DNA from: an uncultured Bacilli bacterium
GTDB lineage: Bacteria; Bacillota_I; Bacilli_A; RF39; UBA660
NCBI GenBank assembly: GCA_944372415.1
Contig: CALVZA010000002.1
Coordinates: forward strand, 8,358-72,357
Direction: 5' to 3'
Length of the DNA: 64,000 bases
The translations under genes and the position numbers were made by a program. The notes below the pieces were generated by a model, which worked only from the letters and a program-made list of their open reading frames with translations, had not been told where the DNA came from and made no database searches. Shown in pieces: positions 1 to 64,000 of the stretch. Position 1 is the first letter of the stretch, and every line of letters starts with the position of its first letter.

Positions 1-63
1 TTACAAAAAGATTTTATTAAAACTAATAATATAGAAGCAGAAAAGAAAGCAAATGATATTTAT

Positions 64-264
64 TTGTTTGTTTTAGTTATTACATTGTTTATATATTTTT
101 ATTTTTTATATAGAAATTATAATGCTTATAAGAAAGCGTCTAGTGAAGAAAAAAATATTTTTACTATAAAAGTTTTGGGTACTGTTTTTTTAATTTCTGG
201 TGCATTATGTTTAATATATTTTCAAAGTCATAATCCTGATTTTGTTGGCTCGCCATCAATATAG
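64..264 (+). CDS. small hydrophobic protein, hypothetical
   Basis: 66-aa ORF with two predicted TM stretches; no recognisable motif. Confidence 0.25.
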   Translation: MFVLVITLFIYFYFLYRNYNAYKKASSEEKNIFTIKVLGTVFLISGALCLIYFQSHNPDFVGSPSI

Positions 265-343
265 TGTAAACTATTATTATTTAATTATGATAATAGTTAT
301 GTTTTTATATTATAATTTAATTATAGTATAAGGGAGGAATTAT

Positions 344-1363
344 ATGAAATGTGTTAGAATAAAAAATTCTAAGGAATTAGAAGTTGCTCAAGAAAATGAA
401 CCAGTTAGTAAGAATGGTAGTGTAGTTTTTAAAGTAGAGGCTTGCGGAATATGCGGTAGTGATATTCATTATTGGGAAAGTGGAGAACCAAATGAGTTAA
501 TTATGGGGCATGAGTTTGCTGGTACTGTAATTGATCCTGGAAGTAGAACTGATTTAAAAGTTGGAGATAAAATTACAGGTTTACCTATTTCTCCTTGTGG
601 AGTTTGTCAGGCTTGTAAGAGTGGTAATCCACAATATTGTAAATTAACTTGGTCTAAGGCAGTAGGTTTGTCTTTGATTAATAGTGGAGCTTATGCAGAA
701 GTTTCTAGTTGCAGAGCTGATATGGTAAAAAAACTTCCGGATACAATTACTTTTGACGAGGCAGCAATGGTAGAACCTAGTTCTGTGTCTTTACATGCTG
801 TAAATTTGGCAAATGTTAAAAATGGTGATAATGTTCTTATAATTGGTGGAGGAATTATCGGTTTAATGTGTGCTGAATTTGCAAAGTTAAATGGTGCAAA
901 ATATATTGCAATGTTAGAAACTAATGAAATGCGAGGGAAAAAAGCAGTTAATTATGGTTGTGTAAATGAATATTACAATGCTATAGACGAAAAAACAATC
1001 CCTACTTTAGTAGAAAAAACAGTTGGTGGTTTTGATGTAGTACTTGAGTGTTGTGGTAATAGTCCTGCAGTAAGTGAAGCAATTATGGCTGTAAGACCTG
1101 GAGGTACTGTTGTTTTAGTTGGTGTTTCATTAGGTCCAGTAACTGTACCATTAGTTATGGCTGTTATGGGTGAAGTTAAAATGCAAGGTGCTATTGCTTA
1201 TACAGTTAAAGAATTTGAAGATTGTATAGATATGATAGCAACTAAGAAAATTAATGTTGATAAATACATTGATGATAGAGTATCTTTAGAGGACGTTCAA
1301 AAATCTTTTGAAAGATTAACTAGTGGAAAAGATGAGGCTGTTAAAATTATAATAAAACCATAA
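344..1363 (+). CDS. Zn-dependent medium-chain dehydrogenase (sorbitol/L-iditol dehydrogenase-like)
   Basis: CGICGSDIHYW and GHEFAG Zn-ADH motifs; GGGIIGL Rossmann motif; RBS GGGAGG upstream. Confidence 0.85.
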   Translation: MKCVRIKNSKELEVAQENEPVSKNGSVVFKVEACGICGSDIHYWESGEPNELIMGHEFAGTVIDPGSRTDLKVGDKITGLPISPCGVCQACKSGNPQYCKLTWSKAVGLSLINSGAYAEVSSCRADMVKKLPDTITFDEAAMVEPSSVSLHAVNLANVKNGDNVLIIGGGIIGLMCAEFAKLNGAKYIAMLETNEMRGKKAVNYGCVNEYYNAIDEKTIPTLVEKTVGGFDVVLECCGNSPAVSEAIMAVRPGGTVVLVGVSLGPVTVPLVMAVMGEVKMQGAIAYTVKEFEDCIDMIATKKINVDKYIDDRVSLEDVQKSFERLTSGKDEAVKIIIKP

Positions 1364-1370
1364 TATATTT

Positions 1371-1631
1371 ATGGTTGTTTTAAATGGAGTAGATATTATG
1401 TTAGAAAGTAATATAAGTTTTGATTATATTGATGATGAGGGAAATTCTATAAAGTATGAAATAATAGATAGATTTAATAAGAATGGAAAAAATTATATTG
1501 TATATAGTGAAGAAGATAAAGAAGAGTTATATGCTGCTTTGTATGAAGTAATAGATAATAAAATTAAAATTATACCTATCATAGATGATAAAGATTATGA
1601 TATAGTCGATGAATACTTGGAGAATTTATAA
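1371..1631 (+). CDS. DUF1292/UPF0473-like small protein
   Basis: short acidic protein with YEIIDRF...YIVYSE pattern typical of DUF1292. Confidence 0.5.
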   Translation: MVVLNGVDIMLESNISFDYIDDEGNSIKYEIIDRFNKNGKNYIVYSEEDKEELYAALYEVIDNKIKIIPIIDDKDYDIVDEYLENL

Positions 1632-2767
1632 TGAATACAATAGAATTATATGTTAAAGATAACGGAAAAATAGTTTGTGTTTTATATGATGAAAATAAAA
1701 GTACTCATTATGTTTCTTTTGATGAATGTCTAGGTATAATAAAAAAAGTTTTAAATATTTCTAAATATATTAAATTTTGTGATGATAATGTTATTTTTAA
1801 AGCAAATCAAATTAATGTTTTAATAAAATCATATAATAATAATATAAGTATAGAATTAGATGAAATTATAAAAAAAGCTAGAAAAAAATTTATTACAAAT
1901 AAAAAAGAGAGACTTCGTAAAAATAAAATAAAAAGAATAGCTACTTTTTCTTCTACATTTATTTTATCTTCTAGTTTAATATTCTTATCGTTTTCAAATA
2001 GTACTAAGGGAAGTACAGTTAATGAATTTGATACTAAAAATTCTTATGAAGTTAATGATTTAAATATTAGTCATGATGATAGTAAAAATGATATTTATTT
2101 TTTTGATAATCAGAAAGGTGATGTTTATAATAATTTAATAAGTTATGATTTGTATTATGAAGATAGAACATATACAGATAAATTTATTGAAACTAAAGAT
2201 AATTATTTTAATGTAATAAAAAGTATATCAGAAGAATATGGAATAGACCCTAAAATAATGCTTGCTATTGCTACTCAGGAAAGTGGAGAACATAGAGTAG
2301 ATACAAATACTCCAGCACTTGGATTAATGCAAATAGAATTATCTGTTTGGGACGGTGAAAATGTAACTGCATTTAATTATAAAAATAATAAGGAAGAAAC
2401 GTTTAAAATTACTAAAGAAAAATTAAAAGATTTAGAATTTAATATTAGAGTTGCCTGTATGATTTTTCAAAATTGTTTAAAAAATTCTAACTATAATTTA
2501 GAAGTTGCTATTCAAATGTACAATTATGGGTATGGTAATATTTTAAAAACTTTTAAAATGTATTATGGAAGTACTGATATAGATTTAGATGATGTTTTAA
2601 ACAATTATGATGATGGGTGGTTAGATTATAGAGAAAAAATTAATGTTGGAGATAAATTATATTTAGAACACGTTTTATCATATATTGAAGATGCTAGTAA
2701 TTTAGAATGTATTAGTGGAAGTGAAAGAGTAACATTTTCTTTTAATGATAACGTAAAAAAATTATAA
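1631..2767 (+). CDS. membrane-anchored lytic transglycosylase (SLT domain)
   Basis: N-terminal TM; C-terminal MLAIATQESGEH...GLMQI SLT catalytic motif. Confidence 0.7.
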   Translation: MNTIELYVKDNGKIVCVLYDENKSTHYVSFDECLGIIKKVLNISKYIKFCDDNVIFKANQINVLIKSYNNNISIELDEIIKKARKKFITNKKERLRKNKIKRIATFSSTFILSSSLIFLSFSNSTKGSTVNEFDTKNSYEVNDLNISHDDSKNDIYFFDNQKGDVYNNLISYDLYYEDRTYTDKFIETKDNYFNVIKSISEEYGIDPKIMLAIATQESGEHRVDTNTPALGLMQIELSVWDGENVTAFNYKNNKEETFKITKEKLKDLEFNIRVACMIFQNCLKNSNYNLEVAIQMYNYGYGNILKTFKMYYGSTDIDLDDVLNNYDDGWLDYREKINVGDKLYLEHVLSYIEDASNLECISGSERVTFSFNDNVKKL

Positions 2768-2842
2768 TATTAGGTTATAAAACGATATTTTTTGTTTTAG
2801 ATATTTAAAATATATGTTAGAATAATTTATAGGTGGTTATTT

Positions 2843-3346
2843 ATGGTAAAAGGAAAAAATAAATTAAAACAAAAAAAAGTTATTAATGAAGATATAACTA
2901 ATATAAGAAATTTAATTATTTTATTAATTATAGTTATTCTAATATGTATTGGTTTATATTTTTTTACTGATAGCATGATTAAGAGAGATAATAAGGTAGA
3001 TGATACTAAAAGTGAAGTTAATATAAATTATGATACTGCTACTGTTGGAACTATGTTTAATAGAGTAGAAGATGAGTATTATGTAATATTATATTCTAGT
3101 GAAGATGATGGTTCTAGCTTGGATAGTGTTGTTGCAACTTATAGAAGTAGTGATAATTATATTGCAACTTATTTTATTGATTTAGATAAAAAAATTAATA
3201 ATAATGTTTTAGGAGATGAACTTATAAAAAATCCTAAAAATAGTTCTGAAGTTAAAGTTAAAGGAGCTACTTTATATAAGATAAAGAATGGGAAAGTTAT
3301 TAACTGTTATAGTGGTGTTGATAATATAATTGAAATTTTAAAATAG
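2843..3346 (+). CDS. membrane-anchored hypothetical protein
   Basis: N-terminal TM; followed by terminator hairpin at 3345-3368. Confidence 0.4.
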   Translation: MVKGKNKLKQKKVINEDITNIRNLIILLIIVILICIGLYFFTDSMIKRDNKVDDTKSEVNINYDTATVGTMFNRVEDEYYVILYSSEDDGSSLDSVVATYRSSDNYIATYFIDLDKKINNNVLGDELIKNPKNSSEVKVKGATLYKIKNGKVINCYSGVDNIIEILK

Positions 3347-3368
3347 ATGTTAAGCATCTTTTTTTTAG
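3345..3368 (+). terminator. rho-independent terminator
   Basis: AGATGttaagCATCT hairpin followed by T8. Confidence 0.6.
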
Positions 3369-3393
3369 TTTAGATATATGTTAGAATTTTATT

Positions 3394-4596
3394 GTGGAGA
3401 GAATTATGAAGAAAATTAAATTAAATTTTTTACAATTATCGTTATTAGTATTTATACCAAGTATAATTTTATCTATTGTTAGTAGTTCATTAGTGTATAG
3501 TAGTTTAAGTAATACTGGTAAAGTAACTACTACTAATAATAAACATGTAAATGAATTTATTAATACTTATAATAAATTATTAGATGAATATTATGAAGAT
3601 TTGAATGAAAATGAATTAGTTGATGCAGCTATAAATGGGATGCTTTCATATGTTGGAGATGATTATACTATTTATATGAATGAAGATGCAACTGATACTT
3701 TGAATGAAAAATTAAATGGTACTTATGAGGGTATTGGTATTCGTATTAGCTTAAATGATAATGGAGATATTTATGTTTTTGAAGTGTTTGATGAGTCTCC
3801 TGCAAGTAAAGCTGGAATAATGGTTAATGATATTATAAAAAGTATAAATGGTGAAAGTGTTGTTGGCAAGACAACACAAGAGGCTTCTTTAATAATACAA
3901 AATAGTAAAGAAAGTAAAATTAATATTGTAATTGGAAGAGAAGGCCAAGAAATGTCTTTTGATATAGAAAGAAAGACATTGATTGTGCCAGCACTAAATA
4001 GTTCTATAAAAGAAGTTAATGGTAAGAAAATTGGGTATTTGTATTTAGAAACTTTTTCTAGTACTGTTGATACTCAGGTTGAATCTACTTTATTAAAAAT
4101 GGAAAATGAGGGTATTGATTCTTTAATTATTGACGTTAGAAATAATACTGGAGGTTATTTAAGTAGTTGTACAAATATTATAGAGTTATTTTTAGAAAAG
4201 AATAAGTTGATGTATAGTATAAAGTCTAAAACTAGTAGTGAAAAGTTTAAAGATAAGACTGATACTAAAAGAGATTATCCTATAGTTGTGTTAGTAAATG
4301 GTGGTAGTGCAAGTGCTAGTGAAATTTTAGCAGGTGCTTTAAAATATAGTTATGGGGCTACTTTAATTGGAACAAAAACTTATGGCAAAGGTAAAGTTCA
4401 GTCAACCGATACTTTAGAAGACGGTACTATGATAAAGTATACAAGTGCTAGATGGCTTATGCCTAATGGAACTTGCATAGATGAAATTGGAATTACTCCA
4501 GATGTAAATATTGAACCAAGTGAAGAGTTTCTTAAAAACTATACTGAAGAATATGATAATCAATTAAATGAAGCTATTAAAATATTGTCGGAGTAA
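3394..4596 (+). CDS. S41 family C-terminal processing peptidase (Ctp, PDZ domain)
   Basis: PDZ region plus GGSASASEILAGAL S41 catalytic motif; N-terminal TM. Confidence 0.8.
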   Translation: MERIMKKIKLNFLQLSLLVFIPSIILSIVSSSLVYSSLSNTGKVTTTNNKHVNEFINTYNKLLDEYYEDLNENELVDAAINGMLSYVGDDYTIYMNEDATDTLNEKLNGTYEGIGIRISLNDNGDIYVFEVFDESPASKAGIMVNDIIKSINGESVVGKTTQEASLIIQNSKESKINIVIGREGQEMSFDIERKTLIVPALNSSIKEVNGKKIGYLYLETFSSTVDTQVESTLLKMENEGIDSLIIDVRNNTGGYLSSCTNIIELFLEKNKLMYSIKSKTSSEKFKDKTDTKRDYPIVVLVNGGSASASEILAGALKYSYGATLIGTKTYGKGKVQSTDTLEDGTMIKYTSARWLMPNGTCIDEIGITPDVNIEPSEEFLKNYTEEYDNQLNEAIKILSE

Positions 4597-4720
4597 ATCT
4601 ATTCGACAATATTTTTCTTTTATTGACAAAAATTTACAATACTTTACAAAAAAATTTCTTTATATTTGTCATTTATTATACTATAATTAATTTGCGTGCA
4701 GTAAAGAGGGAGACAATGTT

Positions 4721-5470
4721 ATGAAAAATAAAATACGTGTATTATTGGTTGATTCTGATAAGGATCAAATAAGTAGTATAGAGAAGTATTTTAGTAGTCA
4801 CGCAGTAATAGATATAGTAAAAATGTGTAATGATGGTAATAGTGCTATCAATTATATTGAATCAAATTCTAATAATTTTGATTTAGTTATTATGGATTTA
4901 TTATTACCAAATAAAGACGGTTTAAGTATTATTAAAGATATGAGGGATAATGGTATTAATAAGAATATTATAGTACTTACTGGTTATAATTCTTTAGATG
5001 TTATAAAACAAGTAAGTTTGTATAATATAAATTATTTTATGCTAAAGCCTTTTAATTTAAATGATTTAGAATATCAAATACTTAATATTAAAGGTATTAG
5101 AGGAAATGTTTTAGATATAGATAAAAAACTTCAGTCTAATATATCTAATTTATTACATTCTTTAGGAGTTCCTTCTCATATAAAAGGTTATGAATATATT
5201 AGAGAAGGAATAGGTCTTATGTATAATAAACCATCTATGTTAGGTGCTATTACTAAAGAAATGTATCCTGAAATAGCAGTTAAGTTTAATACAACAAGTA
5301 GTAGAGTTGAAAGAGCAATTAGGCATGCTATTGAGGTTAGTTGGAATAGAGGAGACTATGATTTAATGGAAGAAGTTTTTGGTCATAGTGTAGATTATGA
5401 TAGAGCAAAACCTACTAATAGTGAGTTTATTGCTACATTAGCAGATAAGTTAAGATTAGAAAATAAATAG
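4721..5470 (+). CDS. spo0A: sporulation master regulator Spo0A
   Basis: receiver domain (LLVDSD...DLVIMDLLLP) plus Spo0A C-terminal signature (GVPSHIKGYEYIREGI, SRVERAIRHAIEVSWNRG, KPTNSEFIATLADKL). Confidence 0.9.
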   Translation: MKNKIRVLLVDSDKDQISSIEKYFSSHAVIDIVKMCNDGNSAINYIESNSNNFDLVIMDLLLPNKDGLSIIKDMRDNGINKNIIVLTGYNSLDVIKQVSLYNINYFMLKPFNLNDLEYQILNIKGIRGNVLDIDKKLQSNISNLLHSLGVPSHIKGYEYIREGIGLMYNKPSMLGAITKEMYPEIAVKFNTTSSRVERAIRHAIEVSWNRGDYDLMEEVFGHSVDYDRAKPTNSEFIATLADKLRLENK

Positions 5471-5530
5471 TGAATAAAATATAAATTTTATCCTCATTAT
5501 ATTCATAAGATTTATAAGGAGGATTTTTTT

Positions 5531-7393
5531 ATGGACAAAAAAAATAGTGATAGTTTAGATAAAATTTTAAGTTTAGCAGAAAAAGAAATGTTGAAGTTAA
5601 ATCATCCATATGTTGGTAGTGAGCATTTATTATTGGCACTTTTAAAAGATAAAAGTATTAAAAGTATTTGTGACGAATATGACTTAACTTATGAATTATT
5701 TAAAGAAGAACTTATAAATGTTATTGGTAAATCAAACGTAAAAACTACAACTATTTTACATACACCCCTTTTAAAAAATATTATAAATGATGCAAAAAAG
5801 GATGCAAAGGAAAATAATGATGGAATTGTTACTCCCAATCATTTAATGATAAGTATTTTAGAAAGTGGAGATGGAATAGGAGTTAGAATTTTAATTAGTT
5901 TAGGTATAGATTTAGAATCTATTTATAAAGATTTAAAAAGAACATATAATCCTATTTTTAATAGTTTAAAAAAATATGGTTATGATTTATCTATAAATGA
6001 TACAGTATTAGTTGGAAGAAATGATGAAATTAACCAAATAGTAGAAATCTTATTTAGAAAGAATAAAAATAATCCTCTATTAGTAGGAGATGCTGGAGTT
6101 GGAAAAACTGCAATAGTTGAAGCGTTGGCTACTAAGATATATAATGGAGAATATGACAAATTTAAAAATTATAAAATATTTAATTTAGATATGTCATTAT
6201 TATTAGCAGGAAGTAAATATAGAGGAGATTTTGAGGAAAGATTAAACACTGTTATAAAAGAAGTTATTGATAATGGGAAAATAATTTTGTTTATTGATGA
6301 AATACATACTATTATGAATGCTGGTGGTAGTGAAGGAGCAATTGATGCCGCAAATATTTTAAAACCTTATTTATGTAAAGATAAATTAAAAATAATAGGA
6401 GCAACAACAACTAGTGAATATAAAAAATATATAAGTAAAGATAAAGCATTAGTAAGAAGATTTGATATTGTAAATATAAATGAACCTACAATAGATGAGA
6501 CTAAAGATATTTTATATAAAGTTAAAGATAATTATAAAAAATATCACGGAATAAATATTACTAAAAATAATTTGGAATTAATGCTAAATTTAAGTAATAA
6601 ATATATGGTAGATAAAAAAAATCCTGATAAAGTTATAGATTTATTAGATAGTGTTTGCTCTTATGTAAAAAATAATAATAAAAAATCAATTTCTAAAAGT
6701 GATATTGAAAGTGTTTTAAGTAGAAAAATTAATAGAAAGTTTGAGTTTAATAAAGATTTAATTTTAAAAAATTTATTAAGTAAAATTTATGGACAAGATA
6801 ATGCTATAGAAAAGATATTAAGTATAATGGAAGATAGAGGGACTTTTAAAAGTATTTTATTATTAGGAGGTATTGGAGTTGGAAAAAGTATAAGTGTTAA
6901 AGAGATTGCAAGTGAAGTATGTATGAATTTTATTTCTATTGATATGGGAGAATATAGTAATTATTATAGTATTAATAATATATATTCTGGAGAGTTTAGT
7001 TTATATAATAAGTTAGAAGATAATAGTATAATTTTATTTGATAATATAGAAAAAAGTAATTTATGTGTTCTTGATGTTATTTTAAAAATAATTTATGAAA
7101 AGAAAATAAAAGATAAGAGTATAGATAATAGTATAGTATTTTTAAGTGCTACTAATAAAGTTAAATACCCGATAGGTTTTAGTAAGAATATAGATAATGT
7201 TAGTTATAATAATAAAAAAGTTTTAGAAACAGTAGATTATATTATTAATTATAATGATATAAATGAAGAAGCTATAAATAAGTTTATTGAGTTTAATAAT
7301 ATAAAAGATTTTGATTATAGAAATTGTGATTATGTTAATTATGGGTTTAGAGGTGTTAAGATAAGTTTGTCTAGTAAGAATTTTATGAAATAA
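5531..7393 (+). CDS. ClpC-like AAA+ ATPase, shortened, with degenerate second module
   Basis: Clp N-domain repeats; D1 Walker A GDAGVGKT and Walker B ILFIDEIH; second module has GGIGVGKS but Walker B ILFDNIE and a truncated C-terminus (620 aa versus about 810). Confidence 0.6.
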   Translation: MDKKNSDSLDKILSLAEKEMLKLNHPYVGSEHLLLALLKDKSIKSICDEYDLTYELFKEELINVIGKSNVKTTTILHTPLLKNIINDAKKDAKENNDGIVTPNHLMISILESGDGIGVRILISLGIDLESIYKDLKRTYNPIFNSLKKYGYDLSINDTVLVGRNDEINQIVEILFRKNKNNPLLVGDAGVGKTAIVEALATKIYNGEYDKFKNYKIFNLDMSLLLAGSKYRGDFEERLNTVIKEVIDNGKIILFIDEIHTIMNAGGSEGAIDAANILKPYLCKDKLKIIGATTTSEYKKYISKDKALVRRFDIVNINEPTIDETKDILYKVKDNYKKYHGINITKNNLELMLNLSNKYMVDKKNPDKVIDLLDSVCSYVKNNNKKSISKSDIESVLSRKINRKFEFNKDLILKNLLSKIYGQDNAIEKILSIMEDRGTFKSILLLGGIGVGKSISVKEIASEVCMNFISIDMGEYSNYYSINNIYSGEFSLYNKLEDNSIILFDNIEKSNLCVLDVILKIIYEKKIKDKSIDNSIVFLSATNKVKYPIGFSKNIDNVSYNNKKVLETVDYIINYNDINEEAINKFIEFNNIKDFDYRNCDYVNYGFRGVKISLSSKNFMK

Positions 7394-7405
7394 GTTTTAT
7401 ATATT

Positions 7406-7433
7406 AGATATCAATTATAGTGGTATCTTTTTA
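7406..7433 (+). terminator. rho-independent terminator
   Basis: AGATATC...GGTATCT hairpin followed by TTTTT. Confidence 0.5.
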
Positions 7434-7509
7434 TATATATTTTAGTTAATAAGATTATATTATTTTCATATAATTTTCATATAAAATATGATAGAATATT
7501 GACAAGGAG

Positions 7510-8919
7510 TTGAGTGTTATGAGATTTTATAATACATTAACTAGAAAGACTGAAGAATTTATTCCTAGAGATAGAGATAACGTTACCATGTATACTTGTG
7601 GACCAACTGTTTATCATTATGCACATATAGGTAATTTAAGAACTTATATTATGGAAGATATTTTGGAAAAAAGTTTAAATTATATTGGTAATAAGGTTAA
7701 TAGAGTTATGAATATTACTGATGTTGGTCATTTATCTAGTGATGCTGATACAGGTGAAGATAAAATGATTAAAGGTGCTCAGAGAGAACATAAATCTGTT
7801 ATGGAAATTGCTAGTTATTATACGGAATGTTTCAAAAATGACTGTAAAGAATTAAATATTAAGTGGCCAGATACAGTTATTCCTGCAACAAGTATGATTG
7901 ATGATTACATAGAGTTTATTAAAGTGTTAGAAAGCAAGGGGTATACTTATTTTGCTGGAGGCAATGTATATTTTGATACTTCTAAATTAGATAATTATTA
8001 TGTACTTACAAATAATGATGAAGAGAATTTAAAAGAGGCAGTTAGAGATGATGTTTTGGTTGATAAAAACAAAAAGAATAAAATAGATTTTGTATTATGG
8101 TTTACTAAGTCTAAGTTTGATAGTCAAGAACTTAAATGGGACAGTCCTTGGGGTGTTGGGTATCCTGGTTGGCACATTGAATGTAGTTCGATCTCTTTAA
8201 AATGTTTAGGAGAGTATTTAGATATACATTGTGGAGGAGTTGATAATAAATTTCCACATCATACTAATGAAATTGCTCAAACTGAAAGTTATTTGGGACA
8301 TAAGTGGTGTAATTATTGGTTTCATCCAGAACATTTAAATGATGCGTCAGGTAAGATGAGTAAATCAAAGGGTGAGTTTTTAACAGTTTCTTTATTAAAA
8401 GAAAAAGGTTATAATCCATTAAGTTTTAGATATATGTGTTTAAATAGTCATTATAGAAAACAATTAGTGTTTAGCTTTGACAATTTATCTAGTTCAGAAA
8501 ATGCTTATAATAAGTTATTAAATAAAATAAATTCTTTAAGTGAAGAGGGTGAGATAGATACTAATAAGTTTGATGAGTATAATAATAAATTTATAGAATA
8601 TATTAATAATGATTTAAATACTGCTAATGCAATTACTTTAATTTATGAGTTATTAAAAAATGATATTGTTAATGGTAAAACAAAATTAGAATTAATAAGA
8701 AGTTTTGATAAAGTTTTAAGTTTAGATTTGATAAGAAAAGAAAAAGTAAGTGATAAGCATAATTATATTATGTCTAAAATAGATGAGAGAAATAATGCTA
8801 AAAAGAACAAAGATTATGCATTAGCAGATAAAATACGTAATGAATTAGCAAAAGAAGGAATAATATTAGTTGATACAAGAGAAGGTACAACTTATAAATT
8901 GGAGGAATTGTATGAGTAA
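7510..8919 (+). CDS. cysS: cysteinyl-tRNA synthetase
   Basis: class I HIGN ([12 protein letters not shown]) and KMSKS ([10 protein letters not shown]) motifs; Zn-binding Cys. Confidence 0.95.
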
Positions 8920-9583
8920 TATTGGTTTATATTTTTTAGCACTTATTATACCAATAGTGGCACAGTTATATGTTTCTAGCAGTTATAATAAGTATAAAAA
9001 AATAAATAATCGTAAGAAGTTAACTGGATTTGAAGTAGCTAGAAAAATTTTAGATAAAAATGGGTTAAATGATTTATATATTGTTGAAACTGAAGGAAAT
9101 TTAACTGATCATTATGATCCTAGAAGAAAAACTGTTAAGTTAAGCAGTGATATTTTTCATGGTGATACTATTGCAGCGATGGCTGTTGCAGCACATGAAT
9201 GTGGTCATGCTATACAAGATAAAGATGGTTATTTCTTTATGCGTGTACGAAGTTTTATATTTCCAATTGTTAGTTTTGGTACTAAGTTTGCTTATGTGGT
9301 TTTGTTAATTGGTTTATTTGCAAATTTAATGAATTTGATTTGGCTAGGTATTATATTGGTTGGCTTAGGATTAGTTTTTCAATTAGTTACATTACCTGTT
9401 GAATTTGATGCTAGTAAAAGGGCATTAAAAGAATTGGAAACTACTATTTTGGTAGATGAAGATGATAAAATTGGTACTAAATCTATGTTAACTGCTGCTG
9501 CAATGACTTATGTTGCAGGTGTTTTATCAAGTGCTTTAGAAATATTAAGGTTAATATTAATATTTACAAATAGAAGGGATTAA
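8912..9583 (+). CDS. putative neutral zinc metallopeptidase (Zn_peptidase_2 family)
   Basis: HECGH HExxH motif; multi-TM; start moved to ATG 8912 preceded by GGAGGA RBS, overlapping the cysS stop. Confidence 0.7.
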   Translation: MSNIGLYFLALIIPIVAQLYVSSSYNKYKKINNRKKLTGFEVARKILDKNGLNDLYIVETEGNLTDHYDPRRKTVKLSSDIFHGDTIAAMAVAAHECGHAIQDKDGYFFMRVRSFIFPIVSFGTKFAYVVLLIGLFANLMNLIWLGIILVGLGLVFQLVTLPVEFDASKRALKELETTILVDEDDKIGTKSMLTAAAMTYVAGVLSSALEILRLILIFTNRRD

Positions 9584-9705
9584 AGATAACAAAGTGATTA
9601 ATTCTTTTTTTTATGTAAATATGCTGTATAATTTTTGATGATAAGTAAAATAAAATTGCTTTTGTTTTATTAAAAATATAAAATTATTATAAGAGGTGTT
9701 ATAAT

Positions 9706-10383
9706 ATGGCAAATGATAATTATTTTTCTGATTATAAAGAAATGTTTGAAGTTATAAATCAAAATAGTGATAGAGTTAGAAATATGGAACAAAGAAAAAA
9801 AATAGCTGAAGCAGCATATCAGTTACATAGAGAGAAAAAAGATAAATTTAAGAAAAGAGTAAGACTGATTTTAGTAATTGCTGTTTTGGTCACTGGTATA
9901 GGTTTTGGAACAAATATTTTAGATGATGTTATAGAAAGACAGAAACAATTAAATGAAGCAAATAGTTATATGAATTATGCTATAAATTTTGTTTGCCCTG
10001 AGTTAGATAGAGGTGTTCTATCTGATAAAGCTATTGTATTATTTAATAATGATGAAGAATCATATAGAAAAATATGTGATGAATTACAAACTGAGTTTGG
10101 ATTATCTAGGGATTGTGCTATTTATTGTATTGCTAAACAATATGGAGATGATGCTTTTGATAAAGTAACTAAATCTTATGGATATGAAGGTAAAGATAAA
10201 TTTTTATATGATTATTATTCAAGACCTACTTCTATTTCAAATTCTGGAGAAACAGTTTATACTAAGGAAGGGTCATTTAAAGTTTTTGAAAATAATGTTC
10301 AAGTAGAATTAGTGAATAAAGTAAATTTGATTAAAGAAATGATGGAAAAAAAAGTTGTAGAAAGTAAGGGTATGGTAAAATGA
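9706..10383 (+). CDS. hypothetical single-TM protein
   Basis: ORF with one TM; no recognisable motif. Confidence 0.35.
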   Translation: MANDNYFSDYKEMFEVINQNSDRVRNMEQRKKIAEAAYQLHREKKDKFKKRVRLILVIAVLVTGIGFGTNILDDVIERQKQLNEANSYMNYAINFVCPELDRGVLSDKAIVLFNNDEESYRKICDELQTEFGLSRDCAIYCIAKQYGDDAFDKVTKSYGYEGKDKFLYDYYSRPTSISNSGETVYTKEGSFKVFENNVQVELVNKVNLIKEMMEKKVVESKGMVK

Positions 10384-10595
10384 ATAGTGATGAAATATTA
10401 GTTAAATCGTATAATATTGATGGCAAAAAATATATTGTAGTAAATGAATTAGATTATAATAATATTCATTATTTATATTTATCTAATGAAGAAAATATTA
10501 AAGATATAATGCTTATGAAAATTATAGATGGTTATTTAGAACCTTTAGATAGTGAACAGGAAATAAAAGAAGTATTAAAATTATTGGTTAAATAA
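10380..10595 (+). CDS. DUF1292-like small protein
   Basis: overlapping start/stop with upstream ORF; KKYIVVNEL...HYLYLSNEE pattern. Confidence 0.4.
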   Translation: MNSDEILVKSYNIDGKKYIVVNELDYNNIHYLYLSNEENIKDIMLMKIIDGYLEPLDSEQEIKEVLKLLVK

Positions 10596-10747
10596 GTTGC
10601 TAGTTATTGGCAATTTTTTTAATTTTTATTAGTTAATTAATTTTTTTATAAAGATTGTTTATAATATTAAAGATTGCTTGTTTTATAAAAAAATAAATGT
10701 TAGAATATTTTGGTAATAAAAGGCGCAGGTTAGGAAGGAATGATATT

Positions 10748-12694
10748 ATGTTTGAACTAGTTTCTAAGTATAAACCTAGTGGTGATCAGCCTGAAGCAAT
10801 AGAAAAGTTAGTTAATGGTATAAATTCTGGAAAAAGAGATCAAGTATTATTAGGAGCAACTGGAACTGGAAAAACATTTACTATTGCTAACGTTATAGCT
10901 AGCGTTAATAAACCAACTTTAGTTTTAGCACATAATAAGACTTTAGCAGGGCAATTATATAGTGAATTTAAAGAATTATTTCCTAATAATCATGTTGAAT
11001 ATTTTGTTTCTTATTATGATTATTATCAACCTGAAGCTTATGTGCCTAGTAGTGATACTTATATAGAAAAAGATGCAAGTATAAATGATGAAATTGATGA
11101 ATTAAGACACAGTGCTACTGCATCTTTATTAAATAATCCTGATACTATTGTAGTTGCTAGTGTTTCTTGTATATATGGTATTGGTGATGTAGAAGATTAT
11201 AAGGAAAAAATGTTAATAATAAATTTAGGGGATATTATTAAAAGAGAAGATATACTAAAAAGATTAATAGATATGACTTATGAAAGAAATCAATTAGATT
11301 TTCATAGAGGAACATTTAGAGTTAATGGGGATGTAATAGATATTATTCCTATTTCTGAAAAGAAAAATGGTATAAGAATAGAATTATTTGGAGATGAAGT
11401 AGATAAGATAAGTGAATTTGATATTTTAACTGGGGTTGTTAAGCAGAATAAAAAAAGTGTTACTATTTTTCCTGCAAGCCATTTTGTAACTAGTGAAGAT
11501 AAATTAAAAATATCTATTGAAAGAATAGAACGTGAATTAGAAGAACGATTAAAATACTTTAAAGAAAACAATAAATATATTGAAGAGCAAAGATTAAGAG
11601 AAAGAACATTATATGATATAGAAATGTTAAAAGAAACTGGTTTTTGTCACGGTGTAGAAAATTATTCAAGGCATATATCTTTAAGAGATGAGGGAGAAAC
11701 TCCTAATTGTTTGATAGACTTTTTTCCTAAAGATTTTCTATTAGTAATTGATGAATCTCATGTTACTGTTCCACAAATTAGAGGAATGTATAATGGAGAC
11801 AGAATGAGAAAACAAACGTTAGTTGACTATGGTTTTAGACTTCCTAGTGCATTAGATAATAGACCTTTAAAATTTGATGAATTTGAAAACAAAATAAATC
11901 AAGTTATTTATGTTTCTGCAACGCCTGGAGATTATGAGCTTAATTTAGTTGATAATAAATATATTGAACAAATAATTAGACCAACAGGACTTTTAGATCC
12001 TACAATTGAAGTACGAAAAACTGAAGGTCAAATAGATGATTTAATTGGTGAAATTAATAAAAGAAAAGATCTAAATGAGAGAGTTTTAATTACAACATTA
12101 ACTATAAGGATGGCTGAAGAGTTAACTAATTATTTAAAAGGAATAGGAATTAGTGTTGCTTATCTACATAGTGAAGTTAAAACTTTAGAAAGAATGAAAA
12201 TAATAAGGGAATTAAGATTAGGTACATATGATGTAGTGGTTGGTATAAATTTGTTAAGAGAAGGTATAGATATACCAGAAGTTAGTTTAATAGCTATAAT
12301 GGACGCTGATAAACAAGGTTTCTTAAGAAGTGAAAGAAGTTTAATTCAAACTATTGGAAGATGTGCTAGAAATGAGAATGGACATGTTATTATGTATGCT
12401 GATCATATAAGTGAAGCAATGGATAAAAGTATAAAAGAAACAGAACGTAGAAGAGAAATTCAAGATGAATATAATAAAGTTCATGGAATAGTACCAAAAA
12501 CTATAATTAAATCAGTTAAGGAACTTATAAGTAATGAAGTAGAAGAAAAGATGGAAAATGTTAAATTATCTAAGAAAGAAAAAGCTGATATGTTGATAAA
12601 GATAGAAAATGAAATGAAAGAAGCTGCTAAAAATATGGATTTTGAAAGGGCAATGGAATTAAGAGATATCTTATTTGAGTTAAGGAGTGAATAA
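10748..12694 (+). CDS. uvrB: excinuclease ABC subunit B
   Basis: GATGTGKT Walker A, helicase motifs, C-terminal UVR domain; start placed at ATG 10748 after a GGAAGGA RBS. Confidence 0.95.
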
Positions 12695-12768
12695 AATATA
12701 CTCTCTTTTCTTATTGACGAAAATGTTAATTTGTAATAAAATATTTTATATTAAATGGAGTTGGTTAT

Positions 12769-14391
12769 GTGAAAAAAACTTATATTTTTGGGCATAAAAA
12801 TCCTGATACGGATAGTGTTTGTTCTGCAATAAGTTTAAGTTATTTAAAGAATCAATTAGGTTATAATACAGAGCCTAGAATTTTAAGTGATATTAATGAA
12901 GAAACAAAATTTGTTTTAAATTATTTTAATATAAATATTCCTAAATATTTAGAAGATGTTAAAGTAAAAATAAAGGATATTACTTATCATAAAGATTATA
13001 TAATTAAAGAAAGTACTAGTATTTATGATACGTATAATTTTATGAATGAAAAGAATATCACTGGTATTCCTCTAGTTAATGATTATAAAAAATTTGTTGG
13101 TTATGTTTCTTTAAAAGAGATTGCTAGAACTATGATCACAGATAATAATAATTATTTAGAAACTACTTTTGATAATATTGTTAGTACTTTAAAAAGTTCG
13201 AATTTTATAAAAGTAGATGATGAAATAAGTGGTAATATTGTGGCTGCTACTTTTGATGATAATACCTTTATTAATAATGTAAAATTAAATAATGATAGTA
13301 TAGTTATTGTTGGTGATAGACAAATTATTATTGATTATGCTATTAAGTCTAAGGTAAAATTAATTATTTTGATTGGGGATCAAGAATTATCAACTACTCA
13401 GTTATTAATTGCTAAATCTAATAATGTTAATATTATTTGTACACCTTATACTAGTTTTGAAACAAGTAAGTTATTAGGATTAACTAATAAAATTAGTACT
13501 ATAAAACGTAATGAGAACTGTATTTGTTTAGATACTGAAGATTATATGACTGATTTTATAGAAATTTCTAATAAAACTAAACATACAAATTATCCTATAG
13601 TTAATAAAAGGGGAATTTGTTATGGGTTATTAAGATTAATAGATATTAATGAATATGAAAAAAATAAAGTTATTTTAGTAGACCATAATTCAGTAAAACA
13701 AAGCGTAGATGGACTAGAAGAAGCAGAAATATTAGAAATAGTAGATCATCATAATATAAGTGATATTAATACTAGTAAACCAATTAATTTTAGAAATATG
13801 TCAGTAGGAAGTGTAAATACAATAATTTTCTATTTATATAAGGAAAATAATATTAGTATTCCTGATGATATTGCTGGGTTAATGTTGAGTGGAATTATTT
13901 CAGATACTTTGCTTTTAAACAGTCCTACAACTACTTATCACGATACATTTGTAGTTTTAGAACTTTCTAAACAAATTAATATAGATTATAAAGATTATGG
14001 TATGAAACTTTTAAAAAGTGGAATGAATTTTAAAGGTTATAGTATTGAAGATATAATTTATAGAGATTATAAAACATTTACTGTAAATGATTATAAATTT
14101 AGTATTGGACAATTATTAACAGTTGATTTTGATGATTTTAAAGACAATATTGATAGTTATGTTAAAGCATTAGATGAAATAAGTTTAAAAAATGGTTATA
14201 AAATAACTGCTTTATTTATAACTAATATATTAACTAAACAATCAATGGTTTTGTATAATACGTCTTCTAAAAATATTATTAAAGAAGCATATTCATTAGA
14301 TGAAGTTTATGAAGGTATAATAATTGAAGGTATACTATCTAGAAAAAAACAAATAGTTCCTAATATTATGGGAGTTTTAGAGAGAATGTAA
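12769..14391 (+). CDS. ppaC: CBS-domain-containing family II (Mn-dependent) inorganic pyrophosphatase
   Basis: DHH N-domain (HKNPDTDS, VDHHN), inserted CBS pair, DHHA2 C-domain; GTG start with GGAG RBS. Confidence 0.8.
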   Translation: MKKTYIFGHKNPDTDSVCSAISLSYLKNQLGYNTEPRILSDINEETKFVLNYFNINIPKYLEDVKVKIKDITYHKDYIIKESTSIYDTYNFMNEKNITGIPLVNDYKKFVGYVSLKEIARTMITDNNNYLETTFDNIVSTLKSSNFIKVDDEISGNIVAATFDDNTFINNVKLNNDSIVIVGDRQIIIDYAIKSKVKLIILIGDQELSTTQLLIAKSNNVNIICTPYTSFETSKLLGLTNKISTIKRNENCICLDTEDYMTDFIEISNKTKHTNYPIVNKRGICYGLLRLIDINEYEKNKVILVDHNSVKQSVDGLEEAEILEIVDHHNISDINTSKPINFRNMSVGSVNTIIFYLYKENNISIPDDIAGLMLSGIISDTLLLNSPTTTYHDTFVVLELSKQINIDYKDYGMKLLKSGMNFKGYSIEDIIYRDYKTFTVNDYKFSIGQLLTVDFDDFKDNIDSYVKALDEISLKNGYKITALFITNILTKQSMVLYNTSSKNIIKEAYSLDEVYEGIIIEGILSRKKQIVPNIMGVLERM

Positions 14392-14581
14392 ATGATATAA
14401 AATGTTAAATGTTTATATCATTTTTTGTTATATTAAAGTTTATATATTTAAATTATTAAATTAATATAAGTTAAAATAATTTAATAAAAAGTGAATGTTT
14501 TATAAGATTTTATAAAAAAATAAAAATCAAGGTTTAGATTATTGTGATTTGTTTTCCCTTAATTTTTATATTAATAAGTTT

Positions 14582-14905
14582 TTAACTATTTAAACCGTCT
14601 ATGTAACCAATAATTTTATTTTTTTTATCTTTTGTCATTTTATCAAATAAATCTAATAACATTAAATCTGTTACATCAAAACCATTCTTTTTAATACTTA
14701 ACAATGGCATATCGTCATTAATTCTACCTAATAAATAATCTGTAGATGTTCCTAGAAAATCTGCTATTTTTATTAAAGTTTCTACTGAAGGGTATGCTTT
14801 CCCTGACTCATATGCTGATATAGTTTCTTGGCTTACTTCTGCTGCTATACTAAGACGTACTTGAGTTATTTTCTTTTTCTCTCTTATTTTTTTTAAATTC
14901 TCCAT
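14582..14905 (-). CDS. XRE-family HTH transcriptional regulator
   Basis: N-terminal HTH_3 (ITQVRLSIAAEVSQETISAYESG); divergent from the P-type ATPase gene. Confidence 0.8.
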   Translation of the reverse strand: MENLKKIREKKKITQVRLSIAAEVSQETISAYESGKAYPSVETLIKIADFLGTSTDYLLGRINDDMPLLSIKKNGFDVTDLMLLDLFDKMTKDKKNKIIGYIDGLNS

Positions 14906-15104
14906 ATTACACCTCTTATATATATTATTGTATAGGAAATATTAATATATTTAAGATATAGAAAATATATTAATGTATGTATCGTATTTGTTTTTTTATT
15001 GCATTTATTTCAACATTTTGTTATAAAAAGTATTATTTAGTCGAAAAATAGTTATTTGGTTTTAATATTATTTTTGTTTCATAGATTTATTTAGGAGGAC
15101 AAAG

Positions 15105-17660
15105 ATGGAACTAAATGGACTAAATGATGAACAAGTTATTAAAAATAGAAAAAAGTATGGTATAAATTCAGTTACAGAAACTAAACAAAATAGTTTTTTG
15201 TCATTAATGATAGAATCTTTAGGGGATCCAATAATAAAAATTCTTTTAGTTGCTCTTGTAGTAAAGATAGTTTTTTTATTTAGAAATTTTGATTGGTTTG
15301 AAACATTAGGAATACTAATAGCAGTATTTTTAGCATCTTTTATATCAAGTATTAGTGAATATGGTAGTGAAAAGGCTTTTAAAAGATTACAAGAAAAATC
15401 AATGGACATAGAGGTTAAGGTTAAGAGGAATAATAATTTAGTTAAAATAAATATAAAAGATGTAGTAGTAGATGATCTTGTTTATTTAGAGAGTGGTGAC
15501 TTAGTTCCAGCTGATGGAAAAATAGTGTATGGTGGGGTTAGTGTTGATGAGTCTGCATTGAATGGTGAAACTAAAGAAAGTTTAAAGAATTTGAGTGATG
15601 AAGTGTTAAAGGGTAGTATTATTTGTGACGGTAGTTGTTATTTAAAAATTTTAAGAGTTGGTAAGAATACATTATATGGCAATATAGAAACAGAAATTAT
15701 GTCAAAGACTATAGAAAGTCCTCTTAAATCTAGATTGCACGTATTGGCAAAAACTATTAGTAAAATAGGTTATATTGGTTCTTTTTTAGTAGTTATAAGT
15801 TATTTATTTTCTCAAATTGTTATTAATAATAATTTTCAACCTGATTTGATAATGGAAACTGTTTTAAATCCTAAGTTAATGATAGACTATCTTATTTATT
15901 CTTTGACTTTATGTGTTACTGTAATAATTGTTGCAGTTCCTGAGGGTTTACCTATGATGGTTGCTTTAGTATTATCTAGTAATATGAAAAGAATGTTAAA
16001 AAATAATGTAATGGTTAGAAAAATGGTTGGTATTGAAACTGCTGGTAATATTAATATTTTATTTACTGATAAAACTGGTACTATAACTAATGGAAAGTTA
16101 AATGTAAAAAATATAATTAATTATAAAGGAATAGAATGTAATAATACTAAATATAGAAAAATATTTTTAGAAAGTTTATTATATAATAATCAAAGTAGTT
16201 ATAATAATGGAGAAATCATAGGTGGAAATACTACTGATCAGGCTATAATGAGATATTTAAAGTTAGTTAGACAAGAAGATTATGAACACGTAGTATTATT
16301 TAATAGTAAAAATAAATATTCTGTTACTAAGATGGTTAATAAAGATATATTTTATTTTAAAGGTGCTAATGAAGTAATTATAGAAAATAGTGAATTTTAT
16401 TTAGATGAACTTGGTTATAAACAATTAATAAGAGATAAGAAAAAATTTTATGAAGTTGTAAAAAATTTAACTAAGGAAGGTTTGCGAGTTATAAGTGTAG
16501 CATATAAAAGCAAAGATAGTAATTTAAATAGTTTATGTTTTATAGGGTTTGTTGTTATTAAAGATGAAATACGAGAAAATGCTAGTGAAGGAATTAATTT
16601 TGTTAATTCTGCTCATATACAGACAGTAATGATTACAGGTGATGATAGAGAAACTGCTTTATCAATAGGAAGAGAAGTAGGTTTAATAAAAAGTATTAAT
16701 GATTTAGTTTTAACTCACGATGATTTAGAACATATGAGTGATGATGCAATAAGTAATATTATAAAAAATTTAAAAGTTGTAGCTCGTGCTTTGCCAACTG
16801 ATAAAAGTAGATTAGTTAAAATTTGTCAAAAAAATGGTTTAGTTGTTGGGATGACAGGAGACGGAGTAAATGATGCTCCAGCGCTTAAATTATCTGATGT
16901 TGGTTTCGCTATGGGAAGCGGTACTGAAATTGCAAAAGAAAGTAGCGATATAGTTATATTAGATAATAATTTAATATCAATTGGTAATTCAGTATTATAT
17001 GGAAGAACAATATTTAAAAGTATAAGAAAATTTATTATATATCAATTAACTGTAAATTGTTGTGCTTTGATATTAAGTATCGTAGGACCTTTTATAGGTA
17101 TTCCAACTCCTATTACTGTAATACAAATGTTATGGATAAATATGATAATGGATACTTTAGCAGGGTTAGCATTTAGTTATGAGGCTCCTTTAAAATTTTA
17201 TTTAAAAGAAAAGCCTAAGAAACGTAATGATCCTATTATAAATAAGTTTATGTATACACAGATATTAGTTTTAGGTATATATTCTTCCTTTGTATGTATA
17301 TTATTTTTAACTAATAGTTCTATAAAAAGTTTGTTTAGAAGTGGTGTAAATAATATATATCATATGACAGGTTTTTTTGCTCTATTTATATTTATGGGTA
17401 TTTTTAATGCTTTTAATGCTAGAACTACAAGATTAAATTTGTTAAATAATATAAAAAATAATAAAGTATTTATAATATTATTTATGTGTATAAGTATAGT
17501 TCAGATGTATTTAATTTATTATGGAGGTAGTTTATTTAGAACTTATGGTTTATCTTTAAAAGAATTATTAATTGTATTAGGGGTGTCTTTTACTGTTATA
17601 CCAATAGATTTTTTAAGAAAACTATTATTTAAAAGAAAAGGTGTAATTGATTACATATAA
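15105..17660 (+). CDS. P-type cation-transporting ATPase (Ca2+-type, P2)
   Basis: PEGLP, DKTGTIT phosphorylation site, MTGDGVNDAPAL hinge, 8-10 TM. Confidence 0.85.
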   Translation: MELNGLNDEQVIKNRKKYGINSVTETKQNSFLSLMIESLGDPIIKILLVALVVKIVFLFRNFDWFETLGILIAVFLASFISSISEYGSEKAFKRLQEKSMDIEVKVKRNNNLVKINIKDVVVDDLVYLESGDLVPADGKIVYGGVSVDESALNGETKESLKNLSDEVLKGSIICDGSCYLKILRVGKNTLYGNIETEIMSKTIESPLKSRLHVLAKTISKIGYIGSFLVVISYLFSQIVINNNFQPDLIMETVLNPKLMIDYLIYSLTLCVTVIIVAVPEGLPMMVALVLSSNMKRMLKNNVMVRKMVGIETAGNINILFTDKTGTITNGKLNVKNIINYKGIECNNTKYRKIFLESLLYNNQSSYNNGEIIGGNTTDQAIMRYLKLVRQEDYEHVVLFNSKNKYSVTKMVNKDIFYFKGANEVIIENSEFYLDELGYKQLIRDKKKFYEVVKNLTKEGLRVISVAYKSKDSNLNSLCFIGFVVIKDEIRENASEGINFVNSAHIQTVMITGDDRETALSIGREVGLIKSINDLVLTHDDLEHMSDDAISNIIKNLKVVARALPTDKSRLVKICQKNGLVVGMTGDGVNDAPALKLSDVGFAMGSGTEIAKESSDIVILDNNLISIGNSVLYGRTIFKSIRKFIIYQLTVNCCALILSIVGPFIGIPTPITVIQMLWINMIMDTLAGLAFSYEAPLKFYLKEKPKKRNDPIINKFMYTQILVLGIYSSFVCILFLTNSSIKSLFRSGVNNIYHMTGFFALFIFMGIFNAFNARTTRLNLLNNIKNNKVFIILFMCISIVQMYLIYYGGSLFRTYGLSLKELLIVLGVSFTVIPIDFLRKLLFKRKGVIDYI

Positions 17661-18139
17661 CCATTTATAATAGTGCGTGTTTCTTTAATTGTTATGAATG
17701 CAGTATTATCTAATTTGTTTAAAAGATTAGTTAGTTCACTTAATCTTTTTTTATTTGTTTCTATTAGCAACATAGTTTTGTTTGCATCTTTATTTAATAT
17801 TGAAACTCCAAAGTCTGAATCTTTTATTTTTTTAGTAGTTTTAATTTTTGTAGATATTACTATTATTTCTAAATTAGTTTTAATAAATTTATCTGTTATT
17901 ATAGTGCCTATAATAGTCCCAGTTGTATAGCCTCCTGAATAACTTAATACTATAAATATATTTAGTTCTGTATTTAGGGCAGTTCTTGCAACTAAGAACC
18001 ATATAGTTATTTCTAAGAATGCTATAATGGCTACTATAAAAGTCTTTCCTCTTAGTACAAATGTTGTTCTTATTGTATTAAGTGATACATCTAGAATTCT
18101 TGCAAAGAATATTTTTAAGCATATAAATAGTAGAGTCAT
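17651..18139 (-). CDS. UPF0316/DUF2179 family membrane protein
   Basis: N-terminal TMs plus C-terminal DUF2179-like region (LIETNKKRLSELTNLL). Confidence 0.55.
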   Translation of the reverse strand: MTLLFICLKIFFARILDVSLNTIRTTFVLRGKTFIVAIIAFLEITIWFLVARTALNTELNIFIVLSYSGGYTTGTIIGTIITDKFIKTNLEIIVISTKIKTTKKIKDSDFGVSILNKDANKTMLLIETNKKRLSELTNLLNKLDNTAFITIKETRTIINGYM

Positions 18140-18157
18140 ATAATCACCAATATTAGT

Positions 18158-18688
18158 ATGAAGTTTATTTTTTTAGATATACTAATAAAGGTGAATGATA
18201 TGTATTTAATAAATGTCTTTTTATTTTATTCTATTTTAGGAAATATATTTGAAAGAATACTAATGTACTTTGTTGATAGAACTTATGTAAGTGGTTTTAT
18301 GGGGACTATATTTACTCCTATATATGGAATTGCAATGCTATTAGTTTTATTTGTTCATAATAAATTAAAAATAGGAAATAAGTTTTTAAAAATAATAGTT
18401 GAATTTATAATATTTTTTATATTATTAAGTTTAATTGAATTATTAGGTGGGGTGTTAATTTATAATATTTTTAATAAGGTATATTGGAATTATGATAATT
18501 ATAAATTTAATTTAGGAAAGTATATTAGTTTAGAAAGTGGTTTAATATGGGCTAGTATGTCTTTAGTAATATTATATTTAGTACACCCGTTATTTAAAAA
18601 AATAGAGAATCATATTCCTAAATTTATTACTATTTTTGTAAGTGTGGTATTTATTGTGAATATAATTTTTGTATTTTTAGTTAAATAA
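18158..18688 (+). CDS. polytopic membrane protein, hypothetical
   Basis: 4-5 TM segments. Confidence 0.4.
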   Translation: MKFIFLDILIKVNDMYLINVFLFYSILGNIFERILMYFVDRTYVSGFMGTIFTPIYGIAMLLVLFVHNKLKIGNKFLKIIVEFIIFFILLSLIELLGGVLIYNIFNKVYWNYDNYKFNLGKYISLESGLIWASMSLVILYLVHPLFKKIENHIPKFITIFVSVVFIVNIIFVFLVK

Positions 18689-18736
18689 CCTAAGATATTA
18701 TATTTAATAAACATAATATAAGTTGGAGGTTATATT

Positions 18737-19240
18737 ATGTTGTTTGAACTAAATGATAAAGATGTTTATGATATTGATTTAGATTATTTTAATTTAAATA
18801 AAAATGATATAAAAAATTATAATTTTATAAATAATAATTATGATAATATGTATGATTATAATAAACTTAGTAGTTATGAAAATAAAAAAAATAATATAGA
18901 TGTAGAGAATGGATATTATTTGGGAAATATGTTTGTAGATAGCTATAACCCTTATAAAAATTATAAACCAAAAAGAGTTAATGCTTATAGTGAACAACAA
19001 AAAATGTTATTGCGTATTTATGAATTAGATTTTATGTTAAATGATTTAAATTTATATTTAGATGTTAATCCGAAAGATAATAGGGTATTTGAAATGTTTA
19101 AAAAATGTTCAAAAGAGTTAGATATGTTAAAAAAGAAATATTATGAAAAGTATCAAGTATTAGAATTATGTTATGATACTAAAAATAGATATACGTGGTT
19201 AGATAATCCGTGGCCATGGGATGGAGGTTATTATGTTTAA
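18737..19240 (+). CDS. cotJB: spore coat protein CotJB-like (enlarged, possible CotJA-CotJB fusion)
   Basis: C-terminal LLRIYELDFMLNDLNLYLDVNPKD...NPWPW matches the CotJB core; extra Tyr/Asn-rich N-terminal ~80 aa; immediately precedes cotJC. Confidence 0.7.
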   Translation: MLFELNDKDVYDIDLDYFNLNKNDIKNYNFINNNYDNMYDYNKLSSYENKKNNIDVENGYYLGNMFVDSYNPYKNYKPKRVNAYSEQQKMLLRIYELDFMLNDLNLYLDVNPKDNRVFEMFKKCSKELDMLKKKYYEKYQVLELCYDTKNRYTWLDNPWPWDGGYYV

Positions 19241-19790
19241 GTATGATAAAAAACTTCCTTATCCAGTTGATATAAAGAAAAAAGATTTAAAAATGGCTAA
19301 GTATATTTTAACGCAATTTGGAGGTTCTAATGGAGAGTTAGGTGCAGCATTAAGATATTTTAGTCAAAAGTTTAGTATGCCAACGGAAGAAGGTAAAGCG
19401 TTATTAAATGATATTGCAACTGAAGAGTTGGGACATAATGAAATGATTTGTACTATGGTAAATCAATTAGTAAGTGGTGCTAGTTTAAAAGAATTAGAAA
19501 ATGCTGGTTTGGCTAGTCAATATACTGAGCACGGGTATGGTATTTACCCAACCGATTCTAATGGTGTACCATTTACTGTTAGTTATTTTGCAAGTGTAGG
19601 AGACCCTATTGCCAATTTAGTAGAAGATATGGCAGCAGAACAGAAAGCAAAAGTTACTTATGAACATTTAATTGATTTGGCTAGTGATGAGGATGTTATA
19701 CAACCTTTATTATTTTTAAGACAAAGAGAAATTGTACATTTTAATAGATTTAAAGAATTATATGAAAAATATTTAAGTCAAGGTTATTAA
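19221..19790 (+). CDS. cotJC: spore coat protein CotJC (manganese catalase/ferritin-like family)
   Basis: GELGAALRYFSQ...EELGHNEM di-metal motifs typical of the Mn-catalase family. Confidence 0.85.
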   Translation: MEVIMFKYDKKLPYPVDIKKKDLKMAKYILTQFGGSNGELGAALRYFSQKFSMPTEEGKALLNDIATEELGHNEMICTMVNQLVSGASLKELENAGLASQYTEHGYGIYPTDSNGVPFTVSYFASVGDPIANLVEDMAAEQKAKVTYEHLIDLASDEDVIQPLLFLRQREIVHFNRFKELYEKYLSQGY

Positions 19791-19891
19791 TCTTGATTTT
19801 TTTCGTAAATATACATTTTTAAATTTATTTTGTTAATTTACTTCTTATTATGCTTGTGGTAAAATATAATTAATGAAAGGGACGAAAACTT

Positions 19892-20380
19892 ATGAAGAAA
19901 GAAAGGGTTGTACCTAAGAAAAATTATTTATATTTATTAATTATGATAATTTCGGTAGTATTTGTTACTTTTCTTATTTTTGAAATAAATGAAAAGTATC
20001 AGTCTAGAAAATTAGAAAGTAGTTATTTAGATGGTTATGTTAATAAAATAAGTTTAAATGAAGTAAATGATATTTTAACTGAACCTAGTAGTGAAATGTT
20101 TATTTTAGTTACTAAAACTAATGATGAAGAAGTATATAATTTTGAAGTGGAGTTAGCAAAAGTAATAAAGAAAAATGATTTGAGAGATAATTTTATTTAT
20201 ATTGATTTTACTGATGGAGATATTGCTGAATTAAATAAAATGTTAGGAAGTAATATTAGTAGTATTCCAGCAATAATATATTTAAGAAATGGTGAATTTG
20301 TTAAGAATATTGATAGTAGTATTTCGAAATTAAAGGTTGCTGATTTCCAACAATTACTAGATGAATATGAGGTAAAATAG
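19892..20380 (+). CDS. membrane-anchored thioredoxin-fold-like protein (no CxxC)
   Basis: N-terminal TM; thioredoxin-like secondary pattern but no catalytic cysteines. Confidence 0.35.
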   Translation: MKKERVVPKKNYLYLLIMIISVVFVTFLIFEINEKYQSRKLESSYLDGYVNKISLNEVNDILTEPSSEMFILVTKTNDEEVYNFEVELAKVIKKNDLRDNFIYIDFTDGDIAELNKMLGSNISSIPAIIYLRNGEFVKNIDSSISKLKVADFQQLLDEYEVK

Positions 20381-20892
20381 TGATAAATATAGTTTTATTT
20401 GAACCTGAAATTCCTGGTAATACAGGAAATATAATGAGAACTTGTGTTGCAACTGGTACAAAATTACATTTAATAAAACCATTAGGCTTTAGTTTGGATG
20501 ATAAGTATATTAAAAGAAGTGGTGTAAATTATATTGAAAATTGCCATTACATTGTTTATGAAAATATAGAAGATTTTTTTAGTAAGAATAATGGGACTTA
20601 TTATTTTTTAACAAGATATGGCAAAAAACCTCATACTAGTTTTGATTATAGCAACAAAGATGAAAATATATATTTTATATTTGGAAAAGAATCTACTGGA
20701 ATACCACCTAAAATTTTAAAACCTTATATTGATAAGTGTATGAGAATACCTATGACAGATAAAGTTAGAGCATTAAATTTATCAAATTCTGTTGCTATTA
20801 TGGTATACGAGGCTTTAAGACAACAAGATTTTAGAGATTTATTGTTTACAGAGCCACATAAAAGTGAAGATTTTATTGTGGAAAATGGTTAA
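20380..20892 (+). CDS. trmL: tRNA (cytidine/uridine-2'-O)-methyltransferase TrmL (SpoU family)
   Basis: FEPEIPGNTGNIMRTC and C-terminal SpoU motifs. Confidence 0.85.
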   Translation: MINIVLFEPEIPGNTGNIMRTCVATGTKLHLIKPLGFSLDDKYIKRSGVNYIENCHYIVYENIEDFFSKNNGTYYFLTRYGKKPHTSFDYSNKDENIYFIFGKESTGIPPKILKPYIDKCMRIPMTDKVRALNLSNSVAIMVYEALRQQDFRDLLFTEPHKSEDFIVENG

Positions 20893-21004
20893 GGATAATT
20901 AGTTTATTCTTTTTTTATTAAATTTTGTAAAAGGTAATATATAATTTGTGAAAAAAAATAAAAGTAGTGTATAATAAAATTAGTAATTTAGATAAGGAGA
21001 GTTT

Positions 21005-21715
21005 ATGAAGGGTGAATTAAAAATACCTAATCACGTTGCTATAATTATGGATGGTAATGGAAGGTGGGCTAAGGCTAGAGGAAAAAATAGAAGTTTTGGT
21101 CATTTAGAAGGAAGTAAAAGCTTGGAAAAAATTGCACTTTATGCAATGTCAAGAGGTGTTAAAATATTGAGTGTTTTTGCTTTTTCTACAGATAATTTTA
21201 AAAGAAGTGAAAGTGAAGTAAATTATTTAATGGATTTATTTATTAATATGTTTACTAAAAAGATGAATAAGATTATTGCAAATGATATAAAAGTTGTTTT
21301 TTCTGGTAGGAAAGAAAATTTAAGATTAGATGTATTAGATGCTATGAATATTATAGTTGATAAAACTAAGAATAACCAAAGTGGAATATTAAATATTTGT
21401 TTAAACTATGGTGGTCAAGAAGAAATAGTAGATGCTGTTAATAATATAGTAAAGTTGGTTAAAGAAAATAAATTGAGTGTAGATGATATAGATAAAAATA
21501 CTTTTTATAAATATTTATATCAAAATTTGGGCCCAATTGATTTATTAATAAGAACTAGTGGAGAATATAGAATTAGTAATTTTATGATGTATCAAAGTTC
21601 TTATTCTGAATTTTATTTTACAGATGTTTTATTTCCTGATTTCAATGAAGAAGAGTTTGATAAGGCTATTATAAGTTTTAATAATAGAGATAGACGCTAT
21701 GGTAATGCAAAATAA
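21005..21715 (+). CDS. uppS: undecaprenyl diphosphate synthase
   Basis: HVAIIMDGNGRWA and cis-prenyltransferase motifs. Confidence 0.9.
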   Translation: MKGELKIPNHVAIIMDGNGRWAKARGKNRSFGHLEGSKSLEKIALYAMSRGVKILSVFAFSTDNFKRSESEVNYLMDLFINMFTKKMNKIIANDIKVVFSGRKENLRLDVLDAMNIIVDKTKNNQSGILNICLNYGGQEEIVDAVNNIVKLVKENKLSVDDIDKNTFYKYLYQNLGPIDLLIRTSGEYRISNFMMYQSSYSEFYFTDVLFPDFNEEEFDKAIISFNNRDRRYGNAK

Positions 21716-21732
21716 AAAACTAGATAACTAGT

Positions 21733-21984
21733 TTATTTATTTTGGCAACTACATGAGCAAGTTTCATCGCAGTCGCATTTTTCATTTTCTTTGCAGTTAC
21801 ATTTATCATCTATTAATATTGCGCTTACTGGACAACCTTCACTCGCTTCTATTGCTTCGTCTGTAATTTTATCACTTATCATATTTGCTCTTCCTTCATC
21901 ATCACAAGTAAAGTTTTCTTGTGCAATACTAAAGCAATATCCACAACCGATACATCTATCTTTTTCAAATATAATTTTTCCCAT
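21733..21984 (-). CDS. 4Fe-4S ferredoxin with Cys-rich metallothionein-like C-terminal tail
   Basis: CIGCGYC...CP cluster-binding motif, then CNCKENEKCDCDETCSCSCQNK tail. Confidence 0.7.
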   Translation of the reverse strand: MGKIIFEKDRCIGCGYCFSIAQENFTCDDEGRANMISDKITDEAIEASEGCPVSAILIDDKCNCKENEKCDCDETCSCSCQNK

Positions 21985-22091
21985 TCTTTTTCCTCATTTC
22001 TAAAAATATTATAAATCATAAAAATATATTATTCAATGAAAAAAATGTAGAATAATGTTGTAAACTATGATATTATTAACATGATAGGTGA

Positions 22092-22886
22092 TTGGCTATG
22101 AATTCAAGAATGGATAAATATACAGAAACTCCAACTTTAAAAAGTAGATCAGAAAAAAATAAATCTTTATATGAACAAATTAAAAATAGTGAGATAGAAA
22201 AGTTTGATATAAATAGTAATGCTACTATTATAAAAGAAGATGTAAATAGAGTTGATATTGATAAAGTAAAAGATATGCTTGATAAAAGATATAGAGATGA
22301 ATTTACTAAGAGAAAATTTAGATTAAAAGAAGAAGAGACAGAAGAAATTCAGGAAAAATTTATAGATACTAAAGAATATGATATTAATGCTATTTTAGAA
22401 AAAGCAAGAAAAAATTTAAATGTTGATTATGAAAAAGAACGTTTAAAAAAAGTTCACGATACTCAGTATGATATATTAAAAAATTTAAATATTAATGATA
22501 ATACTGATGAAGAACTTGAAGATAATGAAGAAAATATAGTTAATTTAATAAATACTATAACTCATTTAGAAATGCAAAATGCTAATAAGTCTTCAACTGG
22601 TAATACTACTGCATTAGATTTATTAAGTGATTTAAGTGATAATGATACTAATACCATATATAAAACTATGGAATTAGATAAAGAAAATATATCACAAAAA
22701 ACTAAAGAAAACTTAGATGAAGAAGATTTAAGTATTGAAGATAAATATGATGACTTTAAAGAATTAGAAAAAGATTTAAAATCTAATAATATTGCAATAA
22801 AAATAGTTGGTATAGTATTTTTGATAATATTATTAATATTGATTTTTATATTTGCAAATAATTATTTAAACTTAGGACTATTTTAA
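22092..22886 (+). CDS. coiled-coil protein with C-terminal TM anchor, hypothetical
   Basis: charged N-terminal region; C-terminal hydrophobic segment. Confidence 0.4.
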   Translation: MAMNSRMDKYTETPTLKSRSEKNKSLYEQIKNSEIEKFDINSNATIIKEDVNRVDIDKVKDMLDKRYRDEFTKRKFRLKEEETEEIQEKFIDTKEYDINAILEKARKNLNVDYEKERLKKVHDTQYDILKNLNINDNTDEELEDNEENIVNLINTITHLEMQNANKSSTGNTTALDLLSDLSDNDTNTIYKTMELDKENISQKTKENLDEEDLSIEDKYDDFKELEKDLKSNNIAIKIVGIVFLIILLILIFIFANNYLNLGLF

Positions 22887-22917
22887 TATAGTTCTTTTTT
22901 AATTCATATTATGTAAT

Positions 22918-23637
22918 ATGAAACGTTTTTATATAAAAAAGAAATTTAAATTTAAAGATTTACTTTTAATAACTATAATTATTGTTTTTATAATAAATTA
23001 TATTGTTTTTAATACATTGGGTAAAAGTTTAGGAGAAAGTGTTTCTTATTTAACTAAGTTAAAAATAGATGAGATTACTAAATATTATTTAAATGATACT
23101 ATAAAGAAATATTTAAATATAGATAGTAATGATTATATAAAAGTTAATTTTGTCAATAATAATATTGTTAGTGTTGATATAGATAATGAAAGTTGTAATG
23201 TGTTATTAAATAATATATTAGTTGATTTAGAAAATGTAGTAAAGAATATAGAATTTGGTAAAATTGTTAATTATCATAATTTAGAAATATTAAAAGGAGA
23301 TAATGGTATTATTATTTTTATGCCAGTAGGTGTAGCACTAAAGAATTCTTTGTTTTCTGGATTAGGTCCAAAAATACCTATTAAGGTTAGTTTTTTAGAA
23401 AATATATATGCTTATGTAGATGTTGAAGTAGAAAATTATGGGATAAATAATTCATTAATAAAATTATATATAAATATAAGTATAGAAGAAATATTAGAAA
23501 TGCCTATAAAGAATAGAATAAGTACTATAGATTATAAATTTTTAATATCTAGCAAAATGGTAAATGGAGAAGTTCCTAGTATTCTTGGAGGTAATGTTAG
23601 TAAGAGTTCTTCTATAGTAAAAAGTGATGTAAACTAA
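22918..23637 (+). CDS. sporulation protein YunB-like
   Basis: N-terminal TM; size and motif pattern resemble the YunB family; call from memory, not verified. Confidence 0.45.
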   Translation: MKRFYIKKKFKFKDLLLITIIIVFIINYIVFNTLGKSLGESVSYLTKLKIDEITKYYLNDTIKKYLNIDSNDYIKVNFVNNNIVSVDIDNESCNVLLNNILVDLENVVKNIEFGKIVNYHNLEILKGDNGIIIFMPVGVALKNSLFSGLGPKIPIKVSFLENIYAYVDVEVENYGINNSLIKLYINISIEEILEMPIKNRISTIDYKFLISSKMVNGEVPSILGGNVSKSSSIVKSDVN

Positions 23638-23701
23638 ATATATTAGAATAGATTATAAATTGAATTGGTGTTATAATTTTTATAGTAGGTGGTGATTACT
23701 T

Positions 23702-24493
23702 ATGAATAATATTTTTATAAATGATAGTATTAGTAGTGGTATAAGTAATTACTTACTTATAAAACAAGAAAAAGATTATGATAAGGCTCATATTTTTGAA
23801 GTATATATAATTAGATGTTTATGTAAGATATATGGTGATATTAATATATTAAATCCATATAGAATTAATAATGAGAATAGTTTTAAAAGTAATTTGATTA
23901 TGTATGGTTTGTCAGTTAAAGAAATGGAAGAATTTATAAATTTAATGAATGAGTATTCAATTTGGTTAAATAGTGAAAAAAAGGTTGGTAAAACAGATCT
24001 AACTAGTAAAATAGAAATAATACTTATAAATATGATTGTTGAAAGAAATAAAGTTATAAAATTTACTAAGAAAGAAATAGAATTCTTTGATAAATATTTT
24101 GATCCTAAGAATAATAATTTTTCTAATTTACATAATTTAATTACTAAGGATATTAATATAGTTCCTATATATTGGAGTAGAAAAAAAAGTCTACTTAATA
24201 GCAATGTTAAGTTTAAACTTATTAGACATGATTTATTAAGTTCTTCTACATATGATAAATATGGAATTGATAAAGATGATATTTCAAAAATGAGTGAAGA
24301 AAAAGTAAGAAATATAAATAATAGAATATTAGAAAGCGAGAAGGAAACTAATAAGAGAAATAAAAAGTTTATTCCTAAAAATGTTATAATAACTAGTGGT
24401 AATGGTTTTGTTGATACTTTGATGTTATTAAGTATTATGACTACTGAAATTATGGTTGGAATTATGGTAGCTTTATATTTTTTAAGGAGATAG
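23702..24493 (+). CDS. hypothetical protein with C-terminal TM
   Basis: no recognisable motif. Confidence 0.35.
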   Translation: MNNIFINDSISSGISNYLLIKQEKDYDKAHIFEVYIIRCLCKIYGDINILNPYRINNENSFKSNLIMYGLSVKEMEEFINLMNEYSIWLNSEKKVGKTDLTSKIEIILINMIVERNKVIKFTKKEIEFFDKYFDPKNNNFSNLHNLITKDINIVPIYWSRKKSLLNSNVKFKLIRHDLLSSSTYDKYGIDKDDISKMSEEKVRNINNRILESEKETNKRNKKFIPKNVIITSGNGFVDTLMLLSIMTTEIMVGIMVALYFLRR

Positions 24494-24494
24494 T

Positions 24495-24764
24495 ATGATT
24501 AGTTTAGAAGATAAGAATTATGAATTAATAGAAAATTATAGAGACTGTTTTGATTTAGAAGAATTTAAAGAGTATTACACTGATTATTTTTATGATTATG
24601 ATTATATAATTGGTGACTATGCTTATTCAAAATTAAGATTAAAAGGTTTTTATGATAGTAATAATAAAAAATGTAAGAAATATAATAATTTTAGTTGTAA
24701 AGATGAGTATTTAGAGAAAAAATGTGCTTATAATTGTAGATATTTTATTTTAAAGAAAATTTAG
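24495..24764 (+). CDS. YutD-like (DUF1027) small protein
   Basis: YYTDYFYDYDYIIGDY pattern. Confidence 0.4.
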   Translation: MISLEDKNYELIENYRDCFDLEEFKEYYTDYFYDYDYIIGDYAYSKLRLKGFYDSNNKKCKKYNNFSCKDEYLEKKCAYNCRYFILKKI

Positions 24765-24831
24765 TAAAGATTTAATCTTTTTTTTTATTTTATTTTGTGT
24801 TAAAATGTTTTTAGAATAGAGAGGGATTAGT

Positions 24832-25857
24832 ATGAATAATGTTAATGTATTAGATTATAATGGACAAAATATTAGTATTGATTTAGTAAGTTATTTTAAA
24901 AGTGATAATAAAAATTATTTATTCTATACTAAAAATGAAATTGTTCAAGATGGTTTAATAAAAATGTATGTTGCTAGTGAATTTAATGGAGTACAAGTCG
25001 GAATAGATGATAATGAGTGGGCTAATTTAAAGAAAATTATGCAAAGTATTATTATGGGAGGAAGTAATGTAACTTTTTTACCGTTTAATAATTCTATAAA
25101 ATTAAATGAAAGTAGAGCAATTGCATTGAATGATAAAAACATTAATTTAATAAAAGACGTTTATAAGAATGAAGTTAATAAATCAACATCACAAGGTAAT
25201 TTGAATAAAGATTTATTAGCTCAAAGTTTTGGTGGTAATAATATAGATGTTCCAAAGGTAGAAAAACCTGTTCAAATTAGTTCTATTCCTAATGTTCAAA
25301 ATAGTTTTAATATGGAATCAACTCCAGTAAATTTAAATATGAATCCTGTTAATTTAGATTCTAATAGTAATATTAATAATAGTATTAATGATAATCAGTT
25401 AAATAATAATCAACCTAATAACATACTTGATACTGTTCCTAGTATAGAACCTTTACCTACTCAAGAAATAAGTGGTACACAAATTTCTAATGAGGTTCCA
25501 TTAAATATAAATTCTATTAAACCTGGTGGAATAGATAGTGGTTTTAAAGTTACTAATGAGCCTAATATATTTGATCAACCAATGGATACTAATCCATTTA
25601 ATATAACTCAGGAAGAGATTAATAAACCGTTAGATGTAGTTAATAGTGTTGATTCTACTAATGTGATTAAAAGTGATAATAATATAGATTATAGTAAACA
25701 AATTGCTTTGAATGAAAGAAAAATTAAATTATTTAATGAATTAGCAGAAATATATAAAGAAGAAAATGAGTTGTTAAAAGGCTCTGGTGATAGTCCATTA
25801 GAAAAAACAGCATCTAATTTATTTAATAATGATGGAACTTTAAATGGTATTAATTAA
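24832..25857 (+). CDS. hypothetical Asn/Pro-rich protein
   Basis: conserved-looking N-terminal 120 aa, low-complexity remainder. Confidence 0.35.
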   Translation: MNNVNVLDYNGQNISIDLVSYFKSDNKNYLFYTKNEIVQDGLIKMYVASEFNGVQVGIDDNEWANLKKIMQSIIMGGSNVTFLPFNNSIKLNESRAIALNDKNINLIKDVYKNEVNKSTSQGNLNKDLLAQSFGGNNIDVPKVEKPVQISSIPNVQNSFNMESTPVNLNMNPVNLDSNSNINNSINDNQLNNNQPNNILDTVPSIEPLPTQEISGTQISNEVPLNINSIKPGGIDSGFKVTNEPNIFDQPMDTNPFNITQEEINKPLDVVNSVDSTNVIKSDNNIDYSKQIALNERKIKLFNELAEIYKEENELLKGSGDSPLEKTASNLFNNDGTLNGIN

Positions 25858-25943
25858 CTTAAGTATAGAAACTTAAGTTTTTTCATATTATTTATTAGTT
25901 ATAACTTAAGAAATAACTATATTATTCATTACTATGTGTGTAA

Positions 25944-26861
25944 TTGTATGCACTGAAAGGAATGAAGTTTAATATGAAAAATGTTATTTATAATTATTAT
26001 AATATTTTAGTTAGTGATATTAATAAAGATAATAATAATTATTTTTTCTATTTTAATAATGAATTATATTTATTTTATTTAGTTTTAAATGATGTAAATG
26101 TTGTTAGAGATATTTACACTTTTTTTAAAGAAAATAAATTAGAATGTTTTGATATAGTATTAAATAAAGAAAATAATTTGTTTTGTGATGTTGATAGTAA
26201 AAAATATGCTTTGTTAAAAATTAAAGGTATTTTAAAATATGAAGTGAAATTTGAAGAATTTAAGTTTTATCCGGTAGATAAAATTGGAAGTGATTGGGGA
26301 AAACTTTGGGGAGAAAGATTAGATTATTATGAACTTCAATTAAGAGAATTAGGCTATAATTATCAAACTGTTTTAAATTCGTATGGTTTATTTGAAGGAA
26401 TAGCAGAAAATGCTATATTGTATTTTAATATGACTAAAAGTAAATTTAGTGATGAGGCTTTTGTTGGTATTGTTCATAATAGAATGAAGTATCCTTGTTA
26501 TTTGATAGATTATTATAATCCTATAAATTTTGTTGTTGATTATAGTATAAGGGATATAGCAGAATATATTAAGTCTTATATTATGTGTGAAGATTATGAT
26601 GTTTTAAATGTTATTGAACTTATCAATAGAATGAATTTAAATAATTTAATGTTTAATTTATTATATTCAAGATTATTGTATCCTACATTTTTCTTTGATG
26701 TATTTGATAAAATTATATTAGAAGATGGAGAAGATAAAGATATTGTTAGTGTGTTAAATGTTGTTGATAAATATTTATTTACTCTTAAAATTATATATAA
26801 TAATTTTAATAAAAAATATGATATGTTTAGAATAGAATGGTTATATAAAATAAAAATGTAG
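25944..26861 (+). CDS. hypothetical protein (possible CotS/phosphotransferase-like)
   Basis: weak HN/D kinase-like motifs (GIVHNRM, VVDYSIRD); low confidence. Confidence 0.3.
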   Translation: MYALKGMKFNMKNVIYNYYNILVSDINKDNNNYFFYFNNELYLFYLVLNDVNVVRDIYTFFKENKLECFDIVLNKENNLFCDVDSKKYALLKIKGILKYEVKFEEFKFYPVDKIGSDWGKLWGERLDYYELQLRELGYNYQTVLNSYGLFEGIAENAILYFNMTKSKFSDEAFVGIVHNRMKYPCYLIDYYNPINFVVDYSIRDIAEYIKSYIMCEDYDVLNVIELINRMNLNNLMFNLLYSRLLYPTFFFDVFDKIILEDGEDKDIVSVLNVVDKYLFTLKIIYNNFNKKYDMFRIEWLYKIKM

Positions 26862-26862
26862 A

Positions 26863-27102
26863 TTATATTTCTACATTAATTATTCCTTTAACATTTGGTA
26901 TTTTTTCTTGTATCATTTCTAATATGCCATCATTTATAGTGTAATCTTGATAACCGCAATTGATACAAGCTCCAAATAATTTTATATATACATAATTATC
27001 TTCATATTTTATAAATTCTATGTCTCCACCATCTGCGTTTAGATATGGTCGTGTTTCTTCTATTAGTTCTTTTATAATTTTTTCTTCGTTCATTTTTTTC
27101 AC
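26863..27102 (-). CDS. NifU-like (Nfu) Fe-S cluster scaffold domain protein
   Basis: GACINCGY CxxC motif in an Nfu-type C-terminal domain. Confidence 0.8.
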   Translation of the reverse strand: MKKMNEEKIIKELIEETRPYLNADGGDIEFIKYEDNYVYIKLFGACINCGYQDYTINDGILEMIQEKIPNVKGIINVEI

Positions 27103-27175
27103 CAGATTTATTATAACTAAAAAATTTTACTTAGTAAATAAAATTTGTTATAATGTACTGTGAAGAGGTGCAATA

Positions 27176-27523
27176 ATGGAAGACTATACAGTTGGAAGTA
27201 TTGTAAAAGGAGAGGTAACTGGAATTGAACCTTATGGTATTTTTGTTAAAGTAGATAATTTAAATGGTTTAATTCATATAAGTGAAATTGCTAATAATTA
27301 TATATCAAATATTACAAAATATGTTAAAGTTGGTGAAAAAATATATGCTAAAGTAATTGATGTTGATAATGAAAATAATAGATTAAAGTTATCAATAAAA
27401 GGTTTAAATTATAAGGAATTTTATAAGAATAGAAAAGTTAGGGAATCTGTTAGGGGTTTTTCTCCTTTACAAGAAAATTTAGAAAAGTGGATGAATGAAA
27501 CTTTAAAAGAAATGGAGCATTAG
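27176..27523 (+). CDS. S1 RNA-binding domain protein (YugI/GSP13-like)
   Basis: single S1 domain (GSIVKGEVTGIEPYGIFVKV). Confidence 0.8.
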   Translation: MEDYTVGSIVKGEVTGIEPYGIFVKVDNLNGLIHISEIANNYISNITKYVKVGEKIYAKVIDVDNENNRLKLSIKGLNYKEFYKNRKVRESVRGFSPLQENLEKWMNETLKEMEH

Positions 27524-27541
27524 AATAAAATGCTTTTTTAT
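27517..27541 (+). terminator. rho-independent terminator
   Basis: GCATTagaataaAATGC hairpin followed by T6. Confidence 0.55.
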
Positions 27542-27808
27542 TTGAAATTAATTTTTAGTTTTTGTAATATAGCTTCTTAATTTTCTTTATAATTAATTTG
27601 TTCTAATAAGCATATGCAAGTTACTCCATAATGGCATTGTTATATATTTAATTGGATATATAGTATATTTTTTAATATTTTTAATCTTAGTTTATTTTAA
27701 TGTATTGTAAAAAGTTTGTTTTATTAAAATTTTTATACAACAAAAAAACTAGATAATATTTCTAGTTAAAAATTTATTAAGCTTGAAGTTTCAAGTTGTT
27801 TATTAATA

Positions 27809-27884
<76 letters not shown>

Positions 27885-27892
27885 ATAAAAAA

Positions 27893-27969
27893 TGGCGGTC
27901 CGTACGGGATTCGAACCCGTGATCTTCTGCGTGACAGGCAGACGTCATAGGCCTCTAGACTAACGGACC
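27893..27969 (-). tRNA. tRNA-Asp (GUC)
   Basis: GGTCCG acceptor; anticodon loop CUGUCAC; encoded CCA. Confidence 0.85.
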
Positions 27970-27972
27970 ATT

Positions 27973-28049
27973 TGGTTGCGGGAGAAGGATTTGAACCTAC
28001 GACCTCTGGGTTATGAGCCCAGCGAGCTACCGAACTGCTCCATCCCGCG
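27973..28049 (-). tRNA. initiator tRNA-fMet (CAU)
   Basis: CGCGGG acceptor; three G-C pairs in anticodon stem; loop CUCAUAA. Confidence 0.85.
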
Positions 28050-28064
28050 ATGACTAAAATTAAA

Positions 28065-28156
28065 TTGGCGGAGAAAGAGGGATTCGAACCCCCGCGCCGT
28101 TGCCGACCTCCTGGTTTTCAAGACCAGTCCCTTCAACCGGACTTGGGTATTTCTCC
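28065..28156 (-). tRNA. tRNA-Ser (UGA)
   Basis: long variable arm; anticodon loop CUUGAAA; perfect GGAGAAA acceptor. Confidence 0.85.
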
Positions 28157-28300
28157 GTTTGTTCTTCAAGGAACAAATTGATTATAGCATATAAATAAAA
28201 AAATAGTCAAGAAATTTCATAAAAAATATTACTTTTCTATAAAAAAATATTGTTTTTTTTATTGTTTTCGTTAAAAAATGAAAAAAAATTAAAAAAAGTA

Positions 28301-28329
28301 TTGATTTAAAAGAAATTTTAGGTTATACT
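28301..28329 (+). promoter_or_regulatory. sigma-A-type promoter for the plus-strand tRNA array
   Basis: TTGATT, 17-bp spacer, TATACT. Confidence 0.5.
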
Positions 28330-28367
28330 CAAATAGTCTTAATTAATTAAGACGACCGAGTGGTGTT

Positions 28368-28456
28368 GCCCAAGTGGCGGAACAGGTAGACGCACAGGAC
28401 TTAAAATCCTGCGAGATTTAACCCTCGTGCCGGTTCAAGTCCGGCCTTGGGCACCA
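28368..28456 (+). tRNA. tRNA-Leu (UAA)
   Basis: long variable arm; anticodon loop CUUAAAA; GCCCAAG/CTTGGGC acceptor. Confidence 0.85.
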
Positions 28457-28474
28457 TTTATTTGATTATCTCTC

Positions 28475-28551
28475 GGGCGATTAGCTCAGTTGGTTAAAGC
28501 ACCTGCCTTACAAGCAGGGGGCCATAGGTTCGAGTCCTATATAGCCCACCA
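28475..28551 (+). tRNA. tRNA-Val (UAC)
   Basis: anticodon loop CUUACAA; T-loop GGTTCGAGTCC; CCA. Confidence 0.85.
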
Positions 28552-28557
28552 TCTTTT

Positions 28558-28633
28558 TCCGACTTAGCGTAACTAGCAGCGCAACTGACTTGTAATCAGT
28601 AGGTTGGGGGTTCGACTCCCTCTGTCGGCACCA
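28558..28633 (+). tRNA. tRNA-Thr (UGU), atypical 1:72 position
   Basis: body nearly identical to Bacillus-type tRNA-Thr (ACTGACTTGTAATCAGTAGGTTGGGGGTTCGA), but the 5' nucleotide is T opposite C72 and pair 7:66 is T-T. Confidence 0.7.
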
Positions 28634-28641
28634 CTTATTAT

Positions 28642-28725
28642 GGAGGGATAGCGAAGTGGTCAAACGCGGCAGACTGTAAATCTGTTCCTTCGGGTTCCAT
28701 GGTTCAAATCCATGTCCCTCCACCA
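28642..28725 (+). tRNA. tRNA-Tyr (GUA)
   Basis: long variable arm; anticodon loop CUGUAAA. Confidence 0.85.
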
Positions 28726-28733
28726 CTTTAGAT

Positions 28734-28809
28734 TGCCTCGTAGCCAAGTGGTAAGGCATCAGACTTTGACTCTGACATTCCGGTGGTTCGAACCCACCCG
28801 AGGCAGCCA
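28734..28809 (+). tRNA. tRNA-Gln (UUG)
   Basis: TGCCTCG acceptor; anticodon loop CUUUGAC; discriminator G. Confidence 0.85.
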
Positions 28810-28821
28810 TCTTATTTATAT

Positions 28822-28897
28822 GTCTCGTTAGCTCAGTTGGTAGAGCATTTGACTTTTAATCAAAGGGTCATGCGTTCAAGTCGCATACGAGACACCA
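28822..28897 (+). tRNA. tRNA-Lys (UUU)
   Basis: anticodon loop CUUUUAA; GTCTCG/CGAGAC acceptor. Confidence 0.85.
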
Positions 28898-28996
28898 TTT
28901 GAAATCCAAGTTTGCATATTGTGCAAACTTTTTTCATGCCATAAAACTGTCTATAAAAACACAAAAATTTCTACCACTGAAGTCTTAATAAAGTAT

Positions 28997-29299
28997 TCAA
29001 TTTACTTTTTTTATATCGATTATGTCATTTATGTTTATTAATTTATTATCTATAGTAATTAATTTATTACCTGTTTTTCCAATTAAAGTACAAGTTATGT
29101 CTTTGTCTTTTAAAGTAATATTAACTTTTATTTTATAAATATAATCTGTTGATTTAAATATATAATCTATTTTTTTATTTATTTCGTATTTACTTGGTTT
29201 TATAATTTTTTTTTCTTCTGTACTTATAGTTGTATATTCTTGACTGTTATCTATTTTTTTATCAAATGTATTTGTAAAAAGATTTGGTAATTTATTCAT
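28997..29299 (-). CDS. hypothetical small protein
   Basis: 100-aa Lys/Ile-rich ORF; no motif. Confidence 0.3.
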   Translation of the reverse strand: MNKLPNLFTNTFDKKIDNSQEYTTISTEEKKIIKPSKYEINKKIDYIFKSTDYIYKIKVNITLKDKDITCTLIGKTGNKLITIDNKLININDIIDIKKVN

Positions 29300-29357
29300 A
29301 TACTCACCCTAGTATTAATATATGAATAAATTTTAAAAACATTAACAAAATATTAAT

Positions 29358-30413
29358 ATGAAAAAGATTTTTTTAAAATATTTTATTCCAATTATTTTAT
29401 TATGTATTATAGGTATTACTACTATATATTGTTCTAAGAATATAGTTAGTAATTATTTATATTTTTTTAAAAGACAAATAATATATGTTTGTGTTGGTGT
29501 ATTTTTTTTGTTTTTATTTAAATTTATTAATTTTAATTATATAAAAAAGTATAATTTTTTATTGTATTTGTTCAGTGTATTTTTATTAATATATGTATTG
29601 TTTTTTGGTGATGTGATAAATGGTAGTAAAAGTTGGATTAATTTATTTGGAGTTAGTATACAACCTAGTGAGTTTGCTAAAATTGGTTTACTATTGTGTT
29701 TAGATAGATATATTAAAACTAAATATGGTTTTATTAAAAGTATAATATTATTATTAATTCCTAGTATTTTAACTTTTTTACAACCGGATACTGGGACTGT
29801 GCTATTTTATATAATTATATATTTTAGTATTTTTATTTCTATGGGGCTAAAGAAGAAATATTATATTGGTTTATTTAGTTTAGTTATTATATTTATTGGT
29901 GCTTTTTTCTATTTATATTTTTTTCAAAGTGAGTTATTTATTGATGTATTTGGTACAAGTTTCTTTTATAGAGTTGATAGAATAATTAATTTTATAGATA
30001 ATGAAGGATATCAAATTAATAATGCTTTGATAGGAATAGGGAATGGAAGAGTTTTTGGTAATGGTATAAAGTATGTTATTTATATACCTGAGGCTATAAC
30101 TGATTTTATGTTTGCTAATATTTTAACTATATTTGGCTTTTTTGGAGGAATATTAGTTATTGGTTTATTTGTATATTTAGATATTATTTTAATAAGAGAT
30201 ATTTATGATTTAAAAAAACATAAATTTTTTGTAATAGGTTTATTTGGGTTATTTTTATATCAACAAATTCAACATGTATTTATGGACGTAGGTTTATTGC
30301 CTATTACAGGTATAACTTTACCTTTTGTAAGTTTTGGAGGTAGTAGTTTAATATCATATTTTATTTTATTTGGAATACTTTTAAATATAAAAAAGTATCA
30401 AATTGATACTTAG
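29358..30413 (+). CDS. SEDS-family peptidoglycan glycosyltransferase (FtsW/RodA/SpoVE)
   Basis: about 10 TM; hallmark IQPSEFAKIGLLL motif. Confidence 0.85.
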   Translation: MKKIFLKYFIPIILLCIIGITTIYCSKNIVSNYLYFFKRQIIYVCVGVFFLFLFKFINFNYIKKYNFLLYLFSVFLLIYVLFFGDVINGSKSWINLFGVSIQPSEFAKIGLLLCLDRYIKTKYGFIKSIILLLIPSILTFLQPDTGTVLFYIIIYFSIFISMGLKKKYYIGLFSLVIIFIGAFFYLYFFQSELFIDVFGTSFFYRVDRIINFIDNEGYQINNALIGIGNGRVFGNGIKYVIYIPEAITDFMFANILTIFGFFGGILVIGLFVYLDIILIRDIYDLKKHKFFVIGLFGLFLYQQIQHVFMDVGLLPITGITLPFVSFGGSSLISYFILFGILLNIKKYQIDT

Positions 30414-30643
30414 TAATATCCGCCTGAAGAGTAATTGTAATATCCTCCTGGTCTATATGGTCCTGGATATGGTTGATATGGGTATGGATATGGTGCTTGC
30501 ATTGGTGGATTAACATAAACTGGTCTAGGACGTGATACTCCAACTAAACCTGCTCCTGCTAGACCTCCTAAAAGAAATGGTACAAAAAATCTGTCATCAT
30601 TTTTTTGATAAATATTATTATAATACATAAAAACTCCTTTCAT
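30410..30643 (-). CDS. small Gly/Tyr/Pro-rich protein with one TM
   Basis: FFVPFLLGGLAGAGLVGV TM then PYPYPYQPYPGPYRPGGYYNYSSGGYY; convergent with the SEDS gene and overlapping its stop. Confidence 0.4.
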   Translation of the reverse strand: MKGVFMYYNNIYQKNDDRFFVPFLLGGLAGAGLVGVSRPRPVYVNPPMQAPYPYPYQPYPGPYRPGGYYNYSSGGYY

Positions 30644-30671
30644 TTTATTATATGTTATAGGAGTTTTTATT

Positions 30672-31508
30672 CTAATAGGCGTATAACCTATATAAATTAA
30701 TACTTGGTTTAGAATTAAATCTAATATTTAGTATAGATGTACCAATACCGTTCGATATGAATATTTCTTTGTTGTCTAAATTATAATATTCATCGTAATA
30801 TGTTTTTGAGCCGACTGGAGTGTATATTGCACCTATAAATGGTATTCTTACTTGTCCATTATGTGAATGTCCTGATAGTAGTATATTAAAGTTATATTCT
30901 TTAATTTTATTATATTCGTCTGGTTCGTGAGTAAGTATAAATCTATAATATTTATTTTCTTTTTTTAATATATCATAATTTACTTTTGTTTCACTTGCAT
31001 CTGATAATCCTACTAATGATATAGGGTTATTCTCTTTATAGTATATAAGTTTTTCTTCATTATCTAATATTGTGAAGTTATCATCCATTATTTTTTTAAA
31101 AGTTTCTAAATTTTTTATATCATGATTTCCTGTTACAGCAAAATTTCCTAAAGTTGAATTAATAGTTTTTAAAATATTTTTTATTTCCTCTATTTCTTTA
31201 TTATTTAATTCTTTTCTTTTATCTATTAAATCTCCTGTAAATACTACTATATCGGGATTTTGTTTATTTATTAAGCTAACTATTTTTTTTAAATATTTAA
31301 TATTTACAGTGGTTCCATAGTGTATATCAGAAAAGTGTACTATTTTTAATCCGTCAAAAGAATCTGGTAGTTGTTTATTTTCTATTTTATATTCTTTAAT
31401 TGTTAAATTATAAGGTTCGATATATTTTGCATATATAAATATCATTGCAATAATAAGGATAAAGTATATTAATATATGATGTTTTTTGTTTTGTTTTTTA
31501 TTAGCCAT
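30672..31508 (-). CDS. membrane-anchored calcineurin-like metallophosphoesterase
   Basis: HFSDIHYG, GDLID, GNHD, HSH motifs. Confidence 0.8.
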   Translation of the reverse strand: MANKKQNKKHHILIYFILIIAMIFIYAKYIEPYNLTIKEYKIENKQLPDSFDGLKIVHFSDIHYGTTVNIKYLKKIVSLINKQNPDIVVFTGDLIDKRKELNNKEIEEIKNILKTINSTLGNFAVTGNHDIKNLETFKKIMDDNFTILDNEEKLIYYKENNPISLVGLSDASETKVNYDILKKENKYYRFILTHEPDEYNKIKEYNFNILLSGHSHNGQVRIPFIGAIYTPVGSKTYYDEYYNLDNKEIFISNGIGTSILNIRFNSKPSINLYRLYAY

Positions 31509-31518
31509 GTTTCCTCCT

Positions 31519-32151
31519 TTAAAATAATAAAATTATTAATAATGTTATTGTATTATTTAATGAATGAGCGATTATGTTTGATAATATGTTATTAGTTTTT
31601 AAATAAATTGTACTAAATGTTAATCCTAGTATAAAATATGGAATTATGTATATTAATTCGATTAATCTATTTGAAGATACTACGTGTAGTAATGCAAATG
31701 TAATTGATGATAATATTAAAAATAAGTGTTTGTTTTTAATATTTTTTTTAAATTCTAATCTAAATGTTATTTCTTCTAATATAGGTATAATGGTAGTAAG
31801 TAATATTGAATAAATTATTTTGTTATTAAGTAAAAATTCTCTATTATTTAATTCGTTATTAGATATACCATTAGGTATAATTATATAATTAATAATATAA
31901 TTACATAATATCATTAATGAAAATCCTATAAAGAAATATATTAATATTGTTTTTAAGTATTTTAATTTAAAATCTTTTAAGTATGTTAAAATTTCTTTTT
32001 TATATTTTATTATGAAATATAGTAATATTATTAGATATGAAATTAATAAGTAAAGGCTATAATATTTGTTATTTATATCTCTAGTAAATAGTGATATAAG
32101 TATTGTGGGTAAAAAAATATAAATTAAAATATTAATAAATCCTTTTTTCAT
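31519..32151 (-). CDS. CPBP-family intramembrane metalloprotease (CAAX/Abi-like)
   Basis: EEITFRLEF and FALLH...HSLNN motifs. Confidence 0.7.
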   Translation of the reverse strand: MKKGFINILIYIFLPTILISLFTRDINNKYYSLYLLISYLIILLYFIIKYKKEILTYLKDFKLKYLKTILIYFFIGFSLMILCNYIINYIIIPNGISNNELNNREFLLNNKIIYSILLTTIIPILEEITFRLEFKKNIKNKHLFLILSSITFALLHVVSSNRLIELIYIIPYFILGLTFSTIYLKTNNILSNIIAHSLNNTITLLIILLF

Positions 32152-32184
32152 AGTTTCACCTTAATTAATATTATCACATTTTTA

Positions 32185-32213
32185 TTGGATTTTAAATATT
32201 AATATGTTATAAT
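32185..32213 (+). promoter_or_regulatory. sigma-A-type promoter of the Tad-like operon
   Basis: TTGGAT, 17-bp spacer, TATAAT, then RBS AAGGGTGG and ATG 32239. Confidence 0.5.
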
Positions 32214-32238
32214 CATTTTAAGATAAGGGTGGTAGTTA

Positions 32239-32970
32239 ATGAATAGAGTAGTTAATTATTTAGTGTATTTATTTCTGTTTTTCTTTATATTAGTATCAAG
32301 TGTTAATGCGGAATGTTCTTATCAAGAAAGAAAGAATCTACTTAATGAGGCTAAAAGTGTTGATATTGTTTTTAATGTTGATAGTAGAAAAGAAAAAATA
32401 GAAACTGTTAATCCTAATACAGAAGAAATAGAGATTATTGAGGATGATAAATTTTATTTTAATTTAAATATATCAAATTTAACAAATGATTTATTTATTA
32501 AAGTTACTAATAATTTGAATAGTGATCAGTTTATTGTGAATAGTGAAGATTTAAAAGATGGTTTATATTCTTATGAAATAGATAATATGACTGATATAAT
32601 AACTTATCATTTAGATTTTTATTCTACTTATAATAATTGCTATGCAGAAAAGATTTTATCTAGACAAATAAAAAAACCAAAAGAAAATCCAGTATATTAT
32701 TTTTCTGTTTGCTCTGATGAAAGATTAGAAAATAATAAATATTGTCAAAGATTTATTGAAAATGATTTTAATATGAAAACTTATGATATTGTTTCAAAAT
32801 TAAATAAAATACTTGAAGAAGAAAATGAACCAGTTGTTGAAAAAAATTTTTCAGCAAAGAAAGTAAAACAGTTTTTTGCTAAATATTGGTATTTATTTGT
32901 TGTTACTTTAATAGTAATAATAGGAGTAATAACACTGTTAATTATTAGAAAGAAGAGAAGTAAATTATGA
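32239..32970 (+). CDS. exported membrane-anchored protein, first gene of the Tad-like operon
   Basis: signal peptide ending VNA|E; 4 Cys; C-terminal TM plus RKKRSKL tail; stop overlaps the start of the next gene (ATGA). Confidence 0.5.
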   Translation: MNRVVNYLVYLFLFFFILVSSVNAECSYQERKNLLNEAKSVDIVFNVDSRKEKIETVNPNTEEIEIIEDDKFYFNLNISNLTNDLFIKVTNNLNSDQFIVNSEDLKDGLYSYEIDNMTDIITYHLDFYSTYNNCYAEKILSRQIKKPKENPVYYFSVCSDERLENNKYCQRFIENDFNMKTYDIVSKLNKILEEENEPVVEKNFSAKKVKQFFAKYWYLFVVTLIVIIGVITLLIIRKKRSKL

Positions 32971-35900
32971 TTAAGTTAAAATTAAAATATTTTTTATTTT
33001 TATATATACTTTTCTTTCCTATGTTGCAGGTTAATGCTGGAGTATGTAATGGATATGATATAGATAATTCTTCTGGCACATGTAAATCCATTAGTGTTTC
33101 TGTATGGACACCTGATTGGTTAAACAAACGATATGGTAGTTATTTTTTAAGACCTGGATATGTTGCAAGTACTACTAATGGAGATGCAGTTGCGTTTTGT
33201 TTAGATCCTGGGTTGCCTAGATCTACTAAAGAATTAACTTATATAAGGGAAATTGATAATTCTGATACTTCTGGCGGCGAAGGGACAGTTGGTTATTATG
33301 ATGATGGTGTTTATCGTATGTATCAATATTTTTATAATAATTTACTATGGAATTTGAATAATGGTGGCTTATCTGATGATAATATGAATCAGGAACGTGC
33401 ATATTTTCAAAATGCATTAAGAGTTTGGACTTATAAAAATAAATTTGATTATTTGGCTCCTAATAGTGCTAAGTATGAGATAGATGCACCACATTTTAAA
33501 ACTTGTGCTCATTATATTGATAGTACAGTTTCTAGTGGTACGTCTCAGTCAATTGCAGATTGTTATGGAAATAATACTCATCTTAATAACATACAAAAAT
33601 ATTATGATAGCATGGCACAAAATTATTTGTGGGTAAATCCTTTAAATATTGAAACAAAATCATCTAGAGTTACTGGACAAGATAATAAAAAATATTATAG
33701 GTATGAATTTAATATTACTTTTAATAATGGTAGTACAAAATTTTTTGATGATACATATTCTCAAGGAATATCTTATAGAGATATACAAATAGGAAATGCA
33801 GAATTTTATTTAGATGATTTATCAGTTAACGGCGTGAGTTGTAGTTCTTCTTCTAAATGTTATAATTATAGTGGAAATGGTATTGTAAATACAGGAGATA
33901 GCAGACAATTTATAGTTGAATTATCTGAAGAACAGTATAACGAATTTAAAAATAGTTCTGAAGATGGAACTGTAAATGTTACAATGCATTATGGATATCA
34001 ACATCCAATGAATATAGAAAATCTTTATACTGCTAGGTATGATTTAACAAATTCTTATCAGCGTATGTTGATTATTAGAAATTATATTCATAAAGATAGT
34101 ATTACAATAGGAAAAACTCCTGAAATTTCTAAGTGTTTACATAATTCAAGTGGTTATATTAATTCTCAAGGTAATAAAGTTAGTACTTTAGCAGAATTTA
34201 TGGCATCTTGTGGTTGTAATTCTGTTAACCGAGATTTATTAGATTCTAACGGACTTGAATATTATAATAATAAATGTTCTAATTCTATAATAGAAGAAAG
34301 TTATACTGGTTCTGTAAATAATTGCGACGATAATGAAGAATATGATCCTGCTAATTCTGATACAAATTTTAGTAATTATTCTTTAGGTTATAAGAAGGTT
34401 TCTAGAATAAATGATTATTGTACAGAAACTTGTAATGAAGATATAACTATTAATGATTTAAAAGGTAAGTATACTACTGTTGCTGGAACTTATTTTGAAT
34501 TTAAAAAATATCCTAGTTTGATTGCTAATAAAAAATGTGTAGTTGATATTGATTATAATAAATGGATTACTAATTATAGAAATAATTTACAGGATTTAGT
34601 TAATAAATATAATGATTGGCAAGAGGCTAAAATGGCTTATGAATCAGAAGATTCTTCAGATAAATGTAATCCTAGGTGTTGTGGTGGGTATGTTGATGGT
34701 GTTTGTACTAGATGGTGTTACGATACGTTATATAAATATAATTATACATATGAAAAAGTTTATATAGTAAATAATACAGATTTAGATACAGAAACTGTAC
34801 GTGGTGATGAAACTAGATGTGGTTCTAGAATAAATTGGAATGTAAATTCCAAACTGTCTGCTTTTAGAAATGCTTCTTCAAGTTCAACTTCTATTGCTAA
34901 CTTGAAAAGTGATTTAAAAACATGTAATAATAGATTATTTGGAAGTAAAAACAATATTACTGATGAAAATTTTTATGATTTTAAACAGCAGTTAAATTAT
35001 TATTATTATCAAACTTATTCTGATAAAAACATTGGTACAAGAAAAAATAACGAAAGGTCAAGTTATGGTGGTATAAATGATAGTGAATTTAAAGTTAGTA
35101 GTCAGATAAATTCTGAAAAAACTGGAGAAGGGTCATATAAGAATTATGCTTCTTTATCGGAATCTGGTATTAGCAGGGAATCAATTTATACATATGGTAA
35201 TTCGTATAGTAGAACAGTGGAATATGATGTGAAATATAATAGACCTAAATATGAAAAGTATGTTGAAGTTTCTACAGGTAAAATTTCTACTACTTATGTT
35301 GAAAATAAATCTATAAAGTTAGGATATGTTTATGATATAGATGTCTCAGCAATACCTAAATCTGATAACAAAACATATTATGCTTTTAGCAAATTAGGAG
35401 CAAGCGACAATAAAATTTTTAATCATTTTAAAGATGGTGATGAAATAAAAAGATATTGTACATATGAAATAACTAATGATATAATAGGATGTGAAGATGG
35501 TAATTGTGATGATGAAGGTTCAAAATTAAAAGTTGTGTTTAGAATTGTTGATCCTAATAATATAGATCCTAATAGTAGATTTGGTACCGGTGAAGGATTT
35601 AAGAATTGGGATAATGATAAAGGAAAGGCTACAAAAGCTAAAATAGAAAATGATGATACATATAATCCTAAAAATTTAGAGTATTCATTTTCTTTAGATA
35701 GTGCAACTATTAAGGCAATAAGAAATTATAATTCGAATTGTGATGGAAATGAGTGTGATCCAATTGTTTATTCAGATACTAAAACTTCATACTCAGAGTT
35801 GGAATGTGATGAAAATGGTTTATATTGTAAAAGTAAGTTTATAACCACTGCTTTATCAGATAATACTATTTTTGGTAAAAAATTTGCACTTAATACAAAT

Positions 35901-35978
35901 GGTAGAAGTACATGGAAAGACTTCACTACTAATGAAGGTAAATACTATATTGATGGCGTTAAAATTGACATTGATTAG
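32967..35978 (+). CDS. 1003-aa secreted cysteine-rich protein (putative adhesin or cargo of the Tad-like system)
   Basis: signal peptide ending VNA|G; about 30 Cys, including CNPRCCGGYVDGVCTRWC; Asn/Tyr/Ser-rich; no TM, no LPXTG. Confidence 0.55.
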   Translation: MIKLKLKYFLFLYILFFPMLQVNAGVCNGYDIDNSSGTCKSISVSVWTPDWLNKRYGSYFLRPGYVASTTNGDAVAFCLDPGLPRSTKELTYIREIDNSDTSGGEGTVGYYDDGVYRMYQYFYNNLLWNLNNGGLSDDNMNQERAYFQNALRVWTYKNKFDYLAPNSAKYEIDAPHFKTCAHYIDSTVSSGTSQSIADCYGNNTHLNNIQKYYDSMAQNYLWVNPLNIETKSSRVTGQDNKKYYRYEFNITFNNGSTKFFDDTYSQGISYRDIQIGNAEFYLDDLSVNGVSCSSSSKCYNYSGNGIVNTGDSRQFIVELSEEQYNEFKNSSEDGTVNVTMHYGYQHPMNIENLYTARYDLTNSYQRMLIIRNYIHKDSITIGKTPEISKCLHNSSGYINSQGNKVSTLAEFMASCGCNSVNRDLLDSNGLEYYNNKCSNSIIEESYTGSVNNCDDNEEYDPANSDTNFSNYSLGYKKVSRINDYCTETCNEDITINDLKGKYTTVAGTYFEFKKYPSLIANKKCVVDIDYNKWITNYRNNLQDLVNKYNDWQEAKMAYESEDSSDKCNPRCCGGYVDGVCTRWCYDTLYKYNYTYEKVYIVNNTDLDTETVRGDETRCGSRINWNVNSKLSAFRNASSSSTSIANLKSDLKTCNNRLFGSKNNITDENFYDFKQQLNYYYYQTYSDKNIGTRKNNERSSYGGINDSEFKVSSQINSEKTGEGSYKNYASLSESGISRESIYTYGNSYSRTVEYDVKYNRPKYEKYVEVSTGKISTTYVENKSIKLGYVYDIDVSAIPKSDNKTYYAFSKLGASDNKIFNHFKDGDEIKRYCTYEITNDIIGCEDGNCDDEGSKLKVVFRIVDPNNIDPNSRFGTGEGFKNWDNDKGKATKAKIENDDTYNPKNLEYSFSLDSATIKAIRNYNSNCDGNECDPIVYSDTKTSYSELECDENGLYCKSKFITTALSDNTIFGKKFALNTNGRSTWKDFTTNEGKYYIDGVKIDID

Positions 35979-36002
35979 TAATCTTATGGAGGTGAAAAAG
36001 CT

Positions 36003-36404
36003 TTGAAAGAAAGTTTATGGGGGTATTGGTTAATATTATTAGGTATAATAATTATTACAGTTATGATATTATTACAAAATTATACAACGACTAATCAACA
36101 AGATTACTATTTGGCAAAAGAAGTAACTTATGCTGCAATGTATGATGCTATTGATTATGGATATTATAAAAAAAATGGTGAATTAAAAATAATAAAAGAA
36201 AAGTTTGTTGAAAATTTTATTAGGCGTTTTGCTGAGAGTGCAACACTAAATAAAAATTATAAAATTAATTTTTATTCTATATATGAAACACCACCTGCTG
36301 TTTCTATAGAGATAAAAACTAATACAGGGGAATTTTTGGTAGGAAGTGAAAGCATTGATGCTGGAATAACTACAAGATTGACTGCAATATTGGAAGTTAG
36401 ATAA
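36003..36404 (+). CDS. small N-terminally membrane-anchored protein (possible pseudopilin/TadE-like accessory)
   Basis: single N-terminal TM (WLILLGIIIITVMILL), then a beta-rich domain; no GxxxxEY prepilin motif. Confidence 0.4.
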   Translation: MKESLWGYWLILLGIIIITVMILLQNYTTTNQQDYYLAKEVTYAAMYDAIDYGYYKKNGELKIIKEKFVENFIRRFAESATLNKNYKINFYSIYETPPAVSIEIKTNTGEFLVGSESIDAGITTRLTAILEVR

Positions 36405-36421
36405 AATTAAGGAGGAATAAA

Positions 36422-37282
36422 ATGGGAAATTTAATGTTAAAATTAAAAAGATTTTTAGGAAATAAGAATACTATTACAATTCTTTGTGTAGTTGCAGGTG
36501 TAGCAGTATTGCTAATTGGTTATAATTATAGAGTTAATCAGGCAGTACAACCTGTAAATGTTCCTTATGCTTTAAAACGTATGGAACCAAAAAGTAAAGT
36601 TGAAGCAGATAATGTGGGAACAATTAAAGTAAGTGGTGCTTTTGTAGAGCAAACAGAAGACTTAATTACTAGTAAACAATATATTTTAAATAATGAATGG
36701 TATGTTAACTATGATACTGTTATTCCAGAAGGTGGTTTATTTTATAAAACACAATTGGTTTTAAAAGAAGATATACCAGATACTGCATTTGATGATATAG
36801 ATGAGGGAGCTACTATATTTAGTTTAAGTGTAGATAGTCATAGTACCTATGGTAATTCAATAATGCCAGGTAATTTTATTGATTTATATTTAAAGGCAAC
36901 TGACGAAAATGGTAAAGTTATATTTGGTAAATTTATTGAAAGTATAAAAGTATTATCAGTAAGAGATTCAAGTGGTAATGATGTTTTTGCAGACAGTCAA
37001 GTTGTTAGAAATAGTGGAGAATTATTATTTGCTGTTAAAGATGATTTATTTATGTTATTAAGTGAAGCAAGTTTTGTTGGTGGAATAGACATAGTACCAG
37101 TACCTAGAAATGCTGCTTATAGAAATGAAGGAGATACTGAAAATGGTACTCAAGTATCTAAACAAGAATTAGTTGATTATATTTTAGAAAAAGTTTCTGA
37201 ATTAAGTGATGATATAGATGTTTCTACAGCAGTTACTGGAGATAATATTTCTCAAACTCCAAATGCTCCAACTGGGAATTAG
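36422..37282 (+). CDS. cpaB: CpaB/RcpC-like Flp-pilus assembly protein
   Basis: N-terminal TM; SAF-like region; RcpC-like PGNFIDLYLKAT...IKVLSV and ELLFAVKDDLFMLLSEA patterns. Confidence 0.6.
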   Translation: MGNLMLKLKRFLGNKNTITILCVVAGVAVLLIGYNYRVNQAVQPVNVPYALKRMEPKSKVEADNVGTIKVSGAFVEQTEDLITSKQYILNNEWYVNYDTVIPEGGLFYKTQLVLKEDIPDTAFDDIDEGATIFSLSVDSHSTYGNSIMPGNFIDLYLKATDENGKVIFGKFIESIKVLSVRDSSGNDVFADSQVVRNSGELLFAVKDDLFMLLSEASFVGGIDIVPVPRNAAYRNEGDTENGTQVSKQELVDYILEKVSELSDDIDVSTAVTGDNISQTPNAPTGN

Positions 37283-37290
37283 GTGATTAG

Positions 37291-38373
37291 ATGAATGATG
37301 CTATATTTTCTCAATTAGACTTTGGTCCTTTAAAAGAATTTTTAGAGACAGACGATATAACAGATATTTCTTATAGTAATGGTGGACAGGTTTGGCTAAA
37401 ATCTTTGACTAAGGGTATTTATCAAGTTGATAGACCGGATATAAATAATGCAATGATGGAAAAATTAGCATTTCAATGTTCTAATGTAATGGGTAAAACG
37501 TTTAATATGGCTTCTCCTTTTTTGGATGCTGAGAGTGCTGAGTTAAGAATGAATTTTATTCACGAGTCTATTAGTACTAATGGTATTGCGTGTGTTATAC
37601 GTAAAACTCCCGCTAAAATTAGATTAAATAAAGATAAATTAATAAATGAAAGATATACAACGGTAGAAATACATGACTTTTTAATAAAATGTGTTGAGGG
37701 TCATTGTAATATTATTGTTTGTGGCGAAACTGGTAGTGGTAAAACAGAATTAGTTAAATATTTAGCAAGCTATACTAAAGAAAATGAAAAAATTATTACT
37801 ATTGAAGATACTTTGGAACTTCATTTAGATAAAATTTTTCCACATAGAGATATTGTTGCTGTAAAAACAAATAATATAGCAAGTTATTCTGATGTTTTGG
37901 TTTCATGTATGAGACAAAATCCTAAATGGATATTATTATCTGAAGTACGTAGTGCAGAAGCTGTATTAGCAGTACGTAATTCTATTTCTTCAGGACATAA
38001 TATATTATCTACTATACATAGTGATAAGGCTAGTAGTATTCCTTTGCGTATGTATTCTTTGATGGAAAGTAGTCAAGATCTAGAGCAATTTTTAAGTAGT
38101 ATACATAGATACGTTCAACTAGGCGTATATGTAAAAGGATATTTTAGTAAAGAATTAAATAGATTTCAAAGGGAAATATTTGAAGTTTGTGAGTTTTATG
38201 TTAACGAAAAAAATCAGCCTAAGAAAAATGTAATTTATAAAAAATTTATGAATGGTAAATTTCAAATCCAAAATCCTACTAAATATTTGTTAGATTATTT
38301 GAGTATTCAAGGTGTTAATTTGCCTGAAGATACATTTAGATTAGGTAGTGTTAATAAAGGAGAAGAAGACTAG
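37291..38373 (+). CDS. tadA: TadA/CpaF/VirB11-family secretion ATPase
   Basis: Walker A CGETGSGKTE; TIEDTLEL Asp box; LLSEVRSAEA Walker B; STIHSDKA His box. Confidence 0.8.
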   Translation: MNDAIFSQLDFGPLKEFLETDDITDISYSNGGQVWLKSLTKGIYQVDRPDINNAMMEKLAFQCSNVMGKTFNMASPFLDAESAELRMNFIHESISTNGIACVIRKTPAKIRLNKDKLINERYTTVEIHDFLIKCVEGHCNIIVCGETGSGKTELVKYLASYTKENEKIITIEDTLELHLDKIFPHRDIVAVKTNNIASYSDVLVSCMRQNPKWILLSEVRSAEAVLAVRNSISSGHNILSTIHSDKASSIPLRMYSLMESSQDLEQFLSSIHRYVQLGVYVKGYFSKELNRFQREIFEVCEFYVNEKNQPKKNVIYKKFMNGKFQIQNPTKYLLDYLSIQGVNLPEDTFRLGSVNKGEED

Positions 38374-38390
38374 AAAGGTGGTTATAATTA

Positions 38391-39287
38391 ATGATTGAAA
38401 GTATTTTAATTATAGCAATCACAATATTTGTACTTATTTCTAGATTTGGTAAAAACGATAGTGTAAGTAGTTCTGTTAAAAATGGATTTAGAAAAGTAAT
38501 GTCAAAGGTAATGCCTTATAATTATGATGATGTTAAAGAAAAAGCTAAGGAATTAGGTCAAACTTTTAATGCTAAACAATATACTTTACAATTTGTATTG
38601 TTTGCAGTAGGTGGTGGTGGTGTTGCTTTTCTATATTTTAGAAGTTTAACTTGGGCAATTATTTATGGCTTAGTTGCAACAACTTTCATTCCTTATTTAA
38701 CGGTTCTTAAGTATAAAAGAGTTTATAGTGAGTATTTATTTGAATGTATTCAGACTTACTGTACTAATGTAATTATGGAATTTAATACAACTCAGTCTTT
38801 TGTTAAATCATTAGAAGGTGTTGTTGAAAGTGGAATTTTAGAAGAACCAGTTTTAAGTGATGTTAAAAATATGATTGATATGTCATATAAAAATGGTACA
38901 ATTGATGAAAGTATTACATGGTTTAATAAAAAGTATCCTTATTATATGGTAAAAAATATGCATCAATTATTTTTACAGATAACTAATGAAGGTGCAAAAG
39001 ATAGTGGAGAAAGTTTAGAAAATATGATGTTAGATATAGATGCTTTAGTAGAAGGTGTTTATAGAGATAAAATGGATAGAAAGACATTCTATACTAAGTT
39101 TTTAACATTTGGTTTGGCTTTGTATTTATTAGTTATGTTAATACAATTTTTATTAGGTGGTGCTAACTATTTAGAAATGTTAAATGAATGGTATGTACAA
39201 ATGATTTTACATTTAATAATTATACTAAATTCGTATTTCTTATTAAAAGGAATAAAGTTCTATAATGAAGATACGGGGGTAGAATAA
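38391..39287 (+). CDS. tadB: TadB-like T2SS-F-domain inner membrane protein
   Basis: 3-4 TM layout with cytoplasmic T2SSF-like domain, immediately after the ATPase gene. Confidence 0.55.
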   Translation: MIESILIIAITIFVLISRFGKNDSVSSSVKNGFRKVMSKVMPYNYDDVKEKAKELGQTFNAKQYTLQFVLFAVGGGGVAFLYFRSLTWAIIYGLVATTFIPYLTVLKYKRVYSEYLFECIQTYCTNVIMEFNTTQSFVKSLEGVVESGILEEPVLSDVKNMIDMSYKNGTIDESITWFNKKYPYYMVKNMHQLFLQITNEGAKDSGESLENMMLDIDALVEGVYRDKMDRKTFYTKFLTFGLALYLLVMLIQFLLGGANYLEMLNEWYVQMILHLIIILNSYFLLKGIKFYNEDTGVE

Positions 39288-39288
39288 T

Positions 39289-40071
39289 ATGTTTGTAGAA
39301 GCGGTTATAATAATCATATTAATATTTATTGCGTTACAAGCAACTGGAAGTATAAGTTTAAATAAATTTGTAAAAGATAATCAGGAATATTTTAAAGCTA
39401 TGAAAGAAAGTGATTATGAATTTTTACTTAAGGCTCGTTATGGAGATGGTATAGATTCTGATAGACTTTTTACTGCTCGTATAAGAGATGGCGCTATAGC
39501 AATGGTACTATGTATATTCTTATTTATTAATAGTTTAGATTATACTAAAGTTATACTTTCTATTGTTGCTGGGTATGCTGTATTTAAATTAGGTTATTTA
39601 AAATTAAAAAATTATTATAAAGCACATTTACACGAAATTGATGCTCAGTTACCTTACTATTTAAAAAGTTTAGAAATTTTAATTCAACATTATACTGTTC
39701 CTGTTGCAATAGGTAAATCTTTAGAAGATGCTCCTCAAATATTTCAAGAGGGTTTAAAAGAGTTATTACAAAAGATAAATGCTGGAGATTCTAGTATTAC
39801 TCCATATATGGATTTTGCAAAAGATTATCCAGTTAGAGATTCTATGAGAATGATGAGATTACTTTATAGATTAGGTCTAGGTAGTCAAGAAAGAAAGCAA
39901 GAACAACTTTTACAATTTTCTAGATCTATTTCTAGTTTGCAACAAAAAGCGCGTGAAACTAGATATAAAAATAGATTAGATAAAATGGAAAGTAAAACTA
40001 TGATAATGTTGGTTTGTACTGGTGTAGGAGTTATGTTACTATTAGTTATTTCTATTATGAATATGTTTTAA
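39289..40071 (+). CDS. tadC: TadC-like T2SS-F-domain inner membrane protein
   Basis: paralogous topology to the previous gene; 2-nt intergenic gap. Confidence 0.55.
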   Translation: MFVEAVIIIILIFIALQATGSISLNKFVKDNQEYFKAMKESDYEFLLKARYGDGIDSDRLFTARIRDGAIAMVLCIFLFINSLDYTKVILSIVAGYAVFKLGYLKLKNYYKAHLHEIDAQLPYYLKSLEILIQHYTVPVAIGKSLEDAPQIFQEGLKELLQKINAGDSSITPYMDFAKDYPVRDSMRMMRLLYRLGLGSQERKQEQLLQFSRSISSLQQKARETRYKNRLDKMESKTMIMLVCTGVGVMLLLVISIMNMF

Positions 40072-40110
40072 TAAACATATTTTTTTATGTTATAATATAT
40101 CTTAGAAAGA

Positions 40111-40602
40111 GTGATTTATATGGATTTAGTATATGTTGGCAAGATAGTTAATACTCATGGAATTAAGGGAGAACTTAGAATAAAAAGTGATTTTGAAAGA
40201 AAAGATTTAATTTTTAAAGTTGGTAATAAAATTATTATAGATAAAGAAGAACATGAAATAAGAAGTTATAGGGTGCATAAAGTGTTTGATATGATAACTA
40301 TAGATAATCTTGATAATATAAATGATGTAATACGTTTTGTAGGTAAAAATGTATATGTTAGTAGAGATTCTTTAAAGTTAAAAAATAATGATTATTTATT
40401 AAGTGATTTAGTTGGATTAAGTGTAGTTTTTAACGATAAAGTATATGGTATTGTTAAAGATTATTCTTATGATATTAATCCTTTATTAAAAATAGAATTT
40501 GATAAAAATTATTATATTCCTATAAATTCTAATTATATTAAATCTGTTGATTTAGAAAATAAAATATTAGTTGTTGATGATATAGAGGGTTTGATAATAT
40601 GA
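40111..40602 (+). CDS. rimM: 16S rRNA processing protein RimM
   Basis: GKIVNTHGIKGELRI N-terminal motif; PRC barrel C-terminus. Confidence 0.85.
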   Translation: MIYMDLVYVGKIVNTHGIKGELRIKSDFERKDLIFKVGNKIIIDKEEHEIRSYRVHKVFDMITIDNLDNINDVIRFVGKNVYVSRDSLKLKNNDYLLSDLVGLSVVFNDKVYGIVKDYSYDINPLLKIEFDKNYYIPINSNYIKSVDLENKILVVDDIEGLII

Positions 40603-41252
40603 AAATAAGTATTTTAACACTTTTTCCTAATATGTTTGATGGTTTTTTAAATGAATCAATTATAAAACGAGCAATTTCTAAAGGTAAAGTTCAAATAGAA
40701 ATTATTAATTTTAGAGATTATAGTACTAGCAACAATAATCAAGTTGATGATACTCCTTATGGAGGAGGTGCTGGTATGGTTTTAATGTGTCAGCCTATAT
40801 TTGATTGTATTGAGAGTATAAAAACAGATGAATCTTTAGTTGTAATGCTTACACCTGATGGAAAAAAATATAATCAAACTATTGCAAAAGAGTTTTTAAA
40901 TATAAAACATTTAATTTTATTATGTGGACATTATGAGGGCTTTGATGAACGAATTAAGTCAATAGTTGATATGCAAGTTAGTATTGGTGATTATATTTTA
41001 ACGGGAGGAGAATTACCAGCAATGGTAATAAGTGATAGTGTAATAAGATTAATAGACGGTGTAATTAATAAAGATAGTTTATTAAGTGAAAGTTTTGAAG
41101 ATAATTTATATGATTATCCAGTATATACTAAGCCCTCAAATTTTAGAGGACTAGAAGTTCCAGATGTGCTTCTAAGCGGGGATCATAAAAAAATTAATGA
41201 ATGGAGAATTGAAAAAAGAATAAATAAAACAAAATATTTAAATAAGGAATAG
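40599..41252 (+). CDS. trmD: tRNA (guanine37-N1)-methyltransferase
   Basis: ISILTLFPNMF...YGGGAGMV...GHYEGFDER motifs. Confidence 0.9.
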   Translation: MKISILTLFPNMFDGFLNESIIKRAISKGKVQIEIINFRDYSTSNNNQVDDTPYGGGAGMVLMCQPIFDCIESIKTDESLVVMLTPDGKKYNQTIAKEFLNIKHLILLCGHYEGFDERIKSIVDMQVSIGDYILTGGELPAMVISDSVIRLIDGVINKDSLLSESFEDNLYDYPVYTKPSNFRGLEVPDVLLSGDHKKINEWRIEKRINKTKYLNKE

Positions 41253-41256
41253 GGTA

Positions 41257-41640
41257 TTGGTTATGAATGTAGTATTTGTTAGGAAAAGTAATTATATTTC
41301 TTATACTTATGAAGTATTAAATGGTTATACCTTTAAACCAAAAAGGAATATATCTAATTTAGTTATAGTTGATAAAAATTTAATAAGAATAATACTTTCT
41401 AAAAAAATAAAAAAAAATATAAAGAAGTTAACTAAGACTATAAATTTAATTATAAATAGTAATGTAGCAATTGTAAGTGATTGTGATATGATGAGAGATG
41501 AAATTTTTAAATTAATTAAAAAAACAGAAAAGAAGTATATGAAATATTTTAGTGAGTTTGAGTATTTTGATTTGATAAAAGAATTGTATCAATTAAATAT
41601 GGAAATTAATTTAAAAAAAAGTATTTTAGAGAATGAATAA
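41257..41640 (+). CDS. hypothetical protein, in the position where rplS usually follows trmD
   Basis: Lys/Ile-rich 127 aa; not L19. Confidence 0.3.
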   Translation: MVMNVVFVRKSNYISYTYEVLNGYTFKPKRNISNLVIVDKNLIRIILSKKIKKNIKKLTKTINLIINSNVAIVSDCDMMRDEIFKLIKKTEKKYMKYFSEFEYFDLIKELYQLNMEINLKKSILENE

Positions 41641-42220
41641 TAATTTATTCTTTTTTTTAGCATATATTTTATTGGGTGATATAGTGGCTAAGAAATATAT
41701 TAAGAACCTTTTATCAAGATGTTTAGTATGTGTTATATTATTTTTGTTAATCTCTATAATGTGTAATTTTAGTGATAAGAATTTATTATGGTTTAAAAAT
41801 AATGTATATAATAATAATATCAATTTTACTTTTTTTAATAAGATATATAAAAAATATATAGATAAATATTTGCCATTTGATATGTATGAAGAAAAAATTG
41901 TTATGAGTGATGGTTTAGTTTACAATAATAAGGAAAAATACTTAAATGGTGTTTCTTTAAATGTTGGAAATAATTATAATATGAATTCTTTATGTGGTGG
42001 AATAGTTGTTTATATTGGAGAAAAGGAAGGGTTAGGGAATACTGTTATTATACAAGGAACAGATGGAGTAGATTACTGGTATTCTAATTTAGATAATTTA
42101 AGTGTTAATTTATATGATTATATAGAAAAAGATGTATTAATAGGTGTTAGTAAAGGAGAAAATATTTATTTAACTTTTGTAAAGAATGGTGAGTATATAG
42201 ATTATGAAGAATTTATTTAA
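41633..42220 (+). CDS. SpoIVFA-like membrane protein with degenerate M23/LytM domain
   Basis: N-terminal TM; C-terminal LytM-like beta domain (GVSLNVGNNY...VIIQGTDGVDYWYSNL); overlaps spoIVFB start. Confidence 0.5.
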   Translation: MNNNLFFFLAYILLGDIVAKKYIKNLLSRCLVCVILFLLISIMCNFSDKNLLWFKNNVYNNNINFTFFNKIYKKYIDKYLPFDMYEEKIVMSDGLVYNNKEKYLNGVSLNVGNNYNMNSLCGGIVVYIGEKEGLGNTVIIQGTDGVDYWYSNLDNLSVNLYDYIEKDVLIGVSKGENIYLTFVKNGEYIDYEEFI

Positions 42221-42947
42221 AATAAATATATTTACTTATCTTTTTTTATTATTATCTATGTTATCAGGTTATTTTAGAGAAATTATAATAGTTTATTTTA
42301 TTCTTTTTTTTCATGAATTAGGGCATTTTTTTTTGATGAAATTTTATAAAATAAATGTCAATAAAATTACTTTTTATCCTTATGGAGGAATGATAGATAG
42401 CAATATGTTAATTAATACTAATTCTAAAAAAGTTTTAATTATTAGTTTAGGTGGTATTATTATGCAATTAATTTTATATTTAGTAGTGTTTATGTTTTAT
42501 AAATTTAATTTAATAAATAGTTATTATTATTTAATGTTTATTAAATATAATTTTTATATATTAATATTTAATTTAATACCATTATATCCTTTAGACGGTT
42601 TTAAGATTTTTAATAGTTTCTTTGAATTATTTTTACCTTTTAGAGTAAGTTTAAGAATTAGTTTTATATTGAATATTATTTTTTTAATTATGTTTATGTA
42701 TTATTTATATGTTTTTAATATTAATAATTATGCTATTGTTATATTTTTATTAATTAGTTTAATTAATTATATAAAAGATATTAAGTTTATTATTAATAAG
42801 TTTTATTTGGAAAGGGTTATTTATGATTTAAAATATAACGGATTAATAAGTGTTAAATATAAGAAAGATATGTATAAGAATAAGTATAATTATATTAATG
42901 GGGTTAAAGAGAGAGAGTTTTTAGAAAATGGGTTAAAAATGGTTTGA
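42204..42947 (+). CDS. spoIVFB: site-2 protease SpoIVFB-like (M50 family)
   Basis: HELGHFF HExxH motif in a TM; NLIPLYPLDG LDG motif; located upstream of rplU-prp-rpmA as in Bacillus. Confidence 0.75.
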   Translation: MKNLFKINIFTYLFLLLSMLSGYFREIIIVYFILFFHELGHFFLMKFYKINVNKITFYPYGGMIDSNMLINTNSKKVLIISLGGIIMQLILYLVVFMFYKFNLINSYYYLMFIKYNFYILIFNLIPLYPLDGFKIFNSFFELFLPFRVSLRISFILNIIFLIMFMYYLYVFNINNYAIVIFLLISLINYIKDIKFIINKFYLERVIYDLKYNGLISVKYKKDMYKNKYNYINGVKEREFLENGLKMV

Positions 42948-43078
42948 CATCGAGTATATAATTTGGTAATATACTTATGTTTGTAAGTGTTCTTATAAAC
43001 CGCATTGAATAGGTTTAAGTTACTTTATGTACACCTTAAGAGCGTGTCTTCAAAAAAATATAAGGAGGTTAGAGAATA

Positions 43079-43378
43079 ATGAAAGCTATATTCGTTACTG
43101 GTGGTAAACAATATTATGTTTCAGAAGGTGATACTATTTTTGTTGAAAAATTAAATGTTGAACCTGGTGAAACTGTTGAATTTACTGATGTATTAATGGT
43201 TGGAGAAACTGTCGGTACTCCAAATGTAGATGGTGCAAAAGTTGTTTGTACTGCATTAAAAAATGGTAAATCAAAAAAAATAGTTGTATTTAAATATCAT
43301 CCTAAGAAAAAGTATCGTAAAACTCAAGGTCATAGACAACCATATACTAAATTAGAAGTTAAAAAAATAGTTGGTTAA
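43079..43378 (+). CDS. rplU: 50S ribosomal protein L21
   Basis: [18 protein letters not shown]...[15 protein letters not shown]. Confidence 0.95.
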
Positions 43379-43381
43379 TAA

Positions 43382-43678
43382 ATGATTAAAGTTTTAAAAA
43401 GAGGTAATATATTTACTATAAGTGGGCATGCTGATTATGCTAATTATGGACAAGATATTGTTTGTGCTAGTGTAAGTAGTGTTGTTATGACTATTGTAAA
43501 TTGTATTATGAATATAGATAAAACATCTATTGAATATATTGATGATAGTAGATCTATAGTTATAAAGAAAATAAATGATAATGATATTGTTGATATTTTG
43601 TTAAATACAATGTTAGAAATTTTAAAAGATTTAGAAAATCAATATAAAGAAAATATTAAAGTTGAGAGTGAGGAATGA
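43382..43678 (+). CDS. prp: ribosomal-processing cysteine protease Prp
   Basis: GHADYA...VCASVS catalytic His/Cys dyad between rplU and rpmA. Confidence 0.85.
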
Positions 43679-43968
43679 AAATGTTATTTATAAGTTTAAA
43701 CATTCAACGTTTTGCTCATGTTAAGGCACAAGGTTCAACACATAATGGACGTGACAGTGAAGGTAGAAGATTAGGCGCTAAAGCAAGCGACGGTCAAACT
43801 GTTAATTCTGGTTCTATTATATATAGACAAAGAGGAACTAGAATTTATCCTGGAAAAAACGTTGGTATGGGTAAAGATCATACATTATTCGCATTAGTTG
43901 CTGGTGTAGTTAGATATGAAAGATGCGGAAGAGATAAGAAAAAAGTAAGTGTTTATGAAACAAAATAA
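43675..43968 (+). CDS. rpmA: 50S ribosomal protein L27 with Prp-cleaved N-terminal extension
   Basis: [21 protein letters not shown] core preceded by [13 protein letters not shown] propeptide. Confidence 0.95.
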
Positions 43969-43971
43969 AAT

Positions 43972-43995
43972 GTCATCTCTAGATGATATTTTTTA
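43972..43995 (+). terminator. rho-independent terminator
   Basis: TCATCTctAGATGA hairpin followed by TATTTTTT. Confidence 0.55.
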
Positions 43996-44047
43996 ATGCT
44001 ATAGACTTTATATATAAAATCTAGTAAAATATTTACGAGGTGTTAAT

Positions 44048-44686
44048 ATGCGTTATAACGTTGTTAAGAATGCTAATAAGATTGTTGAAAGTAGTTCTTA
44101 TTTAATAAAGGAACCAACTAAGTATAAAAATAAATGGAAAGATGTATTTGGAAATAATAATCTCATATGTTTAGAATTAGGTATGGGTAGAGGTAGTTTT
44201 ATTATAGAAATGGCTATTAAGCACCCTAATATAAATTATATTGGCTTAGAATTAGATGTTAATCAAACTGCCACTGCACTTAAAAATATTGGTAATAAAG
44301 AGATAAGTAATTTAAAAATTATATGTGCTGATGCAAGTGAAATTATAAATTTTTTTGGTAAAGAAATAGATACTATTTATTTAACTTTTTCTGAACCTTG
44401 GCCAAAAAAACAAGATGAAAAGAAAAGATTTACTTCTATAAATTATCTTAAACTTTATGATAGAATTTATAAAAAGAATAAACATATAATTTTAAAAACT
44501 GATAATAAAATATTATTTCAGTCATCTATTGAAAGTTTAAGTAATTATTGGTATACATTTGATAAAATAAGTTTAGATTTGCACAATGACGAAAGAAAAA
44601 TTGAAAATATTATGACTGATTTTGAACGTCAATATTATAAAGAACATAGGCAGATTTATTACGTTGATGCGTATTTTAAAGACTAA
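44048..44686 (+). CDS. trmB: tRNA (guanine46-N7)-methyltransferase
   Basis: ELGMGRGSF SAM motif; FSEPWPKKQ. Confidence 0.8.
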   Translation: MRYNVVKNANKIVESSSYLIKEPTKYKNKWKDVFGNNNLICLELGMGRGSFIIEMAIKHPNINYIGLELDVNQTATALKNIGNKEISNLKIICADASEIINFFGKEIDTIYLTFSEPWPKKQDEKKRFTSINYLKLYDRIYKKNKHIILKTDNKILFQSSIESLSNYWYTFDKISLDLHNDERKIENIMTDFERQYYKEHRQIYYVDAYFKD

Positions 44687-44759
44687 AATTAAGTATTTAT
44701 ATGGGTTAAATACTTTTTTTTATAGGTAAGTTATGATAAAATTGGTGTAAGGTGATAAT

Positions 44760-45431
44760 ATGGGAAGATGTGAATTTTTAAATCATTCTATTATAGCCTT
44801 TAGAGGTATATATAATAATATTACAATAGTTGAAAATACTATCGATTCTATTATGTATGCTGTAAAAAATAATTTGTGTGTTTTGATAGATGTTAGAATA
44901 ACTTTAGATAATGAACTTATAGTTTTTCATGATCAAGATGCTAGTAGATTATTAAAACTTAAAGACGATATAAATACTTTAACTAAAGAAGAGTTAGATT
45001 ATATTAGTGATTTTAATATTCCTACTTTAGATATGGTTTTAAATAAAGTTGATGGTAAAGTACCTATTGTTATTAATATTTGTGAAGATAATAAAATTAT
45101 TAGAAATAAATTAGTTTCTATATTATGTAATTATAAGGGAAAATTTGTTATAGAAAGTTTTATTTATGATGCAATTAAGTTTTATAAAAAGAAGAATTTT
45201 ATTGTTGGTTTAATGATAAGTGATACTTTGAATATGAGTTATTTGAATAGGAATATAGATGTTGATTTTTTATCTATTCAATATGATATATTAGATAAAT
45301 TAAAAGTGAATATCTTAAAAGAAATGTATTATCTTATTGGTTGGACTATACAAAATCGTAGTGATGCTGAAAAATATATAAAGATATATGATAATTTAAT
45401 AATTGATAATATAGAGGAGGTTTTTAGATGA
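44760..45431 (+). CDS. glycerophosphodiester phosphodiesterase-family protein
   Basis: IAFRG...VENT...IDVRITLDNELIVFHD GDPD motifs. Confidence 0.65.
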   Translation: MGRCEFLNHSIIAFRGIYNNITIVENTIDSIMYAVKNNLCVLIDVRITLDNELIVFHDQDASRLLKLKDDINTLTKEELDYISDFNIPTLDMVLNKVDGKVPIVINICEDNKIIRNKLVSILCNYKGKFVIESFIYDAIKFYKKKNFIVGLMISDTLNMSYLNRNIDVDFLSIQYDILDKLKVNILKEMYYLIGWTIQNRSDAEKYIKIYDNLIIDNIEEVFR

Positions 45432-45967
45432 TTAAAACTTTTACTGGTCCTATGTTTAGTGGTAAAACTACTCAATTATTATCTACTTATTTTAATATGT
45501 GGAATAAAAGTAATATATTATGTTTTAAACCTAAGATGAATACTAGAGATAATGGTATAAAATCTAAAAATATTAAAGAAAATGTAGAAGCAATAGAAAT
45601 AGAAGATTTAAGTGATATATTAAAGTATATAAAAAATAATACTAGAACTATTTTTTTAGATGAAGGTAATTTTTTAAAAGGTGATGTTGAAGTGTTAACT
45701 AATTTAAGTATCAATAATAATATAGATATTTATATAAGTGGTTTAAATATGACTAGTGAACAAAAACCTTTTGGTATTATGCCTGATATTCTTGCTGTAA
45801 GTGATTATATTGAAGTATGTAAGAGTTATTGTTCTGTTTGTAATAGACCTGCTAGTTATACGTATTTTGAAGGTGAAAAAAATAATGATATTGTTGTAGG
45901 TGATAATGGATATATTTCTTTATGTGAAGATTGTTTAAGAAAAAGGAGAAAAATTGATAATGAGTAG
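45428..45967 (+). CDS. tdk: thymidine kinase
   Basis: GPMFSGKTT P-loop; C-terminal CxxC...CxxC zinc ribbon. Confidence 0.85.
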   Translation: MIKTFTGPMFSGKTTQLLSTYFNMWNKSNILCFKPKMNTRDNGIKSKNIKENVEAIEIEDLSDILKYIKNNTRTIFLDEGNFLKGDVEVLTNLSINNNIDIYISGLNMTSEQKPFGIMPDILAVSDYIEVCKSYCSVCNRPASYTYFEGEKNNDIVVGDNGYISLCEDCLRKRRKIDNE

Positions 45968-46640
45968 AGGTAAATTAATTGTTATTGAAGGTACTGACTG
46001 TAGTGGAAAAGAAACTCAAGCTAAAATGTTAATGGAAAAGTTAAAAAAAGATGGAGTAAAGATAGAAGAGAGGGCTTTTCCTATGTATCATACGCCTACT
46101 GGAAAGATAATAGGTGCTAGTTTATTAGGAAAACCTGCTATGGGAGAAAGTGTTTTTGGAGAAAACGCTTCTAAATTAAATCCTAAAGTGGCTGCTTTAT
46201 ATTATGCTGCGGACAGGTTATATAATATAGATAGTATTAATGAATTATTAGATTCAGGAATAAATGTTATTTTAGATAGATATGTTGAAAGTAATATGGG
46301 ACATCAAGCTGGTAAATTGAGTAATAAATTAGAAAAAATAGATATGATGAATTGGTTAGAAAAATTAGAATATGAACTATTAGAATTACCTAGACCTGAT
46401 TTAGTTATATTTTTATATATGCCATATCAGTATACTATACAACTAAGAAATATGCGAGGAGAACTAGCAGATGAAGTTGAGAAGGATATTGATTATTTAC
46501 ATAATGCAGAAGAAGCATATAGTTTAATGGCTGAACGTTATAATTATGATGTAGTATATTGCGTGAAGGATGATAAAATAAGAAGTATAGAAGATATAAA
46601 TAATGAAGTTTATAATATAGTTAAAGATAAGTTAATATAA
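45954..46640 (+). CDS. tmk: thymidylate kinase-like
   Basis: IVIEGTDCSGKETQ P-loop; DRY motif. Confidence 0.7.
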   Translation: MIMSRGKLIVIEGTDCSGKETQAKMLMEKLKKDGVKIEERAFPMYHTPTGKIIGASLLGKPAMGESVFGENASKLNPKVAALYYAADRLYNIDSINELLDSGINVILDRYVESNMGHQAGKLSNKLEKIDMMNWLEKLEYELLELPRPDLVIFLYMPYQYTIQLRNMRGELADEVEKDIDYLHNAEEAYSLMAERYNYDVVYCVKDDKIRSIEDINNEVYNIVKDKLI

Positions 46641-46688
46641 TTTTGACTTATTCTTTTTTTTAAACTATTATATTATTGGTGAATATTT

Positions 46689-47369
46689 ATGAATTATGTT
46701 TTAGTAACTGGTGGAGCACAAGGTTTAGGTTGTGAAATTGTAAAAAAATATGCAAGTAAAGGATATAATGTTATTATTGGTTATTTAACTAATTATGATA
46801 AAGCAGTTAAATTGTGTAAAGATATGAACAGTAAATATAATGTTAATTGTATTGTAAAAAAGATAGATATTACTTGTGAAGAAAATGTTAAAAATACATT
46901 TGAAGAATTTAATATAGATATTTTAATTAATAATGCATCTATTTCTATAGATAATTATATAGAAGATAAAACATTTGAAGAATTTATGAAAGTGTTTGAA
47001 GTTAATATTGGTGGAACGTTTTTAATGTGTAAGTATGCTAACAATGTTAAAACTATAATTAATATTAGTAGTAAAGATGGTATAGATACATATAATCCTA
47101 TAAGTTTAGATTATTCTGCTAGTAAATCTGCTATAATTAATTTTAGTCAAAATTTAAGTTTATATTATAATGATAAAAAAATATATGTTGTATGTCCTGG
47201 ATGGATAGATACAGAAAGTGTTAAAAATATGAATCCTAAATATTTAAAAGATGAAATGATTAGAGTAAAACAAAATAAATTAATAAGTAAAGAATCTGTT
47301 GCTAACATTATATATGAATTAAGTATTAGTAGTGAAGAAAGTGGGAAAGTGGTAATTATAAATGAATAA
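46689..47369 (+). CDS. short-chain dehydrogenase/reductase
   Basis: TGGAQGLG; NNAS; YSASK. Confidence 0.75.
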   Translation: MNYVLVTGGAQGLGCEIVKKYASKGYNVIIGYLTNYDKAVKLCKDMNSKYNVNCIVKKIDITCEENVKNTFEEFNIDILINNASISIDNYIEDKTFEEFMKVFEVNIGGTFLMCKYANNVKTIINISSKDGIDTYNPISLDYSASKSAIINFSQNLSLYYNDKKIYVVCPGWIDTESVKNMNPKYLKDEMIRVKQNKLISKESVANIIYELSISSEESGKVVIINE

Positions 47370-48594
47370 AGAAGATATATCAAAATTAATAAATAATTGT
47401 GAAAAAAAATTAACAAATGAATTTTCTAAGATAGATAAAATATGTGAGGTAAATACTTTTAGAATTTTAAATTCTTTTAAGAAAAATGAAGTAAGTGAAA
47501 TACATTTTAATATGACAACAGGATATGGTTATAATGATATAGGTAGAGATGTAATAGAAAAAATATACGCTGATATTTTTAATGCAGAAAGTGCTTTAGT
47601 TAGAAATCAATTTATAAGTGCTTCTCATGCACTTAATGTTTCTTTATTTGCAAGTTTAAGACCAGGAGATACTATGTTAAGTATAACTGGAACTTTATAT
47701 GATACTTTACATGAAGTTATAGGTTTAAAAGATAATAAAAGTAGTTTAAAAAGTTTTGGTATAAGTTATGAACAAATAGATTTAGTTGATAATGATTTTG
47801 ATTATGATGAAATAGAAAGAAAATTAAATAATAAATTTTATAAATTAGTTCATATTCAAAGAAGTAAAGGATATAGTACTAGGAAGAGTATTGATATAAA
47901 AAAAGTGGAAAAAGTCATTAAATTAATAAAATCTATAAATAAAGATATTATTATATTAGTAGATAATTGTTATTGTGAATTAGTTAGTACTATTGAGCCA
48001 AGTCATATTGGTGCTGATCTAGTAGTTGGTTCTTTAATAAAAAATCTTGGTGCTGGTATAGCAAATAATGGTGCTTATATTGTTGGAAAAAAAGAATTAA
48101 TTGAACTTTGTGGTGAAAGATTAACTTTACCTGGAGAAGGATTAGAAGTTGGTCCTAGTTTAGGTGCAAATAAAGAATTTTTAAAAGCTTTATTTTTTGC
48201 TCCAAACGTTGTTGCTAGTAGTTTAAAAGTAGCAGTTTTAACTAGTAAAGTAATGAGTGAGTTAGGATATGATGTAGAGCCAAAATATAACGAAGATAGG
48301 GTGGATATAGTTCAAAATATAATATTTAATGATAAAAATTTGTTAATTAAATATTGTCAAGGAATACAAAGTGGAAGTCCTATTGATTCTATGGCTTTAC
48401 CGATTCCTTCTGATATGCCTGGATATGATGATCAAATTATTATGGCTAGTGGTTCTTTTACACAGGGTAGTAGTATTGAAATTAGTTGTGATGGTCCTTT
48501 AAGAAGTCCTTATATTGCATATCAACAAGGTGGTTTAACATATGAAAGTGGTAAATATGCTTTAATGAATGCTATTGAATATTTGGTAAAATAG
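47362..48594 (+). CDS. YnbB/aluminium-resistance-family PLP-dependent Cys/Met-metabolism enzyme
   Basis: methionine gamma-lyase-like fold pattern; family assignment from memory. Confidence 0.6.
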   Translation: MNKEDISKLINNCEKKLTNEFSKIDKICEVNTFRILNSFKKNEVSEIHFNMTTGYGYNDIGRDVIEKIYADIFNAESALVRNQFISASHALNVSLFASLRPGDTMLSITGTLYDTLHEVIGLKDNKSSLKSFGISYEQIDLVDNDFDYDEIERKLNNKFYKLVHIQRSKGYSTRKSIDIKKVEKVIKLIKSINKDIIILVDNCYCELVSTIEPSHIGADLVVGSLIKNLGAGIANNGAYIVGKKELIELCGERLTLPGEGLEVGPSLGANKEFLKALFFAPNVVASSLKVAVLTSKVMSELGYDVEPKYNEDRVDIVQNIIFNDKNLLIKYCQGIQSGSPIDSMALPIPSDMPGYDDQIIMASGSFTQGSSIEISCDGPLRSPYIAYQQGGLTYESGKYALMNAIEYLVK

Positions 48595-48699
48595 TATAAA
48601 TAACCACTAAAATTTTTGACTAAGAATTGTCTAGGATATAGAAAAATGTTATAATAACGATATAAAATTTAATTGAAAAAATATTTAATATTGAGACCA

Positions 48700-50400
48700 A
48701 CTATAATGTGTCAATAAAAAATTGAAACATTTTTGAAATATATATGAAATAGTAAATGTTGGCACGACGAAAAGACCGAACGTCGATAATTTTTTAAAAA
48801 ATTCGGTCAAAATACGAAAATTAAATTTATTCCAATTTTCTTTTGACAAGCAGAAATATTTTTAATATTTTATAGTCGTTTAAGTAATTATTATTTTCAA
48901 AAATGAAAATAATAATTACTTAACTCCAATAAGGTAAAAAATATTTCTTTACTTGTAAAAAGTTTTCTCGGCATAAAGTTAATTTTCTAATTGTTCTTTG
49001 AATTCAACATTTTCTTTAAGCATATGAAATATAACTCTAGTAAGTTTATGGGCAACGTGACAAACAACATTATTATGAGATTTACCTTGAGAAAGTTTTC
49101 TGTTATAATATCTGTTATAAGTTTCTGAATTCCAAATTATTAATCCAGAAGCTCGAAGCATTGCATAACGTAGAAGTTTAGAACCTCGTTTTGACATTTT
49201 AATGATTGTAGCATTAAAATTACCGGATTGTTTAACAGATGGATCTAAACCTTCAAATGCAAGTAATTTAGTAGGACTAGCAAATTTGCCTATGTTGCCA
49301 ATCTCACTTAAAATGATAGCGCCTAAGGTATAGGAAATACCTGGGATAGTTAAAATAACAGAGTTTAACTCATCCATTATTTCTTTGATTTTAAAATCAA
49401 TATCCTTAATTTGACTATCAAGTAATTCAATTTGTTTAAGAGAATGTTTGATTTGAATTGAAAGTGAGGAGTTGTTGACACCAATAGAAGATTTTGCTAA
49501 TTCTTTTAATTTACGGGCTTTTTCTAAGGAAAAATGACCTTTAGAAGCTTTAGATAAAAGACTAGAAATTGCATCAACCTTTGTAGAAGCAATGTCTTTT
49601 GGATTAGGATATTTAGAAAGTAAAGCATAACAACTTTTTAAATGAATAGAATTAAAAATTAAAGTTAATTCTGGAAAAAGTTGATCAACAAAACAGACTA
49701 AACGAACTTTTAATTTAGTACGATATTTAAGAACATCATCTCTATGTCTACATAAACTTCTAAGTTCTAAAATTTTTATATCTTTGGCAACAAAGGGAGT
49801 ATAATGTTTTAACATTAGTGATTGAATAATTAAATAAGTATCAATTTTATCAGTCTTTGTCTTTCTAATATTACTATTTCTCAAAGCATCAGTTTGAATG
49901 GGATTAATGATACCAATATTGAAACCATTATTATGGAGAAATTGAATTAAATTATCACCATAGTGACCAGTAGATTCCATTCCTACTAGACAATCTGAGA
50001 TATTAATATTATTTACTTTTACTTTGTCCATAAAAAAGTTGAAACCTTTAAGTGAGTTTTTAACTAAAAATGCTTCTTCAATTATTTCACCATTTGAATC
50101 TGCAATAGATGCATAATGATTTTCTTTAGCTATATCAAAACCAATATAGTACATAAAATTAACTCCAATCTAAAAAGAATTTTTGACAACTGTGTTCCAC
50201 GTGGTTTTATTTCTTGTAACCTTGTTGGAGATAAAAAGTCTAGGCCTTATCCAACTTATAACCAATTAAAAATAAAACTGTGGCATTAGTCTCAATTAGA
50301 ATAGTCTAAGCTATAAGGTGAGCAGAAAAGTCCACAGTGTCGGAACATATTATATCAGAAATTTAAAAAATAAAAGAAAGGATATAATACATTCAGTCCT
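48700..50400 (-). mobile_element. IS110-family insertion sequence (ends approximate)
   Basis: IS110 transposase ORF flanked by locally GC-richer structured ends (GACCGAA...TTCGGTC at 48766-48800; 18-bp perfect palindrome at 48889-48928; CCACGTGG/CCACAGTG region at 50190-50340). Confidence 0.55.
48979..50154 (-). CDS. IS110-family transposase (DEDD type)
   Basis: N-terminal YIGFDIAKENHYASI DEDD_Tnp_IS110 domain and C-terminal Transposase_20 domain (GIGYTLGAIILSEIG). Confidence 0.85.
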   Translation of the reverse strand: MYYIGFDIAKENHYASIADSNGEIIEEAFLVKNSLKGFNFFMDKVKVNNINISDCLVGMESTGHYGDNLIQFLHNNGFNIGIINPIQTDALRNSNIRKTKTDKIDTYLIIQSLMLKHYTPFVAKDIKILELRSLCRHRDDVLKYRTKLKVRLVCFVDQLFPELTLIFNSIHLKSCYALLSKYPNPKDIASTKVDAISSLLSKASKGHFSLEKARKLKELAKSSIGVNNSSLSIQIKHSLKQIELLDSQIKDIDFKIKEIMDELNSVILTIPGISYTLGAIILSEIGNIGKFASPTKLLAFEGLDPSVKQSGNFNATIIKMSKRGSKLLRYAMLRASGLIIWNSETYNRYYNRKLSQGKSHNNVVCHVAHKLTRVIFHMLKENVEFKEQLEN

Positions 50401-50429
50401 TTAAATAAGAACTGATTATATTATACAAG

Positions 50430-50978
50430 GTGTTCTTAATGAATGATATTGATAAAAAAAGTTTAGAAAAAGCTAAAAAGTTATTTTCAAGTAATGAAAT
50501 AAATAATATTGAAGTAGGAACTGTAAAAGGTTTACAACAAATTCATAAATATTTGTTTGATGGTTTATATAATTTTGCTGGAGTTATTAGAAAAGAAAAT
50601 ATTTCAAAAGGTAATTTTAGATTTGCAAATTCTTTATATTTAGAGGATATATTAAAGAAAATAGAAACAATGAGTGAAGAAACATTTGATAATATTATTG
50701 ATAAATATGTAGAAATGAATATAGCACACCCATTTTTGGAAGGAAATGGTAGGAGTACAAGAATTTGGTTTGATTTAATCTTGAAGAAAAATTTAAATAA
50801 AATTGTTAATTGGAAAAATATAGATAAAAAATTATATCTTCAAGCAATGGAAAGAAGTCCTGTTAATACATTAGAAATTAAAACTTTAATTGAAAATAAT
50901 TTAACTGATGATTTTAGTTTAGAAAACTTTTTTAAAGGAATAGAAACATCATATTATTATGAAACTGATGAATATTAG
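50430..50978 (+). CDS. Fic/Doc-family protein
   Basis: canonical Fic motif [12 protein letters not shown]; 182 aa; no clear (S/T)xxxE(G/N) inhibitory motif. Confidence 0.8.
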
Positions 50979-51118
50979 TGATTATTGCTATTTAGCAAAA
51001 ATACTTGCATAAATATTAATTAATGTGTATAATATCAATTGTAAAAGTTATTACATGGATTTGATTTGCTCCGAATTATATCTATGTTATAACGGTTAAT
51101 AGAAATAAGGAGGATAAA

Positions 51119-51388
51119 ATGGCAATTAGTAAAGAAAGAAAAGCTGAATTAGTTAAAAAGTTTGGTAAAACTGAACAAGATACTGGTTCATGTAAAGTTC
51201 AAATAGCTATACTAACTGATGAAATAAATGATTTAACTGAACATTTAAAAGTTCATAAACATGATTTTCATTCTAAACGTGGTTTACTTATGAAAGTTGG
51301 TAAAAGACGTAGTTTATTAGATTATTTAAAAAGAACAGATGTAGTTAGTTATAGAGAACTAATTAAAGAATTGAATATTAGAAAGTAG
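51119..51388 (+). CDS. rpsO: 30S ribosomal protein S15
   Basis: [16 protein letters not shown]...[16 protein letters not shown]. Confidence 0.95.
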
Positions 51389-51399
51389 GCACTTTGTTT

Positions 51400-51428
51400 T
51401 TAGTGTCTTTTTTTATTTTTAGGGGAGA
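51400..51428 (+). terminator. rho-independent terminator after rpsO
   Basis: GGCACTttgtttttAGTGTC hairpin followed by T7. Confidence 0.5.
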
Positions 51429-51435
51429 TGTTTTT

Positions 51436-51675
51436 ATGAAATTAGATAATATATATGTTGAAATTTTAGAAAATGGTGAAAAAAGATTATTTTTAAAAAA
51501 ATATAAAGTTTTTTATTCTTCATTGGGAGATGTAAATTATTCTGTTTTTATTGACTTAGATACAAAAGAAGAAATTAATAAATTAAATACTAATAATTTA
51601 ATTTCTGTAAAAAAATTTTTAAATTTAAGCAATAATAGAATGTCTAAAAGAAAAATAAAAAAACTTATAAAATAA
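51436..51675 (+). CDS. small basic hypothetical protein between rpsO and pnp
   Basis: start moved to ATG 51436 (RBS AGGGGAG); the ORF-track start at 51394 lies inside the rpsO terminator. Confidence 0.3.
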   Translation: MKLDNIYVEILENGEKRLFLKKYKVFYSSLGDVNYSVFIDLDTKEEINKLNTNNLISVKKFLNLSNNRMSKRKIKKLIK

Positions 51676-51699
51676 AATTTATTAATAAAGGAGAAGTAT

Positions 51700-62175: not shown

Positions 62176-63948
62176 ATGGATAGTATGATCAAAGAGATAA
62201 ATGAAAATTTAATGGCTATTATAGATACTATTAAAGAAAATAGGGATAATTCAATAAGTACTTTAGATAATATACAAAATCAAATGGATAAAAAAGTTGA
62301 AGAAGCAAAGAAATATAAAGTACAAGTAGATAGTGCTAAAGAAAAAATAAATATGTTAGAACAAGAAAATAAATCTTTAGAATTATCTTTAAAAGAATTA
62401 CAAGATAAGTATAGTAAAATGAATTTAGTATCTATTATTGAAGCTGGTAATAGAGAGATTAAATCTAAGATTAATGACAACTTAATAAATATAAATAAAG
62501 AAAAAGAACATATTGCTGAACTTACTAATAGGGCTAGAACTATAAAAGATTTATTAATTAATTTAAAAAAAGATAAAACTATTAAAGAAGAAAGATTGGA
62601 AAATACAAAAATTATTTATGAATATTATAGTGAAAGAATAAATGAAGTTATTGATTATGCTTTTAATCATTCTAATAATTTGAGTGATTATAAAGTATCT
62701 TTTAAAGTTAATGAAGTAAATAATGAATTTGATGATACTTCTTTAATACAATCTAATGATTTAGAAAATACAATGGTTTTTGATGAGATAGCAAATATTG
62801 ATGAAAATAAGAATTTTAAAGATGAGATGTCTTTTATAGATGAACAAATAGATAATAATATTAGTAGTGATAAGAAACAAGATGAAGATAAATATAATGA
62901 AATTATTGATAGAAGTTTAGATAGTTCTTTAGATAAAGAAAATAATACTGAATTTGAAACTGAAGAAGAAGTTCAAGAACCATTAGATACTACACAAGTA
63001 TTTGATAGTGTTTTAGGAGATTTAAGTTTAGAAGAAAATATTAAAAAAGAAGATAATGTTTTAGATAGTGATGTAGATAATTTAGATGTTGATAAAGATA
63101 CTAATTTAAGTAATGATACAACTGATGTTGATAATTTAATTGAAGATACTGATAAAGTAATTGATTTAAATAATGATAATGAAAGTAATGATAATCTTAA
63201 TGTAGTTTTAGATAAAACTAGTGAAGTAAATACTATTAATACTGATATATTTGATGATAATAAGATAGAAGATAAAGATAAGGAACCAGAAGAATTAATT
63301 GATGAAGAAAATAAAAATAGAATTGAGAAAATAAATAATCTTTTCTCTACTTTAAATGATAATAAAGTAGATGTTCCACTAACTGTTAAACCTAGTGTTA
63401 GTGATGTAGAAACAAAGATAGATAATGCTTATAAAGATATATTTGGTATGCCTTTAGAAGAAAATGATTTAAATAAAAAAGAACCTACTTTAACAGATAT
63501 TTTTGGTAATCCTATAAGTTCAGATGAATTAAGTAATGAAGTTAAAATTGGTAAAAAAATAGAAGATTTATTTAATGAAAATGGATTAGAATTTAATAAA
63601 TTTAGAGAAGATGAAAAAAATTATTTAAAACAAATATATGATGAAGAAAAGTTTAATAATATAATTAATTCTTTGAAAAGAAATAAAATTAATTTAGATA
63701 ATTTATATTATGCTTTTAATATATTTGGTGAAATGACTGCTAATGAATTAGAAAATTTAATTAGTAAATTATTGAATGTTGGACAAAGTGTAGAAGCAAT
63801 AGGTATTGTGTTAGAAAAATTACCTAAAGTAAAAAAATATAATTTAGATGAAGCAATAATGAGTTATGGAGATTATGTAAAAGATATGGACATTAGTGAA
63901 CTTATTATGAAGGCTAAAGAATTATATAATAATGGAGGTAATAGATAA
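62176..63948 (+). CDS. large acidic coiled-coil protein, hypothetical
   Basis: N-terminal coiled coil, long Asp/Asn/Glu-rich middle, conserved-looking C-terminal ~120 aa. Confidence 0.4.
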   Translation: MDSMIKEINENLMAIIDTIKENRDNSISTLDNIQNQMDKKVEEAKKYKVQVDSAKEKINMLEQENKSLELSLKELQDKYSKMNLVSIIEAGNREIKSKINDNLININKEKEHIAELTNRARTIKDLLINLKKDKTIKEERLENTKIIYEYYSERINEVIDYAFNHSNNLSDYKVSFKVNEVNNEFDDTSLIQSNDLENTMVFDEIANIDENKNFKDEMSFIDEQIDNNISSDKKQDEDKYNEIIDRSLDSSLDKENNTEFETEEEVQEPLDTTQVFDSVLGDLSLEENIKKEDNVLDSDVDNLDVDKDTNLSNDTTDVDNLIEDTDKVIDLNNDNESNDNLNVVLDKTSEVNTINTDIFDDNKIEDKDKEPEELIDEENKNRIEKINNLFSTLNDNKVDVPLTVKPSVSDVETKIDNAYKDIFGMPLEENDLNKKEPTLTDIFGNPISSDELSNEVKIGKKIEDLFNENGLEFNKFREDEKNYLKQIYDEEKFNNIINSLKRNKINLDNLYYAFNIFGEMTANELENLISKLLNVGQSVEAIGIVLEKLPKVKKYNLDEAIMSYGDYVKDMDISELIMKAKELYNNGGNR

Positions 63949-64000
63949 TGGAATATTTATTTGATTTAGGTTTTTCTTTAGAAGAAATAAATAATTTAAA
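63948..64000 (+). CDS. 5' end of a CDS truncated by the window edge
   Basis: ATG overlapping the previous stop (ATAATGG); MEYLFDLGFSLEEINNL... Confidence 0.3.
   Translation, partial: MEYLFDLGFSLEEINNL

Follow-up and report, generated by a model that had tools for sequence, protein, structure and literature searches.

A giant cysteine-rich exported protein with a predicted thioester-domain head, encoded with a CpaF-type ATPase in an uncultured Bacilli lineage

In the 64-kb stretch of DNA analysed here (the window), the gene of a giant cysteine-rich exported protein is the second of a tightly packed seven-gene operon, with intergenic gaps of 2-25 nt and an overlap (ATGA) between the stop codon of the upstream partner gene and the start codon of the giant. 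The initial annotation had regarded the giant as a stand-alone secreted protein with one partner, a view that this arrangement replaces. No terminator-like site was found inside the seven-gene operon, a scan for promoters and terminators being uninformative in such AT-rich DNA. The features are as follows:

32239..32970, + strand: partner protein, 243 aa, with a signal peptide (cleavage between VNA and EC), a C-terminal transmembrane (TM) helix and an RKKR tail
32967..35978, + strand: giant Cys-rich exported protein, 1003 aa, 29 Cys
32967..33038, + strand: Sec signal peptide of the giant, residues 1-24, cleavage between VNA and G (24/25)
33039..34112, + strand: head of the giant, residues 25-382, predicted thioester domain (TED) fold with an inserted beta-sandwich (about residues 227-360), class II-like topology, 7 Cys
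33198..33200, + strand: codon of C78 (A-F-C-L-D-P), proposed thioester-forming Cys, [YFL]C-Phi-zeta motif
[quoted passage not shown]
34113..35975, + strand: conserved C-terminal module of the giant, residues 383-1003, which defines the family, 22 Cys
36003..36404, + strand: DUF5411 protein, 133 aa (Pfam PF17424, E 6e-56)
36422..37282, + strand: bitopic protein with weak RcpC/CpaB similarity, 286 aa (Pfam RcpC, E 3.6e-5)
37291..38373, + strand: secretion ATPase of the CpaF/VirB11/FlaI clade, 360 aa (Pfam T2SSE, E 8e-28)
38391..39287, + strand: polytopic membrane protein at the TadB position, 298 aa, of no known family
39289..40071, + strand: polytopic membrane protein at the TadC position, 260 aa, of no known family

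The reading frame and signal peptide of the giant had been correctly recognised, as had the lack of any further TM segment, LPXTG motif or internal repeat. The only hydrophobic stretch is N-terminal, the maximal 19-residue Kyte-Doolittle mean past residue 30 being 0.54; neither an LPXTG-like motif ([LIVN]PX[TSA]G) nor a hydrophobic C-terminal segment was found, and self-BLAST returned no internal repeat. The A-G-V-C junction at the cleavage site is invariant (alignment A1), and export of the giant by Sec is strongly supported. The giant has no match in Pfam, NCBIfam or PHROGs, and the full-length profile (A1) has no true relative among PDB sequences. The motifs initially pointed out all lie at the residues given, namely FCLD (77-80), FQNALRVW (147-154), CTETC (485), CNPRCCGGYVDGVCTRWC (567-584), CDGNECD (925) and CDENGLYC (947), and the partner likewise proved to carry four Cys and the same signal-peptidase site, here VNA followed by E. 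Regarding the claim of some 30 Cys, an even number, the abundance stands (2.9% vs. 1.2% for window ORFs of at least 150 aa) but not the parity, as the count is 29, i.e., odd, with every Cys in the mature protein. This excess is a family trait and not a matter of chance, since 157/157 relatives carry 1.6-4.4% Cys.

In an independent metagenome assembly (locus L010), the same 7.8-kb operon is found with an identical giant gene and 2 nt differences, both in the partner gene. Throughout loci L001-L010, the order partner-giant-DUF5411 is kept (duplicated in L002, L006 and L007), with a partner directly upstream of a giant in every locus, and in every locus examined the last giant gene is immediately followed by that of DUF5411. 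Eight loci extend far enough to include the machine genes, namely L001, L002, L003, L004 (cut off by the contig end inside the last gene), L006, L007, L008 and L010; in all of them this trio is followed by the ATPase and both membrane-protein genes, a linkage that holds in relatives down to 23% giant identity. That the giant is inherited together with its membrane-anchored partner, DUF5411 and the CpaF-type ATPase machine is strongly supported. Between the window and L001, identity reaches 96% for the ATPase, 91% and 95% for the membrane proteins and 92% for DUF5411, vs. 79% and 81% for the housekeeping RimM and TrmD, and 58% and 50% for the giant and partner, respectively; conservation of the machine genes thus exceeds that of housekeeping genes while the putative adhesin cassettes diverge fast, as would be expected of a colonisation factor facing the host or neighbouring cells. 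A mobile element was considered and rejected, tblastn against plasmids and phages returning no match and the chromosomal site, rodA-rimM, being fixed in all relatives.

These loci bear on the possibility that the giant just neighbours the ATPase genes, being a structural protein of the wall or spore envelope, or one of an S-layer-like kind, that needs only Sec for its export and stays attached non-covalently. Cys-rich proteins of Firmicutes are typically components of the spore coat or exosporium, and in L009 the trio adjoins spoVS with no ATPase nearby. Nonetheless, the translational coupling and tight packing of the operon, together with the ATPase and membrane-protein genes that come after the trio in the eight sufficiently long loci, make this explanation very improbable; coat proteins assembled by the mother cell would not be expected to carry a signal peptide either, and no SLH, LysM, GW or WxL domain was found in the giant (Pfam).

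Within the family, the C-terminal module stays constant while the heads are swapped for Gly/Ser-rich, TM-anchored, NlpC/P60-, dockerin- or InlB-repeat-containing N-termini. Near-invariant positions among 142 sequences are C485, C489, C524, C653, C831, C947, C954, G507, P868, N880-W881 and I918. Structure prediction gave a TED fold for the head. The 620-residue module, modelled with a pLDDT of 86.1, has no known structural relative; together with the two membrane proteins of the operon, it represents confidently defined families without known relatives.

An even bias in Cys number is an accepted signature of disulfide-bonded exoproteins, and the parity method applied here follows that work (PMC2823432). 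The mature Cys count is odd in 65/76 members with the Cys motif and even in 43/61 without it (Fisher p 2e-11); in the full-length TED-headed members (n = 55), 50 have an odd number of Cys in the head (p 2e-10) and 53 an even number outside it (p 9e-14). The Cys of the family are also gained and lost in pairs: among 64 heads, C27 and C39 are both present in 52, both absent in 8 and discordant in 4, the corresponding figures for C180 and C199 being 22, 38 and 4, and in the C-terminal module C489/C524 and C947/C954 co-occur with phi 1.0 and C485/C653 with phi 0.69. For the C-terminal 620 residues, a conserved module locked by disulfides is strongly supported. From such sequence patterns, the head pairs would be C27-C39, C180-C199 and C292-C298, leaving C78 unpaired, and the other 28 Cys of the giant would form 14 disulfides. 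Tight clusters such as CNPRCCGGYVDGVC resemble metal-binding knots, and the Cys might conceivably bind metals or Fe-S clusters instead; this appears highly improbable, as these clusters sit in the most variable stretch of the alignment, the conserved Cys are scattered singly along beta strands, and even parity with pairwise gain and loss is predicted by disulfides, not by metal sites. An intermolecular disulfide between the giant and its partner is unlikely because the Cys of the latter (26, 134, 158 and 169), all invariant (alignment A5), are four, an even number. The thiol-disulfide oxidoreductase proposed as a check in the initial annotation was sought by a motif scan for CxxC thioredoxin/DsbA-like proteins, which found none in the 64-kb window, too small a stretch to conclude to absence. 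The host is probably an anaerobe, which, like the negative scan, counts against the disulfide-rich adhesin favoured below.

Based on one predicted structure and short motifs, the assignment of the head (25-382) to the fold of Gram-positive thioester domains is strongly supported. With TED motifs defined as [YFL]C-Phi-zeta and Phi-Q-zeta-Phi-Phi (PMC6194298), the loose likeness to thioester motifs that was mentioned, but not claimed, initially stands as regards FCLD, where C78 fits and is conserved, but not as regards FQNALRVW, where Q148 varies between N, D, E and Q among the 64 heads and was rejected as the bonding Gln because it is not conserved; Q365, which follows the sandwich insert on predicted beta strand 364-370, is proposed in its place. 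FQNALRVW lies on predicted helix 137-158, where the TQxxPhiW motif is degenerate, with W154 in 23/64 heads and R152, not W154, as the conserved residue; this motif is not required for thioester formation (PMC6194298). Counted among 64 cluster representatives with a TED-type head, with the sequences covering each column as denominators, C78 is conserved in 62/62, D80 in 62/62, Q365 in 61/61 and R152 in 61/63, and in 18 diverse heads (alignment A3) the invariant columns are C78, D80, P84, D112, R152 and Q365. A Cys-His-Asn catalytic triad C78/H346/N352 was discarded, H346 being replaced in 14/64 sequences. The giant and the 18 diverse heads have no match with Pfam TED (PF08341) or solved TED chains in the PDB (E <=10), nor has the head profile (A3) any true relative among PDB sequences; a distant family member (P0113) scores 21.8 bits with Pfam TED vs. 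a cut-off of 22, the match beginning at its YCLDP motif.

C78 and Q365 would form an internal Cys-Gln thioester, to which parity, pointing to one unpaired Cys in each TED-type head, lends indirect support and against which stands their spacing of 287 residues, above the 171-204 of known class II TEDs (PMC6194298). Alternatively, the head may be TED-like without a thioester, C78 acting in catalysis or redox chemistry (as the nucleophile of a protease or of a transglutaminase-like enzyme) or being engaged in an intermolecular disulfide, e.g., of a homodimer. Consistent with this are the lack of a Pfam TED match, the degenerate helix motif and the conserved polar residues nearby (D80, D112, R152 and N352 near-invariant, H346 in 50/64), and parity shows no more than that one Cys is unpaired within the chain, a Cys that could have another role than the thioester; we consider this alternative quite unlikely.

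The nearest TEDs are those of class II, from the TIE adhesins EfmTIE86 (6fwy), BaTIE (6fwv) and SaTIE (6fx6), with no detectable sequence homology to the head of the giant, which differs by a sandwich insert of about 135 residues vs. about 75, by the degenerate TQxxPhiW and by three extra putative disulfides. TIE adhesins further exhibit a CnaB/CnaA stalk with isopeptide or ester bonds and a sorting signal (an LPXTG motif followed by a TM helix and a positive tail), whereas the giant has neither, and no sortase, its stalk or anchor being the 620-aa disulfide-rich module of no known fold. Closer in setting is TIEpLS20 (p34) of the Bacillus subtilis plasmid pLS20, a class II TED adhesin that has a signal peptide but lacks a sorting signal. 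Its gene, like that of the giant, belongs to the operon of an ATPase-driven envelope machine, and its retention on the cell is unexplained (PMC8092201). However, TIEpLS20 has a CnaB-type stalk and is plasmid-borne, serving a conjugative type IV secretion system (T4SS), whereas the giant locus is chromosomal, beside rimM and trmD, contains no relaxase or VirB4/VirD4 gene and matches nothing in collections of plasmids or phages. In Streptococcus pyogenes, sortase polymerises the thioester tip adhesin Cpa (Spy0125) onto covalent pilin fibres, whereas any filament at this locus would be of the type IV kind, no pilin being found in the operon. Neither the large Cys-rich TED protein nor its partner had been described before.

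Downstream of the giant, the DUF5411 protein has an invariant N-terminus (M1, E3, W6, G7, Y8, W9 and G14; alignment A8), one hydrophobic helix and then a small alpha/beta domain, with no true relative of its profile (A8) among PDB sequences. The 286-aa CpaB-like protein stays below cut-off for RcpC (24.1 bits vs. 28.8) and TIGR03177 (E 5e-5, 22.6 vs. 71) and has no match in PDB sequences. The ATPase matches VirB11 and TadA in NCBIfam, and among solved structures CpaF comes nearest (E 4e-19), almost tied with VirB11 (E 2e-18). The 298-aa membrane protein is strongly conserved and very widespread (>7,200 cluster representatives), with no T2SSF among the 120 matches listed of >7,200; neither it nor the 260-aa protein matches Pfam, NCBIfam or PDB (profiles A6 and A7), and profile-profile comparison (A6 vs. 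A7) found no mutual homology (probability 0.4%). With Tad (type IVc) systems, the operon shares the CpaF-type ATPase, and it has a protein weakly similar to CpaB/RcpC and two membrane proteins at the TadB/TadC position, but it lacks the Flp pilin, TadV, TadE/F/G, TadZ and the T2SSF signature; among ORFs of at least 25 aa in 31400-40200, no Flp or other pilin and no prepilin peptidase (TadV) was found. Such missing parts, which define Tad and type IV pili, count against the type-IV-filament-like machine proposed below. A canonical Tad locus as in Bulleidia extructa (PMC12786226) was rejected because TadV, pilins and TadE/F/G are all missing. The sole pilin-like gene of the window is an orphan N_methyl pilin (59741-60175). 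DUF5411 operons of Clostridia were flagged as an uncharacterised secretion-related system by Miller, Stern and Burstein 2022 (PMC9523054); DUF5411, a CpaF-type ATPase and membrane proteins are common to both sets, while the InlB-repeat protein of their operons is absent from the window and present in the sister locus L006.

Such an operon could also serve release, the giant being a substrate of a machine akin to type II secretion (T2SS), i.e., exported by Sec, folded and oxidised outside, then pushed through the wall and let go by an ATPase-driven pseudopilus (perhaps of DUF5411), so that the TED head would work at a distance or the giant would be a released matrix or aggregation factor. The Sec signal with no anchor of any kind, the size and folded, disulfide-rich nature of the cargo, reminiscent of Gram-negative T2SS, the T2SSE superfamily of the ATPase and the label of putative secretion system given to DUF5411 operons (PMC9523054) agree with this scenario. 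On the other hand, a conserved 620-aa module under unrelated heads resembles a docking or anchoring module more than a secretion signal, a dedicated membrane-anchored partner is duplicated along with each giant, and TED heads are known only from cell-attached adhesins (PMC6194298, PMC8092201). We hold this scenario to be unlikely, and infer surface display rather than release.

Most likely, the giant serves an uncultured, very AT-rich lineage of gut Bacilli as a surface adhesin, and the initial interpretation as a whole is partly supported. In the reading we favour, with a probability of roughly 0.55, it is a thioester-headed, disulfide-stiffened adhesin whose C-terminal module is the handle for an ATPase machine and whose cassettes are exchangeable. 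The C78-Q365 thioester would react with a ligand of the host or a neighbouring cell, the nucleophile usually being the amine of a Lys, resulting in covalent attachment, while the 14 disulfides would stand in for the isopeptide and ester cross-links stiffening classical TIE adhesins. By way of its handle, the folded giant would be carried through the wall by DUF5411 and the ATPase-driven, type-IV-filament-like machine, which would also keep it on the surface like a tip adhesin on a short (pseudo)pilus, retention by the machine replacing sortase/LPXTG anchoring. The rapidly diverging giant-partner pairs would be exchangeable adhesin cassettes on a constant machine, some genomes duplicating them with different heads.

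The PilY1/PilC tip adhesins of type IV pili are Sec-exported non-pilin proteins of about 1000 aa, encoded with small N-terminally anchored proteins; their N-terminal binding domain is variable, whereas their C-terminal domain is conserved and docks on the filament machinery. The giant may be likened to them by analogy only. More tentatively, and with some doubt on our part, the operon may constitute an undescribed Gram-positive display system, where a highly conserved, pilin-less CpaF-type machine (the ATPase, the CpaB-like protein and the two membrane proteins), with DUF5411 as adaptor or pseudopilin, brings across the wall and retains there Sec-exported, oxidatively folded thioester adhesins made of a variable head and a C-terminal module, the latter a new fold with about 11 disulfides, independently of sortase.

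Through TEDs, bacteria can bond covalently to host molecules; the carriers known so far are sortase-anchored proteins and sortase pili, apart from a single unexplained case on a conjugative plasmid. The TED head of the giant is also a possible source of new covalent protein-ligation tags. The giant family contradicts the rule of Cys-free exported proteins in Firmicutes: the parity statistics indicate some 14 disulfides per molecule family-wide, which implies a dedicated oxidative-folding capacity and suggests that disulfides may replace the isopeptide/ester cross-links of classical adhesin stalks. Should the operon be such a display system, an unrecognised extracytoplasmic oxidation pathway would exist in an anaerobic Firmicute lineage. 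If true, the adhesin reading would provide a second, widespread route of TED deployment, coupled to a type-IV-filament-like ATPase machine, in abundant uncultured gut Bacilli.

The open reading frame 32967..35978 (+) encodes a Cys-rich exported protein of 1003 aa (the giant), in which a head (residues 25-382) precedes a C-terminal module (C-module, residues 383-1003). Much of what the initial annotation had read in this protein was found again, namely (i) a typical Sec signal peptide ending at VNA|G, (ii) the lack of a transmembrane (TM) segment, the top 19-residue Kyte-Doolittle mean past the first 30 residues being 0.54, (iii) no LPXTG-like motif, (iv) no detectable internal repeats, and (v) every quoted Cys-cluster or other motif; the 243-aa protein encoded upstream (the partner) likewise has the VNA|E site and four Cys ascribed to it. 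Export of the giant via Sec is strongly supported. Its Cys content, previously put at about 30 and even, is indeed high (2.9% vs 1.2% in window ORFs of at least 150 aa), but the exact figure is 29, hence odd, since all 29 Cys sit in the mature protein. As the same 7.8-kb operon is present in an independent metagenome contig (L010) with two nucleotide differences, none of which is within the giant, the ORF is not an assembly artefact.

The giant gene is the second of seven tightly packed genes on the + strand:

32239-32970, +, partner, 243 aa, with a signal peptide, four invariant Cys, a C-terminal TM helix and an RKKR tail
32967-35978, +, giant
36003-36404, +, DUF5411 protein (PF17424, E 6e-56)
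36422-37282, +, bitopic protein with RcpC/CpaB similarity below threshold (CpaB-like protein)
37291-38373, +, T2SSE-superfamily ATPase
38391-39287, +, polytopic membrane protein, 298 aa, without family match
Last gene of the seven, +, polytopic membrane protein, 260 aa, without family match

The partner stop codon and the giant start codon overlap (ATGA), and a scan found no terminator-like sites inside the operon, which is flanked upstream by genes for RodA/FtsW, a metallophosphoesterase and an Rce1-like protease, and downstream by rimM and trmD. A small gene upstream (30410-30643, -) encodes 77 aa, comprising a single TM helix and then a tail rich in Pro, Tyr, and Gly (PYPYPYQPYPGPYRPGGYYNYSSGGYY), and a gene of 67-79 aa occupies the same rodA-metallophosphoesterase interval in the related loci L003, L004, L006, L007, and L008. 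Further upstream lies a cluster of ten tRNA genes (27809-28897), i.e., four on the - strand (Phe, Asp, Met, Ser) and then six on the + strand (Leu, Val, Thr, Tyr, Gln, Lys). With the ~24% G+C of the source genome, a GC skew that is strongly positive across all 2-kb bins (from 0.07 to 0.51, mostly 0.3-0.5) and nearly all genes on the + strand, the window would fit a leading-strand segment from a small genome of very high A+T content; at the GC-skew dip, a 391-aa ORF starting with MYYIGFDIAKENHY lies on the - strand (48979-50154) and presumably resembles an IS110-family transposase.

No sequence match links the head to the thioester domains (TEDs) of Gram-positive adhesins, either in Pfam or among PDB TED chains, with the exception of a distant family member (P0113), which scores 21.8 bits against the Pfam TED cut-off of 22 in an alignment starting exactly at its YCLDP motif. 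TEDs (cf. FNE, SfbI, SaTIE, and PnTIE) exhibit three motifs, namely one around the Cys ([YFL]C-Phi-zeta), a weak one around the bonding Gln, located on a strand (Phi-Q-zeta-Phi-Phi), and a separate, non-essential helix motif (TQxxPhiW), with no residues universal apart from the bonding Cys and Gln (PMC6194298). The loose resemblance of FCLD and FQNALRVW to the Cys and Gln motifs, pointed out earlier but not claimed, is upheld for the former, F77-C78-L-D agreeing with the Cys motif, but not for the latter, which sits on a predicted helix (137-158) as the counterpart of TQxxPhiW and whose Gln was rejected as the bonding residue because this position varies between N, D, E, and Q. The candidate for that role is Q365, within Y364-Q365-R-M-L, on a predicted strand that follows an inserted beta-sandwich of ~135 residues (227-360); in class II TEDs the Gln strand returns via the N-terminal lobe, and the modelled head shows the same arrangement. 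Among 64 heads, C78 is conserved in 62/62 and Q365 in 61/61 sequences covering those columns, mirroring the TED rule, while C78, D80, P84, D112, R152, and Q365 are invariant in 18 diverse heads. A TED fold of the head with both signature residues invariant is strongly supported, the assignment depending on predicted structures; a TED-like fold whose free Cys serves another role is a smaller rival.

A word-indexed search for the giant retrieved only 14 relatives (37-59% identity), all unnamed and metagenomic, and a profile search run exhaustively over 1.84 billion representatives retrieved 326 (E up to 1e-3), 167 of them with E up to 1e-10, with no name on any family cluster. Evident fragments aside, the relatives measure 900-1630 aa and all are Cys-rich (1.6-4.4%). 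What they have in common, as delimited with a local HMM, is the C-terminal 620 residues (383-1003 in the window protein), which are C-terminal in every member, while the N-terminal 380 residues are exchangeable: the window-type head occurs in 64 representatives, other heads are Gly/Ser-rich or N-terminally TM-anchored, and NlpC/P60, dockerin, or InlB-repeat domains are single cases. The C-module is, on strong support, a new conserved module, whose invariant stretch at 859-958 includes P868, N880-W881, I918, and C947-C954.

Cys exclusion is normal in Firmicutes, as had been asserted for their exported proteins, and an even Cys bias is an accepted mark of disulfide-bonded exoproteins (PMC2823432). 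If all Cys but the thioester one were disulfide-bonded, odd counts would be expected in TED-headed members and even counts in the others. Of the 76 members with the Cys motif, 65 have an odd mature Cys count, and of the 61 without it, 43 have an even one (Fisher p 2e-11), several of the exceptions reflecting crude signal-peptide trimming or motif variants. When 55 full-length TED-headed proteins were cut at the domain border, the head was odd in 50/55 (p 2e-10) and the remainder even in 53/55 (p 9e-14). Besides, Cys are gained or lost in pairs, i.e., C27/C39 (both in 52, neither in 8, discordant in 4) and C180/C199 (22, 38, and 4, respectively), and C489/C524 and C947/C954 co-occur with a phi of 1.0, C485/C653 with 0.69. 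Applied to the window giant, parity would assign the 7 Cys of the head to three disulfides and the unpaired C78, and the 22 Cys of the C-module to eleven disulfides. These sequence patterns strongly support a single unpaired Cys in the head and pervasive pairing elsewhere; metal binding by the Cys is a smaller rival, and no oxidoreductase was found within the 64-kb window.

In 10/10 related loci examined (L001-L010), every giant has a partner of ~240 aa upstream, and DUF5411 is encoded downstream of the last giant; pairs or whole partner-giant-DUF5411 trios are duplicated in L002, L006, and L007, and in the second giant of L006 (P0050) a Gly/Ser-rich N-terminus replaces the TED-type head. Genes for the ATPase and the two membrane proteins lie downstream in the eight loci long enough to show them, L004 ending within the last gene, the exception being L009, where the trio adjoins spoVS without these genes. 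Genetic coupling of the giant with its partner and DUF5411, usually extending to the CpaF-type ATPase machine, is strongly supported by this gene order, to which the giant as a mere gene neighbour of the machine is a smaller rival. Between the window and L001, identity reaches 96% for the ATPase, 91% and 95% for the membrane proteins (37291-40071 vs 5507-8281 for these three), 92% for DUF5411, and 91% for the CpaB-like protein, as against 79% and 81% for the housekeeping RimM and TrmD, which suggests unusually strong constraint on, or recent transfer of, the machine; the giant (58%) and partner (50%) diverge fast and jointly, as expected of an exposed, interacting pair. Individual loci carry further genes: in L006 (16931-19503), a 597-aa InlB B-repeat protein (Flg_new_2) and a sortase are encoded between the operon and rimM, and in L008 (5565-9257), the interval from the Rce1-like gene to the trio contains three WXG100 genes and one gene each for a C39-type peptidase and a LysM protein. 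The DUF5411 domain of L008 lies within a larger protein of 346 aa. The only mention of DUF5411 in the literature is a 2022 study flagging DUF5411/CpaF operons of Clostridia as an uncharacterised secretion-related system (PMC9523054); the L006 InlB B-repeat protein recalls the "InlB-like" protein reported with such operons.

The closest solved structures to the ATPase are CpaF (E 4e-19), VirB11 (E 2e-18), and FlaI (E 1e-16). The machine resembles a Tad/type-IV-filament system but lacks several of its hallmarks: the T2SSF signature is absent from both membrane proteins, neither a Flp pilin nor a prepilin peptidase ORF was found in the operon, and kinship to pili is weak. No homology was detectable between the two membrane proteins. 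The 298-aa one is a member of a very large family without a name, counting >7,200 cluster representatives (E up to 1e-3) that are called at most "hypothetical protein [Bacilli bacterium]"; nearly all of the 120 best are 297-304 aa long, and none of these 120 carries a Pfam domain. Elsewhere in the window, an orphan type IV pilin gene (59741-60175, +, 144 aa) shows a classical prepilin motif, MKKMNNKG|FTLVELLAVIVVLALL (Pfam N_methyl, E 3.5e-8); the genes next to it code for a DNA glycosylase of the OGG type and a restriction endonuclease, and so no pilus machinery lies beside it. This pilin might supply the filament subunit that the 32-40 kb operon lacks, or be part of a competence system elsewhere in the genome. 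A restriction endonuclease gene of the MvaI/BcnI family (60444-61181, Pfam E 5e-36) is among the few on the - strand.

The main rival to display of the giant is its release by a T2SS-like route. In the favoured reading, a thioester between C78 and Q365 would mediate covalent adhesion, the C-module would act as a handle for DUF5411 and the machine to mount or export the giant, replacing sortase anchoring, and giant-partner pairs would be exchangeable adhesin cassettes. A precedent is TIEpLS20, a class II TED adhesin without LPXTG that is encoded in a secretion-machine operon and whose attachment is unexplained (PMC8092201). The giant is probably a TED adhesin carried on a poorly understood, perhaps new, type-IV-filament-like display system.
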